From Pontimicrobium sp. IMCC45349 (GTDB lineage Bacteria > Bacteroidota > Bacteroidia > Flavobacteriales > Flavobacteriaceae): DNA of 64,000 nt. Numbering within the stretch: the first letter of the stretch is position 1; each line of letters opens with the position of its first letter. The notes below the pieces were generated by a model. The model did not search any database. It saw only the letters and a program-made list of their open reading frames with translations, and had not been told where the DNA came from. The position numbers and the translations under genes were made by a program. Below, one piece after another: positions 1-64,000 of the stretch. The DNA is taken from positions 2,804,001 through 2,868,000 of the forward strand of contig NZ_CP178208.1 in the NCBI RefSeq assembly GCF_047219225.1, written 5' to 3'.

Positions 1-667
1 GGAGATCAATAAAATTTTACTCGAAAAGAAAATGGCGAGTTTAAAATTAGAGAACTTCCGATCTCAAATGAATCCACATTTTATTTTCAATGCTTTAAAT
101 TCTATACAAGATTATATCATTTCAAATGAGAAAGAACTAGCAAGTACCTATTTGGTTAAATTCAGTCGATTAATACGTATATATTTAGAGTATAGTCAGC
201 AGAACGAAATTACACTTCAGCAAGAAATAAAAGCACTAGAATTATATTTAGAGCTTGAAAAAGTACGATTTGAAGATGAGCTAGATTATAAAATAAGTGT
301 AGAAAATAACCTAAATGTAAATGCTATAAAAGTACCATCCTTATTCATTCAGCCTTATATTGAAAATGCTCTGAAACATGGTTTGTTACATGAAAAAGGC
401 GAACGCAAATTGCAGATCATTGCAACAAAAGATGAAGATAAATTAAAAGTTGTAATTGAAGATAATGGTATTGGACGACTACAAGCAAAAACCATTTCTG
501 AACATAAACGTATGCATAAACCTTTTGCCACTAAAGCTAATGCAGAACGTATACATATTTATAAAACGAAATTAAAAAAAGATATAAATGTTATAATTGA
601 AGACCTTGAGGAACAAGGAACAGCTTCAGGAACTCGAGTAAACATTTACATTCCCATAAAATTTTAA
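1..667 (+). CDS. LytS/YehU-type sensor histidine kinase, 5'-truncated by the window edge (only the His_kinase/HATPase part is present)
   Basis: The ORF frame is open back to nt 2. The protein begins inside the conserved H-box 'NPHFIFNALNSIQ' typical of LytS-family kinases, and the C-terminus carries an HATPase-like G-box (IEDNGIG). It is immediately followed by a LytTR regulator. Confidence 0.8.
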   Translation, partial: EINKILLEKKMASLKLENFRSQMNPHFIFNALNSIQDYIISNEKELASTYLVKFSRLIRIYLEYSQQNEITLQQEIKALELYLELEKVRFEDELDYKISVENNLNVNAIKVPSLFIQPYIENALKHGLLHEKGERKLQIIATKDEDKLKVVIEDNGIGRLQAKTISEHKRMHKPFATKANAERIHIYKTKLKKDINVIIEDLEEQGTASGTRVNIYIPIKF

Positions 668-671
668 GCAA

Positions 672-1424
672 ATGAAGGCAATTATTATAGATGACGAAAA
701 ACGTGCTAGACATTTATTGCTAGAACTTCTAAAGACCTATTGTCCTCAGATTGATGAGTCAATAGAAGCATCTGATTTAATTTCTGGAGTAGAATTAATT
801 AAAAACGAAAAACCACAATTGGTGTTTTTGGATATAGAAATGCCCAATCAGTCTGGTTTAGACATACTAGAGTATTTTCCTGAGCAAATAGATTTTAAGA
901 TCATTTTTGTGACCGCTTATAATCAATATGCAATTGAGGCTTTTAAGCTTTCGGCAGTAGATTATCTCCTAAAACCTGTAGATGTAAAAGAATTAAAAAC
1001 GGCAGTTTTAAAAGCTGAAGAAGCCATAAAAGCAAGTGATTTGAGTGGTCAATTAAACAAGTTGCGCCATTCGTTAAAGCAATTATCTATGGATAAAATT
1101 GCATTAGAAATTCCCAAAGGCATCTTATTTACATCCCATGATGATATCATCTATTTTGAAGCTGATGGTATGTACACGAATGTGCAGCTCAAAGATGGCA
1201 AACAAAAAACGATTTGTAAGCCTTTAAAGCATTTTGTGGAGCAATTAGAAAATAACGCTATGTTTTTTAAATGTCATAGATCGTATTTTATTAATCTAAA
1301 GTATGTAGAAGAATTAGTAAAGGATGATGGTGATTATTTAATGATGCATAACAAAAAGAAAATACCAATATCTAAATCTAAAAAAGAACAATTTTTGGAG
1401 ATCGTTAGAGAAACCTTTTTATAA
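672..1424 (+). CDS. LytTR-family two-component response regulator (REC + LytTR DNA-binding domain)
   Basis: N-terminal receiver motifs (IIDDE..., LVFLDIEMP, phospho-acceptor Asp context) and a C-terminal LytTR-type domain (FFKCHRSYFINL). It starts 5 nt after the kinase gene. Confidence 0.85.
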   Translation: MKAIIIDDEKRARHLLLELLKTYCPQIDESIEASDLISGVELIKNEKPQLVFLDIEMPNQSGLDILEYFPEQIDFKIIFVTAYNQYAIEAFKLSAVDYLLKPVDVKELKTAVLKAEEAIKASDLSGQLNKLRHSLKQLSMDKIALEIPKGILFTSHDDIIYFEADGMYTNVQLKDGKQKTICKPLKHFVEQLENNAMFFKCHRSYFINLKYVEELVKDDGDYLMMHNKKKIPISKSKKEQFLEIVRETFL

Positions 1425-1526
1425 AATGCGAGCTTAAGAAAAAAAATAAGAGTTTTCAGAAAAAGTTAAACGGTTTATAGTCAATAAGATTATTTTTTTG
1501 GGTTGGAAAATTAATAACAACTCATT

Positions 1527-2576
1527 ATGAAAAACAATATCTTATTACTATTTGTGGCGTTGAGTTTCAATTTTACTCAAGCACAGTTAGGTAAAATTTT
1601 AAAAAATAAAGCCAAAACAAATGTTGAAAAAGCAATTGGCAAAAAAGAAAATAACCCTAAAAATTCACAAAAAATGAATACTTCCAAAAAAAACGATCAC
1701 TCAGAGGATGAACTGTTATACTTATCATATCCTTTTGCTATGCAGTCTGGTATGAGCTTAGTAGGTGTAGATCGTGTAAAGCTACGTCGCCAAATGACAG
1801 ATATGGGTGATAATATAGACCTTTTACCTTCACATGATCCTGAGTATGCATGGCTTCGATTTTTAACCACACCAGAGCTAGAACTCATGTCACCAGAAGG
1901 CTATATTGGTTATGAGTTGGTATCAGGTTCATTTACCACAAAGGTTGGTTCTGATCGTTCACAAACTTTAGAATTAGGTACTGGGCAACCTATTTTAGTA
2001 AGAGGTATGTTTATTGCTGAGGATTTATTTATAGTGTATGCAGGCTCTCATGAAGGAGGTCATGCGTTTAATGTGCCGTCTTACATGAACCAAAATGATA
2101 TTACAGTTTTAAATATAGTAGGTAAAGCCGACCAGCAATTGCATCTAGATTGGTTAGAAAAAGCGTTACCTATTGTAAGACAATTTGAAGCTACTTTAGA
2201 AGACAATTATAAACAAGCCCAAAAAGCAACCATGGCAAGTATAAAAATGCCCAAACCAGGAGCATTTAATAATGATACAGCGTTGAAGAATTTTGCTAAA
2301 ACTAAAGTAGAAGAAACTATAGCAAAAGATGGTGCAAAATTATTAAAGCTTAATATAGAATCTAACGATTGGAACATTGTAAAAAACAAATACACAGGCC
2401 ACATTATGTATCGTTGGATAAAAGGTGCTTTTACCGAGAAAAATAAAAACAACGACTGTTACTTGCAAGGATTTTTAATAAAACAACAGTATAATGGAAG
2501 TGGTTATAGTAGTTCTGAGTTTGGCGGTATTATTCATGGACAAATGCCGTATGGACAACAAATGAATTGCCAATAA
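1527..2576 (+). CDS. hypothetical secreted protein (N-terminal signal peptide)
   Basis: Long ORF with a hydrophobic N-terminal signal-like segment (MKNNILLLFVALSFNFTQAQ). No recognisable catalytic motif. Confidence 0.55.
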   Translation: MKNNILLLFVALSFNFTQAQLGKILKNKAKTNVEKAIGKKENNPKNSQKMNTSKKNDHSEDELLYLSYPFAMQSGMSLVGVDRVKLRRQMTDMGDNIDLLPSHDPEYAWLRFLTTPELELMSPEGYIGYELVSGSFTTKVGSDRSQTLELGTGQPILVRGMFIAEDLFIVYAGSHEGGHAFNVPSYMNQNDITVLNIVGKADQQLHLDWLEKALPIVRQFEATLEDNYKQAQKATMASIKMPKPGAFNNDTALKNFAKTKVEETIAKDGAKLLKLNIESNDWNIVKNKYTGHIMYRWIKGAFTEKNKNNDCYLQGFLIKQQYNGSGYSSSEFGGIIHGQMPYGQQMNCQ

Positions 2577-2620
2577 TTTACTTCAGAAAAAAATCAACTA
2601 CATTCAGAAAAAACCAAATC

Positions 2621-2649
2621 AAAAACAGCCGAAACGGCTGTTTTTTTGT
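2621..2649 (+). terminator. rho-independent terminator-like hairpin (CAGCCGAAACGGCTG + T-run)
   Basis: A perfect short GC stem followed by TTTTTTT, directly after the stop of the 1527..2576 ORF. Confidence 0.6.
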
Positions 2650-2679
2650 ATTCAAAATTAAACTCATATCTCAATAACA

Positions 2680-5220
2680 ATGAAAAAAATATTACTCTTA
2701 TTTTATGTCTTAATGGGAATTACATGCTGCACAATAACTGCGCAAAATGTAAACATTCCCGATATTAACTTCAAAAACTATTTGTTAGCAGATGCAGCAA
2801 TTAACACCAATTCAGATTCTGAAATTTCTGTTGCAGAAGCGCAAGCCTTTACTGGCGAATTATTAATTAACGGTTTATCAATTTCAGATTTAACAGGTAT
2901 TGAAGCCTTTGTCAATATTACACGTTTAGATTGTTACAGTAATAATTTAACTGCCTTAGATGTTAGTAATAACCTTGCCTTAACGCGTTTGCACTGTGCT
3001 AGTAATCAAATTACAATTTTAGACATTAGTGCTAATACGCAAATTGTAGATATTCAATGCCATAACAATGGGGTTTTACAAGAGTTAAACATTGCCAATG
3101 GTAATAACAGTAACTTCACTTACATGAAAGCCTATGGTAATAGTTTATCGTGTATTCAAATAGATGCAGGCTATACGCCACCTGCAGATGCTGGAATTTA
3201 TAGTCCTGGATGGACCAAAGGTGGTATTGCACAATATAACGCTGATTGTGCCACTTTAAACCAAATTGTAACCATTCCAGATACTAATTTTAAAAATTAT
3301 TTAGTAAACGCTAGTAGTATCAATCTTAATGGTGATACCGAAATTTCTGTGGCCGAAGCACAAGCTACAACAGAGTTACTTATTAACGGTTTGTCAATTT
3401 CAGATTTAACAGGTATTGAAGCCTTTACCAATTTGACACGTTTAGATTGTTACACCAATAATTTAACCGCAATAGATGTTAGTAATAATTTAGCCTTAAC
3501 GCGTTTACACTGTGCTGATAATCAAATACAATCCATAGATATTAGTGCCAATACGCAGATTACAGATATGCAATGTCATAATAACGGTGTTTTAGATCAA
3601 TTAAATATAGCCAATGGTAATAACAGCAATATAAACTGGATGAAAGCTTATGGTAATCCAAGTTTAATTTGTATTCAAGTTGATGCAGGCTTTTCGCCAC
3701 CAGCAAACAGTGGTCAGTATGTTGTAGGTTGGACTAAAGATAATCAAACAAGCTATAGTGAAAATTGTATGCCATCAGTTTATTATGTAGATGCAAATGC
3801 AACAGGAGCCAATGATGGTAGCTCATGGGCAGATGCTTTTACAAACGTAACAGACGCTTTAGCACTTACCAATTTAAATGATGCTGTTTGGGTAGCAAAA
3901 GGAACGTATACTTTAGTAGACAAAAATACACCAATAGCTGTTAATACAAACCAAGTAGATATTATTGGTGGTTTTTCTGGTACAGAAACAACTTTAGCAG
4001 ATAGAGATTTAAGGGCAATTCACACCACAAATGCTACCATTTTTACTGGTGATATCAATGGCGATGATATTGATGGAGATTTTACATCTAATAAAACCGA
4101 TAATGCAGAGCGCTTATTTGAAATACGAAACAGTAACGTCACTTTTGATGGTATTATTTTTGAAAACATATACGACACCTCTCAATCTGGTGGCATACAA
4201 GAAAATGGTGTAGTATTTATACCAAATAGTGTAAATATTAACAACCTGAAGATCAAAAATTCAGTGTTTAGAAACAACTATTCTAACGGCTATTTGCTTA
4301 AAATGAGAACACTAAATGCTGGGTTATTTTTAGAAAACACCACATTTGTAAATAATACGTCTGTTAACTTAGGATTGGTTTATGTACAATCTGATAGTAC
4401 AAACGGTTATATTTTTACACGTTGGGCAAATGTTTTGGTTGCAGATAACGATATTAATCTTTCAGCATTACATATTTTCAGGTCAGATTTTGGTAATGGA
4501 AGCACTTTAGATGTTGTCATTAATAATAGTACGTTTGTTAATAATGATTATAACGGTACTTATGGTAATTCTATTACGGCATCAGGTAATGGTAGTGTAA
4601 ACCTAAATGTTAATAATTCTATCTTTTGGCAGAATACTGTTAATGGTGCAGCATCAACTAGAGATATTTCCAACGGACAGGATCAGACTTACGATGTGTT
4701 TATTCGAAATTCTATTGCAAATGTACCAGCAAACGCAGGAACTTATGGTACTTTTTCGGCAACAAACCTCACTACTTTAAACCCAGCAACCGATAATTTG
4801 AATTTAGACAGCGATTACAAACCAACAGTAGCTTCAAATTATATTATAGATCAAGGTGATAATGCTTATTACGATGTAGCTCTATTTGGCGATTTAGACT
4901 TATCAGGAAATGATAGAATTTTTAATACTACTATAGATTTGGGTGTTTATGAATACAATTCAACTTTAGGTATAGATGAAATTTCTAACATGGAAGATTG
5001 GCTTGTGGTGTATCCAAACCCAGTTTCCGAAACGCTACATATTAAAACTTTTGGTCAAGACTTAAAGCGTTTGGCATTATATAGTGTTAATGGGCAGAAA
5101 GTATTAGAGCAAAATGAAGTTCAAAATAGTGTTGATGTTTCAAATCTTCCTTTAGGAGTGTATTTTTTACAAATAGAAACGGCTCAAGGTGCTACAACTA
5201 AAAAAATTATCAAACAATAA
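2680..5220 (+). CDS. secreted leucine-rich-repeat / right-handed beta-helix protein with a T9SS C-terminal sorting domain
   Basis: Signal peptide. Two LRR-like blocks (LTRLDCYSNNLTALDVSNN...), then pectin-lyase-like repeats (NSVFRNN, NSTFVNN, NSIFWQN). The C-terminal ~75 aa (VYPNPVSETLHIK...LPLGVYFLQIETAQGATTKKIIKQ) resemble the Por/T9SS secretion tail. Confidence 0.75.
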   Translation: MKKILLLFYVLMGITCCTITAQNVNIPDINFKNYLLADAAINTNSDSEISVAEAQAFTGELLINGLSISDLTGIEAFVNITRLDCYSNNLTALDVSNNLALTRLHCASNQITILDISANTQIVDIQCHNNGVLQELNIANGNNSNFTYMKAYGNSLSCIQIDAGYTPPADAGIYSPGWTKGGIAQYNADCATLNQIVTIPDTNFKNYLVNASSINLNGDTEISVAEAQATTELLINGLSISDLTGIEAFTNLTRLDCYTNNLTAIDVSNNLALTRLHCADNQIQSIDISANTQITDMQCHNNGVLDQLNIANGNNSNINWMKAYGNPSLICIQVDAGFSPPANSGQYVVGWTKDNQTSYSENCMPSVYYVDANATGANDGSSWADAFTNVTDALALTNLNDAVWVAKGTYTLVDKNTPIAVNTNQVDIIGGFSGTETTLADRDLRAIHTTNATIFTGDINGDDIDGDFTSNKTDNAERLFEIRNSNVTFDGIIFENIYDTSQSGGIQENGVVFIPNSVNINNLKIKNSVFRNNYSNGYLLKMRTLNAGLFLENTTFVNNTSVNLGLVYVQSDSTNGYIFTRWANVLVADNDINLSALHIFRSDFGNGSTLDVVINNSTFVNNDYNGTYGNSITASGNGSVNLNVNNSIFWQNTVNGAASTRDISNGQDQTYDVFIRNSIANVPANAGTYGTFSATNLTTLNPATDNLNLDSDYKPTVASNYIIDQGDNAYYDVALFGDLDLSGNDRIFNTTIDLGVYEYNSTLGIDEISNMEDWLVVYPNPVSETLHIKTFGQDLKRLALYSVNGQKVLEQNEVQNSVDVSNLPLGVYFLQIETAQGATTKKIIKQ
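2746..3783 (+). repeat. tandem duplication (2 x ~519 bp) inside the LRR protein gene
   Basis: Two ~173-aa protein blocks are near-identical (NVNIPDINFKNYL...QYNADC vs IVTIPDTNFKNYL...YSENC). Long stretches are identical at the nucleotide level (e.g. ttaacggtttRtcaatttcagatttaacaggtattgaagccttt). Confidence 0.85.
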
Positions 5221-5276
5221 ATTAATTAATAACTGAGTACCTGTGATTGTTTTGCAGGTACTCTTAACAAAAACAT

Positions 5277-5816
5277 ATGAAATATTTTAAATCCTTATTC
5301 ATACTATGTGTGTTATCAATGACTATAGCTTGTAGTTCTGATGATGACAATAATAGCAATACTCAAAATATCCTAAAAGTAGGAGACGAGACGTATCCTA
5401 TCGCTTCAGTTTTTATAGAAACTAGAAATGATAATACCATTCTAAACTTTCAAAATAAATCAGAATCAGAACTAATGAATGCTATTGAAAATGGTGTAAC
5501 GTTAAATGATTTTAATTACAGTTATGTATTGATTAACCAAAATCCATTAGCATCTGGAATATATGGTATTACTGAAATAACAGAATATGAAGTTATATTA
5601 GATGCAACTATCAACGAAGGAGAATTAAATGAAGGAATAGTTGTTTTAGAAGATGATAGTGCAACAATTTCCGCTACTGCAATTGATGCTACAATACATA
5701 GTATAACGGATACATTTTTAGAAATATCTATCACTTTTTTACGTCAAGATGGCGTGGAAATAAGTGCGAGTTATAGCGGAACGTATTTTAACTTTCCTGA
5801 TAGCACTTTAGATTAG
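5277..5816 (+). CDS. hypothetical lipoprotein
   Basis: Signal peptide ending in a lipobox-like ...TIACSSDDDN. No recognisable enzymatic motif. Confidence 0.55.
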   Translation: MKYFKSLFILCVLSMTIACSSDDDNNSNTQNILKVGDETYPIASVFIETRNDNTILNFQNKSESELMNAIENGVTLNDFNYSYVLINQNPLASGIYGITEITEYEVILDATINEGELNEGIVVLEDDSATISATAIDATIHSITDTFLEISITFLRQDGVEISASYSGTYFNFPDSTLD

Positions 5817-5861
5817 GTAGTTTAGGTTAATTTTAGTTTAGTAAGCTTTCTTAATGAAAGT

Positions 5862-5892
5862 AAAAAGCGCACTTTTAAAAGTGCGCTTTTTT
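5862..5892. terminator. bidirectional rho-independent terminator (AAGCGCACTTTTAAAAGTGCGCTT flanked by an A-run and a T-run)
   Basis: A perfect 9-bp stem with an A-tract upstream and a T-tract downstream, lying between convergent genes (5277..5816 + and 5897..6142 -). Confidence 0.8.
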
Positions 5893-5896
5893 ATAA

Positions 5897-6142
5897 TTAA
5901 ACATCTGATTTTCCTATGTCATCGATGTTTGGTATTTCTTTATGTTTCTTTTTAATCGTCCATTTAATGGCATACTTTAAAAGAACGTATGCTAAAAATA
6001 TGTCTAATAGAATTGCAGCTATTACAGGACCATCAATAATGAAGTTTTCTACAGCAACAATTTGAATTATTATTCCAATGAAACTCAGAATGAAAAACAA
6101 ACCCAAAATGTAAAATAAAACTCCAAGAATTGTTTTAAACAT
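5897..6142 (-). CDS. small integral membrane protein (2 TM), co-transcribed downstream of dnaN
   Basis: An 81-aa ORF with two hydrophobic helices. Its start overlaps the dnaN stop (ATGA-type coupling). Confidence 0.5.
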   Translation of the reverse strand: MFKTILGVLFYILGLFFILSFIGIIIQIVAVENFIIDGPVIAAILLDIFLAYVLLKYAIKWTIKKKHKEIPNIDDIGKSDV

Positions 6143-7260
6143 TAGCTATTCAGCATTACAGGCATTACTAGCATAGTTACATGTTCGCCTTCATCCAAAC
6201 CATCAACTGGTGTTAAGATTCCTGCTCTATTAGGTAAACTCATTTCTAGCATTACATCATCTGCACTAAGGTTTCCAAGCATTTCAGTTAAGAAACGTGA
6301 GTTGAATCCAATTTGCATATCGTCACCTTGGTAATCACAAGTTAAACGCTCGTCTGCTTTGTTACTGTAATCGATATCTTCAGCAGAAATATTTAATTCA
6401 GAACCAGCCATTTTTAAACGAATTTGGTGTGTTGTTTTATTAGAGAAAATAGATACACGCTTAACAGAGTTTAAAAACTGATTACGACCAATTGTTAACT
6501 TGTTAGGGTTTTCTTTTGGAATTACTGCTTCGTAGTTAGGATATTTCCCATCAATTAAACGACAAATTAATACAGAATTATCGAAAGAGAATTTTGCGTT
6601 AGAGTCGTTATACTCAATAGTTACCTCATCTTCCTTACCAGCTAAAATTCCTTTTAAAAGATTTAAAGGTTTTTTAGGCATAATAAACTCAGCAGTTTCA
6701 CTAGCAGCAACATCATCACGTGTATATTTTACAAGTTTATGAGCATCAGTAGCTACAAATGTTAAGTTTTCAGTAGAGAATTGGAAAAACACACCACTCA
6801 TAACTGGTCTTAAATCGTCATTTCCAGCAGCGAAAATAGTTTTAGAAATTGCAGTTGCTAAAATATCTGAAGCGATTGTTGTAGCACTTGGATTTTCCAA
6901 AGCTACAGCCTTAGGGAATTCTTCACCATTTGCGTATGCTAATGCATATTTACCATGGTTAGAGCTAATCTCTACTGTATTATTGTCTTCAATAATAAAG
7001 GTTAAAGGTTGCTCAGGAAACGTTTTAAGCGTATCTAATAACAATTTAGCCGGAATAGCCACACTGCCTTCACTATCACTTTCTACTTCAAGTGTAGAAG
7101 ACATAGTCGTCTCTAAATCACTTGCAGAAACTGTAAGCTGAGAATGGTCTAATTCAAATAAAAAATTGTCTAATATTGGTAACGTGTTTGAGTTATTAAT
7201 AACACCTCCAAGCACTTGAAGTTGCTTTAACAAATAACTACTTGATACAATAAATTTCAT
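6142..7260 (-). CDS. dnaN: DNA polymerase III beta subunit (sliding clamp)
   Basis: 372 aa. The N-terminus MKFIVSSSYLLKQLQVLGGVI...TLPILDNFLFEL is the canonical DnaN start, and the length and three-domain layout are typical. Confidence 0.9.
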   Translation of the reverse strand: MKFIVSSSYLLKQLQVLGGVINNSNTLPILDNFLFELDHSQLTVSASDLETTMSSTLEVESDSEGSVAIPAKLLLDTLKTFPEQPLTFIIEDNNTVEISSNHGKYALAYANGEEFPKAVALENPSATTIASDILATAISKTIFAAGNDDLRPVMSGVFFQFSTENLTFVATDAHKLVKYTRDDVAASETAEFIMPKKPLNLLKGILAGKEDEVTIEYNDSNAKFSFDNSVLICRLIDGKYPNYEAVIPKENPNKLTIGRNQFLNSVKRVSIFSNKTTHQIRLKMAGSELNISAEDIDYSNKADERLTCDYQGDDMQIGFNSRFLTEMLGNLSADDVMLEMSLPNRAGILTPVDGLDEGEHVTMLVMPVMLNS

Positions 7261-7346
7261 CTATATAAATGTATTTATGTTCTAAATAATGATTATCTAC
7301 AAATATATCTTTTTGAGGCTTAATTATGAAAGAAACTTATTAACAT

Positions 7347-9740
7347 TTAAGCAGTATATTTTTTTCGTCTAAGGTAGTTGAAACCTAAGCCGAAAATAGC
7401 TAGTAAAGTCAATGGTAATGCTATGTTTACCACTTGCCATTTTGTTTTTTCTTCCGAAATACGCTGTTGATCTAAAAAGGCTACAGATAAATCTTTAGAC
7501 CTAATGTTTATAAGTCCATTATCGTCTAGTAGATAATTTACCGAATTCAGTAAAAATTCTTTATTTCCGTAGGTTTGTCCAGTCCATTTATCAAAGCCTA
7601 ATTCTTGAGGACCATTTCTGCCTACATCATTTTTTATGATGTCACCATCTGCAATGACAATCATTTTTGAAGGTGTACTTTTAGTAATATCGTTTTCTAA
7701 CTTAAAAGGCTTTACACGATTGTTATAAACACTTGTAAATTCACCTTCTAATAACACACCAACTGTTTGATTTCCCTTAGAGTATTGCTCTGGTTTTGGT
7801 TCTACAGTTGCCATTTCCAAACTAATTTCTCTTGGTGTACCATCTAATTTAGAGAGTAAAGAACTTTGTAAAAGAATCGTTTTTTTAATAGCGTTATTAG
7901 CTGTTTTTAAGGTGTCTATTTGATTTGCAAAATCTAACTTAACTAAATTGATGTTTTTGATAATTGGATGGTTGTTTTCCGAATTAATTAAAGGCGTATA
8001 AAACCATGGTAGTTGGTTAAATTGCGCTTGACTACCATCACCATTAGCTAAGGTTATTGGAGCAGAGTAGAGGTCGTTAACCAATACAGGATTGATGCGC
8101 ACACCATACTTAAAGAAGAAATCGGTTAGGTTTAAATCTCTAGTTACTGCATAGCTTTTACCTTCTGGATTGTATAAACTATCAGTTTCCATAGCTACTG
8201 CATCAATCATCCATAAACTCTTACCTCCATTCATAGTATATTGATCTAAAACTAATTTCTCTTGCTCTGTAAAAGCTTTGGTTGGTTTAGCTGATATAAT
8301 TAAATCGTAATCCTTTATCTTTTTTAAAGTTTCTTGCGGATTTGAAGCAACACTATCCAAAGTAAAAGGCGCAATAAAGTAGTAATCGCGTAAGGTAGTT
8401 ACAAAGTCTGCAATGTATTTGTTTTCTAATTGACCATTACCTCTTAATACAGCAATTTTACGTCGTTTAGGGTTTACTAATTTGCTAAAGCCATCAGCAA
8501 AAGCATATTCTAAGTGTTGAACAGAATTACTCACTAATTCTTGTTGTGATGCACCTATTTTGTTTTTTATAAGCTGAATTTTAGTAGTGACGTCACCATA
8601 GCTTGCCAATGCCCAAGGAAAAATTACTTCTTGACTCGTTTTTCCACTTTCTTGCACACTTAATTGCATAGGTGTTAAACCACGTTGTGCTAATAGATTA
8701 ATGTTTTGTTGACGTGTAACATCATCTTCAATTGGATTGATAAATTTAAAGTTGATGTTACTATTGTATGCCGAAAATTCTTCTAGAATTTGACGCGTTT
8801 CTGTTTGCAGACGTTTGAACTCTGTTGGAAAGCCTTCACCTTCTAAAAATACATCTATAAGTATTGGCGAATCTACATCTTTAATACTCTCTAAGGTTGC
8901 CTCACTAAGCGTATAGCGTTTGTCGTGAGTTAAATCAAAACGTTGGTAAATAGATTGTGTAAAGATATTTATAACCAATAAACCCATTGGCACAATTGCA
9001 AGTGTAATAGCAGTTTTCTTATCTATTTTTGAAGTGCCTATGCGTTTTACTGTAAAGACAATAAATAGTAAAATAATACTAAAAAAGTAGATAACATCTC
9101 TGGAGTCAATTACACCACGACTCATACTTTTAAAGTGACTACTCATGCCTAATTTATCTACAAAGGTGCTTGAGGTAAAGTCGCCTAAACCTTCAAAACC
9201 TATATAAAATAAGAAGCATAAAAATACGGCACTTATAAAAGCTACGATTTGGTTATCTGATAAGGTAGAAGCAAACACACCAATAGCTGTATAGGCTGCA
9301 ACTAAAAATAACAAGCCAAAGTAAGAACCTATTACACTTCCCATATCTAAGTTACCTATTGGGTTTCCTAGTTGTGAAACCGTGTACACATAGAGTAGTG
9401 TAGGTAATAATGCTAAAAGTATAAGTATAAGTGCACCAAAGTATTTTCCTAGTACAATATGTAAATGTGAAATTGGTTTTGTTAATAACAGTTCTAGTGT
9501 ACCTTGTTTTTTTTCGTCACTAAAGCTACGCATGGTAACTGCTGGAATTAAGAATATTAAAATCCAAGGTGATAATAAAAAGAAGGATGATAAATCGGCA
9601 AAACCATAATTTAAAATATTGAATTCGCCTTTAAATAGCCATAAAAACAAACCATTAAGCAATAAAAATAGTCCAATAACTAAATAGCCAATTGGAGAGG
9701 CAAAAAATGAATTTATTTCTTTTTTAAGTATTGCTAACAT
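7347..9740 (-). CDS. gliding-motility-associated ABC-2 permease fused to a GldG-like domain (GldF/GldG-type fusion)
   Basis: The N-terminal ~240 aa contain six hydrophobic helices like ABC-2/GldF permeases. The remaining ~550 aa are a large periplasmic-type domain ending in a single C-terminal TM helix, as in GldG. The size (797 aa) equals GldF+GldG. The assignment is by architecture, not by alignment. Confidence 0.5.
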   Translation of the reverse strand: MLAILKKEINSFFASPIGYLVIGLFLLLNGLFLWLFKGEFNILNYGFADLSSFFLLSPWILIFLIPAVTMRSFSDEKKQGTLELLLTKPISHLHIVLGKYFGALILILLALLPTLLYVYTVSQLGNPIGNLDMGSVIGSYFGLLFLVAAYTAIGVFASTLSDNQIVAFISAVFLCFLFYIGFEGLGDFTSSTFVDKLGMSSHFKSMSRGVIDSRDVIYFFSIILLFIVFTVKRIGTSKIDKKTAITLAIVPMGLLVINIFTQSIYQRFDLTHDKRYTLSEATLESIKDVDSPILIDVFLEGEGFPTEFKRLQTETRQILEEFSAYNSNINFKFINPIEDDVTRQQNINLLAQRGLTPMQLSVQESGKTSQEVIFPWALASYGDVTTKIQLIKNKIGASQQELVSNSVQHLEYAFADGFSKLVNPKRRKIAVLRGNGQLENKYIADFVTTLRDYYFIAPFTLDSVASNPQETLKKIKDYDLIISAKPTKAFTEQEKLVLDQYTMNGGKSLWMIDAVAMETDSLYNPEGKSYAVTRDLNLTDFFFKYGVRINPVLVNDLYSAPITLANGDGSQAQFNQLPWFYTPLINSENNHPIIKNINLVKLDFANQIDTLKTANNAIKKTILLQSSLLSKLDGTPREISLEMATVEPKPEQYSKGNQTVGVLLEGEFTSVYNNRVKPFKLENDITKSTPSKMIVIADGDIIKNDVGRNGPQELGFDKWTGQTYGNKEFLLNSVNYLLDDNGLINIRSKDLSVAFLDQQRISEEKTKWQVVNIALPLTLLAIFGLGFNYLRRKKYTA

Positions 9741-9863
9741 TTTTAGTTTATAAGTTTATTTGTTCTGTCATATCGAGCGCAGTCGAGATATCTCATTTTA
9801 TTGTTTATTCGTTCTCGATATTTTCAACATTTTTAAAAATAATTCAAACTAACTTAATTTTGA

Positions 9864-10160
9864 TTATTCTAAACTCACCAATTTATCCACACTCCACGCT
9901 TGTGGTTTGTCATTAAACAATGGTTTTGTTTTAGCCCAAACATTTTTAAATAGTTCGGAGTGTCTGTAATTTTCTAAATCACTTTCTTTTTCCCAATAAC
10001 TATAAGTAAAAAATATGTTTGGATTATTCTTATCTCTATATAACTCTAAAAAACGACAACCATCGAAATTTCGTATATCATTTTTGTTTTTATGAAAGTT
10101 TTCAAGAAACGCATCAATGTTTTCTTCGGCAAAACTCATTTTTACAATACGTACAAACAT
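9864..10160 (-). CDS. antibiotic-biosynthesis-monooxygenase (ABM/Dabb) domain protein
   Basis: A 98-aa ferredoxin-like ABM-type sequence (MFVRIVKMSFAEENIDAFLENF...FFTYSYWEKESDLENYRHSELF). Confidence 0.6.
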   Translation of the reverse strand: MFVRIVKMSFAEENIDAFLENFHKNKNDIRNFDGCRFLELYRDKNNPNIFFTYSYWEKESDLENYRHSELFKNVWAKTKPLFNDKPQAWSVDKLVSLE

Positions 10161-10164
10161 AAAA

Positions 10165-11007
10165 TTATCCTTTTAAAAAGTTTACAGTTACAGTATCCAT
10201 CATAGTTAAGCCCATAAGTGTAGAGGCACTACCAACCGAGGCGCAGTTACTTTTATAAACTGCAATTTCTAAATAGTTTGATGAGTTAAACACTACAAGT
10301 CCTTTACCTTCATCATGACGCTTGTCTTCTGGAATTTCAAAATTGATAATATCGCTGTACTTATGATATATCTTTTTAAACTTATGGTTTCTTGCATACA
10401 CTTCAAAAGGACGTCCTTTTTGAATGCTTTCAAAAAACTTACGTCGTATGTTGGTAATCACGTTTCCGTAATTGTCTATGTAAATTACACTACCAATAAT
10501 TTGGTTTTGCTCAGCATTAACAAACGGAATAATATTTTTTATAGGTTTAATCTTGTCTATTAACTTTCCAATAACCTCCAACGTTCCACCACGAGCTATA
10601 TGACAAGCTACACGCACAAACACATCTAACACAGGGAAGCTTGTAGATATTTTATCGTGAATATTAATTTCTACAATTTTTTCTGGTGCAATTTCGGCAC
10701 AAATCATACTCATAATACCATTGTTGGCACAAATAAAATAATGATCGTCTAGCTTTAATGCAATATGTTTGTTTTCTTGGTTGATTTCAGAATCGATACC
10801 AATAATATGTATGGTGCCTTTAGGAAAACTACTATAAGCATTCTGGATAATATAAGCAGCTTCTGGAATACTAAATGGCGATACAGAGTGTGAGATATCA
10901 ACAATTCTCACATCTGGAACTTCACTATATATAGCGCCTTTTACTGCGCCAGCAAAGTGATCTTTCTCTCCAAAATCAGTTGTTAAGGTAATTATTGCCA
11001 TTGGCAA
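10165..11007 (-). CDS. SAM hydroxide adenosyltransferase (DUF62; fluorinase/chlorinase-like SAM-dependent enzyme family)
   Basis: The N-terminal motif IITLTTDFGEKDHFAGAVKGAIYSEVPDVRIVDISHSVSPFSIPEAAY is characteristic of DUF62 SAM-cleaving enzymes. Length 280 aa. Confidence 0.75.
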   Translation of the reverse strand: MPMAIITLTTDFGEKDHFAGAVKGAIYSEVPDVRIVDISHSVSPFSIPEAAYIIQNAYSSFPKGTIHIIGIDSEINQENKHIALKLDDHYFICANNGIMSMICAEIAPEKIVEINIHDKISTSFPVLDVFVRVACHIARGGTLEVIGKLIDKIKPIKNIIPFVNAEQNQIIGSVIYIDNYGNVITNIRRKFFESIQKGRPFEVYARNHKFKKIYHKYSDIINFEIPEDKRHDEGKGLVVFNSSNYLEIAVYKSNCASVGSASTLMGLTMMDTVTVNFLKG

Positions 11008-11211
11008 ATTTGTTGATATTTCTTTAAATTATTGGATGTAAAATGGATTACATTTGAGTTTTACAAACCTACATAATTTTTTCCGTTTTTATTTTCAGAT
11101 TTGGAAGGAAAAATTAATATATTTAGGGAGCTGTTATCAACACTAATTAGATTATTAAACGACATAAATCTATTACATCTGTTAAGATTTGTATTTTAAA
11201 AACAACTGCTT

Positions 11212-12165
11212 TTGAACGAACTTATTATCGAGCTTGAAGAAATTACTCCAAAAGAATTTTTTGGAGCCCAAAATTCAAATATTGTACTTTTAAAAAAGTA
11301 CTTCCCAAAATTAAAAATTGTAGCACGCGGAAATAAAATTAAAGCTTTTGGCGACGAAGAAATGCTAGAAGAGTTTGATAGACGCTTGTCTATGCTTATT
11401 AATCATTTTGGAAAGTACAATAAATTAGACGAAAACGTTATTGAGCGTGTACTTACCAGTCGTACCAAAGACGATTATGAAACTTCTGCATCTAGTGGTG
11501 AGGTTTTGGTACATGGTGTAAGTGGTCGCTTAATAAAAGCGCAAACTGCTAACCAACGTAAATTGGTAGAGAGTATGCGTAAAAACGATATGGTGTTTGC
11601 TATTGGTCCAGCTGGAACAGGAAAAACATATACAGGTGTTGCATTGGCTGTACAAGCTTTAAAAAATAAAGAAGTTAGACGTATTATATTAACGCGTCCA
11701 GCTGTAGAAGCAGGTGAAAATCTTGGGTTTTTACCTGGTGATTTAAAAGAAAAATTAGACCCTTACATGCAACCGTTGTACGATGCATTACGTGATATGA
11801 TTCCAGCTGAAAAGCTAGATAGTTATATCGAGAAAGGTATTATACAAATTGCTCCTTTAGCGTTTATGCGTGGTCGTACACTTGATAATGCCTTTGTGAT
11901 ATTGGACGAAGGTCAAAACACCACACATGCACAAATGAAAATGTTTTTAACCAGAATGGGTAAAAACGCCAAATTCTTATTAACTGGAGACCCTGGACAA
12001 ATCGATTTACCACGTCGTACTATTTCTGGTTTAAAAGAGGCCTTACTAATACTTAAAAATGTAGAAGGTGTTGGCATTATCTTTTTAGACGATAAAGATG
12101 TGATTCGTCATAAACTTGTCAAGAAAATTATTTCGGCTTATAAGAGTATAGAAAATAGGGAATAA
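11212..12165 (+). CDS. phoH: PhoH-like ATPase
   Basis: Walker A GPAGTGKTY, conserved PhoH blocks (ILTRPAVEAGENLGFLPGDLKEKLDPYMQPLYDAL) and 317 aa. Confidence 0.9.
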   Translation: MNELIIELEEITPKEFFGAQNSNIVLLKKYFPKLKIVARGNKIKAFGDEEMLEEFDRRLSMLINHFGKYNKLDENVIERVLTSRTKDDYETSASSGEVLVHGVSGRLIKAQTANQRKLVESMRKNDMVFAIGPAGTGKTYTGVALAVQALKNKEVRRIILTRPAVEAGENLGFLPGDLKEKLDPYMQPLYDALRDMIPAEKLDSYIEKGIIQIAPLAFMRGRTLDNAFVILDEGQNTTHAQMKMFLTRMGKNAKFLLTGDPGQIDLPRRTISGLKEALLILKNVEGVGIIFLDDKDVIRHKLVKKIISAYKSIENRE

Positions 12166-12326
12166 AGCTGTTTTCTGTTTTTATAATATAGTATGAGCTG
12201 TTGTTAATATCCAACTCATAACTAATTAGGTTTTGCGCATTCGTATTTCTTATTAAAATATTACTTTTGCGCCACAACTAATTATACACAACTATAACGT
12301 TTCTTTTAAGCGTTAAAAACAACACA

Positions 12327-13274
12327 ATGAGTAATACAATTACAGACACTAATTTTAATTTTCCTGGACAAAAAAGTGTTTACAAAGGAAAAGTTCGCGA
12401 GGTTTATAATATTAACGACGATGTTCTTGTAATGGTAGCTACAGATAGGCTTTCTGCTTTTGATGTAGTGATGCCAAAAGGGATTCCGTATAAAGGACAA
12501 ATATTAAACCAGATTGCTACAAAAATGATGAAGGACACCGAAGATTTGGTTCCAAACTGGTTACTAGATACACCAGATCCTAATGTAGCAGTTGGTCATT
12601 TATGTGAGCCTTTTAAAGTAGAAATGGTGATTCGTGGTTATATGTCTGGACATGCAGCACGTGAGTACAAAGCTGGAAAACGTATGTTATGTGGTGTACC
12701 AATGCCAGAAGGTATGAAGGAAAATGATAAATTTCCTGAGCCAATAATTACTCCAGCAACCAAAGCCGAAATGGGAGACCATGACGAAGATATTTCGCGC
12801 GAAGACATTTTAGTAAAAGGTATTGTAAGTGAAGCTGATTATTTAGTGTTAGAAGATTATACACGTAAGTTATTTCAACGCGGAAGTGAAATAGCTGCGA
12901 AACGCGGATTAATTTTAGTAGATACTAAATATGAATTTGGTAAAACGAAGGATGGTAAAATTGTATTGATTGATGAAATACATACACCAGATTCATCACG
13001 TTATTTTTATGCTGATGGTTACCAAGAACGTCAAGATAGAGGCGAAGCGCAAAAGCAATTATCTAAAGAATTTGTGCGCCAATGGTTAATTAGTAACAAC
13101 TTTCAAGGATTAGAAGGGCAAACAGTACCTTTTATGAGTGATGAATACATTGAAAGTGTTAGCGAGCGTTATATTGAACTATACGAGAATATTACAGGAG
13201 AAACTTTTGTAAAAGCAGATGTATCTAACATACAAGTACGTATAGAAAAAAATGTATTAGCGTATTTAAAGTAA
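12327..13274 (+). CDS. purC: phosphoribosylaminoimidazole-succinocarboxamide (SAICAR) synthase
   Basis: The long-form PurC N-terminus ([31 protein letters not shown]) and its length (315 aa). Confidence 0.85.
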
Positions 13275-13300
13275 TTTATATACAGAAGAAATATAAAATG

Positions 13301-13332
13301 AAAAGCCCTTGAATTATCAAGGGCTTTTTTTG
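13301..13332 (+). terminator. rho-independent terminator of purC (AGCCCTTGAATTATCAAGGGCT + T7)
   Basis: A perfect 8-bp GC-containing stem followed by TTTTTTT, 27 nt after the purC stop. Confidence 0.8.
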
Positions 13333-13340
13333 TGTTTATT

Positions 13341-13551
13341 TTGAAGGTTCGTTTAACGGTCTAGTATAAGAAAAGTAGGGCAGTTGTATGCGTTACTTTT
13401 CGGATTAAGCTAAAGCCGAATTTTTAAATTTTGTTATTTATCTTTTCTCCTTTTAATATACCAAATTTAAAAATTTGGCGACTTGACAAATACGCACAGA
13501 CCTTTCGATTAAGCACTTTTTGCCCTATTTTTTTTATACATTGTTAGGCAC
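13341..13551. repeat. B-type cassette-flanking element, copy B1 (3' flank of the DUF262/HEPN cassette)
   Basis: It begins with GAAGGTTCGTTTAACGG, the same core as at 20758, 34026 and 53946. About 200 nt are homologous to 20755-20904. The inner end (tatacattGTTAGGCAC) overlaps the stop codon of the 13544..14050 gene and is the inverted partner of GTGCCTAAC at 15146. Confidence 0.8.
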
Positions 13552-14050
13552 TGGCTTCTTCTTGATTTAATTCCGTTTCAATGAACCTAATCACTTCTAT
13601 TGTTTTGTTTAAATAATTTTCCAATTTTATTATTGTAATGTCAGAATCTCTACCGTGTGCAATATTATGTCTGTCTTTTAAAATATAATTTATAGCTGCA
13701 CCACGATTTTCCTCTTGCAAGTAATCCCGTAATAAGTCGTGCCAATCAGGATTAAAGGACTTTGCTAATGCTCTTATTTTTTCACTATTAGCATTTTGTA
13801 TTTTATAGAGTTGTGATTTTGCATAAGTCAAAACAACAGATGGCTCACAACTATTTTCGGCAATATCAGTAAAAGCGTGGTAAACAGAATTTTCTATAAA
13901 TCCGGAACAGAGAACACAAATATATTTTGTTAAATGCGACCTCAATTCGTCATCAGGTTCGAATTCCTTGGCTTTTAATATTAATTGCTGAATACGATTG
14001 TATTGTATATTTAATTCGGGATTATTGAACATATTGATTAATATATTCAT
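13544..14050 (-). CDS. HEPN-domain protein (predicted RNase/toxin-type effector), partner of the DUF262 protein
   Basis: 168 aa with an R-x4-H HEPN motif (RHNIAHG) near the C-terminus. It overlaps the upstream DUF262 gene by 29 nt. Confidence 0.6.
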   Translation of the reverse strand: MNILINMFNNPELNIQYNRIQQLILKAKEFEPDDELRSHLTKYICVLCSGFIENSVYHAFTDIAENSCEPSVVLTYAKSQLYKIQNANSEKIRALAKSFNPDWHDLLRDYLQEENRGAAINYILKDRHNIAHGRDSDITIIKLENYLNKTIEVIRFIETELNQEEASA

Positions 14051-15116
14051 TGAACAATCTGTGTCTTTCTGCTACAACTTTATCATCTGAAGTAGCTCTA
14101 GTTATTGAATCAACAAAATCTTGATTTTGATATAGAGTATTTATGTTTTGGGCAAATGCCTCAAAATCAATATTTTCATCTATTCTGTTTGCTATTCCAA
14201 CCATTAAAACCTCAAATGCTGATGCATTAAATACTCTGTCTGGTCTAAATGCAGATTTGCCAATATTTTCAAGTATAATATCGGTAGTTCTTTTAAAAAT
14301 CGAACTTAATCTTTCTAATTCTTCTTCTGTTGGGTTTCTATAACGGCCATTAAACTTATTTAAAAACTCCTTTAGAGGTTTACTATATCTATCTAGCGAA
14401 TTATACATAGCAAAAAATCTCAATATCATTTCTTGGTCTTTAAGTCTATTATTCTTTTTACCGAATAATTCTCTCCAAGCTGGATAATCATTTAATTCTG
14501 CAATTAATTCATTCAACTTCCCAATATAAATTGCTGCTCTAATTTCTTGGGGTGTAAGTTTTCTTCCACCTGTATTTAATCGTTCAAAAACGTGATAAAT
14601 ACTGGTGTTATCATCAGTTGGTGTCTCTTGTTTAATTATTGTAGCGTGAATAATTGAATCATCAAGATTTATTCTGTCATCTTCTTCTAACTCTTCATAA
14701 GTTTTGCCTTCGAATTTTTCTTGAACGTTTTTGAGCCTAAATACTTTTTTTCTTGTATCTCCTTCTTTGGGATTGAAAAAGCCTTCATAGAAAAAAAGCA
14801 ATGATTTTAATCGTTGTTGTCCGTCAATTACTGAAAGTTTATTAGAATCACTCTCTTTGGCTAAAAATACTCCTGGTACTGGAAGTCCAAGCAATAAAGA
14901 CTCAACGAGTCTAGAAGCTTCAGCTTGATTCCAAACATAATCTCTCTGAAATGGCGGTATGAAAATGTCTCCTCTTTTAAGTCTTTTTACAAGTCCTTCT
15001 ACATCATAATCAGCTCCATAACTTGATATTCCATAAATTTGAGGTGAAGATGAATCTTCATTTTCTTCAACATCAATTACTGGGTCATCTATATCTTCTG
15101 TTTCGTATCCATTCAT
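14022..15116 (-). CDS. DUF262 (ParB/Srx-like nuclease-fold) domain protein
   Basis: Motifs FQRDYVW and VIDGQQRL are hallmark DUF262 (GmrS-like N-terminal domain) signatures. 364 aa. Confidence 0.75.
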   Translation of the reverse strand: MNGYETEDIDDPVIDVEENEDSSSPQIYGISSYGADYDVEGLVKRLKRGDIFIPPFQRDYVWNQAEASRLVESLLLGLPVPGVFLAKESDSNKLSVIDGQQRLKSLLFFYEGFFNPKEGDTRKKVFRLKNVQEKFEGKTYEELEEDDRINLDDSIIHATIIKQETPTDDNTSIYHVFERLNTGGRKLTPQEIRAAIYIGKLNELIAELNDYPAWRELFGKKNNRLKDQEMILRFFAMYNSLDRYSKPLKEFLNKFNGRYRNPTEEELERLSSIFKRTTDIILENIGKSAFRPDRVFNASAFEVLMVGIANRIDENIDFEAFAQNINTLYQNQDFVDSITRATSDDKVVAERHRLFNEYINQYVQ

Positions 15117-15145
15117 ATTTTTTATTTCTAAGAGTTTGTTTTTCA

Positions 15146-15262
15146 GCTTGTGCCTAACGTATTTATATAAACACGTTTTAATGGTTTATATAAAAGTGTT
15201 AAACGAAGTTAGCGTTTTTACGTCAGAAAATCAATACGTATAAATACGTAATTTTATAGTAT
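15146..15262. repeat. A-type cassette-flanking element, copy A1 (5'/promoter-side flank of the DUF262/HEPN cassette)
   Basis: ~110 bp near-identical to 24106-24222 and 34874-34980. Contains TTTATATAAA-N13-TTTATATAAA, GTTAAACGAAGTT (inverted partner of the B core) and TACGTA-N4-TACGTA. It lies 37 nt upstream of the start of the 14022..15116 gene. Confidence 0.85.
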
Positions 15263-15297
15263 TTGTTCCAAATTTGTATCAAACTAAGAAGGAGCAT

Positions 15298-15870
15298 TTA
15301 TCCTTTTCCGTATCCAAGCCAACTTACTATTAATTGATTAATAACAAAAACAGCAAGAATTATTATTAAAACATAAGAATACTTGATAATCTTTTCTTTT
15401 ATGGATGTTTTTTGAGTTCCATCAAAATGAGTAAGAGTTTTAATTACGTTTATAATTTTTGGTTTGTTGATGTAAAGAATTACTATTAGCATTAATAGAT
15501 ATAGTATAGCGCTCGCTAATGCTCCGTATTTATCAAGAAAAAAAATGTCAAATACAATTACATTTACCATTATTGGAATTAATATTAAGGTTCCAATTAG
15601 CTTTGTTCTATTAAAAAGAAGTAAAGTAGCACCTACAATTTGGCAAACTCCAATAAATAATACATAACCATATGAACGTCCCATAAATACCCAAGCTAGT
15701 TCAAAATTTGGGATTTGTTTTATAGGCATTGATTCTATGTGAGTAGGTATTAAATCTGGTGTGTAGAATTGTCCGCCAATTGCTTTTCCTAGTCCATATG
15801 CAGCAAGAAAAAAGAATACATAAAAACGACATACAATTTCAATAGTTTCTTTAATGTTGATTTTTTTCAT
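15298..15870 (-). CDS. hypothetical integral membrane protein (DoxX-like multi-TM)
   Basis: 190 aa with 4-5 hydrophobic helices. No catalytic motif. Confidence 0.45.
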   Translation of the reverse strand: MKKINIKETIEIVCRFYVFFFLAAYGLGKAIGGQFYTPDLIPTHIESMPIKQIPNFELAWVFMGRSYGYVLFIGVCQIVGATLLLFNRTKLIGTLILIPIMVNVIVFDIFFLDKYGALASAILYLLMLIVILYINKPKIINVIKTLTHFDGTQKTSIKEKIIKYSYVLIIILAVFVINQLIVSWLGYGKG

Positions 15871-15872
15871 GA

Positions 15873-17687
15873 CTAAAATGAAGATTTAAGTGAGGCTTTG
15901 TAATTCATAGTATCATCTGTTAAAATTAGTTCTTGATCGGTTAGTTTTATTCTTAAATCTTGCATACCATTATATTGATGTCCATTGATAAAAAACTCAT
16001 TTTGATTAATCTGAGTTAATTCTACTTTTTTAATGCTGCTAGTTCTTATGTTATCATCCATAAACATACCTTGAATTTGATTTTCTGCGTTGATTCCTAA
16101 AACAAAACCTACATCTTCATTTTCAAAATGAAATCTAATATTTACTGTTTTATTACCTTTTTTGCCTTCGATTTTATAGATGTTGTAAGATTTAAAAACG
16201 CCTGCTTGATTAATAAAATAGGACCACATTCCTTTTAACTGGTTTAAGCCATTTTCAGAACTTAAAAAGTCTTTCATGTCTTTATTTGCATAATCAGAAA
16301 GTCCATTGAAATTTTGGGTACTCATAGCATTTGCAAAAAACAAAGCGGTTTTACAAGCTTTATTGTCTGTTGTCGCATCTCTTGAAAATTGATAAGTAAA
16401 AACAGACCAAGGTGTTTTTCCAATTGTTTCTAGATAAAACGTATTGTTTTGCTTTTTTAGCATGAAAGCATGATCGTCATCTAATGTATACGTTTTATTA
16501 AAGTCAGGAATATTTGAGTTGTTAACCTTAGTAACTTTTGGGAGTAGCTTTGGTTCTTTACCTTGAAAAATTGCAATAATGGCATCAATTATTTCTCCAT
16601 CAACAAATTGGTCTTTACCTTGAAAAGAACTTTCTGTAATTAAGTCTGTAGAAGTGGCATTAGATAAGATGATAATCTTTATGTTTTTTTGTGGTAATGT
16701 CCCAATTATAGAGGCTACACCGGGAAGTAAACCAGTGTGATTAACCCATTTTTCGCCATCTTTATATTCAATTCTCCAGCCTAAACCGTATTCTGAATTA
16801 TTAACACCTCTAGATTGTGTATAACTATAAAGTTTATTTACAGATGCTGGTTTTAGGAGATTTCCGTTTTCTAAAGCAGTCATTAGGTTGTGTAAATTTT
16901 CAGTAGTAGAATTAATGTTTCCAGCTCCAATTATCCATGAAGGGTGAATAGAGCTTGTTAATTTTTTAAATTCATTCATTCCTAATCCGCTATGCGGAAA
17001 AGCTTTTTGATCTAATGTTTTATAGTCGTTGACAGCAGTTTGTGTCATGTTGGAAGGTTTAAAAACGGCTTGTTCCATATAATCTTTATAGGACTGTTTG
17101 CTTACAGCTTCAATGATATATGCTAAAAGTGTATATCCAAAATTATTGTATTCGTATCCAGTTCCTGGTTCAAATTTTAATTTTGAATCTTTGAATTTTT
17201 CAAAAAGCTCATTTCGTGTAATTGGAGTTTTTACAGGCATTAATCCGTTGCCTTGATCATCAATTCTACCAATATTGGCTTGCATACCAGAACTGTGGTT
17301 TAATAAATGACGAATGGTTATTTTTTTAGAAAAATCAGGGATAAAGTTTGGGAAAAATGAACTAATAGGTGTTTCTAATGTAAGTTTTTCTTGTTCTACT
17401 AATGTCATTATTCCTATAGCAGTCAAAGGTTTAGTGATAGAAGCAATGCTGAAAATAGTATTGCTGGAATTCTTTTTGTGATTTTCAACATTAGCATAAC
17501 CAAAACTCTTATTGTAAATAATATTATCATTTTGACTTATTAAAACGTTTCCTGTAAATCGATTATAATGAGCATAACTTTCAAAAACATTATTAATGTT
17601 TTTTTGTAAAGCTTTGTCAGGATTAGTTTGTCCAAAAGTCTGTAGTATAAAAAATATGATCATTATAATTGTTATAGATTCCTTCAT
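15873..17687 (-). CDS. secreted beta-lactamase-family serine hydrolase (class C/PBP-like) with a C-terminal extension
   Basis: Signal peptide. S-x-x-K active-site motif in the expected N-terminal context (FSIASITKPLTAIGIM). 604 aa. Confidence 0.7.
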   Translation of the reverse strand: MKESITIIMIIFFILQTFGQTNPDKALQKNINNVFESYAHYNRFTGNVLISQNDNIIYNKSFGYANVENHKKNSSNTIFSIASITKPLTAIGIMTLVEQEKLTLETPISSFFPNFIPDFSKKITIRHLLNHSSGMQANIGRIDDQGNGLMPVKTPITRNELFEKFKDSKLKFEPGTGYEYNNFGYTLLAYIIEAVSKQSYKDYMEQAVFKPSNMTQTAVNDYKTLDQKAFPHSGLGMNEFKKLTSSIHPSWIIGAGNINSTTENLHNLMTALENGNLLKPASVNKLYSYTQSRGVNNSEYGLGWRIEYKDGEKWVNHTGLLPGVASIIGTLPQKNIKIIILSNATSTDLITESSFQGKDQFVDGEIIDAIIAIFQGKEPKLLPKVTKVNNSNIPDFNKTYTLDDDHAFMLKKQNNTFYLETIGKTPWSVFTYQFSRDATTDNKACKTALFFANAMSTQNFNGLSDYANKDMKDFLSSENGLNQLKGMWSYFINQAGVFKSYNIYKIEGKKGNKTVNIRFHFENEDVGFVLGINAENQIQGMFMDDNIRTSSIKKVELTQINQNEFFINGHQYNGMQDLRIKLTDQELILTDDTMNYKASLKSSF

Positions 17688-17912
17688 TTTAGTATGGTTT
17701 TATAATTAAGATGAAGCAAGAATACTATCTAATAATCGTAGTTTAAAAAGAATGTGATTACTAGACCTTTCTATGTGGTAGATGTATGAAATAAAGTGAA
17801 ATATGTTATACTTCACATAAATATAGAGTTTGGTCACTTTAAGTACTTAGTTTAACCCATTGTAGGTTTTAAAACTATATAAAACCCTATTTTTGAGATT
17901 TAAACACTTTGG

Positions 17913-18944
17913 ATGAAAAAATATTTAGAAACAATACTACACGTTTTAATTTGGGGAATTTCCTATGTGTTGATCTTAAATTTCATAAACACTATTTCCG
18001 ATTTTAGAAAAGATGAAGGTCCATTTTGGCTTGCCATACTATTTGGAATGTTTATGAACCAAATTTTATTTTATACTACGGCTTTTTATATCGTTCCAAA
18101 GTTTTTACGATTAAAAAAAATAGCACTTCTAGTTATCTCTTTAATAGGTGTTTTTGTATTTATAAATTTATTGGAAAGCATTATAGATTACTATTGGTTG
18201 GTTGGATTTTTTTCAAGTGAGAGTGAATCTTTTGTAACCTATTTGAGTTATAATTCTATCAGTAGCTTTTTTATACTTTTATTAGGTTTGTCATATGCTT
18301 TAATTAAGTATTGGTTTCAAAATGAAAAATTAAAAAGAACCTTATATGAAGAGAAGTTAACTACAGAAATGACTTTTCTTAAGACTCAAATTAATCCTCA
18401 TTTTTTGTTTAATGTACTTAATAGTTTTTATGCTAAGGCATTAAAAAATGATGTGCCAGACTTGGCAGATGGTATATCTAAATTAGCAGATTTAATGCGT
18501 TATATGGTGTATGAAATTAATGAAGATAGCATTGCCTTAGAAAAAGAAATCCATCATCTTAAAAAGTTTATTCAGGTGTATCAGTTACGTATTGCTGAAG
18601 ATGACGATGTGTTTATTAATTTTACTGTTAAAGGAACTGTTGAGAACGTGCAAATTAGTCCTATGTTGCTTATTCCTTTTGTAGAAAATGCCATTAAACA
18701 TGGAATTGATCCTAAAACTAAATCTGTTATAAACATAACTTTGGAGGTTATAGAAAACAGCTTGGTATATAAAGTAACCAATACAGTTCATAAAAACGCG
18801 TATGATTTGAAGGATACTTCTTCTGGGTTTGGTTTAGATAATTTAAAGAAGAGACTAACTATTTTATATCCCAATTTACATACTATAGAAACCAAAGAAG
18901 AAGATGGATATTTCGTTTCTTTACTTAAATTGCAAATAGAATAA
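17913..18944 (+). CDS. LytS-type membrane sensor histidine kinase (5TM sensor + His_kinase domain)
   Basis: N-terminal multi-TM region, then H-box LKTQINPHFLFNVLNSFYAKAL and an HATPase-like C-terminus (GFGLDNLKKRL). Confidence 0.8.
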   Translation: MKKYLETILHVLIWGISYVLILNFINTISDFRKDEGPFWLAILFGMFMNQILFYTTAFYIVPKFLRLKKIALLVISLIGVFVFINLLESIIDYYWLVGFFSSESESFVTYLSYNSISSFFILLLGLSYALIKYWFQNEKLKRTLYEEKLTTEMTFLKTQINPHFLFNVLNSFYAKALKNDVPDLADGISKLADLMRYMVYEINEDSIALEKEIHHLKKFIQVYQLRIAEDDDVFINFTVKGTVENVQISPMLLIPFVENAIKHGIDPKTKSVINITLEVIENSLVYKVTNTVHKNAYDLKDTSSGFGLDNLKKRLTILYPNLHTIETKEEDGYFVSLLKLQIE

Positions 18945-18951
18945 CTGTGTT

Positions 18952-19662
18952 ATGAATTATATAATAATTGATGATGAACCCGCTGCTATAGATGTTCTTG
19001 AGTTTCATCTTAGTAAGATTCCGTTTATGGAGTTAAAAGCAACATTCAGAGATCCTTTGGATGCTCTTGAGTATCTTCAAAAACACACTGTTGATCTTCT
19101 TTTTTTGGATATTAATATGCCAAAGATATCTGGAATTAAATTTCCTAAATTTTTAGAAAAAGCACCACTTATTATTTTTACAACAGCTTATTCAGAGTAT
19201 GCTTTAGAAAGTTATGAGCTTAAAGCGATAGATTATTTATTAAAACCAATTGGTTTTGAGCGGTTATTACAAGCAGTAATGAAAGCAAAAGAGGCTTTGA
19301 ATCAAAGTGCAGAAGGCGTAAGGTCAAACGCTGAAACTTCTCAAGAAAGACTTGAACAGACTGTTTTTATAAAAAGTGGTTCTGAGTTTCACCAACTATC
19401 CATTCAAGATATAAAATACATTGAAAGCGATGGTAATTATGTAACCTTCCATACAACCAAGCGTTCTATTTTAGCGCGTTATAAGATATCTGAAGTTATA
19501 GAGCTGTTACCTAAGCAGTTTTTTGCAAGAATTCATCGTTCCTTTATTGTAGCTATTAAACATATAGAAATAGTTAAAAAACATTGTGTTATTATAGATG
19601 AAATTGAAATTCCTATTAGTAGCAATTATAGAGATGATTTTTTAGCTATTATTCGCACATAA
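18952..19662 (+). CDS. LytTR-family response regulator
   Basis: REC domain (IIIDDEP..., LLFLDINMP) plus a C-terminal LytTR domain (FFARIHRSFIVAIKHI). It starts 8 nt after the kinase gene. Confidence 0.85.
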   Translation: MNYIIIDDEPAAIDVLEFHLSKIPFMELKATFRDPLDALEYLQKHTVDLLFLDINMPKISGIKFPKFLEKAPLIIFTTAYSEYALESYELKAIDYLLKPIGFERLLQAVMKAKEALNQSAEGVRSNAETSQERLEQTVFIKSGSEFHQLSIQDIKYIESDGNYVTFHTTKRSILARYKISEVIELLPKQFFARIHRSFIVAIKHIEIVKKHCVIIDEIEIPISSNYRDDFLAIIRT

Positions 19663-19686
19663 AGTTGTCTAGGAAAGACCTGTTAT

Positions 19687-20631
19687 TTATTGTAGCTTGT
19701 ACATAAGTTTAATATGTCTTTCTATTTCTGCATCAAAATCATTATAGAGTAATTTGTATTTATCTCCCAATACTGTTTTAACTTTTAGAATAGTATCATT
19801 AGGCTTTTTATTATTCTTATAATCAGATTGCACTTGTTTCCAGACATGAGATAACAAGTCTAAATCTCTAATTACTGAATTTACATTTGTAGTGTTACCA
19901 TGTCCTGTTAAAACATGTGTTGGATTTAATTTAACGATAAATTTAAGAGTATCTAGTAAATTAGGAATATTGCCATGATCAGTAATTACAGGCATCCAGT
20001 TAGAGCTTAATACGTCACCTCCAAAAATGATTTTTTGTTTAGGTAACCACATTAAAATATCACCTGGAGAATGCGCGTCATTAGAAAAGATAAGTTCTAC
20101 TTCTAAGTTGCCAAAATTGCGTTTTTCGTTTTTGCTAATTATTAAGTTTGGATAAGAAAGTTTTGTAGTACCAATAGTTCCATTGGTGACACGTTTGTAA
20201 AATGCAACATCATCTTCTCCATATTTTTCCATGGTTTTGAAGGTTTTGTCACTAGCAATTATTTCAATAGCTGTATCTGCAAAAGCAGCATTACCTAGCC
20301 AATGGTCAGCATGACTATGCGAATTAATAATCCAACGTACAGGTTTATTAGTAATCGATTGAATTGTTTTTTTTATTTGGTTACCTATTGTTTGAGATGA
20401 ACCAGAATCAAATAACAATACACCATCATTAGTGATTACAAAATGTACATTAGAGTTCCAACCTTTATTTTCTGGAGTTGGTAATCCAAATGAAGGTGAA
20501 ATAATACTGTAAATATTGTTAGTAATCTGTTTGACTTCAAACTCTATGGTAGTAGTATTTGCATTTACTATGTTATTACCAAAGATGCTAATGAGGCAAA
20601 ATGAGATTATTATGGCCTTAATTTTTTTCAT
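19687..20631 (-). CDS. secreted metallo-beta-lactamase-fold hydrolase
   Basis: Signal peptide and the H-x-H-x-D-H zinc motif (NSHSHADHWLGN). Confidence 0.7.
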   Translation of the reverse strand: MKKIKAIIISFCLISIFGNNIVNANTTTIEFEVKQITNNIYSIISPSFGLPTPENKGWNSNVHFVITNDGVLLFDSGSSQTIGNQIKKTIQSITNKPVRWIINSHSHADHWLGNAAFADTAIEIIASDKTFKTMEKYGEDDVAFYKRVTNGTIGTTKLSYPNLIISKNEKRNFGNLEVELIFSNDAHSPGDILMWLPKQKIIFGGDVLSSNWMPVITDHGNIPNLLDTLKFIVKLNPTHVLTGHGNTTNVNSVIRDLDLLSHVWKQVQSDYKNNKKPNDTILKVKTVLGDKYKLLYNDFDAEIERHIKLMYKLQ

Positions 20632-20754
20632 GATGAGGTGTTTTTTGATTGAATGTGCAATTATGACGATTCTTACAATAAAACGTTACTATAGAAATGT
20701 TAAATTATAGCGTATAATTATTTAGCTTTTAGTTAATGATTTTTTACTTGATTT

Positions 20755-20904
20755 GAGGAAGTTCGTTTAACGGTCTTGTATATGAAAAGTAGCGGATTTT
20801 ACACACTAACTTTTCGGAATATAACAGACTTTAAATTTATAAAATTCATTTTCGTTTAAGCACTAAAACAGCTATTTTTTATATACGTTGTTGTGTTTTC
20901 GTAC
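20755..20904. repeat. B-type cassette-flanking element, copy B2 (3' flank of the R-M cassette)
   Basis: It starts GAGGAAGTTCGTTTAACGGTCTTGTATATGAAAAGTAG..., homologous to B1 over ~150 nt. The inner end (atatacgttgttgtgttttcgtac) is the inverted partner of gtatgaaacacaacgtattta at 24106. Confidence 0.8.
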
Positions 20905-21013
20905 TTTATTTTTCCATTCTGCTGATAGCGTTGGCAAAGCCATACTCTTTTGCAATTTTTGGTGTAGCTGTGGATGAAGCGAATTGCAAATGTGTATGGC
21001 TTTTAGCGTTGGC

Positions 21014-22405
21014 TTATTTCAGATATATTTCGTCTTTCACATAACTTGCGTTTAGCCAAAAACAATGTTTTGTATATTCAGTCAAACCTGTTAATTTATC
21101 TACTACAGGTAATTCATAAGTATCTGCTGCATTTCTCGCGTGTGGTCTAACGTGACTAATTCTGTTTTCAGTTTTCTTTGGGAAATAAGTTTTTCTCACA
21201 CCTTTTTCAGTTACTTCTTTTACGATTTCTCCACTTTTAACTGTCTTTACCATTTCTTGCCAAACATTTTTGGCTTCAACAATATCAGAGTAGGGCATAT
21301 TCCAAAATTTCACTTTTCTTAAAATCAAATTTTCTCCCTCAAATTGATAAAAGACGAAGAAAAATTTACTTTCCAAAATGTTCTTAAAATCTGAATCTTC
21401 CCAATCTGTTTCAACAAGTTCTAGATATTCAAATGTAGGAAACGAAATATCTTCTTTTGGTAAATCATTTTCTTTAAGTCGAATAGTTTTGACTTGAATA
21501 TCTGCTTTTTCAAATTCCTCTATCTTTTGACCGAGTTCAAGTCCAAGAATAGCATTTGTAAGATTTGCAAAATAACTTTTAGCTTTCTGGTTTAATTCTA
21601 AACCCAATTCTTGTTCAATTTGTTCAGCGGATTTTCCATAAAATGGGTGGAATTTTAGAATTACTATTTCTTCTATTGAACGTACTTTTTCTAAAATTTC
21701 TGGCTGCTCAATTATTTTTCCATAAACAGCTGTTTCTTCTTGAGCAATATTTGCGATTATATGATTGACATAACCTTGTTTTAAAGAATATGCTCTTTGT
21801 TTTGCTTTTTCATTATTAAATGGCTGGTCTCTATATGATTTTAGAGCTGTTGAGCCTTTTGTACAAGCTCCAAGATAAAATGTATCTCCTTCTGATAATT
21901 CGTGAGCTTTTCCGTCTTTTATTTTTTGATTGATAAATTCCCAATCTTGCTTAATAATTTTTAAATCTTCGTTCGGATATTGCCAACCGTCAACTAACTT
22001 TATTATGTAGTCAAGTAAATTTAAATCTCTGTCGTGTAGATAGAATACTAAAAGTAAATGGGCATTTTTCTTCCAAAATGAACTAGTTTCAAACTCTTCT
22101 TTGTGAACTTCTAAATAATTAATGATATTTAAAACAAGTCTTTCTTTTGAACGATATTCTCCATTTTTTAAAGTTTTTAATGGACTTGATTTTAGTTCAA
22201 TTCCTGCTTCTTTAAAATCAGGTTCTGCATCAGAATTTGGTTCGTAACCAAAATAGAATTTTTCTAAAATCTGACCGAAATTTCCCTTTCCTTTATAACC
22301 GTGTTTTTCAATTTCAACTCCACAAGCTTGTCTTAAAGTTTGGTTTTTAAGTTGTTTTGCAAATTCTATTATTGAATCTGCCGAAGTTATATCAAGCATA
22401 TTCAA
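21014..22405 (-). CDS. type II restriction endonuclease, MutH/Sau3AI family
   Basis: The N-terminal block GKGNFGQILEKFYFGYEPNSDAEPDFKEAGIELKSSPL matches the MutH/Sau3AI catalytic signature D-x6-E-x-K. 463 aa. It overlaps the upstream C5-methyltransferase gene by 14 nt. Confidence 0.7.
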   Translation of the reverse strand: MNMLDITSADSIIEFAKQLKNQTLRQACGVEIEKHGYKGKGNFGQILEKFYFGYEPNSDAEPDFKEAGIELKSSPLKTLKNGEYRSKERLVLNIINYLEVHKEEFETSSFWKKNAHLLLVFYLHDRDLNLLDYIIKLVDGWQYPNEDLKIIKQDWEFINQKIKDGKAHELSEGDTFYLGACTKGSTALKSYRDQPFNNEKAKQRAYSLKQGYVNHIIANIAQEETAVYGKIIEQPEILEKVRSIEEIVILKFHPFYGKSAEQIEQELGLELNQKAKSYFANLTNAILGLELGQKIEEFEKADIQVKTIRLKENDLPKEDISFPTFEYLELVETDWEDSDFKNILESKFFFVFYQFEGENLILRKVKFWNMPYSDIVEAKNVWQEMVKTVKSGEIVKEVTEKGVRKTYFPKKTENRISHVRPHARNAADTYELPVVDKLTGLTEYTKHCFWLNASYVKDEIYLK

Positions 22406-23639
22406 ATTGGTTTATCTGTTTATAAAGTTCTACTCCAATTTTTTCAATTATGCCTACAACTAATGCATTTCCCATAAAAAAGGCTCGTTTAGTGTCTGTA
22501 ATTCCTTCCAATTTGGTGTGATTATCTGGAAACATATTTAATCTCTCTAATTCAATTGGTGTCAATCTTCTTAAACCTCTATCAGAAACAACTACGTGTT
22601 TAAACCTTGAAGGTGATTTTCCACCTTCTCCTGTTATTATTGTTCTAGAAGCATTATCTAGAGCGTCAGGATAAATCATTCCGCCTTCACTATAATTGTA
22701 TTCAAAACCTTCTTTTGTTTTTCTTTTTTCTTTTTTAGCACCTTTTAAATATTCCCATTTTGGTTTGTCGTTTTCATCAATGAAAAATTCAGGTGTTACT
22801 TCTCCGTTTTGTAGAACATCTGCTAAAACAGTTTTTTGCCCATCGTAATTTGGCTCTGTTTTAGTTGTGAAAACTTTATCATTAATTAATAAGCCTGTAT
22901 TTTGAAAAGGCGATAGCTTTCCATTCTTATTGAAATTGTCTGTTATTTCTACTAAATCTCCTTTTAATTCAACTTCTTGAATTGCATTTGTTTTTGCAAC
23001 AGGAAAAGCATTTGCTATTGTTCCTTCTTCTATTAACCAATTTGTTTTATTAGATTTTTTAAGTCTTTTGTAAACGTCAGTTGATTTGTGATAACCTATA
23101 AAGAAAACTCTACGTCTTCTTTGTGGCATTCCATATTCAGCTGCATTTATAACTCGCCATTCTACTGCATAACCTAAATCATTTAAACTTTGTAACATAA
23201 CAGCAAAATCACGACCTCTTTGTTTTGCTGGGGATTTTAAAAGTCTATCAACATTTTCTAAAAAAAGATATTTCGGCTTGTTCTTTTTGTTCTCTAAAAT
23301 TTTATGAATTGACCACCAAAGAACACCTTTTTTACCTTTTAAACCTTTTGAATTATGCAATGTAGTTGCAACAGAATAATCTTGACAAGGAAAACCTCCA
23401 ACTAATAAATCGTGATCTGGAATTTCTTCTACATTTCTTGTTACTACTTCGTTTATATCTTCGTTAGAATGATTTTCATTTCCAAAACGAGCTTCATAAA
23501 CCATTGATGCGTGTTGCGTTTTGGTTGACGGTTCCCATTGATTACTCCAAACAACTTCGTAATTGCTTTTTTCAAGTCCAAGACGAAATCCTCCAACTCC
23601 TGCAAATAATTCTGCAACTCTCATTTTCTTATTTTCCAT
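22392..23639 (-). CDS. DNA (cytosine-5)-methyltransferase
   Basis: Motif I (ELFAGVGGFRLGL), motif IV (GGFPCQDYS) and motif VI (ENV) of C5 methyltransferases. 415 aa. Confidence 0.85.
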   Translation of the reverse strand: MENKKMRVAELFAGVGGFRLGLEKSNYEVVWSNQWEPSTKTQHASMVYEARFGNENHSNEDINEVVTRNVEEIPDHDLLVGGFPCQDYSVATTLHNSKGLKGKKGVLWWSIHKILENKKNKPKYLFLENVDRLLKSPAKQRGRDFAVMLQSLNDLGYAVEWRVINAAEYGMPQRRRRVFFIGYHKSTDVYKRLKKSNKTNWLIEEGTIANAFPVAKTNAIQEVELKGDLVEITDNFNKNGKLSPFQNTGLLINDKVFTTKTEPNYDGQKTVLADVLQNGEVTPEFFIDENDKPKWEYLKGAKKEKRKTKEGFEYNYSEGGMIYPDALDNASRTIITGEGGKSPSRFKHVVVSDRGLRRLTPIELERLNMFPDNHTKLEGITDTKRAFFMGNALVVGIIEKIGVELYKQINQFEYA

Positions 23640-23937
23640 TTTCTTGAGCTTTATAATAGTTAATTTTTTCTTCTGCTACTTTTAATATTTCGGAAGTCGA
23701 TTCCGTGTATTTTAGTTCGTCTGCAATTTTTTCCGAATACCAATTTATGATAAGTTCGTTTTCGGGAAGTTCGTAAAACTTTGCAAGTCTTACGATTTGT
23801 TCCATTGTCGGTTTTCTTTCGTTTTTCTCGAATTTGCTAATCAGAGATTGATCAATATCTACTTCAGCTGCAACTTTTCGAAGTATCAATTCTTTTTCCT
23901 CTCTGGCACATTTTAAAGTGTCGCCTAATGTTTTCAT
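23629..23937 (-). CDS. XRE-family HTH transcriptional regulator, probable controller (C) protein of the R-M operon
   Basis: A 102-aa helix-turn-helix protein (LRKVAAEVDIDQSLISKFEKNERKPTMEQIVRLAKFY). It is the first gene of the C-M-R operon and overlaps the methyltransferase start by 11 nt. Confidence 0.65.
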   Translation of the reverse strand: MKTLGDTLKCAREEKELILRKVAAEVDIDQSLISKFEKNERKPTMEQIVRLAKFYELPENELIINWYSEKIADELKYTESTSEILKVAEEKINYYKAQENGK

Positions 23938-24105
23938 TGGTTAAAATTGTTTTAGACAAATATTGTCCAAATTTATAAAAACATTTTGGATTTCCAACTT
24001 TTAATTCGGATTATTTCGAGCGTTGGGAAATTTTAGCTCTTTTGGTTTTTAGAGCATTGGAAATTAGCGTTGGCAAAAACCAAAAGTGCTAAAATATGCG
24101 GCTGG

Positions 24106-24222
24106 TAGTATGAAACACAACGTATTTATATAAACACGTTTTAATGGTTTATATAAAAGTGTTAAACGAAGTTAGCATTTTTGAGCTTAAAAATCAATAC
24201 GTAGAAATACGTAATTTGAGTA
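24106..24222. repeat. A-type cassette-flanking element, copy A2 (5' flank of the R-M cassette)
   Basis: Near-identical to A1 and A3 (GTATTTATATAAACACGTTTTAATGGTTTATATAAAAGTGTTAAACGAAGTTAGC...AATCAATACGTAGAAATACGTAATTT). Confidence 0.85.
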
Positions 24223-24229
24223 TTTATGG

Positions 24230-24961
24230 TTATAGTTTTATTGTGATTTTTTCGCCTTGTTCAGTCATAGGTTGAATAGAGTCTATATTGCTCCATTTTT
24301 TATTAGCACTAGGTATTTGTTCAGGATATAAGTGGTATACACCAAGCATTTTTGAATCAATTTCAATTTCTTGTTCTTTTGCATTTAGTAAAATCCAATA
24401 AGGCACAAAAGCCCAGTCCATATTTTTAATTTTTCCAATTGTTTCTGGATTGGTTGTATCTCCAGATAAATAAATTCTTTTTCCGTGCCAAGTTATGAGG
24501 TAAGAATAATGCCTAAAAGAAATTCCAAAAACTTTATGTGTAGTTTTAAATGCTTTAATTTCAAAGTTATCTAAAGAGTTGTTTAGGTTTTCTAATTCAG
24601 ATATGTTTGATACACCATATTTTTGTCCACCTTTTTCTTTTAAAATTTTGTTTAGGTGTTTTTTAGAATAATGGTCGGAATGTTTATGTGTAAAAATAAA
24701 GATTGAATTGTGCTTAATACTATCAAGTTCTGTACTATCAAATTCCATGTAACCATGCGCTCCAGATTTATATGGAAAATCTGTGTATATATGAGTTGTA
24801 CCATCAGTTATATATAAGCCACAGTTTCCCAAGAATTTGATATTAATTTCTTTGGATTGACTATGTGTAAAGCTAGAAACGAAAATTAAAATTATAGTTG
24901 TAAAATGTGTTTTTCCTGTCTTGAAAATAGGCATAATTTGAGTGTTTGAATTATTTATCAA
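24230..24961 (-). CDS. secreted metallo-beta-lactamase-fold hydrolase
   Basis: Signal-like N-terminus and an H-x-H-x-D-H motif (FTHKHSDHYS). Confidence 0.65.
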   Translation of the reverse strand: MINNSNTQIMPIFKTGKTHFTTIILIFVSSFTHSQSKEINIKFLGNCGLYITDGTTHIYTDFPYKSGAHGYMEFDSTELDSIKHNSIFIFTHKHSDHYSKKHLNKILKEKGGQKYGVSNISELENLNNSLDNFEIKAFKTTHKVFGISFRHYSYLITWHGKRIYLSGDTTNPETIGKIKNMDWAFVPYWILLNAKEQEIEIDSKMLGVYHLYPEQIPSANKKWSNIDSIQPMTEQGEKITIKL

Positions 24962-25039
24962 ATTAAAGCACTAATCAATTGTGGTTTGAATAAAAGTGAC
25001 GAAACAAGCTTAATTTTGACAAATGAATACGCTAAATAA

Positions 25040-25843
25040 TCACGCTTCATTTAAACTGCTTTTAATTTTAGTATAGTATGTTTTTGAAAGTGGGATAGTG
25101 TTTTCAAAATCTTTGAAACATATTTTCGCATTTTGAGAATTGCCCTTAACTTCTTTAACGTTTTCCATGTTTAAAAGATAAGAGCGATGACACTTTACTA
25201 AAAAAGGTAATTGTTGATTTGTTTTTAAAAGCGTTTGTCTAAAGGTTTTAGATGTTACAGTATTGTTATCACTTACAAAAAAAATATCAATATAGTTTTC
25301 TACTGCTTTTATATAGAGTAGGTCCTTTCTATTAAGCTTTAATGTTTCATTCTTATTTTCACCAGTTATAATTACTGTGTTTTTTGGAAGTGGGATAATT
25401 AGTTCCCCAAACTTATTGCGTAAAAAGACTACTAAAGGTGAAAAAATTGGAATAAATACTAAAACGATGTGTTGTAGGTAAAGGAAATATGTTTTTATAG
25501 AATAGCTTTCACCATTTATAAAGCGATGATTATATAGATAGATTATAGTTCCAGAAATTGTAAAAAAGATTATTGTAGAAATAATTTCGTTACCGACAGT
25601 CCAAATTTTATTAGAACTATTATATAAAATGTTCTCTAAACTACTTTGTATAAAAAAGGTTGAAAAAAAGAGTATCCCAAAACCTGATAAAATCAAGTTT
25701 TTATAGTTAGATTCATAGTTGTTGGTATCAAAAGGCTGAAGAAATATTATAATAAACGCCAATATGCACCCTAAAATAAAACCAACTAATAATTTATCTT
25801 TTAAGGATGCTATAAAAGGTATTTGTTTATTAAGAAAAGTCAA
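25040..25843 (-). CDS. membrane-anchored LytTR DNA-binding domain protein (no receiver domain)
   Basis: Four or more N-terminal hydrophobic helices followed by a LytTR-type C-terminus (FLVKCHRSYLLNMENVKEVKG). 267 aa. Confidence 0.65.
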   Translation of the reverse strand: MTFLNKQIPFIASLKDKLLVGFILGCILAFIIIFLQPFDTNNYESNYKNLILSGFGILFFSTFFIQSSLENILYNSSNKIWTVGNEIISTIIFFTISGTIIYLYNHRFINGESYSIKTYFLYLQHIVLVFIPIFSPLVVFLRNKFGELIIPLPKNTVIITGENKNETLKLNRKDLLYIKAVENYIDIFFVSDNNTVTSKTFRQTLLKTNQQLPFLVKCHRSYLLNMENVKEVKGNSQNAKICFKDFENTIPLSKTYYTKIKSSLNEA

Positions 25844-25874
25844 TTTTATGGTCTTCAGTTTTTGTTTGTATAAT

Positions 25875-28800
25875 CTAAGACTTTTTATTTAAACCACTTT
25901 TAAGCACATCTTGAATGCCTTCTAAATGCTCACTAAACTGCATCATTTGTGCTAAAATTTGCGTCATGCCATTTTGATTACCAAAGCCTTTTAATTTGTT
26001 GTTTTTTATAAAGGTTGCTTTAATGGATTCCCAACGTTCTAACTCGTTAGCATCTATAGTCTCTGCAAGCTCTTTATACTTCAATAAATTGGCTTCGGCT
26101 GCACTAGTTAATGTTTGCGATTCGTTTTCGTAATGCGATAATAAAAGTATTTGTAGTTCTTTGTTATTCATAATTGGAACCACCTTAGCTACCAATTTAT
26201 TCATATCACGATACGACCCTTGTAACTTAAAGGATGGCTCAATACGATAATTATCGTCCATAGCAGCCGATTTAATATAGGTTTCATTAACCTTTAATAC
26301 TGTGTTACGTATGGTTACCACTTTATCTAAAACGGCTAAATAATCTTCAACTTCTTGTTTGGTATGGTTGCCTTTTAGTTCTAAATTTTCACGATTTCCA
26401 GACTCTACAGTTTCAATTAGTTGGTAAATATCCTCAAAGTATTTACTGCTTAATTGGTGTAAAATAGGGTTGGAGGTTAGTGCATTTTCAATTAAACTTA
26501 ATTTAAATAAATCGGCTGTATCTCCAATAATATCACCTAAATTATAGATGTCTGCACGATTGGCAAGCATGTCTGGAATTTGAAACTTTTCACCACTTTC
26601 GGTATAAGGATTTCCAGCCATAATCACACAAAATTTCTTACTACGTAAATCGTAAGTTTTTGGTTTACCATTATACACACCTTCTATTTTACGTGTACCA
26701 TCGGCAAGCGAAATAAATTTTTGTAAAAACTCAGGATTACAGTGTTGTATATCGTCTAAGTACAACATAACATTGTTACCCATTTCAAATGCAAGATTAA
26801 GCTTATTAAGTTCTTCTCTTGCTGCCGAATTGTTTGCAGTTAAAGGGTCTACAGAAGTAACTTCATGACCAATGGCTGGACCGTTTATTTTCATAAAGAT
26901 TAAGCCTAATCGGTTAGCCATATATTCCATTAAGGTTGTTTTACCATAACCAGGAGGCGAAATTAATAGAAGCATTCCCATTCTATCAGTACGTTTGTTA
27001 TCACCAACGCTACCTAATTGTTTGGCTAAATTATCACCAAATAATGGTAAGTATACCTTATCAATAAGTTTGTTTCTAACAAAAGACGATAGAACTCTAG
27101 GTTTAAACTCTTCTAGTTTTAAACTGTCTTTAAGTGTTTCTGTTACCGAATGTTTAGCAGTTCTAAAAGCATTATAAGCAGGAACTTCTACAGTTTGAAA
27201 TGTTTGTAGTTGCTGAGTGAAATCATGATAGTTAAAGTTAAAACTACCTTCTTGAATGCACTCATGTGTTCCTTTTAAATTTTGAATAACTGCGTCTGGA
27301 TTTACTTGAATTATATTAGAAGTAGCTTCGCTTTTAAAAAGTATTAAGGCTGCAATTTCATATATATAATCCGTTTTTTGTGGTGCATGTAGTTTGATAA
27401 ATGAACTTACCCATTGTACAACTAACTCAACAGCTGCTTGCGAAATTACCTGTTCGTTTAGCGCTGTTTTTACAGAATTATTAAAAGTGATTAAAGCGTT
27501 TTTGTTTTCAAGCGTTTTTGTGAATTGATCGTGTAGCTCTTGAGCTGTTTTGCTAATACAAAAAGTGTTGTCGCTTTGTAATTCTTCAAACAAATAGGAA
27601 GCTGTTTCAAGCTCTAGTGTTTGATTACTTTTAATATAGTGTTTAGATAAGCTGTCGTAAACGGTAGACTGCTTTAACTCATGACTTAAAGCCTCTAAAA
27701 TTACTTTATATTCATTGCTCTCTGGGAATGTAGAAAGTACTTCTCCAGAAGCTTTTATTTTTTGATTCCAATGCGCTTTATTTTCTGAATTCAAATTATA
27801 CCAGAAAAACTGACCAAATGCACGTACAAGTGGTGTATAGCGAAGTAGCCCTAAATTATGATGCTTGTTAATTAAAACTTGTAAAATTTGAGCTGCATCC
27901 TCATCATGAACACCTTTTATATAACCTTCGGAATAGTTTTTACTACTTTCATTTTTTATAAGTTGAAGTAATGCAGTTTCGTCTAGCGAATTTAAATTTT
28001 GAGATGCGTTTGTAAATAGTTTATAAGCTAAGTATGCAGCTCTATAAATTGTTTTATTTTCGGAAACTAATTCTTGATTCCAATATTTTTGAGAGGATAA
28101 TAGTGTTGTGTCCTCAATAGTTTGATAAAAATCGGTTCCAGTTAAATGGTATTTTAAAGTATCATCTTTAAAAACAATAGTAAGATCTAGAGGTTGTTTA
28201 TTAACTCCAAATTTGTGTTTTCCAAGACGAATAATAGTTTCGCCATCTTCATATAAATCTTGTGTGTCTTTTAGTTTTCTTATGGCATCTTCTTTAGCAA
28301 CTTTAAGACCAGTTTCAATTGCTTCTGCTTTTCCAACATCCTCTAAATCTTTTAAATTCTCGATAATGTCTCGCAGTTTATTAATCATCAAGTCAGAAGC
28401 GAAATAGCCATTAATTTCAGTAGTAGTTTTAAAGTTAAGTGCTTTTTTAGCAACACCTTTTAAAATTCTATTAGCTGCAGTTTCAAGGCTTATAGCTTTT
28501 TTATTTCTAGCTTCAATAAGACCATTTTTACGCGCTTCGAATGCGTTGTAAACTTCCTCACGTTTTTCAATAATAAGAGAAATAAAATCTTCAAAATCGG
28601 CAAAGCGACCTTCTAAATCTTCTAATTGTATAGAAACTTTGTTTAGAAGTTCATCTGTTTTTTCAGGTGTATTAGCAATGTCTAAATAGTTGATAATACT
28701 TTGGTCAACTAACTTAAGTTGTGCTGCAAATTCGGCAGAAGCTTCTTTTTCTCCTAGCGATTTTAGTTTGTTTTTTAAGCCTGCTTTTAACTGATTGATA

Positions 28801-30773
28801 GTAGAAAATATCAATGAGATATTATCGATAATTTTAGTAGCATGCGATGCATCTTCAATATCTAAATTTGAGACAATATCGATAAGCATTTCTAAATCTG
28901 CAGCGATTTGATTTACTTCTGCTTCTAAAGCCTTAGCAGCTACTACTTTTTTAATGTCTTGTAGTGCTTTTTCTTTGTCTGAGACACGTTGATGATAGGG
29001 TAGAAGTGCTTTCTCATCTAATAAAAACTGCACACAACGTTGTGAAATCTTATCATTTTGAATAACAATTTCTTCCTCTAGTGTGGAAATAAAAGTAGTG
29101 TCAACATAGCGAATATCGTTAAGACCAATAACTTCGCCTCTTAATGTTCTTAGCTGTGATAATACCAATACAAAATCTTCAATACTTTTAAAAGAACTGC
29201 TTTTAATTTTACCAAAAATATGACTCGCTTTGTCTTGTGTTTCTTTAGTAATATTTGCAGCTGTTTTACGAAGTTGTACCACCTTTTCAAACTCATCAAT
29301 TGCAGAGTTTGCTGCAGCATTGATTTCAAAAAGTGGTTCGTTGATTAAGAATGTATCTGGTTCTGTAATCCAATAATAGCTACTAAGAATATCGTTAGAG
29401 GCCTTTGCAATGTCATCATATAAACCATCAAAACTATCCTCTTTGTTTAGTAATGTTACTAAAGCTTGAGATTCTGCCATGGCTTTTACAATGTCTTTAT
29501 TCCCTATTTTATATAATAAAGTATCTGTATGTTCCGAAGGAATGGCTTCACCTTTAACAAATGGTGTTTGCCAAATTTGTATGACGTGGTGTTTAGTTTG
29601 TTCGTCTTCAGTTTTAAAGTAACATAGTTCACCATCTTTAAGAATGGTGTAACCGTTACATATAATAGGTGTTTTTACTTGTTGCTCAATAACATTGTAG
29701 GACATAAGTATGTAGAGTCCTTTTGTGCTTTCGTAAAAAACATATAAGTAATCCTCTCCATTAGGAGAGCTCACCGTTTTTTTAAACTTTACATTAGTAA
29801 TACCATTGTCAAAAAGTTTAAAATCACCAGATTGTAAATAATAACCACCGGCAAAAATAATACCTTGGTCATCTGGTAATAACAAACAGGCATCACCTAT
29901 ACTATCTATTTTTTTTACCTCCTGAATTTTATGGTTGTATACAAAATAGCGAGGTGCTTCTTGAAAAGGTTTAATTTCTAGAGCAATAAGGTTGCCTAAA
30001 TCTGCATAGCGATATTGACCATCATCTAATGTTTGGTCAGCGTGTTCAACAAGCTCACTATAAATACCTTTACCATCATCTGTGTTATCTTCTATTTTTA
30101 TAGTTAAGTCGCCTCCAATAGTTTCTACAAATACTTTATCTAATATAGAAATATGTGGATGCTCACCATAAACGTGTTGGTCTCTACTAGGCTCTACCCA
30201 ATTAAAAGCGTGTTGATTTGGGAATTTAAATTCATGTTCGCTTCGATTATCTATGTATTTAAGTGAACCATCATTTATTAACCATTTAAATGTTTTTACG
30301 TCAGTAACACTATCACTTAATTGAAAAACCATGTGTAGATAGTTTCCAACGATAGCAAACTTTGAAAAAACCGTATTTCTATAATATTTGTACAGATTGG
30401 TAAAATCGTCAATAAAAATAGCATCGTTCAATAAGTCCAACGATTGATTGACAAAGTGGTTGTCTTCGTAGGTATAGATGCTGAATACATCGTCTAAAGT
30501 AATGTCTGTACGAAGTCCAAAATGTACGTTATATCCAAATAGGCAAATATCACCAATAGTAACAATATCACGTGCTATACAGTTGTTTTCTGTATTAATA
30601 CGATTATTAGCAATTAGTTTAGTTTCAACATTACCAAAAACGGTTTTACGCGCTTCATTTAGTTGCGCTAATCGTGATAGAAGTTCACTTTTTTGTTTTT
30701 GTAGGCGTCCTTGAATAATTTCATAAGTACCACCATCAAGTTGTATGTTATTTGCGTCGTTGGGTTGTTCCAT
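25875..30773 (-). CDS. giant (1632 aa) protein with a C-terminal MoxR/AAA_5-type ATPase domain and a long uncharacterised helical N-terminal region
   Basis: Walker A LLISPPGYGKTTL and Walker B VMLYLDDIQH, followed by the AAA_5-typical ...FCVIMAGNPYTE (ATxNP-like sensor-1) and ANRADIY (arginine-finger region). About 1150 aa upstream of this have no recognisable motif. Confidence 0.6.
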   Translation of the reverse strand: MEQPNDANNIQLDGGTYEIIQGRLQKQKSELLSRLAQLNEARKTVFGNVETKLIANNRINTENNCIARDIVTIGDICLFGYNVHFGLRTDITLDDVFSIYTYEDNHFVNQSLDLLNDAIFIDDFTNLYKYYRNTVFSKFAIVGNYLHMVFQLSDSVTDVKTFKWLINDGSLKYIDNRSEHEFKFPNQHAFNWVEPSRDQHVYGEHPHISILDKVFVETIGGDLTIKIEDNTDDGKGIYSELVEHADQTLDDGQYRYADLGNLIALEIKPFQEAPRYFVYNHKIQEVKKIDSIGDACLLLPDDQGIIFAGGYYLQSGDFKLFDNGITNVKFKKTVSSPNGEDYLYVFYESTKGLYILMSYNVIEQQVKTPIICNGYTILKDGELCYFKTEDEQTKHHVIQIWQTPFVKGEAIPSEHTDTLLYKIGNKDIVKAMAESQALVTLLNKEDSFDGLYDDIAKASNDILSSYYWITEPDTFLINEPLFEINAAANSAIDEFEKVVQLRKTAANITKETQDKASHIFGKIKSSSFKSIEDFVLVLSQLRTLRGEVIGLNDIRYVDTTFISTLEEEIVIQNDKISQRCVQFLLDEKALLPYHQRVSDKEKALQDIKKVVAAKALEAEVNQIAADLEMLIDIVSNLDIEDASHATKIIDNISLIFSTINQLKAGLKNKLKSLGEKEASAEFAAQLKLVDQSIINYLDIANTPEKTDELLNKVSIQLEDLEGRFADFEDFISLIIEKREEVYNAFEARKNGLIEARNKKAISLETAANRILKGVAKKALNFKTTTEINGYFASDLMINKLRDIIENLKDLEDVGKAEAIETGLKVAKEDAIRKLKDTQDLYEDGETIIRLGKHKFGVNKQPLDLTIVFKDDTLKYHLTGTDFYQTIEDTTLLSSQKYWNQELVSENKTIYRAAYLAYKLFTNASQNLNSLDETALLQLIKNESSKNYSEGYIKGVHDEDAAQILQVLINKHHNLGLLRYTPLVRAFGQFFWYNLNSENKAHWNQKIKASGEVLSTFPESNEYKVILEALSHELKQSTVYDSLSKHYIKSNQTLELETASYLFEELQSDNTFCISKTAQELHDQFTKTLENKNALITFNNSVKTALNEQVISQAAVELVVQWVSSFIKLHAPQKTDYIYEIAALILFKSEATSNIIQVNPDAVIQNLKGTHECIQEGSFNFNYHDFTQQLQTFQTVEVPAYNAFRTAKHSVTETLKDSLKLEEFKPRVLSSFVRNKLIDKVYLPLFGDNLAKQLGSVGDNKRTDRMGMLLLISPPGYGKTTLMEYMANRLGLIFMKINGPAIGHEVTSVDPLTANNSAAREELNKLNLAFEMGNNVMLYLDDIQHCNPEFLQKFISLADGTRKIEGVYNGKPKTYDLRSKKFCVIMAGNPYTESGEKFQIPDMLANRADIYNLGDIIGDTADLFKLSLIENALTSNPILHQLSSKYFEDIYQLIETVESGNRENLELKGNHTKQEVEDYLAVLDKVVTIRNTVLKVNETYIKSAAMDDNYRIEPSFKLQGSYRDMNKLVAKVVPIMNNKELQILLLSHYENESQTLTSAAEANLLKYKELAETIDANELERWESIKATFIKNNKLKGFGNQNGMTQILAQMMQFSEHLEGIQDVLKSGLNKKS

Positions 30774-30967
30774 TCTTAAATTGTAATTGGATTTAAAACG
30801 TATAAATCTTAAAAGATGTGTTATTTAAACACTTAATCATTATGAAAATGAGAGGAACGAACGATAATAAATCTTAATTAGATTTTTTATTATTCTATAT
30901 CTGTGTAACAGCAATTCCTTTTAATAAATTAGATTAAATACACTCGCTTATAAGCGAGTGTATGATA

Positions 30968-33034
30968 TTATCCTAACTTCTTATCTAATAAACCTAAGCC
31001 ACTCGCAAGATTTGATAGGTTTTCAAATAAGTTTAGTTCTCCAGAATCTGTTGTTTTAGATTTTAAGTGTAATAACAAATTAGCAACAGTTACGTTTTTA
31101 ATGTCTTCGGAAGAAATGCCATATTTAGTAGCAAATTCTTTAATCTTTTCTAATAAGTTTCCTTTTACATCATCGCTACCTAAAATAGCTTCTTTAACTT
31201 CGGTAATATTATCAGAATGATTAATTAAACGATCTACACCTTTAGACTTCGTAATTTGTCCAATAATTTGATCGAAGAACATTGTTTCTCCACCAACTAT
31301 GTCAATGTTAGCAGCTCTTAATGCCTCACCAATTACTTGTGCTTGTGCATCTGCAATATCTTTTTGGATATTGATTTCTGCTAAGTCAACTTGTAATTCT
31401 TTATTTAAGCGTAGTTTAAACTCTTCGTGCTCTTTACCAACACCATCTAATTTCTTCATAGCATTAGCTTTTTCTTCAATTCCTGAAGCTTCAGCTAAGG
31501 CTTGTTCTTTAATTACTTCGGCTTGTGCTACACCTTCTTCTTTAATCGCTTCTGCTTTAGCTAAGATACCAGCAGCTTCCGCTTTAGCTTTCTTTTCTAT
31601 AATAGTTGCTTCAACCAATCCTTGACGCTCATTAGCATCGGCTTTAGCATGCATTACTTGAGCTTCAGACATACCAATAGTAGCTTCTTCTTTAGCTTTA
31701 GCTTCTGCTAATGTTTTTCTAGCTTCTGCTTCTTTTTCACTAGCTTGTTTCTTAGCTTCTGCCTCAATATTAATTTCTTCTGCTTTTTGCTTAGATGCTT
31801 CTTTTTCAGCTTCAGCAGCTTTAATAGTTTTAATTAATGATTCTTGAGCATTCGCTTCAGCAATCGTAATTTTTACTTGTTTTTCACGCTCAGCAGTTTT
31901 GAAAGCTTCAATATCCTTCATGTTTTCTTGCTCTTCAACCACACCTTTTTCTAACATTACACGATCGCGAATTACATCTTGGATACTTTTCTTTTCTACT
32001 TCAACAACCTTTTCTTTTTCAATTTGAGCAAGCGTAACAATACGTTCTCTTTCGGTAGCTTCTAACATTCTGTCTTTTTCTACACGTTCAGTTTCAACAG
32101 CATCTGTACGTTGCTTATTTTTTGCAGCGACAATAATTTGACGCTCCATATTTTCTTCAGCAACTTTTACTTTTTCTTCGGTAGAAATTCTAGCAGATTC
32201 AGATTTTAAACGTTCTTCTTCAGCAACTTTAATAGTTTCTGCCTCTTCACGCGCTTTAATATTAGCGATTTCACGCTTTTGTTGTTCTTCTTTTTCAGCT
32301 AATTGTTTGTCTAACTCTAAAATAGCTTCGCGTGCTTCAACATCTTGCTTACGAATTACTTTTTCCTCATCGCGCTTAATAAGGTTAGCTTTCATGTTTT
32401 GCTCAGCAGTAAGTTCTGTAATTTTTTTAATTCCTTCTGCATCTAAGATGTTGTCAGGCTTTAAAAACTGTACTGAGGTTTGCTCCAAGTAATCAATAGC
32501 ACAATCTTCTAAGGTATAACCATTAAGATCAGTTCCAATAATATCTACAATTTCATCACGGAATTCGCGACGCGCTTCGTATAATTCTACGAACTGGAAT
32601 TTTTTACCTACTGTTTTTAATGCTTCAGAGAATTTAGCTTCAAAAAGCTCTTCTAAAGTTGAAATATCTGAAGCTCTTTCGCAACCTACTGTTTGTGCTA
32701 CTTTTTTAATAAACTCTACTTCATTATTTACACGTACAAAGAAGGCTACTTTAATATCGGCACGCATGTTATCTTTACATAACAATCCGTTTTCTCCAAT
32801 ACGTTCTATTTGAATTTTCTTTACAGAAATATCCATGATTTCTACTTTATGAAATACAGGTACCACGTATAATCCTTTATCTGTAGCAACTTTAGTACCC
32901 TTAAATCCTGTACGTACTAAGGCTTCACCTTGAGGTACTTTTTTATAGAATAGTGCAATAATTGCAAAATAAATGATGATTAGAAAGAGGATAAGCCCAA
33001 CGCCTATACCAATAATTTGTGTGATGTTTTCCAT
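30968..33034 (-). CDS. flotillin-like SPFH/band-7 domain protein (YqiK-like) with a long coiled-coil/Ala-Glu-Lys-rich region
   Basis: N-terminal TM helix, an SPFH core (VRTGFKGTKVATDKGLYVVPVFHKVEIMDISVKKIQIER) and an extended EA/KA-rich repeat region. 688 aa. Confidence 0.75.
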   Translation of the reverse strand: MENITQIIGIGVGLILFLIIIYFAIIALFYKKVPQGEALVRTGFKGTKVATDKGLYVVPVFHKVEIMDISVKKIQIERIGENGLLCKDNMRADIKVAFFVRVNNEVEFIKKVAQTVGCERASDISTLEELFEAKFSEALKTVGKKFQFVELYEARREFRDEIVDIIGTDLNGYTLEDCAIDYLEQTSVQFLKPDNILDAEGIKKITELTAEQNMKANLIKRDEEKVIRKQDVEAREAILELDKQLAEKEEQQKREIANIKAREEAETIKVAEEERLKSESARISTEEKVKVAEENMERQIIVAAKNKQRTDAVETERVEKDRMLEATERERIVTLAQIEKEKVVEVEKKSIQDVIRDRVMLEKGVVEEQENMKDIEAFKTAEREKQVKITIAEANAQESLIKTIKAAEAEKEASKQKAEEINIEAEAKKQASEKEAEARKTLAEAKAKEEATIGMSEAQVMHAKADANERQGLVEATIIEKKAKAEAAGILAKAEAIKEEGVAQAEVIKEQALAEASGIEEKANAMKKLDGVGKEHEEFKLRLNKELQVDLAEINIQKDIADAQAQVIGEALRAANIDIVGGETMFFDQIIGQITKSKGVDRLINHSDNITEVKEAILGSDDVKGNLLEKIKEFATKYGISSEDIKNVTVANLLLHLKSKTTDSGELNLFENLSNLASGLGLLDKKLG

Positions 33035-33069
33035 GTTTATTATTTGGTTTTGTTTAAGATTTAATATGT

Positions 33070-33819
33070 TTAAAATTTGATGTCTTCGATGTTAACGATG
33101 CGCTCATTAGGATCTTCGGCTGGAAGTACCCAATAAAAGTTTTTATCGTCCGATTGTTTGATGACTACAATTTCTTGTTTGTAATCAATCGTATTTCCAT
33201 TATGAGATTTCGCATAAATTGAAATTGGGTTGTCGTCTACTATTATCTCAGCAGATCCCATTTTGTTTTTAGAGATTTTTGAGAGCATCAATCCCTTTCT
33301 GCCTATAAGATTAATTGGCGCATCACCATCTGGATTTAAGTTTTTGAAAAAACCTTTAAATGGCGATGTAAACAGTTTGGTTATTACTAAAGAAGGTACA
33401 ATACCTGCTAATAAAAGCGTATAACCATAATTTGTGTTATAAGACGATGTTAGTGTGGTTGCTATTACTGTGCATAGCCACCAAATAAAAATCCAAGATG
33501 TAAAAGTGAACATAAAAGGAAGTCCTACAAAGTTGAAGTAAACTAGTACCTGTTGCCACCATGTTAGTTTTTTTCTTGGGTCTTTTATAACATCTTCTTC
33601 ATTTATTTCAGCATTTGCAAGATCTGTAAAAGATGCTGTATCAAGATTAGCATCGACATCTACGTCAACATCAGCATCTATATCTACATCAACGTCTATA
33701 TCTAGGTCGAAATCTATACCAGAAATCATATTGAAAATCCAATAGAGAATTAAAATTATAACCAGAATACTTAGGGTTATGTTTACTTGAGAAAAGGCAA
33801 TGTCAATAACGTTATCCAA
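33070..33819 (-). CDS. NfeD-like membrane protein (YqiJ-type partner of flotillin) with an acidic (D-I/V-D) repeat
   Basis: Multi-TM middle region and a C-terminal OB-fold-like NfeD segment (GSAEIIVDDNPISIYAKSH...). It lies directly upstream of the flotillin gene. It carries a DIDVDVDIDADVDVDVDAN low-complexity tract. Confidence 0.6.
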   Translation of the reverse strand: MDNVIDIAFSQVNITLSILVIILILYWIFNMISGIDFDLDIDVDVDIDADVDVDVDANLDTASFTDLANAEINEEDVIKDPRKKLTWWQQVLVYFNFVGLPFMFTFTSWIFIWWLCTVIATTLTSSYNTNYGYTLLLAGIVPSLVITKLFTSPFKGFFKNLNPDGDAPINLIGRKGLMLSKISKNKMGSAEIIVDDNPISIYAKSHNGNTIDYKQEIVVIKQSDDKNFYWVLPAEDPNERIVNIEDIKF

Positions 33820-34020
33820 TGCGTGAGGCTTTTTTAAATGATGGTTTTTTTAAGTAAGAACTTGTAAACAATATTAAGTAATATTTTTCATATTATAAGT
33901 GGTGAATTATCATATAATTACAAGACTTATTAATATTACAAGTTTACCTTATAAGTGCATGTATTGATAAAAATGTTACAAGAAAAATTAAGTTTTTTTT
34001 AACTTTTTAAATGGAGGAGG

Positions 34021-34165
34021 ATTTGGAAGTTCGTTTAACGTGTTCGTGTATGGTTTGTGCGGAATATTCCGTGAGGAATATTCCGAGTGTTCTGTTGTTT
34101 CTTTAAAGTTAGGAAATTTAATTGAAGTTCATGTGATAGCATGAACTATACACGTTGTTAGGCAT
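34021..34165. repeat. B-type cassette-flanking element, copy B3 (3' flank of the Zn-ribbon/membrane cassette)
   Basis: It starts GGAAGTTCGTTTAACG. It contains twin palindromes GGAATATTCC x2 (34062-34084) and a perfect 8-bp hairpin AGTTCATG-TGATAG-CATGAACT (34125-34146). The inner end tatacacgttGTTAGGCAT overlaps the stop of the 34158 gene and is the inverted partner of ATGCCTAA at 34874. Confidence 0.75.
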
Positions 34166-34529
34166 TGGCTTCTTTATCACTTGATTCAAACCGAGATTCG
34201 ATTAATTTCATTTGATTTAATATATCAATAGGTTTTGAGGTTTCAGACTTATGTTTTTCCTGAGAAAAATAAAGAGATAGTAGTCCACCAACCAGAAATA
34301 TTCCAAATAGAGCAATCACTAAGTATTGATATCGAATGTCCTGAAATTCCGTACCCAATAACGTTATTAGGCAAGGAACACAAGCACCAAGAAATAAAAA
34401 TCCTATTTTATTAAATATATTAACATTTATATCAATTTCTCCTAGTTTATCTTTTATGAATTTCCATTCACTTATAGCAATTGGATAAGCTTTGCCTTTT
34501 TGATGAGACATTAATTCATATTCTTGAGA
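34158..34529 (-). CDS. small two-TM membrane protein (second gene of the Zn-ribbon module; start taken at the internal Met that avoids overlap)
   Basis: The ORF-track version (34158..34598) would overlap the upstream gene by 47 nt. The Met at 34529 (MSDNGNN...) removes the overlap. Two hydrophobic helices (IGFLFLGACVPCLITLLG, LVIALFGIFLVGGLLSLYF). The last codons (..EANA*) are encoded by the B3 repeat. Confidence 0.5.
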   Translation of the reverse strand, partial: SQEYELMSHQKGKAYPIAISEWKFIKDKLGEIDINVNIFNKIGFLFLGACVPCLITLLGTEFQDIRYQYLVIALFGIFLVGGLLSLYFSQEKHKSETSKPIDILNQMKLIESRFESSDKEANA

Positions 34530-34551
34530 TACCGAAAAGTTGTTTCCATTA

Positions 34552-34842
34552 TCACTCATCTTTCTTAGTTTTTTTAGGTTCAACTTTTGGTTTTTCAATA
34601 GCTTGCGAAACTAATGCGTTAACTAAAACAGTATTTCCACAATTATTACAGTTTACGGGAATTATTGGATAGATTGGTCCTCCTCCAATGACAATATTTC
34701 CTCCCTGAAATTGTCTTAATTCATAAACAGTATCGTTAACAGTCCAACTGTTAGAATTACACATTGGACAAGCTCTATTTCCCCATTTCTCATTTAAGTG
34801 TTTTAATAGCTTATCTAAATCCGGTTTGTTGTCTTCTGACAT
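34552..34842 (-). CDS. small Cys4 zinc-ribbon protein
   Basis: 96 aa with CPMC (aa 25-28) and CNNC (aa 65-68) pairs and a Lys-rich C-terminal tail. It is the first gene downstream of the A3 element. Confidence 0.55.
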   Translation of the reverse strand: MSEDNKPDLDKLLKHLNEKWGNRACPMCNSNSWTVNDTVYELRQFQGGNIVIGGGPIYPIIPVNCNNCGNTVLVNALVSQAIEKPKVEPKKTKKDE

Positions 34843-34873
34843 TATATTTGTTTTTTTGATTTAATTTTTGCTT

Positions 34874-34980
34874 ATGCCTAATGTATTTATATAAACACGT
34901 TTTAATGGTTTATATAAATTGTTAAACGAAGTTAGCTTTTTTAAGTAAGAAAATCAATACGTAGAAATACGTATTTAGGC
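34874..34980. repeat. A-type cassette-flanking element, copy A3 (5' flank of the Zn-ribbon/membrane cassette)
   Basis: Near-identical to A1 and A2. TIR-like GTTAAACGAAGTT at 34921-34933 and TACGTAGAAATACGTA at 34958-34973. It begins 32 nt upstream of the start codon at 34842. Confidence 0.85.
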
Positions 34981-35027
34981 TTATATAATTGTAATGATTA
35001 CATTTATACATTGACTAAATAAAACTT

Positions 35028-36413
35028 ATGGAAGTATTGGATGTTGTCTTGCAAAAATTTTCGGCTTATGCTTGGGGATTACCATTATTAATTTTGCTTA
35101 TTGGAGGTGGTTTATACCTTTTAATACTATCTCGTTTTTTGCCTTTTAGATATATAGGTCATGCTATACAAGTACTTAGAGGTAAGTACGATGATCCAAA
35201 CGATCCTGGACAAATTAGCCATTTTCAAGCGCTTACTACTGCTTTATCTGCCACTGTAGGTATGGGCAATATTGCTGGTGTGGCTGTAGCTATTTCTATT
35301 GGTGGTCCTGGAGCTGTATTTTGGATGTGGATAAGTGCAGTAATAGGAATGTCTACCAAGTTTTTTACATCTACATTGGCTATTATGTTTAGAGGTAACG
35401 ATAGCGAAGGTAATATACAAGGTGGTCCAATGTATGTAATTACACAAGGCTTAGGGAAAGCTTGGAAACCTTTAGCAATTATGTTTGCTTTTTGTGGGTT
35501 AATAGGCGCTTTACCTGTTTTTAATGTTAACCAGTTAACCCAAGCAATTAATGATATTTTATTAAAGCCAAATGGTGTTAAAGTAAGCTTTTTTACCAAT
35601 TTATACATTGGTATAGTGCTGGTGAGTATTACTGCTATTGTAGTACTTGGAGGCTTGAAACGTATTAGTAAAACAGCAGCGCGTTTAGTACCAAGTATGG
35701 TATTACTTTACTTTGTGTTAGTGCTTATAATTTTAGGTTTACATATAGATGTTGTACCAAAATATTTAGCTATGATTTTTACTGATGCTTTTGCCGCAAG
35801 TAATTATAGTGGAACACCTTTTCTTGGAGGTGTTGTTGGTGCATTGATTTTATTAGGAATAAAGCGAGGTGCTTTTAGTAATGAAGCAGGAATAGGAACT
35901 GCACCAATGGCACATGGTGCGGCAAAAACAGACGAACCTATTCGTGAAGGTTTGGTTGCTATGCTAGGACCAGCAATTGATACTTTAATTGTGTGTACGC
36001 TTACAGCACTTACTATTTTAGTGACAGGAGTTTGGGAAACTACTGCTGATAATGGTGTAAGCTTAACAGCGTCGGCATTTGGAACTTCAATGCCAATTTA
36101 TGGTAAATACTTATTGTTATTGTGTATTGCAGTGTTTAGTATTTCGTCGTTGTTTTCGTATTCGTATTATGGTGGGAAGTGTATGTCGTTTTTATTTGGC
36201 GCTCACAATAAACATTATTACAACTACTTTTATATTATTAGTATAATACTAGGCGCCACAACGACACTAGATATGATGATAAATCTTATAGATGGTGTAT
36301 TTGCTTTAATGGCAATACCAACAATGGTGTCTACTATTATTTTAGCACCAAAAGTTGTAGAAGCATTTAAGTTGTATACTACCAAGCTTAAAAAAGAAAA
36401 AACCACATCGTAA
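35028..36413 (+). CDS. alanine/glycine:cation symporter (AGCS family)
   Basis: The conserved AGCS N-terminal region (ISHFQALTTALSATVGMGNIAGVAVAISIGGPGAVFWMW), 461 aa and multiple TM helices. Confidence 0.8.
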   Translation: MEVLDVVLQKFSAYAWGLPLLILLIGGGLYLLILSRFLPFRYIGHAIQVLRGKYDDPNDPGQISHFQALTTALSATVGMGNIAGVAVAISIGGPGAVFWMWISAVIGMSTKFFTSTLAIMFRGNDSEGNIQGGPMYVITQGLGKAWKPLAIMFAFCGLIGALPVFNVNQLTQAINDILLKPNGVKVSFFTNLYIGIVLVSITAIVVLGGLKRISKTAARLVPSMVLLYFVLVLIILGLHIDVVPKYLAMIFTDAFAASNYSGTPFLGGVVGALILLGIKRGAFSNEAGIGTAPMAHGAAKTDEPIREGLVAMLGPAIDTLIVCTLTALTILVTGVWETTADNGVSLTASAFGTSMPIYGKYLLLLCIAVFSISSLFSYSYYGGKCMSFLFGAHNKHYYNYFYIISIILGATTTLDMMINLIDGVFALMAIPTMVSTIILAPKVVEAFKLYTTKLKKEKTTS

Positions 36414-36431
36414 TTGGATGTGGTTTTTTTA
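36396..36431. terminator. bidirectional rho-independent terminator (AACCACATCGTAATTGGATGTGGTT flanked by A6 and T7)
   Basis: A perfect 9-bp stem whose loop contains the AGCS stop codon. An A-run lies upstream and a T-run downstream. It sits between convergent genes. Confidence 0.8.
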
Positions 36432-36450
36432 TATGTTAAGAATAATGTAA

Positions 36451-38619
36451 TTACTTTCTTTTAATCAGTACTTTTTCGTTTGTAAACTGAAACGCAGCAT
36501 CTAAAAATGCCATCATTTGTGGCCAATTTTCTTTTGGCTCGAAATTGTTTTTGTATTGCTTAGATGTTGTTACAATTAGTTTATCACCTTCAATGGTAGC
36601 TGTACTAATAAATGCACCTGCAGCATTATCTACATTTTTATTTAACTTGTCTAATCCAGCAACTGTATAGCCTTCTGGAATAGTCATAGTAATATTATAG
36701 TTAAAGGTTCTAGCATAAGAAGCGTGAACGTTACTTGTGCGTGTACGCTCTTTGTCTTCAAGGTCTATTTGACCTCCAATAAGCTTTCCAATTTCAAAAA
36801 TATGGTTAGGTCCAGCTTTTTTAACTAATATGTTTTTAGCTTTAAAACTATCTGAAAAGGCCAATTCAGAATCTGGACCAAAACGTCCTGTACTAATTAT
36901 TTTAAACTCATAATCTTCAACTTCATTTCTTTCTAAATCACTTTCGGCATACTCTTTTAAAGTTTCTTTTTGTTTGTCTTTTAGCTTTTCTATTAAGGCG
37001 TTCATTTCTTTAGTAACCTTAAGCTTTTGTTTCTTGTTTTTAATACGATCTGCTAATGTTTTTGTTTTATACTTTGCATAATCTTCATTTATATAATCTG
37101 TAAATAATAAGAATTCGTATTGGTATTCGTCTTTGGTATGTCCTTTAAACGAACTTGAAGTTGTCATATCCAGTACAGTAAAATCTTCGTTAAAAGCTAC
37201 TGTAATGTCTTTTTTATTTACATTATCTAAATGTGAAGACACAGGAAGTTTACCTCTTTTAATACCATCAATTTTATTTTTTGATTTAGTAAGTAAAAAC
37301 ACATCTGTTCCTTCAATTAATGGTGAATATTGATTTACACTCGTATGAGGTCCAAAAAATTCAACATAAAGTGGTTCTGCTGTATTAACTTTAAGTAAAA
37401 CGTTCACATTTTTTTCAATCAGTAAATCGTCAATACTACCATCGTAACGTTTTTTAGCAACAACAATTTCGTATTTGATTTTATGACGTCTTAAAAACTC
37501 TGTAAAGTGTTTTACAAATTGCTTTTCATTTTGAATAAAAACAGGATTAGTGCCATAATAGTAATATGGATATACAATATCTGCTTCGTCAGCAATAAAA
37601 GCCTCTACAAAGCGTGTTAAGTAATAATGGCGCATGTAGTAGTAAGCTTGTGTGACTTTATCAGCATCGTTTTTAAATGATTTTCCTTTTAAGAAATGCT
37701 TTAAGTCTCCTATATCTCCATCTGGTTTAAAACGATGATCGTAAAGGTCTAGTACTTCATCTTGTGATACACTTTTCTTAATAATACTTTCCTTTTTTGG
37801 AAGGAAAGCTAATGCGCGATCTTCAAACTTCCCAGAACGTGCAAAATATACCTGAAACTTATAACAAGGTAATTCTACAAGTGGATAAGACCATCTTGAA
37901 AACTCGTTCTTTTCTATGTCTGAAGCTACTAATTCGTAACGTCTAAAATTACCTTTGTTTGTTTGGATTTGTTTTAATTCTGGTGCACCATTATAAGAGT
38001 TGAAATTGATAAAGAAATCATTTTCAGTTTCAAAAAACAGTCTAAAATCCATAATTGGATATTCTTCAGAAAGAACGGTTTCAACAGGGTCAAAACCAAA
38101 AGCGTAAGTAGATTTAAAAGGCTCTACTTTAAAGAAATAAAAATCGATAATATCTCCAACTTCAAGGTTTGAAATTGCAACTTTAGTTTCGCCATCAACC
38201 TCTACAGCTTCTTCGTCAACATTTATTTCTATTTCTTTGCCATCTGGTTTAATAATTTTTACACCTACAATATTATCACCTTTTGCTCTCCAAGAGTAAC
38301 GACCTTTATTAGATCTAAAGCGCTTTTTAAATGAAAATTCTGAAAACTCTTCTACAGCAGCTTTGTCAAGTAGCTTAATACGTTTTCTAATAGATACTTT
38401 ATAAGTTACATTTTTACCAAACTTATGAAAATCGTAATTTTCGTTTTTATAGATAACTACAGCAGATTCGTTTTTCCATTTATCTGGAATATCTGTAGCA
38501 TTTTTGTATGCATCATTGGCGCCCCAAAATAGCTCTTTAGCTTCAATTTCTAGTTTGCTTTGTCCAAAAAGCGTAGCACTAAAAGCTACAAGCGCAATGG
38601 TTAAAATTCTTATTTTCAT
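36451..38619 (-). CDS. hypothetical exported protein (DUF3857/DUF3858-like partner of the transglutaminase-like protein)
   Basis: Signal peptide. 722 aa. No catalytic motif found. It is co-oriented and 9 nt downstream of the transglutaminase-like gene. Confidence 0.45.
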   Translation of the reverse strand: MKIRILTIALVAFSATLFGQSKLEIEAKELFWGANDAYKNATDIPDKWKNESAVVIYKNENYDFHKFGKNVTYKVSIRKRIKLLDKAAVEEFSEFSFKKRFRSNKGRYSWRAKGDNIVGVKIIKPDGKEIEINVDEEAVEVDGETKVAISNLEVGDIIDFYFFKVEPFKSTYAFGFDPVETVLSEEYPIMDFRLFFETENDFFINFNSYNGAPELKQIQTNKGNFRRYELVASDIEKNEFSRWSYPLVELPCYKFQVYFARSGKFEDRALAFLPKKESIIKKSVSQDEVLDLYDHRFKPDGDIGDLKHFLKGKSFKNDADKVTQAYYYMRHYYLTRFVEAFIADEADIVYPYYYYGTNPVFIQNEKQFVKHFTEFLRRHKIKYEIVVAKKRYDGSIDDLLIEKNVNVLLKVNTAEPLYVEFFGPHTSVNQYSPLIEGTDVFLLTKSKNKIDGIKRGKLPVSSHLDNVNKKDITVAFNEDFTVLDMTTSSSFKGHTKDEYQYEFLLFTDYINEDYAKYKTKTLADRIKNKKQKLKVTKEMNALIEKLKDKQKETLKEYAESDLERNEVEDYEFKIISTGRFGPDSELAFSDSFKAKNILVKKAGPNHIFEIGKLIGGQIDLEDKERTRTSNVHASYARTFNYNITMTIPEGYTVAGLDKLNKNVDNAAGAFISTATIEGDKLIVTTSKQYKNNFEPKENWPQMMAFLDAAFQFTNEKVLIKRK

Positions 38620-38628
38620 AAGTGTTTT

Positions 38629-40551
38629 TTATTGTTTGGTTAATATTATTTGTTCTTTGTAAGTGTCATCTAGTTTTTTAATGAACGTATTCCACTCATC
38701 AAAATCTGAGGTTTCTACTTTAGCATTTTTTATCACAAAACTTTTTTTACAAACCACAGCATTTCCTTCTTGTTTGAAGGTAATTGATAGGTCAAAATTA
38801 TCTTTTGAGATAGTTTTGTTTTCTGGTACGTATGTTACTTTATATCCTGCTGGAATTTGTAATGTGATTTTGGAGTCTAAGTCTTTTTTATGTCTGAAAA
38901 TATAATCGGTTTTACGATCATTTAGATCAAAATCACTAAGCTCTTTTTCAATATCTAAATCAATGTAAACTTCGCCATCAAAAGATGAAACTGCATTGTT
39001 TACTGTAATATCTGCTGTAAAATTCAAGCTTGCTTCTCTGTCGGTAACATCAGAAGCAACAATGTTAGATACTTTAATATTGCTATCGCCTTTTTCTAAA
39101 TACGATTTTAAAAATTCTTCTTTAATATCAGTTTTTAAAGAACTGAAATAGTAAAGTAAGCTTGCTCTACTTTCTCCATTATAGGTTTTTTGTACACTTC
39201 CTTTCAAGGTTTCGCCGTCAAGAGTGTAGTTGTAAGCTATATATTCTTTGTTTTCAGAATGATTAGCAGAAGGAACTGTTTTTAAGATGTATTTTTCACC
39301 ATCTTCAATTAAAACTTGTTTGCCTTGAATTCTGTCGGCATACTCACCATAGGCATTAAATTTTTCTGTACCATCAAGAAAGATGGCTTTACCATCTTTA
39401 AACAAAGTACAAATCATGTGGTTATCTACCGAAAGGTTTGGAGTAGAGTAGTCGTAGGCAATACGTTTAGTACCAATCCAAGTAAGTCTAGCGTCAAAAC
39501 CAGCTTCTATAAGCATTTGTTTTGTAAGGTTTGCCATTCCTTTACAGTCGCCATATTTTTTGTTATAAACATTGGCAGCTTCATCTGGTTTAAAACCAGC
39601 AATACCATCTTCAAAAGCGATATAACGAATGTTGTCTTGAACCCAATAATAGATATTTTTTATTTTTTCGTCGTCTGTCTTAGCGTTTTTGGTTAATTCT
39701 GCAACTTTTGCTTTAAATGGAGTTCTGTCGTTTTCTAGACTATTTGCTAAACTACTATACCAATTATATAAATCTTGAGTAGAATTAAAGATTGCTTCTT
39801 TGTCACCATTTTTAGATTGCGATTTAGCAAGAATTAATATGTGTGGATAAATATAAGTTGGACCAGGAGCGCGTTCTTCATCATACATAGCTGGTAAATC
39901 TTCAATCTTATAGGTAACTATTGTATTTTTTGTTTTGGAATCTTTGTATTCGGTTTTTTTAATGTCGTAACCTTCAAAGTTCATTTCTTTAAGCTCAATG
40001 TCTAGCCAACTAGGAATATCAAACTTTATTTCTCGTTTTACTGTTGGGTAAGAATTATTAAAATATACTTTAGTGAAGTACTTAATGTCTTTGTATTCTT
40101 TTCTAATAGTAGTGTAGTATTTATAACCATTTAAAGGAAAGTCTACATTAGCATACTTAACTCGTGTATCTATATGGAATAAATCTTCGCTCGTATAGGC
40201 TTCGTCAATAACTTGGAACCCTGCTTTCTTCTTGTTTTTGTATTTAATGGAAAACTCTGTTATTTCAGACTCACCATCGTAAAAACAATATTTTTGAATA
40301 TCTGCACGTGAGTCTAAGTTAATATGGTTTTCGTCAAGCTTGTGGTTAACGGTTACTTTATTGGTTTTTTGGTCAAAACCAAACGAAATATAGTCTTTAC
40401 TTAACTGTAATGCAATATGATCATCTTCATATTTTTCTTTAAGTGATTTAGCTTCTAGTTTGTCATTTGAATTTGGTTCAATACTTTTTTGAGAAAATGC
40501 ACTATACGAAACAAGGCATAGTAAAATAAGGTAGAATTTGTTTCTAGACAT
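38629..40551 (-). CDS. exported transglutaminase-like (papain-fold cysteine protease-like) domain protein
   Basis: Signal peptide. A transglutaminase-core-like segment KKYGDCKGMANLTKQMLIEAGFDARLTWIG (a Cys in the G-x-C context). 640 aa. Confidence 0.55.
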   Translation of the reverse strand: MSRNKFYLILLCLVSYSAFSQKSIEPNSNDKLEAKSLKEKYEDDHIALQLSKDYISFGFDQKTNKVTVNHKLDENHINLDSRADIQKYCFYDGESEITEFSIKYKNKKKAGFQVIDEAYTSEDLFHIDTRVKYANVDFPLNGYKYYTTIRKEYKDIKYFTKVYFNNSYPTVKREIKFDIPSWLDIELKEMNFEGYDIKKTEYKDSKTKNTIVTYKIEDLPAMYDEERAPGPTYIYPHILILAKSQSKNGDKEAIFNSTQDLYNWYSSLANSLENDRTPFKAKVAELTKNAKTDDEKIKNIYYWVQDNIRYIAFEDGIAGFKPDEAANVYNKKYGDCKGMANLTKQMLIEAGFDARLTWIGTKRIAYDYSTPNLSVDNHMICTLFKDGKAIFLDGTEKFNAYGEYADRIQGKQVLIEDGEKYILKTVPSANHSENKEYIAYNYTLDGETLKGSVQKTYNGESRASLLYYFSSLKTDIKEEFLKSYLEKGDSNIKVSNIVASDVTDREASLNFTADITVNNAVSSFDGEVYIDLDIEKELSDFDLNDRKTDYIFRHKKDLDSKITLQIPAGYKVTYVPENKTISKDNFDLSITFKQEGNAVVCKKSFVIKNAKVETSDFDEWNTFIKKLDDTYKEQIILTKQ

Positions 40552-40719
40552 AGGTTAATGTTTAATACAATTGTAAATATATACTTTCAATTAATTTTCT
40601 AAAACCTTTTTCTTAACAATTTATAATCAGGTAATTATTTTTTTAATCTAGTTATCGTAATAATGTATCAATTTGGATTATTGTTGCTAAATTGATATAT
40701 TTATGCTAAATTATTATAT

Positions 40720-41139
40720 ATGGATATTCAATGTTGCCCAAATTGTAGCTCAGAAAGCTACACTAAAAGTGGAATTGTAAATAACAGACAACGCTATAAG
40801 TGTAAGTCTTGTGGTTATTTTTTCTCTGTTAATAAAATGGGGAAACGTATAGATGATTATTATGTAAATAAGGCATTACAGTTATATTTAGAAGGACTTA
40901 CGTATAGAGAAATTGAGCGTATTCTTGGGATTTCTCATGTAAGTATTATGAATTGGGTTAAAAAATATAATATCAAACGACCATATAATTCTAATTACCA
41001 TCCAAGTTATAAAATTTTAAGTGCTTCAGAGCTTTCAAATTACTTTCAAAAAACTAATAACTTGTCTGGAGCTGGTGTTCTTGTAACCGAGCTTGGTGAT
41101 AAGTTTATGCTTATTAAATGGGAACGCTTTAGAGATTAG
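40720..41139 (+). CDS. InsA-like zinc-ribbon + HTH protein (IS1-type orfA-like), orphan with no transposase partner
   Basis: N-terminal C-x2-C...QRYKCKSCGYFF zinc ribbon followed by an HTH (LTYREIERILGISHVSIMNWVKKY). No InsB-like ORF follows. Confidence 0.5.
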   Translation: MDIQCCPNCSSESYTKSGIVNNRQRYKCKSCGYFFSVNKMGKRIDDYYVNKALQLYLEGLTYREIERILGISHVSIMNWVKKYNIKRPYNSNYHPSYKILSASELSNYFQKTNNLSGAGVLVTELGDKFMLIKWERFRD

Positions 41140-41250
41140 GTATATATAATTACCATTTATGTATATTGATTTTTATTTAGCTCTATCTTTTTTAGAGATT
41201 AGTAGTGCACACAAAACCAAAACTTTATTACTAACTAATCTTTAAATTTT

Positions 41251-42492
41251 ATGAAAAAACTTTATTTAATACTGTTTTGTTCAGCCTTCTTAGGCTTTCA
41301 AAATCTGTATGCACAAGGTTCTCCAGATTATAATGGAGGCTTAAAAGTGAAATTTGATGAGGAAGGAAAAAAATACCTTCGTCTCATTTCTTGGGCTCAA
41401 GTACAAGCCAGTTATAATGATGATGTTCCAGACGATGAGAGTAGTACAAGTTTTAATTTAAGACGCGCTCGTATTTTAATGTTTGCTCAAATCAATGAGA
41501 AATTCATGATTCTTACTCATTTTGGATTGAATAGCTTAAATAGTAATACAATGCATCCAGTAGGAAAAGGAGATGGTTCTCAATTATTCTTTCATGATGT
41601 TTGGGCACAATATAACTTAAGTAAAAACCATGCTGTTGGAGGTGGATTACATTACTTTAATGGTATTTCTAGGTTAAATAATCAAAGTACATTAAATATG
41701 ATGACCTTAGATAATAACCGTCAATCATGGGCGACTATAGGTTTAACGGATCAGTTTGCTAGACATATTGGAGTATTTGCTAAGGGTAAATTTGGAAAAC
41801 TTCAATATCGTGTAGCTATTAATGATGCTATTGCTAGTGATTTGGATACTAGAAATCCAGAAGATGCCGATTATGTTGGTACAACTGTTTATGGAGGTAG
41901 AGAGTATTTAGGCTCTAAAGATGCTGGAAAAATATATGCAGGTTATTTTGATTATCATTTCTTAGATCAGGAGTCAAACTTCTTACCATTTAAAGTAGGT
42001 TCATATTTAGGAGGAAAGAAAGTATTTAACATAGGAGCTGGATTCTTCTTGCATCCAAATGGTGCAGTTATTAACGAAGGAACTGTTGTTAATCCTGATT
42101 TAAAAGGAGAGGACGTTGCTATTTTTGCTGTAGATGCTTTTTACGATACACCACTTGGTGATGATGGTAGTGCTTTAACAGCATATGCTACTTATCAATC
42201 AAGCGATTATGGTAAGGACTACTTATTTAGTGCTTATGGTACAGGAAGTATGATTTATACACATGTTGGATATGTTTTTGCTGGTGATAAGGAAAAAACA
42301 AGATACCAACCTTATGTTGCGTATGCTTCTAATAGCTATGATGCAACCGATGATAATAGAAATGTTTTCAGTATAGGTGCTAATGCTTATATGAGCGGGC
42401 ACAATTCTAAACTAACCTTAGAGTATAAAAACCAAAAATTTGGTGACTCAAAAACAGGAATAGTTACACTTCAAGCAATGATATACCTATAA
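41251..42492 (+). CDS. putative outer-membrane porin
   Basis: Signal peptide. A Gly/Tyr/aromatic-rich pattern typical of beta-barrels, with a C-terminal aromatic (..QAMIYL). It lies upstream of the symporter genes. Confidence 0.5.
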   Translation: MKKLYLILFCSAFLGFQNLYAQGSPDYNGGLKVKFDEEGKKYLRLISWAQVQASYNDDVPDDESSTSFNLRRARILMFAQINEKFMILTHFGLNSLNSNTMHPVGKGDGSQLFFHDVWAQYNLSKNHAVGGGLHYFNGISRLNNQSTLNMMTLDNNRQSWATIGLTDQFARHIGVFAKGKFGKLQYRVAINDAIASDLDTRNPEDADYVGTTVYGGREYLGSKDAGKIYAGYFDYHFLDQESNFLPFKVGSYLGGKKVFNIGAGFFLHPNGAVINEGTVVNPDLKGEDVAIFAVDAFYDTPLGDDGSALTAYATYQSSDYGKDYLFSAYGTGSMIYTHVGYVFAGDKEKTRYQPYVAYASNSYDATDDNRNVFSIGANAYMSGHNSKLTLEYKNQKFGDSKTGIVTLQAMIYL

Positions 42493-42502
42493 ACTTAAAA
42501 TT

Positions 42503-42760
42503 ATGTCAGATAAAAGCAATGCTTCAGCATATTGGAAAGAAAATATTAAGTACCTATCCATTTTACTAGTTATATGGTTTGTGGTGTCTTATGGATGTGG
42601 AATTTTATTTAGAGATGCTTTAAATGAAATTAGACTTGGCGGATTTAAACTTGGATTTTGGTTCGCGCAACAAGGGTCAATATATGTATTCGTAATACTA
42701 ATTTTCGTGTATGTACGAATTATGAATAAACTAGATAAAAAATATGGTTACGACGAGTAA
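42503..42760 (+). CDS. sodium:solute symporter small subunit (DUF4212)
   Basis: An 85-aa two-TM protein (YLSILLVIWFVVSYGCGILF...GFKLGFWFAQQGSIYVFVILIFVY). It immediately precedes a VC_2705-type SSS gene. Confidence 0.7.
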   Translation: MSDKSNASAYWKENIKYLSILLVIWFVVSYGCGILFRDALNEIRLGGFKLGFWFAQQGSIYVFVILIFVYVRIMNKLDKKYGYDE

Positions 42761-42791
42761 TCTTAATTAATAACCAAAAAAATATATTATT

Positions 42792-44567
42792 ATGAGTGTT
42801 CAAACATGGACTTGGATTTTAGTTGGGATTACATTTGCCCTATATTTTGGAATTGCAATTTGGGCTAGAGCTGGTTCAACAAAAGAATTTTATGTTGCTG
42901 GAGGAGGTGTTTCTCCATTAGCAAACGGAATGGCAACTGCTGCCGACTGGATGAGTGCAGCGTCATTTATATCGATGGCTGGATTAATCTCATTCATGGG
43001 ATATGATGGTTCAGTATTCCTTATGGGATGGACAGGAGGATATGTATTATTAGCATTACTCTTGGCGCCTTATTTACGTAAGTTTGGGAAGTTTACTGTA
43101 CCAGATTTTATTGGTGATCGTTACTACTCAAATACTGCAAGAACAGTTGCTGTACTTTGTGCTTTAATTGTATCGTTTACTTATGTAGCAGGTCAAATGC
43201 GTGGTGTAGGAATTGTATTTTCGCAGTTCTTACAAGTAGATATAAATGTAGGTGTAATTATTGGTATGACAGTAGTGTTAATCTTTGCATTCTTAGGAGG
43301 AATGAAAGGGATTACATATACGCAAGTAGCACAGTATTGTGTATTAATATTTGCATTTATGGTACCAGCAATTTTTATCTCTTTACAAATGACAGGAAAC
43401 CCAATTCCACAAATAGGAATGGGAGGAAAGGTTGAAGGAGGCGCCTTCTTACTCGATAAATTAGATACATTACATACAGAACTCGGATTCAACGAATATA
43501 CAAGTGGAACAAAATCTACTTGGGATGTATTTGCAATTACTTTAGCGCTTATGGTTGGTACAGCTGGATTACCACACGTAATTGTACGTTTCTTTACAGT
43601 ACCAAAAGTAAAAGATGCACGTAAGTCTGCTGGATTAGCTTTATTATTTATTGCTATTCTTTATACAACTGCACCTGCAATTGCTGTATTTGCAAGAACA
43701 AACTTAATTGAAACTGTAAATAACAAAGAGTATACTGGAATTCCTGAATGGTTTAAAAATTGGGAAGATACAGGATTAATAGCGTGGTCTGATAAAAACA
43801 ATGATGGTAAGATTCAATACGTAGCTGGAAGTGCCTTAAATGGAAAAAAACCAGTATTTATTGATGGTAGAGGAAAAAGTGGTGAACGTATGATTTCAAA
43901 CGCTAATGATGCAGCAAATGAGTTGTACGTAGATAGAGATATTATGGTATTAGCAAATCCAGAAATTGCAAACTTACCTAATTGGGTAATTGCATTAGTA
44001 GCTGCTGGTGGTTTAGCAGCAGCATTATCTACAGCAGCTGGTTTATTATTAGTAATATCTACATCAATCTCGCACGATTTAATTAAAAAGCAATTAAAAC
44101 CAGACATCTCCGAAAAAGGAGAGCTAATGTGGGCAAGAATAGCAATTGTTTTTGCAATTATTATAGCTGGTTTATTTGGTATCTATCCACCAGGATTTGT
44201 CGCCGCAGTTGTAGCGCTAGCCTTTGGGTTGGCAGCTGCATCGTTCTTCCCTGCAATTATACTAGGTATTTTTGATAAGCGAATGAATAAGCAAGGTGCC
44301 ATTGCTGGTATGGTAGTTGGGATAACGTTAATGTTATTCTATATGATACGTTACAAAACAGGATTAATAGGTGTGATGGATCCTAGACCAGCTAGTGAGT
44401 GGTGGTTTGGTACATCGCCAGAAGGTTTTGGAACAGTAGCAATGGTAGTAAATGTTGTTGTGTCTGTTATCGTATCTAGAATGACGTCTCCGCCGCCTGC
44501 AGATGTTCAGGAAATAGTTGAAAACATCCGAATTCCTTCAGGAGCAGGAGAGGCTACACACCATTAA
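42792..44567 (+). CDS. sodium:solute symporter, VC_2705/ActP-like subfamily (probable monocarboxylate/acetate permease)
   Basis: The SSS N-terminal signature (FYVAGGGVSPLANGMATAADWMSAASFISMAGLISFMGYDG). 591 aa. It is adjacent to its small subunit and to acyl-CoA synthetase genes. Confidence 0.75.
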   Translation: MSVQTWTWILVGITFALYFGIAIWARAGSTKEFYVAGGGVSPLANGMATAADWMSAASFISMAGLISFMGYDGSVFLMGWTGGYVLLALLLAPYLRKFGKFTVPDFIGDRYYSNTARTVAVLCALIVSFTYVAGQMRGVGIVFSQFLQVDINVGVIIGMTVVLIFAFLGGMKGITYTQVAQYCVLIFAFMVPAIFISLQMTGNPIPQIGMGGKVEGGAFLLDKLDTLHTELGFNEYTSGTKSTWDVFAITLALMVGTAGLPHVIVRFFTVPKVKDARKSAGLALLFIAILYTTAPAIAVFARTNLIETVNNKEYTGIPEWFKNWEDTGLIAWSDKNNDGKIQYVAGSALNGKKPVFIDGRGKSGERMISNANDAANELYVDRDIMVLANPEIANLPNWVIALVAAGGLAAALSTAAGLLLVISTSISHDLIKKQLKPDISEKGELMWARIAIVFAIIIAGLFGIYPPGFVAAVVALAFGLAAASFFPAIILGIFDKRMNKQGAIAGMVVGITLMLFYMIRYKTGLIGVMDPRPASEWWFGTSPEGFGTVAMVVNVVVSVIVSRMTSPPPADVQEIVENIRIPSGAGEATHH

Positions 44568-44646
44568 TGTTAGATTATTAGTTAGTTAAACAGTATTGCT
44601 TTTACAGCAATACTGTTTTTTTATTACATTTATACAAGAAACTACA

Positions 44647-44841
44647 ATGAAAAAAAGACACGAACAAAAATTAGTTATACTTTCCTTTGCACTATTAGTA
44701 GTACTTAATGTGCCTTTTTTATTAGTGTTTAACATTGATGGGGTTGTATTGGGTATGCCTACTTTTTATTTTTCAATTTTTAGTGTTTGGTTAGTCTCTA
44801 TTATTGTATCATATGTAGTTTTAAAAAGGCATTATGAGTAA
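44647..44841 (+). CDS. small two-TM membrane protein preceding the SSS-domain sensor kinase (start taken at the internal Met; the ORF track begins at 44596)
   Basis: Two hydrophobic helices. It overlaps the start of the kinase gene by 8 nt. The position is analogous to the DUF4212 small subunit. Confidence 0.4.
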   Translation: MKKRHEQKLVILSFALLVVLNVPFLLVFNIDGVVLGMPTFYFSIFSVWLVSIIVSYVVLKRHYE

Positions 44842-47521
44842 CTACGCATTGGTAATTATTATAATTTCATACTTAGCGATATTATTTTATATCGCTTTTC
44901 TAGCTGAAAAAAATGCCAAAAGTAAATGGGTGAACAATCCTTTTGTGTATACATTATCATTAGCAGTTTATTGTTCTGCATGGACATATTATGGTAGCGT
45001 AGGTATTGCTGCTAATACAGGTGTAAACTTTTTGCCAATTTATTTGGGACCAGTTATTGCAGCTCCTTTATGGATTGTGGTTTTAAGGAAGATAATTAGG
45101 ATATCAAAGCAGCATAAAATTTCATCAATTGCTGATTTTATTTCGTTGCGTTACGGTAATAATCGTTTTCTAGGAGCGCTAATAACACTTATTTGTGTAG
45201 TAGCTACTGTACCATATATTTCATTACAATTAAAAGCTATTTCAGAAACATTTCAAATTATGTCGGATGAGTCAAGTTATGTTTCAACAGGAGTTTTTGA
45301 CGATTCTACATTTTATATTGCATTATTATTAGCAGTTTTTGCAACATTTTTTGGTACACAAACTACAGATGCCTCAGAGAAACATAGAGGAATTGTTGCA
45401 TCAGTAGCTTTTGAGTCTGTTTTAAAACTGGTTTTCTTTTTAGCAGTTGGTATTTATGTGACATTTTATTTATTTGATGGGACAAATGATATTTATAATC
45501 AAATTTCAAAAACTGATAACTTCTCTGTTTTAACTTCAATAGGAAGTATAGAAAATGGATTCAATTGGTTTTATATGATTATGCTGTCTTTTATGGCTAT
45601 ATTTTTATTGCCAAGGCAATTTCAAATGTCAGTAGTTGAGAACAGTAGAGAAAAACATTTGAAGCAAGCTATTTGGCTCTTTCCTCTGTATTTATTACTC
45701 TTTAACTTATTTGTAATTTTTATTGCTTGGGCAGGGAAATTGTCTTTTAACGAATCTGTAAATGCAGAGTATTTTACATTGCTATTACCATTACAACAAG
45801 ACAATACATTTTTAGCTTTATTAGTTTTTCTTGGAGGTTTTTCGGCTGTAATATCTATGGTAGTTGTATCAACATTAGCATTGTCAACTATGGTGAGTAA
45901 TAACTTAGTAATTCCTTATGGCTTTTTAGATAAATTTATAAAAGGTCATCCTGAAAAAAATGCGATGTATATAAAAAATATCAGACGTGTATCTATATTT
46001 TTAATTATTGTATTAGCTTATGTCTTTTATGTGAACTTTTCTATTGAATTATCATTGTATTCTATAGGGTTAATTTCATTTGTGATTGTGTCTCAATTAG
46101 GACCTTCGTTTTTTGTTGGCTTATATTGGAATAGAGGTTCTTCAAAAGCAGCAATAGCAGGAATAATTGTAGGTTTTTTAATTACAGCTTACACACTTAT
46201 TTTGCCATTTACTATTGAAGCTTTTACGGGTTCTAACGATTTAACAGAGTATGGTCTTTTAGGAATTTCTGCTCTAAAACCATATGCGTTATTCGGTATT
46301 GATTTTATGTCACCTCCAGCACATGCGTTTTTTTGGAGCATGTTATTTAATGTGCTTACATATTTTTCAATTTCTTTGTTATTAAAAGGGAATTATAGAG
46401 AACGTAATTATGCAGAAATGTTTGTAGATAGTAAGAACTATACTAATTTACAAGACAACGCTTTAGTTTGGAAAGGGGAAGCTTATGTTACAGATATAAA
46501 AAATGTATTAAATAAATTTTTAGGTGAAAAACGTACTGAGCGTGCTTTAAATTTATTTTTTATGAAATATAAACTGCCACAAGACACTCAAATGGCAGAT
46601 GCTAGATTGATTAATTTCTCAGAGAAACTTTTAACGGGAAGTATTGGTAGTGCATCAGCCAAAATTTTAATTGCTAGTGTAGTAAAGGAAGAAGAGATTA
46701 GTTTGGTAGAAGTGCTTAAAATTTTGGAAGAGTCTAAAGAAACGATTGCACGTAATAAGTTGCTTCGTGAAAAATCGGATGAGTTGACGTCTTTAACAGG
46801 ACAATTACAAGATGCTAATCAAGAATTGATTATTAAAGATAAGCAAAAAGATGAGTTTTTAGATACAGTCGCACACGAGTTAAAAACACCTATTACAGGA
46901 ATTAGAGCAGCTACAGAATTAATTATGGACGATGAAGATATGCCTAAAGAAATTAAGGCGCAGTTTTTATCCAATATCCTGCAAGATTCAGATAGATTAT
47001 CACGATTGATTCATAACATTTTAGATTTTGAAAAGTTATCTACAGGAAGACAGCAATTAGATATACAGCGTCATACAATCAAAAAAACAATCGATAAAGC
47101 CATTACAAGTATAAGTCAAATAGCATCTAAAAAGGAAATAGAGATTACCAATGATAGTTTAGTCGATTTTGAATTTAGTTATGATGAGGATAGAATTTTA
47201 CAAGTATTAACTAATTTATTGTCAAATGCTATTAAGTTTTGTGAGCCTAACAAAGGAAAAATAATAGTTGATTACAAGATGTTAAATGGCTTTGTAGAAG
47301 TGTATGTAAAGGATAATGGCAAAGGTGTTCCAGAAGAAGATATTAACTATATTTTCGATAAATTTTACCAGTCTAGTGATCAAAATACTATCAAGCCACA
47401 GGGCAGTGGATTAGGTTTAGCAATTAGTAAACAAATTATTGAAAATCATCATGGAAAAATTTGGGTAAAAAAGGGTAAGAAAGTTGGAGCAACCTTTGGA
47501 TTTAAGCTACCTTTTGAGTAA
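44834..47521 (+). CDS. hybrid sodium:solute-symporter-domain sensor histidine kinase (CbrA/CrbS-like)
   Basis: The N-terminal ~520 aa form a multi-TM SSS-like domain. They are followed by a coiled coil, an H-box (DTVAHELKTPITGIRAATEL) and an HATPase G2 box (GSGLGLAISKQIIENHHGKIWV). Confidence 0.8.
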   Translation: MSNYALVIIIISYLAILFYIAFLAEKNAKSKWVNNPFVYTLSLAVYCSAWTYYGSVGIAANTGVNFLPIYLGPVIAAPLWIVVLRKIIRISKQHKISSIADFISLRYGNNRFLGALITLICVVATVPYISLQLKAISETFQIMSDESSYVSTGVFDDSTFYIALLLAVFATFFGTQTTDASEKHRGIVASVAFESVLKLVFFLAVGIYVTFYLFDGTNDIYNQISKTDNFSVLTSIGSIENGFNWFYMIMLSFMAIFLLPRQFQMSVVENSREKHLKQAIWLFPLYLLLFNLFVIFIAWAGKLSFNESVNAEYFTLLLPLQQDNTFLALLVFLGGFSAVISMVVVSTLALSTMVSNNLVIPYGFLDKFIKGHPEKNAMYIKNIRRVSIFLIIVLAYVFYVNFSIELSLYSIGLISFVIVSQLGPSFFVGLYWNRGSSKAAIAGIIVGFLITAYTLILPFTIEAFTGSNDLTEYGLLGISALKPYALFGIDFMSPPAHAFFWSMLFNVLTYFSISLLLKGNYRERNYAEMFVDSKNYTNLQDNALVWKGEAYVTDIKNVLNKFLGEKRTERALNLFFMKYKLPQDTQMADARLINFSEKLLTGSIGSASAKILIASVVKEEEISLVEVLKILEESKETIARNKLLREKSDELTSLTGQLQDANQELIIKDKQKDEFLDTVAHELKTPITGIRAATELIMDDEDMPKEIKAQFLSNILQDSDRLSRLIHNILDFEKLSTGRQQLDIQRHTIKKTIDKAITSISQIASKKEIEITNDSLVDFEFSYDEDRILQVLTNLLSNAIKFCEPNKGKIIVDYKMLNGFVEVYVKDNGKGVPEEDINYIFDKFYQSSDQNTIKPQGSGLGLAISKQIIENHHGKIWVKKGKKVGATFGFKLPFE

Positions 47522-47535
47522 ATTGTATCGCTAAT

Positions 47536-47898
47536 ATGAAGAAGAAGATTTTAATTGTTGATGATGAGCCTAATATTGTAATGACCTTAGAGTATACCTT
47601 CAAAAAACAAGATTTTGAGGTATTCATTGCAAGAGATGGAAGTGAGGCATTACAAATTTTAGAAAACAATATTCCTGATGTTGTTTTATTAGATATAATG
47701 ATGCCAAATGTAGATGGCTATCAAACATTAAAATATATTAAAGAAACAGACAGTTTAACCAACACGAAAGTGGTGTTTTTAACTGCAAAAAATAAAGCTT
47801 CAGATATTGAAAAAGGCATAAAACTTGGAGCAGATAAATATTTAACTAAGCCGTTTTCAGTAAAAAAAATAGTTTCAGAAATACTTGAACTACTTTAA
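47536..47898 (+). CDS. single-domain response regulator (REC only, CheY-like)
   Basis: 120 aa with ILIVDDEPNIV...LLDIMMPNVDG...K(105) receiver motifs and no output domain. Confidence 0.8.
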   Translation: MKKKILIVDDEPNIVMTLEYTFKKQDFEVFIARDGSEALQILENNIPDVVLLDIMMPNVDGYQTLKYIKETDSLTNTKVVFLTAKNKASDIEKGIKLGADKYLTKPFSVKKIVSEILELL

Positions 47899-47952
47899 TT
47901 AATATTTGGTTTTGTGTGCAAACAACCAATGTTTAATTTAAGTATGTAGAAA

Positions 47953-48177
47953 ATGAAATTAAGATTAAATCCGTTAGCATCAGATATATTCATATCTGTA
48001 TATGTTATTATATCCTTATTTCTTCGTTTTAAATTTGAGAGTGAAAACCCTGTAAGTCCTGTAAACTCTATTGTTTTAGGGATTGGTTTTGTTGTGATTA
48101 TTTGGGCACTCATTAAGTTAAAATTCTTAAATCCAAATTGGTTCGGTTTGTTTAAACCAAAAAAATCAAAATCATGA
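47953..48177 (+). CDS. small membrane protein translationally coupled to the prpE-like gene
   Basis: 74 aa and two hydrophobic helices. Its stop overlaps the next start (ATGA). Confidence 0.4.
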   Translation: MKLRLNPLASDIFISVYVIISLFLRFKFESENPVSPVNSIVLGIGFVVIIWALIKLKFLNPNWFGLFKPKKSKS

Positions 48178-50060
48178 CATATCAAGAATTTTATAAGAGC
48201 AGTATTCAGGACCCAAAAACGTTTTGGAATGCACAAGCACAAGAACTAGATTGGCACAAAATGCCAAACAATACATTGTCAAAAGACAATGATGGATTTT
48301 ATCAATGGTTTGAAGATGGAAAACTTAACTTAAGTTATTTATGTATAGATAAACATATAGCAGATGGTTATGGTAGGCAAAATGCTATTATTTACGATTC
48401 GCCTGTAACTAATACTAAAGAGATAATTACTTTTAATAGGCTTCAAAAAGAAGTGTCAAAGTTAGCAGGTGCTTTAAAAGAATTAGGCTTACAAAAAGAA
48501 GACACAGCAATTATATATATGCCTATGATTCCTCAAGCCATTTATGCAATGTTGGCTTGTGTACGTATTGGTGTAACACACTCAGTCGTATTTGGAGGAT
48601 TTGCACCTCATGAGTTGGCAATTCGTATAGATGATTGTCAACCAAAAGTAATTATTACAGCATCTAGTGGTATTGAAGTTGATAGAATTATTCCATATAA
48701 ACCTTATGTAGATGAAGCTATAGTATTATCTCAGCATAAACCTGAAAAGGTATTGTTATATCAAAGACATTTAGGAGCAGATGCTCCTGCAAAACCTTAT
48801 GATGTAGATTATTTAGAAGCAGTTAAAAACGCTATACCAGCAGAACCAGTAGTGGTTGATTCTACACACCCTTCATACATCTTATATACTTCTGGAACTA
48901 CTGGTAAACCAAAAGGGATTATTAGAGATACAGGTGGTTATGCAACCGCTTTAAAATTTTCGATGAAGCATGTTTATGGAGTAGAATCAGGAGACGTTTA
49001 TTGGGCTGCTAGTGATGTAGGTTGGGTTGTTGGTCATAGCTATATAGTTTATGGTCCTTTATTAAATAGAAATACAACAGTGTTGTTTGAAGGTAAACCT
49101 ATTAGAACACCAGATGCTTCTACATTTTGGAGAGTTATTAGTGAACATCAAGTACGTGTTATGTTTACAGCACCTACAGCTATTAGAGCAATAAAAAAAG
49201 AAGATCCAAATGCAGAGTTCTTGAAACAATACGATATATCATGCCTAAAATATCAGTTCCTTGCAGGTGAACGTTGCGATGTATCTACACTTAAATGGAC
49301 TGAAGAAAAACTAGGTGTTCCAGTAATTGATCATTGGTGGCAAACCGAAAGTGGTTGGCCAATGTTAGCAAATATGGCAGGAGTAGAATTGCAAAAAGTA
49401 AAACCTGGATCAGCAACATTTCCCGTATGTGGATATGATTTACAAATATTAAATGAAAAAGGCGAAGTAGTACCTAATGGTACCGAAGGTTATGTAGCTG
49501 TTAAGCTTCCATTACCACCAGGAAACTTAAGAAATATTTGGGGTAATCCAGAGCGTTTTAAAGCAGGTTATCTTGAAAAGTTTCCAGGCTATTATTTTTC
49601 TGGTGATGGAGGCTATAAAGATGAAGATAATTACGTGTATATAACAGGTCGTGTAGATGATGTTATAAATGTGGCAGGTCATAGATTATCTACTGCCGAA
49701 ATGGAAGAAGTTGTAGCTGCTCACGATTCAGTGGCTGAGTGCGCTGTTATTGGTATTCATTGTGATTTAAAAGGACAAAAGCCTTTAGCATTGGCAGTTA
49801 CAAAGTCTGATAATATAATGGCTGAATCTGTAATTCAAGAAGATATTGTAAAAGAGGTAAGACATCATATAGGAGCTGTAGCTTCTTTAAAACAAGTAAT
49901 ATTGGTAGATAGACTACCAAAAACACGTTCAGGAAAAATTTTAAGAAAGCTACTTAGAAACATAGCAGATAAAAATGAGTATAAGGTGCCTTCAACTATT
50001 GATGATATAAACATTATTGGAGAAATAGAAACCGTATATAAATCACACAATGTCATTTAG
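48174..50060 (+). CDS. propionate--CoA ligase-like acyl-CoA synthetase (PrpE/AcsA family, AMP-forming)
   Basis: 628 aa with a PrpE-like N-terminus (EFYKSSIQDPKTFW...), YTSGTTGKPKG, IYMPMIPQA..LACVRIGVTHSVVFGGFA and a WWQTESG block. Confidence 0.7.
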   Translation: MTYQEFYKSSIQDPKTFWNAQAQELDWHKMPNNTLSKDNDGFYQWFEDGKLNLSYLCIDKHIADGYGRQNAIIYDSPVTNTKEIITFNRLQKEVSKLAGALKELGLQKEDTAIIYMPMIPQAIYAMLACVRIGVTHSVVFGGFAPHELAIRIDDCQPKVIITASSGIEVDRIIPYKPYVDEAIVLSQHKPEKVLLYQRHLGADAPAKPYDVDYLEAVKNAIPAEPVVVDSTHPSYILYTSGTTGKPKGIIRDTGGYATALKFSMKHVYGVESGDVYWAASDVGWVVGHSYIVYGPLLNRNTTVLFEGKPIRTPDASTFWRVISEHQVRVMFTAPTAIRAIKKEDPNAEFLKQYDISCLKYQFLAGERCDVSTLKWTEEKLGVPVIDHWWQTESGWPMLANMAGVELQKVKPGSATFPVCGYDLQILNEKGEVVPNGTEGYVAVKLPLPPGNLRNIWGNPERFKAGYLEKFPGYYFSGDGGYKDEDNYVYITGRVDDVINVAGHRLSTAEMEEVVAAHDSVAECAVIGIHCDLKGQKPLALAVTKSDNIMAESVIQEDIVKEVRHHIGAVASLKQVILVDRLPKTRSGKILRKLLRNIADKNEYKVPSTIDDINIIGEIETVYKSHNVI

Positions 50061-50169
50061 AGTTAATTTAATGTCATTAGTAGAAATAAAAAATAAAAAC
50101 AAAAATATTTTACTAGCTTAGAGGAGGTGATAAAAACACTAATCAAGCACAAATTTTAATTATAGAATT

Positions 50170-52077
50170 ATGAGTAATTATCATATAAAACATCTAGAAG
50201 AATACTATCAAGTTTATAGAAAATCTGTACGAAATCCTGAAGGGTTTTGGGAAGAGATTGCAGAAGAGCATTTTTTATGGCGTAAAAAATGGGATAATGT
50301 ATTGAGTTGGGATTTTTCTAAACCAGAAGTAAAGTGGTTTGAAGGTGCAAAACTTAATATTACAGAAAATTGTATTGATAGACATTTAGCAACTCGAGGT
50401 GATAAAACAGCTATTTTATTTGAACCTAATGACCCAAATGATCCAGCTGAACACATTAGTTATAGACAGTTATATCATCGTGTTAACAAGTTTGCAAATG
50501 TGCTAAAAGCTCAAGGTATAAAAAAAGGTGATCGTGTTTGTATTTATTTACCGATGATTCCTGAGTTGGCGATTTCTGTATTGGCTTGTGCTCGTATAGG
50601 TGCAATTCACTCAGTAGTATTTGCAGGATTTTCATCAACTGCATTATCAACTAGAATTAATGATAGCGATTGTAAAATGGTAATTACTAGCGATGGTTCT
50701 TATCGTGGAGCAAAGACTATTGATTTAAAAGGAATTGTTGATGAAGCGTTACTTGATTGTGATTGTGTAGCATCTGTTTTAGTAGCAAAACGTATTAACT
50801 CAGATATTCATATGGAAGAAGGTCGCGACCAATGGTTACAGCCTTTATTAGATGCAGCTTCAGACCAATTAACAGCAGAAGTGATGGATGCCGAAGATCC
50901 ATTATTTATTTTATATACATCAGGTTCAACTGGCAAGCCAAAAGGAATGGTGCATACTACAGGTGGTTACATGGTGTATACAGCTTATACGTTCAAAAAT
51001 GTATTTCAGTATAGAGAAAATGATGTGTATTGGTGTACTGCTGATATTGGTTGGATTACAGGACACAGTTATATTGTTTATGGACCATTAGCCAATGGAG
51101 CTACTACAGTTATGTTTGAAGGTGTGCCTAGTTATCCAGATTTTGGACGCTTTTGGGAAATTGTTGAAAAGCATAAAGTAAATCAGTTTTATACAGCACC
51201 AACAGCAATTCGTGCTTTAGCTAAACAAGGAACAGAGTTAGTTGATAAGTATGATTTAAGCTCTTTAAAAACCTTAGGTTCAGTAGGTGAGCCTATTAAT
51301 GAAGAAGCGTGGCATTGGTATAATGATAATGTAGGAAAGAAAAAAGCACCAATTGTAGATACTTGGTGGCAAACAGAAACAGGAGGAATTATGATAACAC
51401 CAATTCCTTATGCTACACCAACAAAACCAACCTATGCAACATTGCCATTTATTGGAATTCAACCTGCATTAATGGATGAAAATGGAGAAGAAATAAAAGG
51501 TAACCAAGTAGATGGTCGCTTATGTGTAAAATTTCCTTGGCCATCTATGGCACGAACTATTTGGGGAAATCATGAGCGTTATAGAGATACTTATTTTTCG
51601 GCTTATAAGGATAAGTATTTTACAGGTGATGGTGCTTTACGTGATGAGGTTGGTTATTATAGAATTACAGGTCGTGTAGACGATGTTATTATTGTGTCTG
51701 GACATAACTTAGGAACAGCACCAATTGAAGATGCTATTAATGAGCATCAAGCAGTAGCTGAGTCTGCTATTGTAGGTTTCCCTCACGATGTAAAAGGAAG
51801 TGCGTTATATGGTTATGTAACTTTAAAAGATACAGGCGAAAGCAGAGACCACGATAATTTACGTAAAGAAATTAACCAGATTATTACAGAGCATATTGGG
51901 CCAATTGCTAAACTAGATAAAATACAGTTTACTCAAGGATTACCAAAAACACGTTCTGGAAAAATTATGAGACGTATTTTACGTAAAATAGCACATAAAG
52001 ATACTTCTAATCTAGGTGATACAAGTACATTGTTAAATCCAGAGGTAGTACAAGATATTATGGATAATGCCTTATAA
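50170..52077 (+). CDS. acs: acetyl-CoA synthetase (AMP-forming)
   Basis: 635 aa with YTSGSTGKPKG, WWQTETGG and a C-terminal LPKTRSGKIMRR, all canonical Acs blocks. Confidence 0.85.
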   Translation: MSNYHIKHLEEYYQVYRKSVRNPEGFWEEIAEEHFLWRKKWDNVLSWDFSKPEVKWFEGAKLNITENCIDRHLATRGDKTAILFEPNDPNDPAEHISYRQLYHRVNKFANVLKAQGIKKGDRVCIYLPMIPELAISVLACARIGAIHSVVFAGFSSTALSTRINDSDCKMVITSDGSYRGAKTIDLKGIVDEALLDCDCVASVLVAKRINSDIHMEEGRDQWLQPLLDAASDQLTAEVMDAEDPLFILYTSGSTGKPKGMVHTTGGYMVYTAYTFKNVFQYRENDVYWCTADIGWITGHSYIVYGPLANGATTVMFEGVPSYPDFGRFWEIVEKHKVNQFYTAPTAIRALAKQGTELVDKYDLSSLKTLGSVGEPINEEAWHWYNDNVGKKKAPIVDTWWQTETGGIMITPIPYATPTKPTYATLPFIGIQPALMDENGEEIKGNQVDGRLCVKFPWPSMARTIWGNHERYRDTYFSAYKDKYFTGDGALRDEVGYYRITGRVDDVIIVSGHNLGTAPIEDAINEHQAVAESAIVGFPHDVKGSALYGYVTLKDTGESRDHDNLRKEINQIITEHIGPIAKLDKIQFTQGLPKTRSGKIMRRILRKIAHKDTSNLGDTSTLLNPEVVQDIMDNAL

Positions 52078-52113
52078 CATTATCTGTTTTTTATTGATTG
52101 ATTTTTAAGTATT

Positions 52114-52146
52114 AAAAAAGCATCTCGAAAGAGATGCTTTTTTTGT
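52114..52146. terminator. bidirectional rho-independent terminator (AGCATCTCGAAAGAGATGCT flanked by A6 and T7)
   Basis: A perfect 8-bp stem between an A-run and a T-run, lying between convergent acs and 52158..52679. Confidence 0.8.
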
Positions 52147-52157
52147 GATTCTTTATA

Positions 52158-52679
52158 TTATAAATTTTGTAATCGTAAACTCTCAAGCTTTTGTGCATAA
52201 GTCAATATAACTTTGCCAAAAGAACCAGTTTTTACATCACTATAATAATATTCGTCAGTTTTACGATCTAGCATGTAATAGTTAGAATATGGTGCGCTTC
52301 TAGTTTTAAATTCTCCAGAGGCTCCATATCCAGCAGAAGCAGTACTTCCCGCATCATAATCAAAAATATACCTGTATTTATCTAGGTCTGCATACTCTTC
52401 ATTTTCAAGGTCTTCTTCTAAAACGAAAATGAATTTGCCTTTATAGTTTTCGTTAAAATGCTTTTTCATGTATTTATCTCTACTATTTCTGCCTTTTAGT
52501 ACGCATATTAAAGTAGAATTGTCTTTACCAAACTCTGGAGGAATAGCATTGTTTTCAGTAGTTATATGCTTTTCGGCTACATTTTTTTGATTAGCCATTA
52601 CTGCTGCAGCAATGCAAGAATTAAGCAATAGAAAAGAACAAAGAATAATTAAAAGTCTTAACGGATAAATTATTTTCAT
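52158..52679 (-). CDS. hypothetical lipoprotein
   Basis: Signal peptide with a lipobox-like ..LLNSCIAA. 173 aa. Confidence 0.5.
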   Translation of the reverse strand: MKIIYPLRLLIILCSFLLLNSCIAAAVMANQKNVAEKHITTENNAIPPEFGKDNSTLICVLKGRNSRDKYMKKHFNENYKGKFIFVLEEDLENEEYADLDKYRYIFDYDAGSTASAGYGASGEFKTRSAPYSNYYMLDRKTDEYYYSDVKTGSFGKVILTYAQKLESLRLQNL

Positions 52680-52763
52680 TATTGAATGATTTTGATTACA
52701 TCAAAAGTAAGTGAAAATAATTAATATTAAAACATAGAAATTAGTTTTGTTGTTGTTTTTTAG

Positions 52764-53801
52764 TTAGTTAGGGTTGTTTTCTTTTTCCAATATTTTAGCA
52801 ATTCTATTATTTATAATTTCTGATAAGTTCCAATTATAAAGCTCTTTATCAGTAGTGTTGTAAAATGCAACAATAACTGCATCTATATCTTTATAGTATT
52901 TTGCAAAACTTTGGTATCCAGGAACCCAACCAGCATGTTCAAATTCGTAAATAGAAGCATATATCTTTTGCTCTTCAGGTTTTAATAATGAACCATCGTT
53001 TAATGCTCTAAGAAATATACCAACATCTTCTGCAGTGGCTAACATACCATGTTCGTCTTCTTTTAAATCGTATGGATAGTCTACATGGTAACCACTCATG
53101 ACATCTTCTAAATTCACTTCTTTTAAAGACCCAAAAGTATTGTTTAGGTTTAGTGGTTTTAAGATTTCTTCTTGTACAAATTGAAAGTTGTTATAGCCTA
53201 ATGCATTATCCATAATTTTATTGATTAATAAATAATTGGTATTACAATATTCATAATCTTCACCTGGTTGAAAGTTAGCAGGTTTGTTGGTAATTAGTGC
53301 TAGACTTTCTTCGTAAGTTCTTGTTGGATTAGACCAAAAATTTGGCGTGTCTGTAAAGTTTGGAATACCACTTTTATGCTGTATCATTAAGCGTAGTGTA
53401 ATTTTATCGGCATTTTCAATTTTACCAACAAGTTCTGGTAAATAATCAGCGATGGTTTTATCTAATGATAGTTTGCCTTTGCTTACCAATTTGGTAACAG
53501 CTACAGCATCATAGAGTTTGCTAATACTTGCTATTTTAAATAAAGCATTTGGTTTTGCAGCTATTTTAGTATCGCGATTATGCCAGCCAGAAGCAGCATA
53601 TTGCGGCGTGTTTCCTGCTTTATCTATATAAACAACCATACCATCAAAACCATGATTAATAGCTTGCTCTGTTTGTTCTTGAACTGTATCAGGTAAAGGT
53701 AAAATCCATGCTTTAACCAAAAGCCAAGGCACAAAGAAAAGAGAGGTGATAGTTCCAACAAATAGTATGATTCTTAATATTGTTTTTTTAGAGATATTCA
53801 T
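52764..53801 (-). CDS. beta-lactamase-family serine hydrolase (class C/esterase-like), membrane-anchored or secreted
   Basis: N-terminal hydrophobic segment. S-x-x-K motif (FKIASISKLYDAVAV). 345 aa. Confidence 0.7.
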   Translation of the reverse strand: MNISKKTILRIILFVGTITSLFFVPWLLVKAWILPLPDTVQEQTEQAINHGFDGMVVYIDKAGNTPQYAASGWHNRDTKIAAKPNALFKIASISKLYDAVAVTKLVSKGKLSLDKTIADYLPELVGKIENADKITLRLMIQHKSGIPNFTDTPNFWSNPTRTYEESLALITNKPANFQPGEDYEYCNTNYLLINKIMDNALGYNNFQFVQEEILKPLNLNNTFGSLKEVNLEDVMSGYHVDYPYDLKEDEHGMLATAEDVGIFLRALNDGSLLKPEEQKIYASIYEFEHAGWVPGYQSFAKYYKDIDAVIVAFYNTTDKELYNWNLSEIINNRIAKILEKENNPN

Positions 53802-53940
53802 GATTACAATTGTGATTAATATACAAGCGTATTACAATTTTACGAAAGCAAAATACCGAATAAATATTAAGAGTTTTATTTTTTAGTTTCTGAATTGCAG
53901 AATTTTAATGATGAATTGTATAATTATAGCTATAAGTTAT

Positions 53941-54083
53941 ATGAGGAGTTCGTTTAACGGTTTTGTGTATGGTTAGTTGCGTGTTTCAGCAACTAATTTT
54001 GCAAATCAAGCCTAATAGAAAATCGTGACGAGTAAGTAGGCGAGTACTAGCAATTAATTATACACGGTGTTGTAAAACGTTTA
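53941..54083. repeat. B-type element, copy B4 (abuts the 3' end of the WD40 gene)
   Basis: It begins GAGGAGTTCGTTTAACGGTTTTGTGTATGG (compare B3 GGAAGTTCGTTTAACGTGTTCGTGTATGG). It contains the hairpin TAGTTGC-GTGTTTCA-GCAACTA followed by ATTTT. Its inner end tatacacggtgttgtaaaacg resembles the B1-B3 inner ends and overlaps the stop at 54081. Confidence 0.65.
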
Positions 54084-55127
54084 TTCTTTGACAACTTCCC
54101 AAATCTTCACTGTTTTATCTTTACTAGGTGTAGCTATTAACTTTCCATCCGAACTTACATCCATCCCCAAACCAATGTCATCCTTATGTTCAGTTATTGT
54201 TTGAAGAATGGTTTCACTTTCAATATCCCATAGTGTTGCTATAACAGGTATTGTATATCCTTTAAAACCAAAATGATATTCTAACAGCTCTCCTAGCATC
54301 TTTTTATCTGTTCCTCCTGCCAAAATTCTATTATTTCCAACAAACACAACTGAATGAAGAGCTTTATTTTCTCCTTTTAATGTATGCATTAATTCCCAAG
54401 TATTGGTATTCCAAATTTTAATGGTTTTATCATCTCCTGCACTTGCTAATAATTCACCATTTGGACTAAAATCCATCGATAGAGGAACTAATGAATGTCC
54501 CAAAATTGTCTTTATTAACGCTCCAGATTTCACATCATATATTCTTATAGCATTATCACTGCCTGAGGCCGCTAAATAGTCTCCAGTGTGATTAAAAACA
54601 ACCTCCCAAATATTATGTGAAGATTCTGTAAATTCATATTTAATTTCTCCAGTATTTATATTCCAAACAGTTACTTTATCATCATTGCTACCAGCTGCTA
54701 TTAAATGACCATTTGGGCTAAAATCTACCGACCAAATAGTACCTTCATTACCATCTAACACTCTTAAAAGCTCTCCAGAACTCACATTCCAAAGTCTTAC
54801 TTTACCATCATAAGCTCCAGTTGCCACTAATGTCCCATCTATATTAAAATCTACAGCTGGTGAGCCCGTTTCATGTGGTAAATTATGTACTGTTTCACCT
54901 GTAATTCTATTCCAAATTTTAGTATTGGAATCTATGCCCCCACTTATCATGAGTGTATCGTTTGGTAAAAATTTCACTTCCCAAACATCACCAGAGTGAT
55001 CTTTAAACGTTTCTTTTAACTTAAGATAATTACCTTCAACTAACTTTGGTTGATTAAATAACTGTAAATATGTAAAACATGCAATACCAAATGCGAGCAA
55101 GGATATTATAATTTTTCTCTTTCTCAT
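54081..55127 (-). CDS. WD40/beta-propeller repeat protein with a signal peptide
   Basis: Repeated ...GH/SxDxTVKIWN/WD-like units throughout. 348 aa. Confidence 0.7.
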   Translation of the reverse strand: MRKRKIIISLLAFGIACFTYLQLFNQPKLVEGNYLKLKETFKDHSGDVWEVKFLPNDTLMISGGIDSNTKIWNRITGETVHNLPHETGSPAVDFNIDGTLVATGAYDGKVRLWNVSSGELLRVLDGNEGTIWSVDFSPNGHLIAAGSNDDKVTVWNINTGEIKYEFTESSHNIWEVVFNHTGDYLAASGSDNAIRIYDVKSGALIKTILGHSLVPLSMDFSPNGELLASAGDDKTIKIWNTNTWELMHTLKGENKALHSVVFVGNNRILAGGTDKKMLGELLEYHFGFKGYTIPVIATLWDIESETILQTITEHKDDIGLGMDVSSDGKLIATPSKDKTVKIWEVVKE

Positions 55128-56372
55128 TTATTTGATGTTTTCTAATTTATCAATCATTCTTTTTGCTGAAGTCGAGCTTGGATCTAATTCTAATGCCTTT
55201 TTGTATGACCTTAAAGCATTCATTTTATCGCGTTTTTGGAAATACGCTTCCCCCAAACTATCCCATGAATTGGCATCCTCTGGAAATAATTTTGTGTTCT
55301 CTTGAAATACAATAATAGCTTCATTGATCAATTTATCTTGTAGAAATCCATAGCCAATACTATTGAATACATTTCCTTTATTTCTAGTAACTGTTTTGTT
55401 TATAGCATTAATATAAGCAATTACAAAAGCCTCATTACTATTGGTTTTAACGTTGGGCTGTACACCTTTGCCCTCCCAATTTGTTTTTGTTACTGGATGT
55501 ATTGCTTGAATGTATGGTAACGAAATAGAAAAGTTATCGTTTAAATTTATAGTTTTTGTTCTGTTAGCTCCTCCTTTAGTAACTTCACCTACGACAACAG
55601 CTTTATCTAAATGTTTTAATGAATAGGTAAAAGCTTCTGCAGCAGAAAATGTGTTTTTACTTGTTAATATATATAAAGGTTTATTAGTCATCCTTTTACC
55701 ATCGATAGTTTTGAAGGTGAATAATTGTGTTTTTTCATTCGTTTTACGCTCATAGAAATTACTCAACAAAACAGGTTCCGGATCCGTAAAATAACTAGAT
55801 AACAATTGTACCATACCTGGAACACCTCCACCATTTTTTCTTAAATCTATAATAATAGCATTGGTATTGTATAGAAAGTTCATCGCAGAGGTTGCGGCAT
55901 CTTTTCCTTGTTCAAGGCTTGTAAACATACGTAAATTCAAATAGCCAATATTTCCTTTAAGAACTTTAACTTCTGTAAAACCATAATTGATTTCTGCCAT
56001 TTTCATTGCTATCATTCTCTCTTTTTGTTTTTTCATTTCTTCTGGCATAACATGTTTACTTTGTGCTATTTTTTTTGAAGCATAATTTAGTTTTAAATGT
56101 AGATCATGACTTACGTTTTGTAAATCTTGAGTAACTAGTTTTACAAAATCTTTAGGGTTTGTAACCAACTTGTACTTGTTCGATTTTAAATTAGATTTTA
56201 AGACAGAGTTCATTTCTTGGGCAATCTCTAAATCTATATATGTTTCCAATAAATTCTCTGAAATCAACTGTATTACTTCAGTTTTTTCCTTATTAGTGAT
56301 TTCCTTATTCTGTGCTTTAAGACTTAATAGAGCTAGAAACAATAATACTAATGTTATAATTTGTTTTCTCAT
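55128..56372 (-). CDS. S41-family (tail-specific/C-terminal processing) peptidase with C-terminal TPR-like repeats
   Basis: S41 signature IIDLRKNGGGVPGMV plus the C-terminal DSLGEAYFQKRDKMNALRSYKKALELDP. Signal peptide. It abuts the WD40 gene with no gap. Confidence 0.7.
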   Translation of the reverse strand: MRKQIITLVLLFLALLSLKAQNKEITNKEKTEVIQLISENLLETYIDLEIAQEMNSVLKSNLKSNKYKLVTNPKDFVKLVTQDLQNVSHDLHLKLNYASKKIAQSKHVMPEEMKKQKERMIAMKMAEINYGFTEVKVLKGNIGYLNLRMFTSLEQGKDAATSAMNFLYNTNAIIIDLRKNGGGVPGMVQLLSSYFTDPEPVLLSNFYERKTNEKTQLFTFKTIDGKRMTNKPLYILTSKNTFSAAEAFTYSLKHLDKAVVVGEVTKGGANRTKTINLNDNFSISLPYIQAIHPVTKTNWEGKGVQPNVKTNSNEAFVIAYINAINKTVTRNKGNVFNSIGYGFLQDKLINEAIIVFQENTKLFPEDANSWDSLGEAYFQKRDKMNALRSYKKALELDPSSTSAKRMIDKLENIK

Positions 56373-56578
56373 TTTGACCGATTTTAAATTTGATACAAAC
56401 CTATAGTCAATCTGTAAACCATTGAATTTAATTTCTTGTTTACATATCTTTTAAACACACATATGATTGTTTTAGTCACTAACTAAACTTGCGTCTGTTA
56501 ATAATACGTTTGTGAAGCTTTTTGGTATGTTGGTGCAAAACATTCTATGAATAACTTTAAGATTATTAGTTTTACAGT

Positions 56579-57703
56579 ATGATTGCACTCTTAAAAAAAT
56601 ATAAAGCATTTGTTTACGGACTCATAATTTTTAGGATTGTAGTTGTGGTATTATCATATTTCAATTTCGTACATATTGATAATTCTGAATACTTATCTAA
56701 TACTTTGAGTTTTATCTTTTATTGGTTATTATTCTCTTTGCCAATATATTACTTTCCATTTTTGAAAAAACATAAAACCAATAGTTTTAAGTTTTTTGGT
56801 CTTATAGTTTTTTTTATTCTTGTTTTAGTCAACGATGCTAATTCTAAGATGATAGATAATCCAATTACCATTATTGGAATCATAAGTATTGGTTTACTTT
56901 TCACCTCAATTGTTGCTTCAAAATTTTTCAAAAAATACGCTCTATTTACAATAGTATTTTATGTATTGAGTTTAAGTTATTATATCTACTTAAGAGTATA
57001 TATAGATGATATAAATGTGTATTTACAGCAAGAAAAGGAAATCAAAATCATCTTAACTATTCCTTTTTTTTTATTGATTTTAGGATGGTTTTTTCAGCAA
57101 TGGAAATGGATGAAAACATTAGAATCAAAAAAAACCAAAGCCGAACTATCCCTTTTAAAAAATCAGATAAATCCACACTTCTTTTTTAATACACTGAATA
57201 ACTTATATGGCTTAACGGTTGAAAAATCTGATGATGCTCCAAATGTTGTTTTAAAATTATCAGACATGATGCGTTATACAATTTATATGGCTAAGGAGGA
57301 TTTTGTTTCTTTAAAAGATGAAGTTGACTATTTAAAGAATTACATTGAATTACATAAAATTAGGTATCAAAAAAAAGTAGATATTCAATTTACGTATTCC
57401 AATTTATCAGATTACCAAATCGCACCTTTATTGTATATTATAGCATTAGAAAATGCATTTAAGCATGGTGCTGAAAAATTAACAGAGAACGCATATATTC
57501 ATATTCATATTAGTACCAATGATGGAGTTATTCTTTTTGAAATAGAAAATAACTTTGAAAAACCAAGATCAAAACAAGATTTTGGAATTGGGTTGGATAA
57601 TTTAAAACAGCGTTTGCAATTATTATATCCAAAAAAACATCAACTTATTATTGAAAGTACTAATTCTGTATATAAATTCGTCCTTAAACTAGAAGCCAAA
57701 TGA
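56579..57703 (+). CDS. LytS-type membrane sensor histidine kinase
   Basis: Multi-TM N-terminus. H-box LKNQINPHFFFNTLNNLYGL. HATPase-like C-terminus. Confidence 0.8.
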   Translation: MIALLKKYKAFVYGLIIFRIVVVVLSYFNFVHIDNSEYLSNTLSFIFYWLLFSLPIYYFPFLKKHKTNSFKFFGLIVFFILVLVNDANSKMIDNPITIIGIISIGLLFTSIVASKFFKKYALFTIVFYVLSLSYYIYLRVYIDDINVYLQQEKEIKIILTIPFFLLILGWFFQQWKWMKTLESKKTKAELSLLKNQINPHFFFNTLNNLYGLTVEKSDDAPNVVLKLSDMMRYTIYMAKEDFVSLKDEVDYLKNYIELHKIRYQKKVDIQFTYSNLSDYQIAPLLYIIALENAFKHGAEKLTENAYIHIHISTNDGVILFEIENNFEKPRSKQDFGIGLDNLKQRLQLLYPKKHQLIIESTNSVYKFVLKLEAK

Positions 57704-58407
57704 TTCATTATTTAATTATAGATGACGAACCTATAGCACATCGTATCATAGAAAAATATTGCGATAATTTACCACATTTAAAAAAGGTGGGGAATTGTTA
57801 TAATGCTTTTGAAGCGATGCACTTTTTGAATGATTATACTATTGATTTGCTTTTTTTAGATATAAATATGCCGAAATTATCGGGTTTCGATTTTTTAAAA
57901 ACGTTATCGAACCCTCCTAAAATTATTATTACAACTGCTTACAAAGAATTTGCATTAGAAGGATATGAACTTAATATTTCCGATTACTTACTAAAACCAT
58001 TCAGTTTTGACCGGTTTATAAAGGCTATAAATAAAACAATTGGTATTTCTGAAAGTAAACCTAAGACAGATATAGGTCATACATATAACAGTGAAATACA
58101 AAGCAATAGTTTTTTTTTAAAAGGAGATAAAAAGCATCATCAAATTCATTTAGAATCAATACTTTTTATTGAAGCTTATGGACATTATACTAAAGTATAT
58201 TTAGAAAACGAAATGATTGTAAGCCATGAGAAAATTTCTTCATTAGAGGAGTTTTTACCTGAATCTAGTTTTATAAGAACACATAAGTCTTTTATAGTTG
58301 CTAAAAACAAAATCAAACAAATTGAAGGTAATAGAATTTTTGTTAATGAACACAAAATACCAATAGGGCAAACTTATAAAGGAAATATAGATAAACTTTT
58401 TAGGTAG
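57700..58407 (+). CDS. LytTR-family response regulator
   Basis: REC (LIIDDEP, LLFLDINMP) plus LytTR (FIRTHKSFIVAKNKI). It overlaps the kinase stop by 4 nt. Confidence 0.85.
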   Translation: MIHYLIIDDEPIAHRIIEKYCDNLPHLKKVGNCYNAFEAMHFLNDYTIDLLFLDINMPKLSGFDFLKTLSNPPKIIITTAYKEFALEGYELNISDYLLKPFSFDRFIKAINKTIGISESKPKTDIGHTYNSEIQSNSFFLKGDKKHHQIHLESILFIEAYGHYTKVYLENEMIVSHEKISSLEEFLPESSFIRTHKSFIVAKNKIKQIEGNRIFVNEHKIPIGQTYKGNIDKLFR

Positions 58408-58419
58408 TATATTACTTTT

Positions 58420-58497
58420 CGTTATAAAATGTTAAAGGAAGTTAGCTTTTTTACATTACAAAATCAATGCGTAGAAATACGTATTTAATAACTGTAA
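58420..58497. repeat. truncated/degenerate A-type element, copy A4
   Basis: It matches the distal ~75 nt of the A element (..tgttaaaGgaagttagcttttttacattacaaaatcaatGcgtagaaatacgtattta) and lacks the first ~35 nt (TTTATATAAA pair). Confidence 0.7.
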
Positions 58498-58552
58498 CAA
58501 TTAAAGTGTATTGTAGTCTATAATAGTATTATAATCAATCAAAACAATCATT

Positions 58553-59467
58553 ATGACCAATCGTAAATTATCACTTGTAAGCATGCTTGTTATGTTACCA
58601 ATGTTATTATTAGCACAAGCAGAAGCACTTTTTAATAACACCTTACTTAACGATTCGTTAGAGGAAGTCACTCAAAAAACAAGTGAAATATCTGCTACAC
58701 AAAATGTTTTTACCAATACTATTCCGCGATTTCCGTTAGCAAAAGCAAGGGAATCACACTTATTATGTACAAATCTTAAAACTAATAATGGTACTATAGA
58801 CAAAGTGGTGTTTACGTTTGCAGACGATAAGTTAGTGTATATTGAAGCAAAAGGAAATGTACTAGCATTAACTAGTGAACGACAAGATACAGCACGTACG
58901 TATATGGATTACGATGTGTATTTAAAGGATAAATTGTTTGTTAAGAATGCGAGTGATCAAGCTTGGATTATTAATGACGAAGCAATGCATGTAAATTTGT
59001 TTACTTGGGAAAATCCTTATTTAAAATCCGATTTTAAATCAAACGCATTACCAATTAACAAAGCAATACCAGAATTTATTAAAATGGGAGCTTCATTAAG
59101 TGAAATGCAACCAGTTTTAGAGACCAATAGTCAATTTAGTAATAAAGAAGTTTTGGATGGTAAAGACCCAAATGCACAATTACAAATAAATGCTTTTGGA
59201 GTTAACTATTTAGGGTTTCCGCGTAAAGTAGAAGCGCGCTTTGGAGATGAGAAACTAAATGTTGTATGGATTTTAACAGCCAAAGGTGAGGAGGATAGAA
59301 TACGTCAAGCTTTAATTGAACAATATGGTAAACCTATTTTTGTGGATGATAACTGGGAAATATTTAATGATTGGCAAGTGGGTTTACGAAAAGATAAACC
59401 AGAAATACTGCTTATAGAAAAAGCATTAGGACAAGTGTATAAAAAACAATTTTTTAAACAAGAGTAG
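58553..59467 (+). CDS. hypothetical secreted protein
   Basis: Signal peptide (MLVMLPMLLLAQA). 304 aa. No recognisable motif. Confidence 0.5.
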   Translation: MTNRKLSLVSMLVMLPMLLLAQAEALFNNTLLNDSLEEVTQKTSEISATQNVFTNTIPRFPLAKARESHLLCTNLKTNNGTIDKVVFTFADDKLVYIEAKGNVLALTSERQDTARTYMDYDVYLKDKLFVKNASDQAWIINDEAMHVNLFTWENPYLKSDFKSNALPINKAIPEFIKMGASLSEMQPVLETNSQFSNKEVLDGKDPNAQLQINAFGVNYLGFPRKVEARFGDEKLNVVWILTAKGEEDRIRQALIEQYGKPIFVDDNWEIFNDWQVGLRKDKPEILLIEKALGQVYKKQFFKQE

Positions 59468-59482
59468 TTTTTTATAAATGAC

Positions 59483-60022
59483 TTATCGCTTACGCTTATA
59501 GTGCGATTGTACAAGTGTATTCAAGCCAATTTTAGAACCTACAAAATCGAATACTAATCTGTTTTCTAATTCAGAAAATAAAGGTGTTCCACCACCTAAA
59601 ACAATAGGAATGGTTGTTATGATAAGTTCGTCTATTAAATCTTCTTTTAAAAAACTTTGAATGGTGCTTCCTCCATCTATATATAAGCGTTTAAAGCCTT
59701 TGTTGTGTATGGTTGTTAAAACTTGAGTAAGCGTACCTTTTACTAAAAAAGCTTTGTCTTTGTGTGTTTCTGGAATATGAGACAAGGAATTGCTTAATAC
59801 AAATACAGGTTTTTTATAAGGCCAATCAACATCAAAACCTAAAACAGTTTCAAAAGTATTTCTTCCCATAACTAAGGCATCAATATTTGCTGTAAAATCA
59901 AAATAACCTAAGTCGTCTCCATCAGGATTGGGAATTAAATCTAACCAATCTATTTCTCCATTTGGTCCAGCAATATAACCATCAATACTTTGAGCAATAA
60001 ATACACTGTTTTTAGCTTCCAT
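59483..60022 (-). CDS. dihydrofolate-reductase-like (RibD C-terminal domain) family protein
   Basis: 179 aa with DHFR-fold-like segments (FIAQSIDGYIAG..., LYIDGGSTIQSFLKEDLIDELIITTIPIVLGGGTPLF). Confidence 0.6.
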   Translation of the reverse strand: MEAKNSVFIAQSIDGYIAGPNGEIDWLDLIPNPDGDDLGYFDFTANIDALVMGRNTFETVLGFDVDWPYKKPVFVLSNSLSHIPETHKDKAFLVKGTLTQVLTTIHNKGFKRLYIDGGSTIQSFLKEDLIDELIITTIPIVLGGGTPLFSELENRLVFDFVGSKIGLNTLVQSHYKRKR

Positions 60023-60146
60023 ATTTTTACTGTTTACTATTACAAAATTACGTTATTAAAAAATAAGGCTAATAGAAATATGGCTTTAAAAGCACTTTGA
60101 CATTTTTTGACAAGTTGTAATAATAGTTTTTGTCTAATTTTGCCAA

Positions 60147-60980
60147 ATGGATACACATAAGATAAAGTTTATTAACTCTAACGAATTACAAGTAGCAGCA
60201 TCTTGTGAGGCTAGTAGTAATGAAAGCACCGAAGTTTATTTTCCGTCTACATTATTAATGTTTGCGCAAGAAGGACAAATCAATGTGAAGTTAAATCAAG
60301 AATTGTTAACAGTTACTAAAGGACAGTTTGGTTTACTTAGAAAGTATACGCAATGCGAAATGTTTAAATCGTGGTCGCCAGAAGAAGGACAAGCAAAGAC
60401 ATATATGTTTGTTTTAACCAATGAATTTATTAAGCGTGTTATTCATAATATAGAAATGCCTAAAGATGTGCCACCTGTTGAGGAACGTCTTATTAATTTG
60501 CCACCTACAGCTTTATTACAAGGTTTAATGCAATCGTTAATTGCATATATAGACGAAGGTATAGATTTAGATCCACAAACTATGGAACTAAAAACTTTAG
60601 AAGCGTTGCATGCATTGGTAAAAGCAGATCCGAAATTGTATGGAGTATTCAAAGAATTTGCTATTTCTGAACGTGCAGATTTAGAGCAATTAATGACTCA
60701 TAATTTTAGATTTAATATTCCTTTAAATGATTTAGCAAAGCAATCTGGTAGAAGTCTATCAACATTTAATAGGGAATTTAGAGCTTTGTTTAATGATACA
60801 CCACATAAGTGGATTAAAAAGAAACGTTTGCAATTTGCTAGAAATATGATGATTACCAAAAACAAAAGACCAAGCGAAGTATATCTTGAAGCTGGTTTTG
60901 AAGATTTGGCACATTTTAGTAAGTCCTTTAAAAGTTTCTTTGATATAACGCCTTCACAATTTTATCAATCATTAGTCTGA
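60147..60980 (+). CDS. AraC-family transcriptional regulator
   Basis: C-terminal AraC-type double HTH (LNDLAKQSGRSLSTFNREFRALFNDTPHKWIKKKRLQFARNMM). 277 aa. Confidence 0.75.
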   Translation: MDTHKIKFINSNELQVAASCEASSNESTEVYFPSTLLMFAQEGQINVKLNQELLTVTKGQFGLLRKYTQCEMFKSWSPEEGQAKTYMFVLTNEFIKRVIHNIEMPKDVPPVEERLINLPPTALLQGLMQSLIAYIDEGIDLDPQTMELKTLEALHALVKADPKLYGVFKEFAISERADLEQLMTHNFRFNIPLNDLAKQSGRSLSTFNREFRALFNDTPHKWIKKKRLQFARNMMITKNKRPSEVYLEAGFEDLAHFSKSFKSFFDITPSQFYQSLV

Positions 60981-61072
60981 CATTTTTAGACAAGTAAGCT
61001 TGACACTTTTAGACAACTTAAGGGTTGGTAAGCTGCATAACTTTGTACTATAATTTTAAAAGAAATATTACA

Positions 61073-61852
61073 ATGTCAAAAACAGCATTAATAACAGGAG
61101 CATCAAGTGGAATAGGAAAGGAGTTAGCAATTATACATGCACAACGAGGTGGAAACTTAGTGTTAGTGGCACGTAGAATTGAAAAGCTTAATGAGTTAAA
61201 GTTAGATATAGAAAAGCAATACAATGTTAAAGTAGAAGTAATCTCTAAAGACTTAACACAATTAAATGCACCTCAAGAGATTTATGATGAAGTAAAGGAA
61301 AAAGGAATTCAAGTAGATTATTTAATTAATAATGCAGGATTTGGAGGCCATGGAAAATTTCACGAAAGAAGTTTAGAAGAAGATTTAGCAATGATAAACC
61401 TAAATGTAGTAGCATTAACCTTATTAACTAAGTTGTATTTACCAGGATTTGTTGCACGCAATAGTGGAAAAGTACTAAATGTATCTTCTACAGCTAGCTT
61501 TATGCCTGGTCCATTACAAGCTGTGTATTTTGCAACAAAATCGTATGTTACTTTTTTAAGTAACGCTATTGCTGAAGAGCTTCACGATACAAATATTACT
61601 GTAACCAATTTAATGCCTGGAGCTACAGAAACAGAATTTGCTAAAGTATCTAAAATGGATAAAACCGACTTATTTGAAAATACAGTTTCGGCACATTCGG
61701 TAGCGTTAGATGGTTACAATGGTATGATAGAAGGGAAGCTAGATGTAGTTTCTGGTTTAAAGCCAATGCAAAAGGTAATGATGCGAATGATTCCGTTTAC
61801 ACCCAAAAAAATGGTATTAAAGCAAATACGACAAATGCAAGAAGTTAACTAG
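61073..61852 (+). CDS. short-chain dehydrogenase/reductase (SDR)
   Basis: Gly-rich NAD(P)-binding motif TGASSGIGKELA, NNAG and a catalytic YxxxK context (AVYFATKSY). The start is taken at MSKTALITG rather than the upstream in-frame Met at 61025. Confidence 0.8.
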   Translation: MSKTALITGASSGIGKELAIIHAQRGGNLVLVARRIEKLNELKLDIEKQYNVKVEVISKDLTQLNAPQEIYDEVKEKGIQVDYLINNAGFGGHGKFHERSLEEDLAMINLNVVALTLLTKLYLPGFVARNSGKVLNVSSTASFMPGPLQAVYFATKSYVTFLSNAIAEELHDTNITVTNLMPGATETEFAKVSKMDKTDLFENTVSAHSVALDGYNGMIEGKLDVVSGLKPMQKVMMRMIPFTPKKMVLKQIRQMQEVN

Positions 61853-61879
61853 TTATTCGTAACTAAAAGTTATTTGTAA

Positions 61880-63016
61880 ATGATAAAAACGATATTAAAA
61901 ATATTTAAAAAGATGTTGATTGGAATTTTAGGAATTGTTTTATTACTCGTAATTACAGGATTTATTTTTATGAATACTAGTCCGCAATTTGGTGGTAGTC
62001 CTTCTAAGGAAAGTTTAGTGAGAATAGAAAATTCACCAAACTATAATGATGATGGTGCTTTTAAGAATTTAGAGCTTACTTTGGCGAGTACAGGAATGAA
62101 ATTAAGTAGTATTCCTAAGTTTTTTACCAATAGTGATAATAAGGTGCCTTCTAAAGCATTGCCACAGGAAAAGATTACTAAAGCATATTTTGATTCAGAG
62201 CCTAAACAACCAAGAATTACTTGGTTTGGACATTCGGCATTGTTTCTAGAAATGGAGGAGATGAATATTTTTATAGATCCGATGTTAGGTGAAGTTCCAG
62301 CACCTCATCCTATGCTTGGAAATTCACGTTTTAATAAAGAATTACCAATAGCTATAGAGCACTTACCAGAAATAGATTTGGTATTAATTTCTCATGATCA
62401 TTACGATCATTTGGATTATGAGTCTATTACTAAACTAAAAGATAAAGTAAAACAGTTTTATGTGCCTCTTGGTATTAAAGCACACTTAACATCTTGGGGA
62501 ATTGAAGCAGATAAAATAAAAGAGTTTGATTGGTGGGAAAATGCTAGTTTAAACGGAATTGAATTTGTGTCTGCTCCAGCAAGACATTTTTCGGGGAGAG
62601 GATTTTCAAGAAATAAAACATTGTGGTGTTCATGGGTAATTCAATCAGAGCATAATTCAATATATTTTAGTGGTGATAGTGGTTATGGCTCACATTTTAA
62701 GGAAATAGGAGATAAGTATGGACCTTTTGATTTTGCAATGATGGAATGCGGACAATATGACGAGCAATGGTCACAAATTCATATGATGCCAGAAGAAACT
62801 GTACAAGCCACTATAGATGTTAAAGCAAATGCGATGATGCCTATTCATTGGGGCGCTTTTAAGCTGGCATTGCATAGTTGGGATGATCCAGTAAAGAGAG
62901 CATCGGAAACAGCAGAGAATGCGCAAATACAAATGTTAACTCCAAAAATTGGTGAAGCAGTAATTATAGATAAAGATATTAAGAACACCACAAATTGGTG
63001 GAAATTGGTTGATTGA
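61880..63016 (+). CDS. membrane-anchored metallo-beta-lactamase-fold hydrolase
   Basis: N-terminal TM helix. H-x-H-x-D-H motif (ISHDHYDHLD). 378 aa. Confidence 0.7.
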   Translation: MIKTILKIFKKMLIGILGIVLLLVITGFIFMNTSPQFGGSPSKESLVRIENSPNYNDDGAFKNLELTLASTGMKLSSIPKFFTNSDNKVPSKALPQEKITKAYFDSEPKQPRITWFGHSALFLEMEEMNIFIDPMLGEVPAPHPMLGNSRFNKELPIAIEHLPEIDLVLISHDHYDHLDYESITKLKDKVKQFYVPLGIKAHLTSWGIEADKIKEFDWWENASLNGIEFVSAPARHFSGRGFSRNKTLWCSWVIQSEHNSIYFSGDSGYGSHFKEIGDKYGPFDFAMMECGQYDEQWSQIHMMPEETVQATIDVKANAMMPIHWGAFKLALHSWDDPVKRASETAENAQIQMLTPKIGEAVIIDKDIKNTTNWWKLVD

Positions 63017-63018
63017 TA

Positions 63019-63050
63019 GTAAAAAGCATCTAGAAATGGATGCTTTTTAT
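63019..63050. terminator. terminator-like hairpin (AGCATCTAGAAATGGATGCT + T-run)
   Basis: A 6-7-bp stem followed by TTTTTATATTTT, directly after the stop at 63016. Confidence 0.55.
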
Positions 63051-63113
63051 ATTTTAGCTAGTCCGCTTATTATTGCTATTTCTTTTTTGCTTATAACATT
63101 AATATATAGTTAC

Positions 63114-63905
63114 TTATATGTAAACATAGATTGGTGAATACAATTTTGTGTCTTCTTGATTTTGAGAGTTTATTAATTGAGCTGGATTTGGAGTAGGTAA
63201 ACCTGAAAAGATAGTTTTTTCAGTACTTCTAGCAATTAAATCAAACTTATGTTGAGGTGTGTTACTTAGTGTTATTAATGACTTGCTAGTGAATACTAAG
63301 GCTTCTTCACCATTAGGTAGTGTAACTTTTTTAGATTCGCTAAATTGAATGTTGGAGTTACTCCTTATCTGTAAATTATCTATGTTTAAATGACTTTTAT
63401 TAATAATGTAGTATTGCCAAATTGTAGCACGAGCTTCAAAACTAATTTTAAAGTTTGTAGGAGTGGTATTTTGTAAGTCTGAAAAATGCAGCTTCATACT
63501 TCCAGAATTATCTTGGATAGCTTCTTGAGTTAATCTTTGTTGTAGTATTATGGTTTCGTCTTCAATTTTGTTTAAGCTATCGTTACTAGAGTACATTAGT
63601 TTTCCTATAAAGTTTATTGGAAGCTCTGTAAAAAGATAAAATTCAGAATTGTTAATTGTTATATTAAAGCTAAAAGAGTTAGTGTCATTTTTTTGAGATA
63701 TATAGCTTAACAAATCACTAATAGAATTGTTTGTATTTGCATAAAATTGAAAACTGTTTTCACTTTGGATAAGTTTAAAATTGTATTGGTCCATTAGTGT
63801 TTGTGTAGCTGTATTTGGGGTAAGTGTAAAAATGGAATCAATATTATTTTTAAAGTAAGAGTGGGTTACATGTAACGAAAATACTTTTATATAATTTGAT
63901 TGCAT
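63114..63905 (-). CDS. hypothetical protein
   Basis: A long ORF (263 aa) with no recognisable motif. Coding assignment is by length only. Confidence 0.4.
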   Translation of the reverse strand: MQSNYIKVFSLHVTHSYFKNNIDSIFTLTPNTATQTLMDQYNFKLIQSENSFQFYANTNNSISDLLSYISQKNDTNSFSFNITINNSEFYLFTELPINFIGKLMYSSNDSLNKIEDETIILQQRLTQEAIQDNSGSMKLHFSDLQNTTPTNFKISFEARATIWQYYIINKSHLNIDNLQIRSNSNIQFSESKKVTLPNGEEALVFTSKSLITLSNTPQHKFDLIARSTEKTIFSGLPTPNPAQLINSQNQEDTKLYSPIYVYI

Positions 63906-64000
63906 GGTTTAAAGCTTATACGTTATTAGTAATAGTATTTATTTTTTTATAAAATTTATGGTTTCAGAATATCCATTTGCTCCCAAAAACTTAATAATAT

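Follow-up and report, generated by a model that had tools for sequence, protein, structure and literature searches.

The stretch of DNA analyzed here, 64,000 nucleotides of the Pontimicrobium sp. IMCC45349 genome (hereafter the window), raises the question of what a 1,632-amino-acid AAA+ ATPase does beside the genes of a flotillin-like membrane scaffold. ORF calls on the window identified three ORFs of 249, 688 and 1,632 aa, all on the minus strand, in keeping with the co-orientation that a first-pass annotation of the same DNA had reported (Table 1). The 1,632-aa product matches an NCBI protein of Pontimicrobium sp. IMCC45349 at 100% identity, and thus the ORF is a real annotated gene and not a chance reading frame. 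The gap between the flotillin and ATPase genes, previously given as 195 nt, is present but measures 194 nt.

Table 1. Features of the flotillin–ATPase locus, in window coordinates
Feature	Position	Strand	Description
YqiJ/YuaF-type (NfeD-like) membrane protein, 249 aa	33070..33819	-	3 hydrophobic segments, acidic D-rich linker, C-terminal beta domain
YqiK-type flotillin, 688 aa	30968..33034	-	N-terminal TM, SPFH domain, long coiled coil, conserved C-terminal region
Terminator-like stem-loop	30938..30963	-	11-bp stem, UAUA loop, U/A-rich tail; begins 5 nt past the flotillin stop codon
Giant soluble AAA+ ATPase, 1,632 aa	25875..30773	-	DUF3686/DUF7902 family; database name "DNA repair ATPase"
Predicted beta-propeller domain, aa 52-402; helix aa 14-46 ahead	29568..30620	-	AF2 model
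Elongated helical region, aa 419-838, including DUF7902 (aa 588-671)	28260..29519	-	Helices up to 58 residues
Small beta unit (aa 847-885) and helical domain (aa 911-1200)	27174..28235	-	AF2 model
AAA+ module, aa 1235-1530	26184..27071	-	Walker A/B, sensor-1, Arg finger, pre-sensor-1 beta-hairpin, lid, probable sensor-2

The 688-aa protein had been described as a flotillin-like SPFH protein, and our searches agree. The full-length sequence had no Pfam match, and Band_7 was matched at residues 31-176 (E 7.7e-16) only when the N-terminal 231 aa were scanned alone. BLASTP aligned the protein to E. coli YqiK (E 2e-46, 30% identity over 456 aa), and its TM segment lies at residues 1-36. Compared with its counterparts from five phyla, the window flotillin is 46-87% identical, usually more than the ATPase is to its own counterparts, and along the SPFH domain and the coiled coil the column identity runs at 0.6-0.73. 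The ATPase-linked flotillins resemble each other across phyla more closely than they resemble YqiK (46-87% vs. only 30%). The 249-aa protein was previously taken for NfeD. A conserved NfeD-like membrane partner is indeed encoded there, with TM segments at residues 3-40, 102-121 and 132-154, but the canonical Pfam family was rejected, as neither the window protein nor five orthologues matched NfeD (PF01957) even at E<=10. Instead, a profile of 10 orthologues aligned with E. coli YqiJ (hhalign 92.9%, E 3.7e-7), and the orthologues match Pfam YqiJ_N weakly, below the cut-off (E 1.2e-4 to 0.015). The E. coli YqiJ-YqiK and B. subtilis YuaF-FloT (YuaG) pairs likewise begin with a membrane protein whose C-terminal part is a beta domain, followed by a flotillin with a TM segment, an SPFH domain and a coiled coil. 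In E. coli, however, yqiK is followed by sibD/ibsD and by no ATPase gene, whereas in the window this place is taken by the giant ATPase gene. YqiJK also occurs on its own, in E. coli and many further bacteria, so flotillin can function when the ATPase is absent.

The N-terminal ~1,150 aa of the ATPase had been read as helical or coiled-coil sequence with no recognizable domain. This reading does not hold, as Pfam DUF3686 (PF12458) matches residues 30-467 (E 5.2e-181) over profile positions 1-448 of 448, DUF7902 (PF25472) matches residues 588-671 (E 1.6e-25), and the AF2 model has a beta-rich domain at residues 52-402. In place of a domain-less coiled coil, the structure prediction gives a beta-propeller and then helical domains. 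The N-terminal domain has about 28 strands (mean pLDDT 84) and was matched by Foldseek against the PDB to WD40 and prolyl-oligopeptidase propellers (DCAF1, E 1.4e-5, TMt 0.42). The propeller probably has roughly 7 blades, a figure that follows from the strand count. In the model, the propeller is followed by helical bundles resembling spectrin and then by a conserved helical domain (aa 911-1200). This domain contains the near-invariant motif EGYxKGVHDxDA (aa 949-960), in which Y951, H956, D957 and D959 are invariant and G954 and A960 are conserved at >=90% in an alignment of 78 sequences. Pfam scans of the helical sub-regions, including this domain, returned nothing significant, and a hydrophobicity scan detected no TM segment in the ATPase.

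Homologues of the ATPase are numerous (5,964 at E<=1e-5). A search of cluster representatives (50%-identity clusters) with residues 1-1200 as the query retrieved 1,376 at E<=1e-3 that are colinear over residues 10-1200, and homologues of 1,600-1,900 aa also align full-length. The window protein belongs with the DUF3686/DUF7902 giant ATPases: it has both domains, carries one AAA module, at the C-terminal end, and is colinear with family members along its full length. Identity tracks taxonomy, with 62-88% within Flavobacteriaceae, about 50% to other Bacteroidota and 44-50% to other phyla. PDB searches, whether started from the single sequence or from a profile, matched the P-loop region only and yielded no solved structure of a family member, and a literature search found no experimental work on any member.

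All of the ATPase motifs quoted in the first-pass annotation (SPPGYGKTT, VMLYLDDIQH, VIMAGNPYTE and ANRADIY) are in the translation, and its assignment of the module as AAA_5/MoxR-like is supported. Pfam AAA_5 scores 34.2 bits (cut-off 22) vs. 28.5 bits for AAA (cut-off 21.2), both above their cut-offs. In structure comparison of the AF2 models (pLDDT 84), the closest solved folds are the MoxR-class proteins CbbQ and NorQ, and the pre-sensor-1 beta-hairpin is present. PDB profile matches of the module, to p97 and RuvB, cover only the P-loop region. Invariant across the family are Walker A (G1275-T1280), Walker B (D1340-D1341), sensor-1 (N1388), the Arg finger (R1406) and R1522, which is the probable sensor-2. 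Walker B is DD, not the usual DE, throughout the family, and therefore ATP hydrolysis may be slow or regulatory.

As the first-pass annotation implied, no VWA protein accompanies the ATPase: there was no VWA match among the window neighbours and none among the conserved neighbour clusters in 83 related loci. The known pairs CbbQ-CbbO, NorQ-NorD and RavA-ViaA have ATPases of about 260-500 aa that work via a separate VWA/MIDAS protein. In contrast to these MoxR-class chaperones, the 1,632-aa window ATPase is not a compact stand-alone protein with an adjacent VWA partner; fused in front of its module are a propeller and helical domains totalling 1,230 residues, and its Walker B has the DD form. 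Midasin/Rea1 and dynein heavy chains, in which AAA_5 modules carry long helical appendages, are among the closest known systems.

Gene order was compared in the best-scoring 80 of at least 587 loci, which are not a random sample. Of these, 67, from Bacteroidota, Planctomycetota, Verrucomicrobiota, Desulfobacterota and Clostridia, extended far enough upstream, and 65 of them carry a co-oriented flotillin gene immediately upstream of the ATPase gene. A YqiJ-type gene precedes flotillin, also in 65 of 67, at a gap that is usually -4 to 50 nt. The flotillin-to-ATPase gap is -11 to 33 nt in Clostridia, Planctomycetota and Verrucomicrobiota, and the small ORFs found between these two genes in relatives had no informative domain. 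The same gene order occurs on pQBR103 (Pseudomonas) and on megaplasmids of Streptomyces and Deinococcus. In two loci (L057 and L060), the ATPase gene has no flotillin gene within 7-10 kb. The triad is intact while its flanks differ, even among close relatives. Adjacency of the ATPase and flotillin genes is kept in at least eight bacterial phyla. The linkage to flotillin and its NfeD-like partner proposed earlier withstands refutation, because synteny is conserved across phyla and the family is not a well-characterized one.

The first-pass annotation regarded the arrangement as one not previously described, but the three-gene module has been reported by comparative genomics. Ravi et al. (2024; mSystems, PMC11237479) described an operon of YqiJ/YuaF, a Band-7/flotillin protein and an AAA ATPase with a beta-propeller and coiled coil, with the context around Dokdonia donghaensis ANH61663.1 as an example. 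They found it with and without CesT-PspA and termed the forms without this pair "abbreviated operons." They also proposed a role in chaperone-like membrane dynamics and placed the ATPase among PspA-associated AAA+ chaperones. All three core genes of that operon recur in the window in the published order, the ATPase belongs to the same family, and the Dokdonia ATPase homologues are 68% identical to the window ATPase. The full operon of Ravi et al. additionally has CesT-PspA and a divergent regulator (cHTH and protease), whereas the window has neither. Among the best-scoring loci, 33 of 42 from Bacteroidota have a divergent HTH-S24 gene and a CesT/Tir-PspA pair ahead of YqiJ-flotillin-ATPase, and on pQBR103 YjfI-PspA is upstream of the triad. 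A tblastn search of the window with Aquimarina PspA, CesT and HTH proteins gave no match (best E 0.27). As no CesT-PspA was found, the window locus is assigned to the "abbreviated" form. The published description is purely comparative; it leaves out the clade of the AAA module, the Pfam assignments and the hairpin between the cistrons. The locus is an ordinary, typical member of a widespread and computationally described three-gene module, and is not a discovery.

What the ATPase does in this module may be approached from the topology of the three proteins: the ATPase has no TM segment, flotillin has one at its N-terminus and the YqiJ-like protein has three. Our preferred reading, to which we give a probability of roughly 55%, is that the YqiJ/YuaF-type protein, the YqiK-type flotillin and the giant ATPase form a triad in which the ATPase remodels the scaffold or its clients in a membrane-stress/repair pathway. 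The ATPase is most likely a cytoplasmic hexameric remodeller of the flotillin scaffold or clients under membrane stress. It may assemble into a cytoplasmic ring, like MoxR-class proteins, with the propeller as a binding head that would replace the VWA/MIDAS adaptor of CbbQO, NorQD or midasin, and with the helical array serving as a lever. ATP turnover would then assemble, open or dismantle a cytoplasm-facing flotillin scaffold, or extract clients held there, and this remodelling could belong to a pathway of membrane stress and repair in which PspA is used as well. We hold only tentatively the further idea that the ATPase serves bacterial flotillin microdomains as their dedicated motor, a homo-hexameric MoxR-class relative of midasin whose propeller grips the flotillin cage or PspA and whose helical lever opens or dismantles the cage on demand. 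If true, bacterial SPFH scaffolds would have an ATP-driven assembly/disassembly cycle comparable to that of Vps4 on ESCRT-III.

Archaeal and eukaryotic ESCRT-III polymers require an AAA+ ATPase. PspA is the bacterial ESCRT-III homologue, and the ATPase might act mainly on PspA as a Vps4-like disassembly/recycling factor, with flotillin as a platform only. Besides the ESCRT-III parallel, this fits the presence of CesT/Tir-PspA in the same co-oriented cluster in the 33 of 42 Bacteroidota loci (best-scoring loci) and of PspA on pQBR103, as well as the grouping of the ATPase with PspA-associated AAA+ chaperones (PMC11237479); we nonetheless consider it unlikely. A defence role had also been suggested for the ATPase, and the triad could be seen as an anti-phage/conflict system, that is, a membrane-associated abortive-infection machine moving between genomes. 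Its flanks vary among close relatives, copies are on megaplasmids, a restriction-modification system is about 2 kb from the window triad and the Bacteroidota HTH-S24 regulator resembles phage-type repressors. However, PADLOC-DB v2 returned no more than a match of 30 P-loop residues to IetA (E 3.4e-4) and one to Mem_04 below the threshold (E 0.008), and no meaningful match for the partners of the ATPase. There are 0 copies in 50,697 phage records, ATPase identity follows taxonomy, the cluster has no conserved nuclease, protease or toxin domain, and the restriction-modification system is missing from related loci. The suggestion is thus not supported, and such a system is in our judgment very improbable.

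The database name offers another explanation, in which the protein is a DNA repair ATPase and the flotillin adjacency is functionally meaningless. Both the Pfam description of DUF3686 ("ATPase involved in DNA repair") and the NCBI name say so, and the P-loop weakly matches RuvB. But the RuvB similarity amounts to about 45 residues around Walker A (21 bits vs. cut-offs of 282-299), no DNA-binding or nuclease domain was found in the ATPase, and no repair gene is conserved nearby, compared with flotillin in 65 of 67 of the best-scoring loci. Our literature search also found no mention of DUF3686 or PF12458. The widely propagated name is without visible support and is contradicted by gene context, and we find this explanation scarcely credible. 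The hairpin between the flotillin and ATPase genes has an MFE of -18.6 kcal/mol (z -3.67), and 0 of 200 shuffles were as stable. Of 62 related loci (best-scoring loci) whose gap is >=45 nt, 47 have a comparable hairpin past the flotillin stop, vs. 13 of 154 control windows inside genes. Because the terminator-like hairpin separates the two genes, their co-transcription in the window is putative. Conceivably, the ATPase gene of this genome is transcribed alone, independent of the scaffold pair, and the adjacency is an evolutionary leftover; the 194-nt gap, the 11-bp-stem hairpin right after the flotillin stop and the loss from the window of the PspA module of most Bacteroidota loci would all be in keeping with this. 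Yet the hairpin itself is conserved at this junction, with gene order kept regardless, the adjacency persists amid unrelated flanks across at least eight phyla, and such a pattern is typically seen where an operon must make its subunits in unequal amounts and read-through is attenuated. Independent transcription is accordingly quite improbable in our view. Under the preferred reading, in which the ATPase remodels the scaffold, the hairpin would probably hold ATPase expression well under scaffold expression.

A known AAA+ machine functionally coupled to an SPFH-family scaffold at the bacterial inner membrane is FtsH-HflK/C (PMC13086221, PMC10153343). The triad resembles it in linking an AAA+ protein with an SPFH scaffold, with the coupling in the triad suggested by gene order. 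FtsH is a membrane-anchored protease of the classical AAA clade, whereas the window ATPase is predicted to be soluble, is MoxR-class and has no protease domain. Moreover, HflK/C face the periplasm, whereas the window flotillin scaffold is taken to face the cytoplasm. An ATPase tied to flotillin in at least eight phyla, and often linked to PspA as well, is a natural handle on the function of bacterial flotillins and on the assembly, opening and removal of their large oligomeric scaffolds.

The genes downstream of the ATPase gene had been described as encoding a membrane-tethered LytTR protein and a secreted MBL-fold hydrolase. The former does have four hydrophobic segments and a LytTR domain. 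For the latter, the MBL fold was matched weakly (Lactamase_B_3, E 1.2e-5) and secretion was not borne out, with no segment above a Kyte-Doolittle 19-residue mean of 1.6. Both were rejected as components of the system: tblastn detected 0 counterparts in 83 related loci, close relatives carry other downstream genes, and the proposed profiling of the ATPase with these two genes leaves them as local neighbours only. The restriction-modification system about 2 kb from the triad in the window is likewise absent from related loci. The LytTR, MBL and adjacent restriction-modification genes are unrelated neighbours of the triad.

The region 25875-33819 contains three ORFs, all co-oriented on the minus strand, which encode a YqiJ-like membrane protein, a flotillin and a giant AAA+ ATPase (together defined as the "triad"). 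The giant ORF is real, as an annotated Pontimicrobium sp. IMCC45349 (Flavobacteriaceae) protein has a sequence identical to that of its product. The first-pass annotation had described the first ~1,150 residues as lacking a recognisable domain. This was wrong: Pfam matched residues 30-467 to the full length of the DUF3686 profile (E = 5.2e-181) and residues 588-671 to DUF7902 (E = 1.6e-25). Residues 1268-1393 matched AAA_5 (34 bits) and AAA (28.5 bits), and every ATPase motif quoted earlier was found in the translation. A word-indexed search returned 5,964 homologues (E ≤ 1e-5), and an exhaustive search with residues 1-1200 gave 1,376 representatives of 50%-identity clusters (E ≤ 1e-3). Family members are 1,600-1,900 aa long and align colinearly across residues ~10-1200 with 27-45% identity, indicating that the whole architecture is conserved, not the AAA part only. 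No NCBIfam model covers the family, and our literature search found no paper mentioning DUF3686 (PF12458).

Features of the locus and its surroundings (window coordinates unless a related locus or residues are given)
Feature	Position	Strand	Description
LytS-type histidine kinase and LytTR response regulator	17913-19662	plus	
Second metallo-beta-lactamase-fold gene	19687-20631	minus	
Restriction-modification unit	21014-23937	minus	starts about 300 nt downstream of MBL gene; HTH controller-like protein (102 aa), C-5 cytosine methyltransferase (415 aa), MutH/Sau3AI-like endonuclease (463 aa)
MBL-fold protein	downstream of ATPase	as ATPase	243 aa; weak MBL-fold match
LytTR protein	downstream of ATPase	as ATPase	267 aa; LytTR domain, four hydrophobic segments
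Giant ATPase gene	30773..25875	minus	1,632 aa
Helix	aa 14-46		AlphaFold2
Beta domain	aa 52-402		AlphaFold2; about 28 strands
Long helices	aa 419-838		AlphaFold2
Small beta unit	aa 847-885		AlphaFold2
Helical domain	aa 911-1200		AlphaFold2; near-invariant motif EGYxKGVHDxDA
EGYxKGVHDxDA	aa 949-960; 27894-27929		
AAA+ core and lid	aa ~1235-1530		AlphaFold2
Walker B (DD)	aa D1340-D1341; 26751-26756		
C-terminal helices	after AAA+ lid		AlphaFold2
Junction hairpin	30938-30963	minus	perfect 11-bp stem-loop, U/A-rich tail; starts 5 nt past flotillin stop codon
Flotillin gene	33034..30968	minus	688 aa
YqiJ-like protein gene	33819..33070	minus	249 aa
Palindrome	34060-34085		11-bp arms
Two small overlapping ORFs	34158-34842	minus	upstream of triad
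Inserted small genes, close relatives	L002 6546-7970; L088 6479-6913; L089 6584-6982		

Two AlphaFold2 models of the ATPase, based on a 78-sequence alignment (35-88% identity to the query), each had a mean pLDDT of 84. The EGYxKGVHDxDA motif, which has no Pfam match, comes after the coiled-coil region and before the AAA module. In all family members aligned (18 and 78 sequences), Walker B reads DD where DE is usual, a hint that ATP hydrolysis may be slow or regulated. The proposed MoxR/AAA_5 type is correct for the fold, but the protein departs from a canonical MoxR in being about five times larger and in lacking a VWA partner.

The full-length flotillin had no Pfam match, even at E ≤ 10. Scanned alone, its first 231 residues matched Band_7 (E = 7.7e-16), and E. 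coli YqiK aligned with the protein (E = 2e-46). The long, charged coiled coil apparently led to the full-length match being filtered out, which can mislead automated annotation. Its membrane partner, initially called NfeD, did not match Pfam NfeD and instead resembles YqiJ: a ten-orthologue profile matched E. coli YqiJ (hhalign 92.9%, E = 3.7e-7), and the protein has a C-terminal beta domain and three hydrophobic segments. Given these YqiK and YqiJ matches, we assign the pair to the YqiJ-YqiK type.

A scan by pattern, covering each GTDB species with one genome, revealed at least 587 loci; the best 80 were retained, and three were added from close relatives. Synteny was judged by tblastn with the window proteins and by clustering of all ORFs. 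Among the 67 of these loci with ≥3.2 kb of upstream DNA, 65 have a co-oriented flotillin gene as the immediate upstream neighbour of the ATPase gene; L057 and L060 do not. The loci belong to Bacteroidota, Planctomycetota, Verrucomicrobiota, Desulfobacterota and Clostridia, so the adjacency, suggested at first pass as a synteny test, is borne out in five phyla. The YqiJ-like gene precedes flotillin, the spacing being -4 to 50 nt in most cases, and in Clostridia, Planctomycetota and Verrucomicrobiota the ATPase gene overlaps or abuts the flotillin gene (-11 to 33 nt). Flotillins are 46-87% identical across the five phyla and usually more conserved than the ATPase, whereas E. coli YqiK, only 30% identical to the ATPase-linked flotillin, is much more distant than flotillins of other phyla. 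This gene order also recurs in annotated megaplasmid sequences from Pseudomonas fluorescens (pQBR103), Streptomyces and Deinococcus. The interval between flotillin and ATPase holds one to four small uncharacterised genes in Aquimarina, Flavivirga and a further close relative, and only a 194-nt spacer in the window.

The hairpin in this spacer has an MFE of -18.6 kcal/mol (z = -3.67). Comparable hairpins occur ≤60 nt past the flotillin stop in 47 of the 62 related loci with a gap ≥45 nt, with sequences that vary between genera. As controls, 13 of 154 windows inside genes passed (about 8%), and after the ATPase stop 15 of 82 did (18%). The hairpin looks conserved at this junction and may act as an attenuator or mRNA-end stabiliser, setting a high scaffold-to-ATPase ratio.

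A CesT/Tir-like gene and PspA stand ahead of the triad in 33 of 42 Bacteroidota loci, where a divergently transcribed HTH + S24-peptidase-like regulator lies in front of the pair; on pQBR103, the upstream genes include YjfI-PspA and polyamine-related genes. PspA was found near the triad in none of 24 loci from four non-Bacteroidota phyla, nor in the window's 64 kb. Contrary to the first-pass view, the arrangement is already known. It was described with a CesT/Tir-PspA pair, and as "related abbreviated operons" without the pair, by Ravi et al. (2024; PMC11237479), whose supplementary table shows this gene context for Dokdonia donghaensis; homologues from Dokdonia share 68% identity with the window ATPase. 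The locus typifies a gene cluster that is known but uncharacterised: a literature search found no experimental study of the arrangement, and the ATPase family remains a worthwhile target for experiments.

The giant ATPase is soluble and has a complete and invariant catalytic set; its long helical array ends distally in a propeller. The ATPase gene is tightly linked to those of a cytoplasm-facing flotillin and a membrane partner, and a link to PspA is frequent. MoxR-class proteins are ring-shaped remodellers acting via an appended binding domain, and SPFH proteins form large oligomeric cages. From these properties, we infer that the ATPase would form a ring, that its propeller would bind the flotillin assembly or its clients, and that ATP would be spent to assemble, open or dismantle the flotillin scaffold under membrane stress. 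Our confidence in this reading as a whole is about 0.55; we are highly confident of identity and linkage, but only modestly so of the mechanism. The initial observation is confirmed in part. Of its interpretation, the flotillin link and AAA class are retained, but not the missing domains, the LytTR/MBL claim or the claim of an undescribed arrangement.

Vps4-like action on PspA is a rather unlikely alternative. Independent function of the ATPase despite adjacency is unlikely. That the triad is a defence system is improbable: a restriction-modification system lies nearby, but it is a local neighbour only. The database name "DNA repair ATPase" would suggest a true repair function, which we consider very improbable beside the flotillin linkage.

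The LytTR (membrane-tethered) and MBL genes, spanning 24230-25843, had been noted as following the ATPase gene. We place them outside the unit, as neither has a counterpart among the 83 loci (tblastn); the flanks of close relatives (83-85% identity) are also wholly different. The genes at 17913-20631 may be functionally related to this LytTR/MBL pair, not to the ATPase. Upstream, the two small ORFs stand where most Bacteroidota have CesT-PspA. One (96 aa) has CxxC...CxxC zinc-ribbon-like motifs and the other (146 aa) two hydrophobic segments; they have no match in Pfam or PADLOC and were not found in related loci. Within the 338 nt that separate the 146-aa ORF from the YqiJ-like gene lies the palindrome CGGAATATTCC-(4 nt)-GGAATATTCCG, which could be an operator, or a terminator for the upstream pair.

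What the first reader, a model, noticed from the sequence alone, without database searches (positions are those of the whole stretch)
34158..34842. Uncharacterised two-gene module (Cys4 zinc-ribbon protein + 2-TM membrane protein) carried as a defence-type cassette
This module occupies exactly the same A/B-flanked slot type as a restriction-modification system and a DUF262/HEPN pair, so it is 'guilty by association' as a candidate anti-phage, abortive-infection or toxin module. The first protein is 96 aa with CPMC...CNNC and a lysine-rich tail. The second is a small membrane protein with two helices, the sort of pairing seen in membrane-disrupting abortive-infection effectors with a nucleic-acid-sensing partner. 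Neither has a recognisable named domain.
Basis: inference. Interest (0 to 1): 0.65.

Follow-up and report, generated by a model that had tools for sequence, protein, structure and literature searches.

The report
Mobile zinc-ribbon plus membrane-protein gene pair
The two small genes are real and form an unnamed pair (a zinc-binding protein plus a two-helix membrane protein) that travels between bacteria on gene cassettes, phages and tiny plasmids; it is probably a self-contained conflict or defence module, but no function has been tested.

Summary
On the minus strand lie a 96-aa Cys4 zinc-ribbon protein (P1) and a 133-aa two-TM protein (P2), overlapping by 8 nt. Neither matches any Pfam, NCBIfam, PADLOC or PHROG family.

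The pair is not an orphan. A profile search finds about 3,500 P1 clusters. In 10 of 11 bacterial or metagenomic contexts a P2 homologue follows directly. In the eleventh, and in about 20 viral contigs, the partner is a different 2-TM family (four tested match Pfam CyanoTRADDas_TM). The pair is the only cargo of 2.68-kb ColE1-like E. coli/Salmonella plasmids. In three temperate-phage-like contigs it sits between the late regulator and terminase. Some copies lie in defence islands.

The "A/B slot" is real but is not a defence slot. It resembles an integron cassette: an attC-like palindrome recombined into a promoter-bearing palindromic docking site. Such docks are widespread in Flavobacteriales, and empty ones exist. 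Their cargo is mixed, mostly secreted or unknown proteins with some TA and defence genes.

Best reading (about 0.45): P2 is a membrane effector controlled by P1, acting as an abortive-infection or toxin–antitoxin-like module. The defence role remains inference.

The parts
34552..34842 (-). P1: 96-aa cytosolic Cys4 zinc-ribbon protein (N-terminal helix, beta-sheet ribbon, disordered K-rich tail). First gene of the cassette.
   Evidence: ORF. Homologues. C25, C28, C65 and C68 invariant in 50 diverse members. AF2 model pLDDT 71.5: helix 9-19 plus strands. No family hit.
34158..34559 (-). P2: 133-aa inner-membrane protein. It has a conserved N-terminal segment (SQEYE..QKGKAYPI..EW), two TM helices and a conserved C-terminal helix (NQMxLIESRFE). 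Its ATG overlaps the P1 stop by 8 nt.
   Evidence: AF2 helices at 29-41, 48-69, 75-99 and 110-131. K-rich segments flank the TM hairpin, so N-in/C-in topology is inferred from the positive-inside rule.
34040..34882 (-). Inferred mobile cassette (843 nt). It runs from the base after the dock's left-arm TTTAAC to the cassette end ..ATGCCTAAT.
   Evidence: Boundaries come from comparison with empty docks, the Winogradskyella copy with the same cassette ends in a different dock, and the matching cassette ends.
34040..34165 (-). The cassette's own recombination-site-like element (attC-like). On the gene strand it reads ATGCCTAAC-AA-CGTGTAT..[branched hairpins]..ATACACG-AACAC-G. The TAA inside CCTAAC is the P2 stop codon.
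   Evidence: The reconstructed circular junction folds as a 9-bp closing stem, an asymmetric loop, a second stem and a branched tip, z = -7.6. Read by eye, the equivalent long-range stems in slots 1, 2 and 4 have different sequences.
34874..34882 (-). 5' end box of the cassette (+ strand ATGCCTAAT; gene strand ATTAGGCAT). It is complementary to the box at 34157-34165 (GTTAGGCAT).
   Evidence: Cassette-specific complementarity at a constant offset from the dock core was seen in 14 of 28 loci against 4 of 28 in a control.
34025..34039 (.). Left arm of the docking site (GGAAGTTCGTTTAAC), an inverted copy of the right arm.
   Evidence: In empty docks this arm directly abuts the hairpin.
34883..34936 (.). 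Dock hairpin (stem GTATTTATATAAAC / GTTTATATAAAT, loop ACGTTTTAATG) and right arm GTTAAACGAAGTTAGC.
   Evidence: Covariance model R1 scores 68.7 bits at 34882-34935. Stem covariation over 40 docks: 79% of cells paired against 60% in shuffles, score 0.51 against 0.19.
34927..34957 (-). Putative dock promoter reading into the cassette: TTGATTTT (-33-like, + strand 34950-34957), 20-nt spacer, TAACTTCG (-7-like, + strand 34927-34934).
   Evidence: TTGAyTTT was not part of the search pattern, yet its core positions are conserved in 50-57 of 60 docks, and TTG-N20-TAACTTCG occurs in 49 of 60. It resembles the Bacteroidetes sigma-A consensus TTG / TAnnTTTG (my own knowledge). Not tested experimentally.
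34958..34973 (.). Tandem TACGTA-N4-TACGTA element just outside the -33 box; a possible operator.
   Evidence: four copies in the window, none expected by chance. Present in 15 of 61 docks, all scored from Flavobacteriaceae-type sequences. Function unknown.

Best explanation
P1 and P2 form a self-contained, horizontally mobile two-component conflict module. P2 sits in the inner membrane with both conserved soluble segments in the cytoplasm and is the effector. When released or activated it oligomerises and permeabilises or depolarises the membrane. P1, a cytosolic zinc-ribbon protein made in fixed ratio by translational coupling, binds P2 and either holds it inactive or couples it to a trigger such as phage infection or loss of the carrier. 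The outcome is growth arrest or death of the infected or cured cell, that is, an abortive-infection or toxin–antitoxin-like module.

In this genome the pair is carried as a promoterless cassette. An attC-like site has recombined into a palindromic docking site, whose conserved outward promoter would express the pair.

Shown: the anatomy, the conservation, the pairing, the mobility and the contexts. Inferred: membrane damage, the P1–P2 interaction, the trigger and the defence phenotype.
For: 1. Strict, coupled pairing. In 10 of 11 bacterial or metagenomic contexts across phyla (Bacteroidota, a Phycisphaera MAG and unassigned contigs) a P2-family gene starts within a few nt of the P1 stop.
2. 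Partner swapping. In L116 and about 20 viral contigs P1 is instead followed by other 2-TM proteins. Four tested examples match Pfam CyanoTRADDas_TM above the curated cut-off (36-52 bits against 24.3), and one has a weak SLATT_1 hit. Two further 2-TM types have no match. A conserved small partner with interchangeable membrane effectors is typical of conflict systems.
3. Carriers. The pair is the only cargo of 2.68-kb ColE1-like mobilizable plasmids in E. coli and Salmonella. In three viral contigs examined it sits between the late regulator and terminase, not in a lysis cassette. It is a cassette in two Flavobacteriaceae genera at different chromosomal sites.
4. Neighbours include Shedu SduA_C, AAA+S8 peptidase, GmrSD, RES, DUF433 and type I RM.
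5. P2 architecture is that of small pore-forming effectors: a TM hairpin rich in small residues and a conserved amphipathic C-terminal helix.
Against: - No experimental data exist for any member.
- No hit to PADLOC models.
- P2 itself shows no detectable similarity to CyanoTRADDas_TM or SLATT (hhalign probability 0.2; Pfam).
- Several copies sit between housekeeping genes with no defence neighbours.
- About 40 more distant phage P1-like genes have no membrane partner, so P1 may have a role independent of P2.
- The dock platform carries mostly non-defence cargo.
- High-copy ColE1 plasmids do not need addiction modules.
Confidence: 0.45

Rival explanations
1. Non-lethal superinfection exclusion. 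The membrane protein, helped by P1, blocks phage DNA entry or another envelope step without harming the host, as many prophage-encoded membrane Sie proteins do.
For: P1 plus 2-TM modules are common on temperate-phage-like contigs in the accessory slot before terminase. They are membrane-located. There is no sign of an enzymatic effector.
Against: The soluble conserved parts of P2 are predicted to be cytoplasmic, with only about 5 residues between the modelled TM helices facing outside. It is unclear why an injection block would need a cytosolic zinc-ribbon partner. CyanoTRADDas_TM/SLATT-type partners are generally predicted to be suicide effectors (my own knowledge).
Confidence: 0.2
2. Not a conflict system. 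The pair is a small accessory membrane complex, for example a membrane-stress, transport-regulating or signalling adaptor, that happens to be mobile.
For: No defence-model hits. Dock cassettes mostly carry ordinary accessory proteins. Several contexts are housekeeping.
Against: It is hard to reconcile with being the sole cargo of a 2.68-kb plasmid, with repeated carriage by phages, with swapping of unrelated 2-TM partners, and with scattered distribution across phyla at different loci.
Confidence: 0.2
3. Phage lysis-timing pair (holin or pinholin plus a regulator).
For: It is a two-TM small protein encoded on phage contigs.
Against: In the three phage-like contigs examined the pair lies between the late activator and terminase small subunit, with no endolysin next to it. 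It also occurs on a plasmid and in chromosomal cassettes with no phage genes. P2 is long for a class II holin and has a 45-aa conserved cytoplasmic head.
Confidence: 0.05

Closest known systems
RexAB of phage lambda and its integron-cassette analogue Sucellos (SclAB) of the Vibrio cholerae chromosomal integron
   Same: Both are two-gene modules with a soluble partner and a small membrane protein, carried by prophages or as a single two-gene integron cassette. In Sucellos both genes are needed, and protection works by killing infected cells (bioRxiv 10.1101/2024.07.02.601686, read).
   Different: No homology with RexAB/Sucellos was tested or found. P1 is a 96-aa zinc ribbon, whereas RexA is about 280 aa (my own knowledge). 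P2 has 2 TM helices against 4 in RexB (my own knowledge). No phenotype is known for P1/P2.
2-TM effector domains of conflict systems: Pfam CyanoTRADDas_TM (PF20712) and SLATT
   Same: Same size class and layout: a cytoplasmic head, a TM hairpin and a C-terminal helix. Proteins with CyanoTRADDas_TM occupy exactly the P2 position behind P1 homologues in L116 and in phage contigs.
   Different: P2 itself does not match these models, and profile comparison finds no similarity. The relation is positional analogy, not shown homology.
Type II toxin–antitoxin operons
   Same: Two small, translationally coupled genes with a putative neutraliser first. They are mobile and found on plasmids, in phages and in cassettes.
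   Different: The putative toxin is a membrane protein, not a cytosolic enzyme. P1 has no recognisable DNA-binding antitoxin domain. The cassette has only 27 nt between its 5' box and the P1 start, so it depends on the dock promoter rather than on autoregulation.
Integron gene cassettes (attC x attI/attC recombination by IntI)
   Same: This concerns the carrier, not the proteins. Shared features are promoterless cargo followed by an imperfect palindrome with R''..L''..L'..R'-like boxes, AAC/GTT at the junctions, cassette-specific complementarity of the two cassette ends, and a stop codon inside the R'' box. Expression comes from a platform promoter, and the cargo spectrum is similar (unknowns, secreted proteins, TA, MazG-like, defence).
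   Different: No integrase and no attI are seen, and there is no long tandem array of the integron type. Single cassettes sit in many dispersed docking sites, each with its own promoter. The only tandem case, in Psychroserpens, repeats the whole dock-plus-cassette unit. Integrons are reported as nearly absent from Bacteroidetes (PMC9024848).

Membership tests
Known anti-phage defence systems (PADLOC-DB 2.0 models) | Significant match of either protein to a model of a known or candidate defence protein | tested here: not met
   P1 and P2 have 0 families at E <= 0.1. Among 50 diverse P1 members only isolated hits with E >= 0.02 appear.
SLATT / CyanoTRADDas_TM 2-TM effector domains | Sequence match of P2 to PF20712 or the SLATT Pfam models | tested here: not met
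   P2 and six P2-family homologues have no such hit. hhalign of the P2 profile against the L116 CyanoTRADDas_TM protein gives probability 0.2. Proteins replacing P2 behind P1 do match (36-52 bits).
SLATT / CyanoTRADDas_TM 2-TM effector domains | Two-TM hairpin with cytoplasmic flanking helices, encoded next to a sensor or regulator gene | tested here: met
   AF2 model and alignment. Pairing with P1 in 10 of 11 contexts.
Type II toxin–antitoxin system | Two small adjacent co-transcribed genes, translationally coupled | tested here: met
   The overlap is 8 nt here and in L001, and 4 nt in L110, L115 and the E. coli plasmid.
Type II toxin–antitoxin system | Toxicity of one product, neutralised by direct binding of the other | not testable with these tools
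   Needs expression and interaction experiments.
Abortive-infection sensor plus membrane channel (RexAB/Sucellos type) | Sequence or fold similarity to RexA/RexB | tested here: inconclusive
Abortive-infection sensor plus membrane channel (RexAB/Sucellos type) | Phage protection by death or arrest of infected cells, with both genes required | not testable with these tools
   Needs an experiment.
Phage holin/antiholin | Location in a lysis cassette next to an endolysin | tested here: not met
   In L119, L130 and L135 the pair lies between the late regulator (phrog_36/248) and terminase small and large subunits.
Integron gene cassette (the carrier) | attC-type site: imperfect palindrome with outer (R) and inner (L) stems around a variable tip, with AAC...GTT at the ends | tested here: met
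   Sequences; fold z = -7.6. The stems of slots 1-4 differ in sequence, by my own reading.
Integron gene cassette (the carrier) | The first bases of the linear cassette derive from its own site (cassette-specific R'/R'' complementarity) | tested here: met
   GTGCCTAAC/GTTAGGCAC in slot 1, ACACAAC/GTTGTGT in slot 2, ATGCCTAAT/GTTAGGCAT in slot 3. Exact 8-mers in 14 of 28 loci against 4 of 28 in a control.
Integron gene cassette (the carrier) | Platform with an intI integrase, attI and Pc, and a tandem cassette array | tested here: not met
   A motif search found no tyrosine-recombinase ORF in the window or next to any dock. Docks are dispersed and hold single cassettes. Whether an IntI-like gene exists elsewhere in the genome could not be tested.
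Integron gene cassette (the carrier) | Extrahelical bases in the L stem and bottom-strand recombination | not tested
   Would need IntegronFinder's attC model and experiments.

The most novel reading that the evidence does not exclude
The A/B 'slots' are a so far undescribed integron-like gene-capture platform of Flavobacteriales. Many dispersed palindromic docking sites of about 110 nt each carry a conserved outward promoter. Single promoterless cassettes with their own attC-like sites are recombined into them by an unidentified trans-acting recombinase. The P1–P2 pair is one of the cassettes traded through this platform, and is itself a new membrane-acting abortive-infection or toxin–antitoxin family that also rides on phages and on a 2.68-kb E. 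coli plasmid.
Probability: 0.4. Interest if true: 0.85.

Novelty: new variant of a known kind. Interest (0 to 1): 0.65.

Why it matters
1. A large family has no model in Pfam, NCBIfam, PADLOC or PHROGs. It comprises about 3,500 clusters at 50% identity, spread across phyla, phage-like contigs and plasmids. It has the genomic behaviour of a defence or addiction module.
2. A natural E. coli plasmid whose only cargo is this pair makes the function directly testable.
3. The carrier suggests that integron-style cassette capture exists in Bacteroidota, where integrons are reported as almost absent. Here it takes a dispersed, one-cassette-per-promoter form. If true, this would change how accessory genes and defence systems are thought to circulate in marine Flavobacteria.

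Tried and rejected
- Domain searches of P1 and P2 against Pfam, NCBIfam, PADLOC and PHROGs gave nothing usable.
- tblastn of three P1 variants against cultured-phage GenBank records found no match.
- Rfam found no family for the dock or the attC-like site.
- RNAalifold gave no consensus for the AT-rich dock hairpin, so pairs were counted on a structure I specified.
- A literature search for the dock motif, for Flavobacterial integron-like cassettes and for the E. coli protein accessions found nothing relevant.
- I considered an IS200/IS605-type ssDNA transposon and rejected it, because only one end of the cassette is structured. This was judged by inspection, not by a separate test.
- I considered a MITE-like composite with terminal inverted repeats moving as a whole. 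This is rejected for the cassette, because the same cassette ends occur in different dock variants and near-identical dock flanks hold different or no cassettes. It remains open for how the docks themselves spread.
- Slot 4 as one cassette is rejected. Its B site is degenerate (28.9 bits), its ends do not match, and it contains a two-component system.
- L115 as a cassette array: no dock-type repeats were seen.
Full report
**1. The observation**

The window has about 31% G+C. P1 is 100% identical to a hypothetical protein of Pontimicrobium sp. IMCC45349, a member of the Flavobacteriaceae. On the minus strand, 34552..34842 encodes P1. It is 96 aa with CPMC at residues 25-28, CNNC at 65-68 and a K-rich tail.

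The next ORF is listed from a TTG at 34598. The ATG at 34559 gives the 133-aa protein that NCBI annotates (P0020, 100% identity and coverage). That ATG overlaps the P1 stop as ATGAGTGA, and the same overlap is present in the Winogradskyella copy.

P2 has two hydrophobic helices, modelled at 48-69 and 75-99, between a conserved head and a C-terminal helix. K-rich segments lie on both sides of the hairpin. By the positive-inside rule this suggests that both soluble parts are cytoplasmic; that is inference.

Neither protein matches any Pfam, PADLOC, NCBIfam or PHROG family at a meaningful level.

**2. The pair is a conserved unit found well beyond Flavobacteria**

The word-indexed search found only 15-19 relatives of each protein. 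A full profile search with P1 found 3,511 clusters (at 50% identity) with E <= 1e-3 and 967 with E <= 1e-10. Most are stand-alone proteins of 80-110 aa, and some look as if they come from high-G+C organisms. The four Cys are invariant in 50 diverse members.

I examined eleven distinct bacterial or metagenomic contexts.
- In ten, a P2-family gene starts within a few nt of the P1 stop. In L114 that gene is uncalled but readable in frame.
- The conserved P2 features are N-terminal SQxYE..GKAYPI..EW, two TM helices, and C-terminal QMxLIExRFE.
- In the eleventh context (L116) the following gene is an unrelated 2-TM protein. It matches Pfam CyanoTRADDas_TM (36.3 bits against a cut-off of 24.3). Profile comparison with the P2 family shows no similarity.

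**3. Carriers and neighbours**

- *Cassette at different sites.* In a Winogradskyella-like TARA contig the pair (73% identical proteins) lies between different housekeeping genes but has the same cassette ends.
- *Viral contigs.* IMG/VR holds 87 P1-encoding loci. One has a P2-family partner. About 20 have other 2-TM partners of 143-188 aa a few nt downstream. Of six partners scanned, three match CyanoTRADDas_TM above the cut-off (40-52 bits), one falls below it, and two have no match; one of the matching proteins also has a weak SLATT_1 hit. About 40 more distant P1-like genes have no membrane partner.
- *Position in phage-like contigs.* In three contigs the pair lies between the late transcriptional regulator and the terminase small and large subunits. 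An anti-repressor and an SSB lie upstream. That is an accessory slot, not the lysis cassette.
- *Plasmids.* Fifteen ColE1-like mobilizable plasmids of 2.68 kb from E. coli and Salmonella carry the pair as their only cargo, alongside rep, MobA and Rop. The P1 homologue is 90 aa and overlaps a 134-aa P2-family homologue by 4 nt. Among 5,426 complete E. coli genomes, 14 have it. It is always on that plasmid and annotated as hypothetical.
- *Neighbours elsewhere.* These include SduA_C (Shedu), AAA+S8 peptidase, GmrSD plus an IS, RES, DUF433, GNAT and type I RM. Other copies sit between housekeeping genes.

**4. What the A/B slot is**

The left repeat core (A, AGTTCGTTTAAC) is the inverted copy of a core in the right repeat (B, GTTAAACGAAGT).

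One scan of 185,579 species genomes with the B core found the site in many Flavobacteriaceae genera and in other Flavobacteriales, including Vicingaceae MAGs. It also gave some chance hits inside an unidentified conserved gene of unrelated phyla.

*Empty sites.* In 14 or more of the sites the left arm directly abuts a hairpin of about 40 nt followed by the right arm. This empty site was predicted from the window before the scan was run (note).

*Dock hairpin.* The hairpin has a conserved loop (GTTTTAATG) and a stem whose sequence differs between genomes. Across 40 docks, 79% of cells are paired against 60% in shuffles. The covariation score is 0.51 against 0.19, and 0.22 or less when the partners are slid.

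*Filled sites.* In filled sites the cargo lies between the left arm and the hairpin. Read on the gene strand, every well-formed window cassette has the same layout:

dock promoter region – GTTTAAC – hairpin – G|TTRnnnn – genes – nnnnYAAC – long imperfect palindrome – G|TTAAAC GAACTT

The two cassette extremities are complementary in a cassette-specific way:
- slot 1: GTGCCTAAC / GTTAGGCAC
- slot 2: ACACAAC / GTTGTGT
- slot 3: ATGCCTAAT / GTTAGGCAT

Across 28 filled loci, 14 show an exact complementary 8-10-mer at a constant offset, against 4 in a shifted control.

*The cassette's own site.* In each window cassette the region downstream of the genes has a second, inner long-range stem whose sequence differs between slots (my reading). 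The reconstructed circular junction of slot 3 folds as a 9-bp closing stem, an asymmetric internal loop, a second stem and a branched tip, with z = -7.6. The reconstructed empty dock gives z of about -6.5. The P2 stop codon lies inside the CCTAAC box.

*Evidence that the cassette, not the dock, is the mobile unit.*
- Docks in two related genomes have 99% identical right flanks. One is empty (L050, Gaetbulibacter) and one is filled (L005).
- Other docks with similar right flanks (about 89-91% identical) hold different cassettes (L045/L103 and L037/L090).
- The Winogradskyella P1–P2 cassette keeps its own ends but sits in a dock with a different hairpin.

*Promoter.* A TTGAyTTT box lies exactly 20 nt upstream of TAACTTCG in 49 of 60 docks, although it was not part of the search pattern. 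This fits the Bacteroidetes TTG / TAnnTTTG promoter form (my own knowledge). In at least 22 cassettes the substantial ORFs all point away from it. Only 27 nt separate the cassette's 5' box from the P1 start.

All of this parallels integron cassettes: an attC-like site, a G|TT-type junction and a platform promoter. However, a motif search found no tyrosine recombinase in the window or next to any dock. The docks are dispersed and mostly hold single cassettes. Integrons are reported as nearly absent from Bacteroidetes (PMC9024848). I found no description of this platform in the searchable literature, and Rfam has no matching family. The recombinase and the strand mechanics are unknown.

**5.

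Cargo of docks in other genomes is listed below.
- a T9SS CHU_C protein
- several lipoproteins and secreted proteins of unknown function
- LytTR, MazG-like, CarboxypepD_reg, PD40 and amidohydrolase proteins
- ParE+ParD
- an AAA_15/AbiEii-like ATPase

The platform therefore carries general accessory genes, with defence and TA cargo as a minority. In this window two of the other slots do hold defence systems. Sharing a slot type with an RM system is thus weak evidence. The case for a conflict role rests on the distribution of the pair itself (sections 2 and 3).

**6. Mechanism**

My best-supported model has confidence of about 0.45. P2 is a membrane-permeabilising or depolarising effector. P1 is its coupled cytosolic regulator, acting as neutraliser and/or trigger sensor. 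Together they would give abortive infection and/or post-segregational killing.

The shown steps are the anatomy, the conservation, the translational coupling, the strict pairing, the swapping of 2-TM partners, and carriage by cassettes, phage-like contigs and a minimal plasmid. The inferred steps are toxicity, the P1–P2 interaction, the trigger and protection.

Nothing supports nucleic-acid sensing by P1. Its basic tail is not conserved, and only generic zinc-ribbon similarities appear.

The rivals are non-lethal superinfection exclusion (0.2), a non-conflict accessory membrane function (0.2) and holin-type lysis control (0.05, contradicted by gene position).

**7. Comparison with known systems**

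The pair works like RexAB or Sucellos and like regulator-plus-SLATT/CyanoTRADDas_TM modules. It fails or cannot be given the sequence-membership tests for all of them. It is therefore best described as a new variant of a known kind of system. The carrier works like an integron cassette but lacks the defining platform features in the data available.

**8. Limits**

- The AF2 models have moderate confidence (pLDDT 71.5 and 69.5).
- Only eleven bacterial or metagenomic contexts were inspected by hand, plus the viral loci (by script) and the plasmid records.
- Promoter and recombination-site assignments rest on sequence patterns only.

Noticed in passing
window 13346-15254, 20760-24217, 34025-34977; many loci L005-L109: The A/B repeats are the two halves of a palindromic docking site split by an inserted cassette. 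The cassette carries its own attC-like site. Empty docks, near-identical dock flanks with and without a cassette, and a conserved outward promoter are found across Flavobacteriales. No recombinase was identified, and no description was found in the searchable literature.
   Followed up: yes
window 15158-15212, 24121-24175, 34882-34935, 58393-58445: All four docks in the 64-kb window lie in the same orientation on the + strand, so all well-formed cassettes are transcribed leftwards. This might relate to replication direction, as proposed for chromosomal integrons. It was not analysed.
   Followed up: no
window 53947-58487 (slot 4): The A-type end at 53947 and the degenerate B site at 58393-58445 (28.9 bits) do not have matching cassette ends. 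Between them lie a HEAT-like protein, an S41 peptidase-TPR protein (both minus strand) and a putative sensor protein (no family match) plus a LytTR response regulator (plus strand). This is probably a decayed or rearranged site rather than one cassette.
   Followed up: partly
window 34958-34973, 15235-15250, 24198-24213, 58468-58483; 15 of 61 docks: Two TACGTA hexamers, usually 4-5 nt apart, sit just outside the -33-like box of the dock promoter in a subset of docks. They could be an operator for a regulator controlling all docks.
   Followed up: partly
NZ_CP028604.1 (L199) 826-1499 and 14 similar plasmids: 2.68-kb ColE1-like mobilizable plasmids of E. coli (cattle, poultry, dog, human, wastewater; one host is an O157:H7 strain) and Salmonella carry only the P1–P2 homologue pair as cargo. 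Both genes are annotated 'hypothetical protein'. This is a ready experimental model.
   Followed up: partly
L023 and L102 (Psychroserpens sp.): Two or three complete dock-plus-cassette units stand in tandem with about 900-nt spacing. The outer dock sequences are nearly identical. This suggests duplication of whole units or repeated insertion next to one another.
   Followed up: no
L045 (Polaribacter) cassette, L053 cassette: A MazG-like pyrophosphohydrolase and a ParE/ParD pair are dock cargo. By my own recollection (not checked here), both protein types also occur as cassettes of Vibrio chromosomal integrons.
   Followed up: partly
window 17845-17900: A partial core-like sequence (ACTTAGTTTAAC) followed by a small hairpin lies upstream of the gene at 17913. 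The dock model does not detect it. It may be chance or a decayed arm.
   Followed up: partly
window 48174-50060 and 50170-52077; 2857-3141 and 3373-3657: Two adjacent genes of about 630 aa appear to be tandem paralogues, sharing several DNA repeats of about 72-77% identity. There is also an internal 285-nt repeat (82% identity) inside the 846-aa ORF at 2680-5220.
   Followed up: no
L008 vs L089: Two orthologous empty docks have right flanks 94% identical. L089 has about 590 extra nt immediately left of the dock relative to L008, which may be another kind of insertion beside the dock.
   Followed up: no
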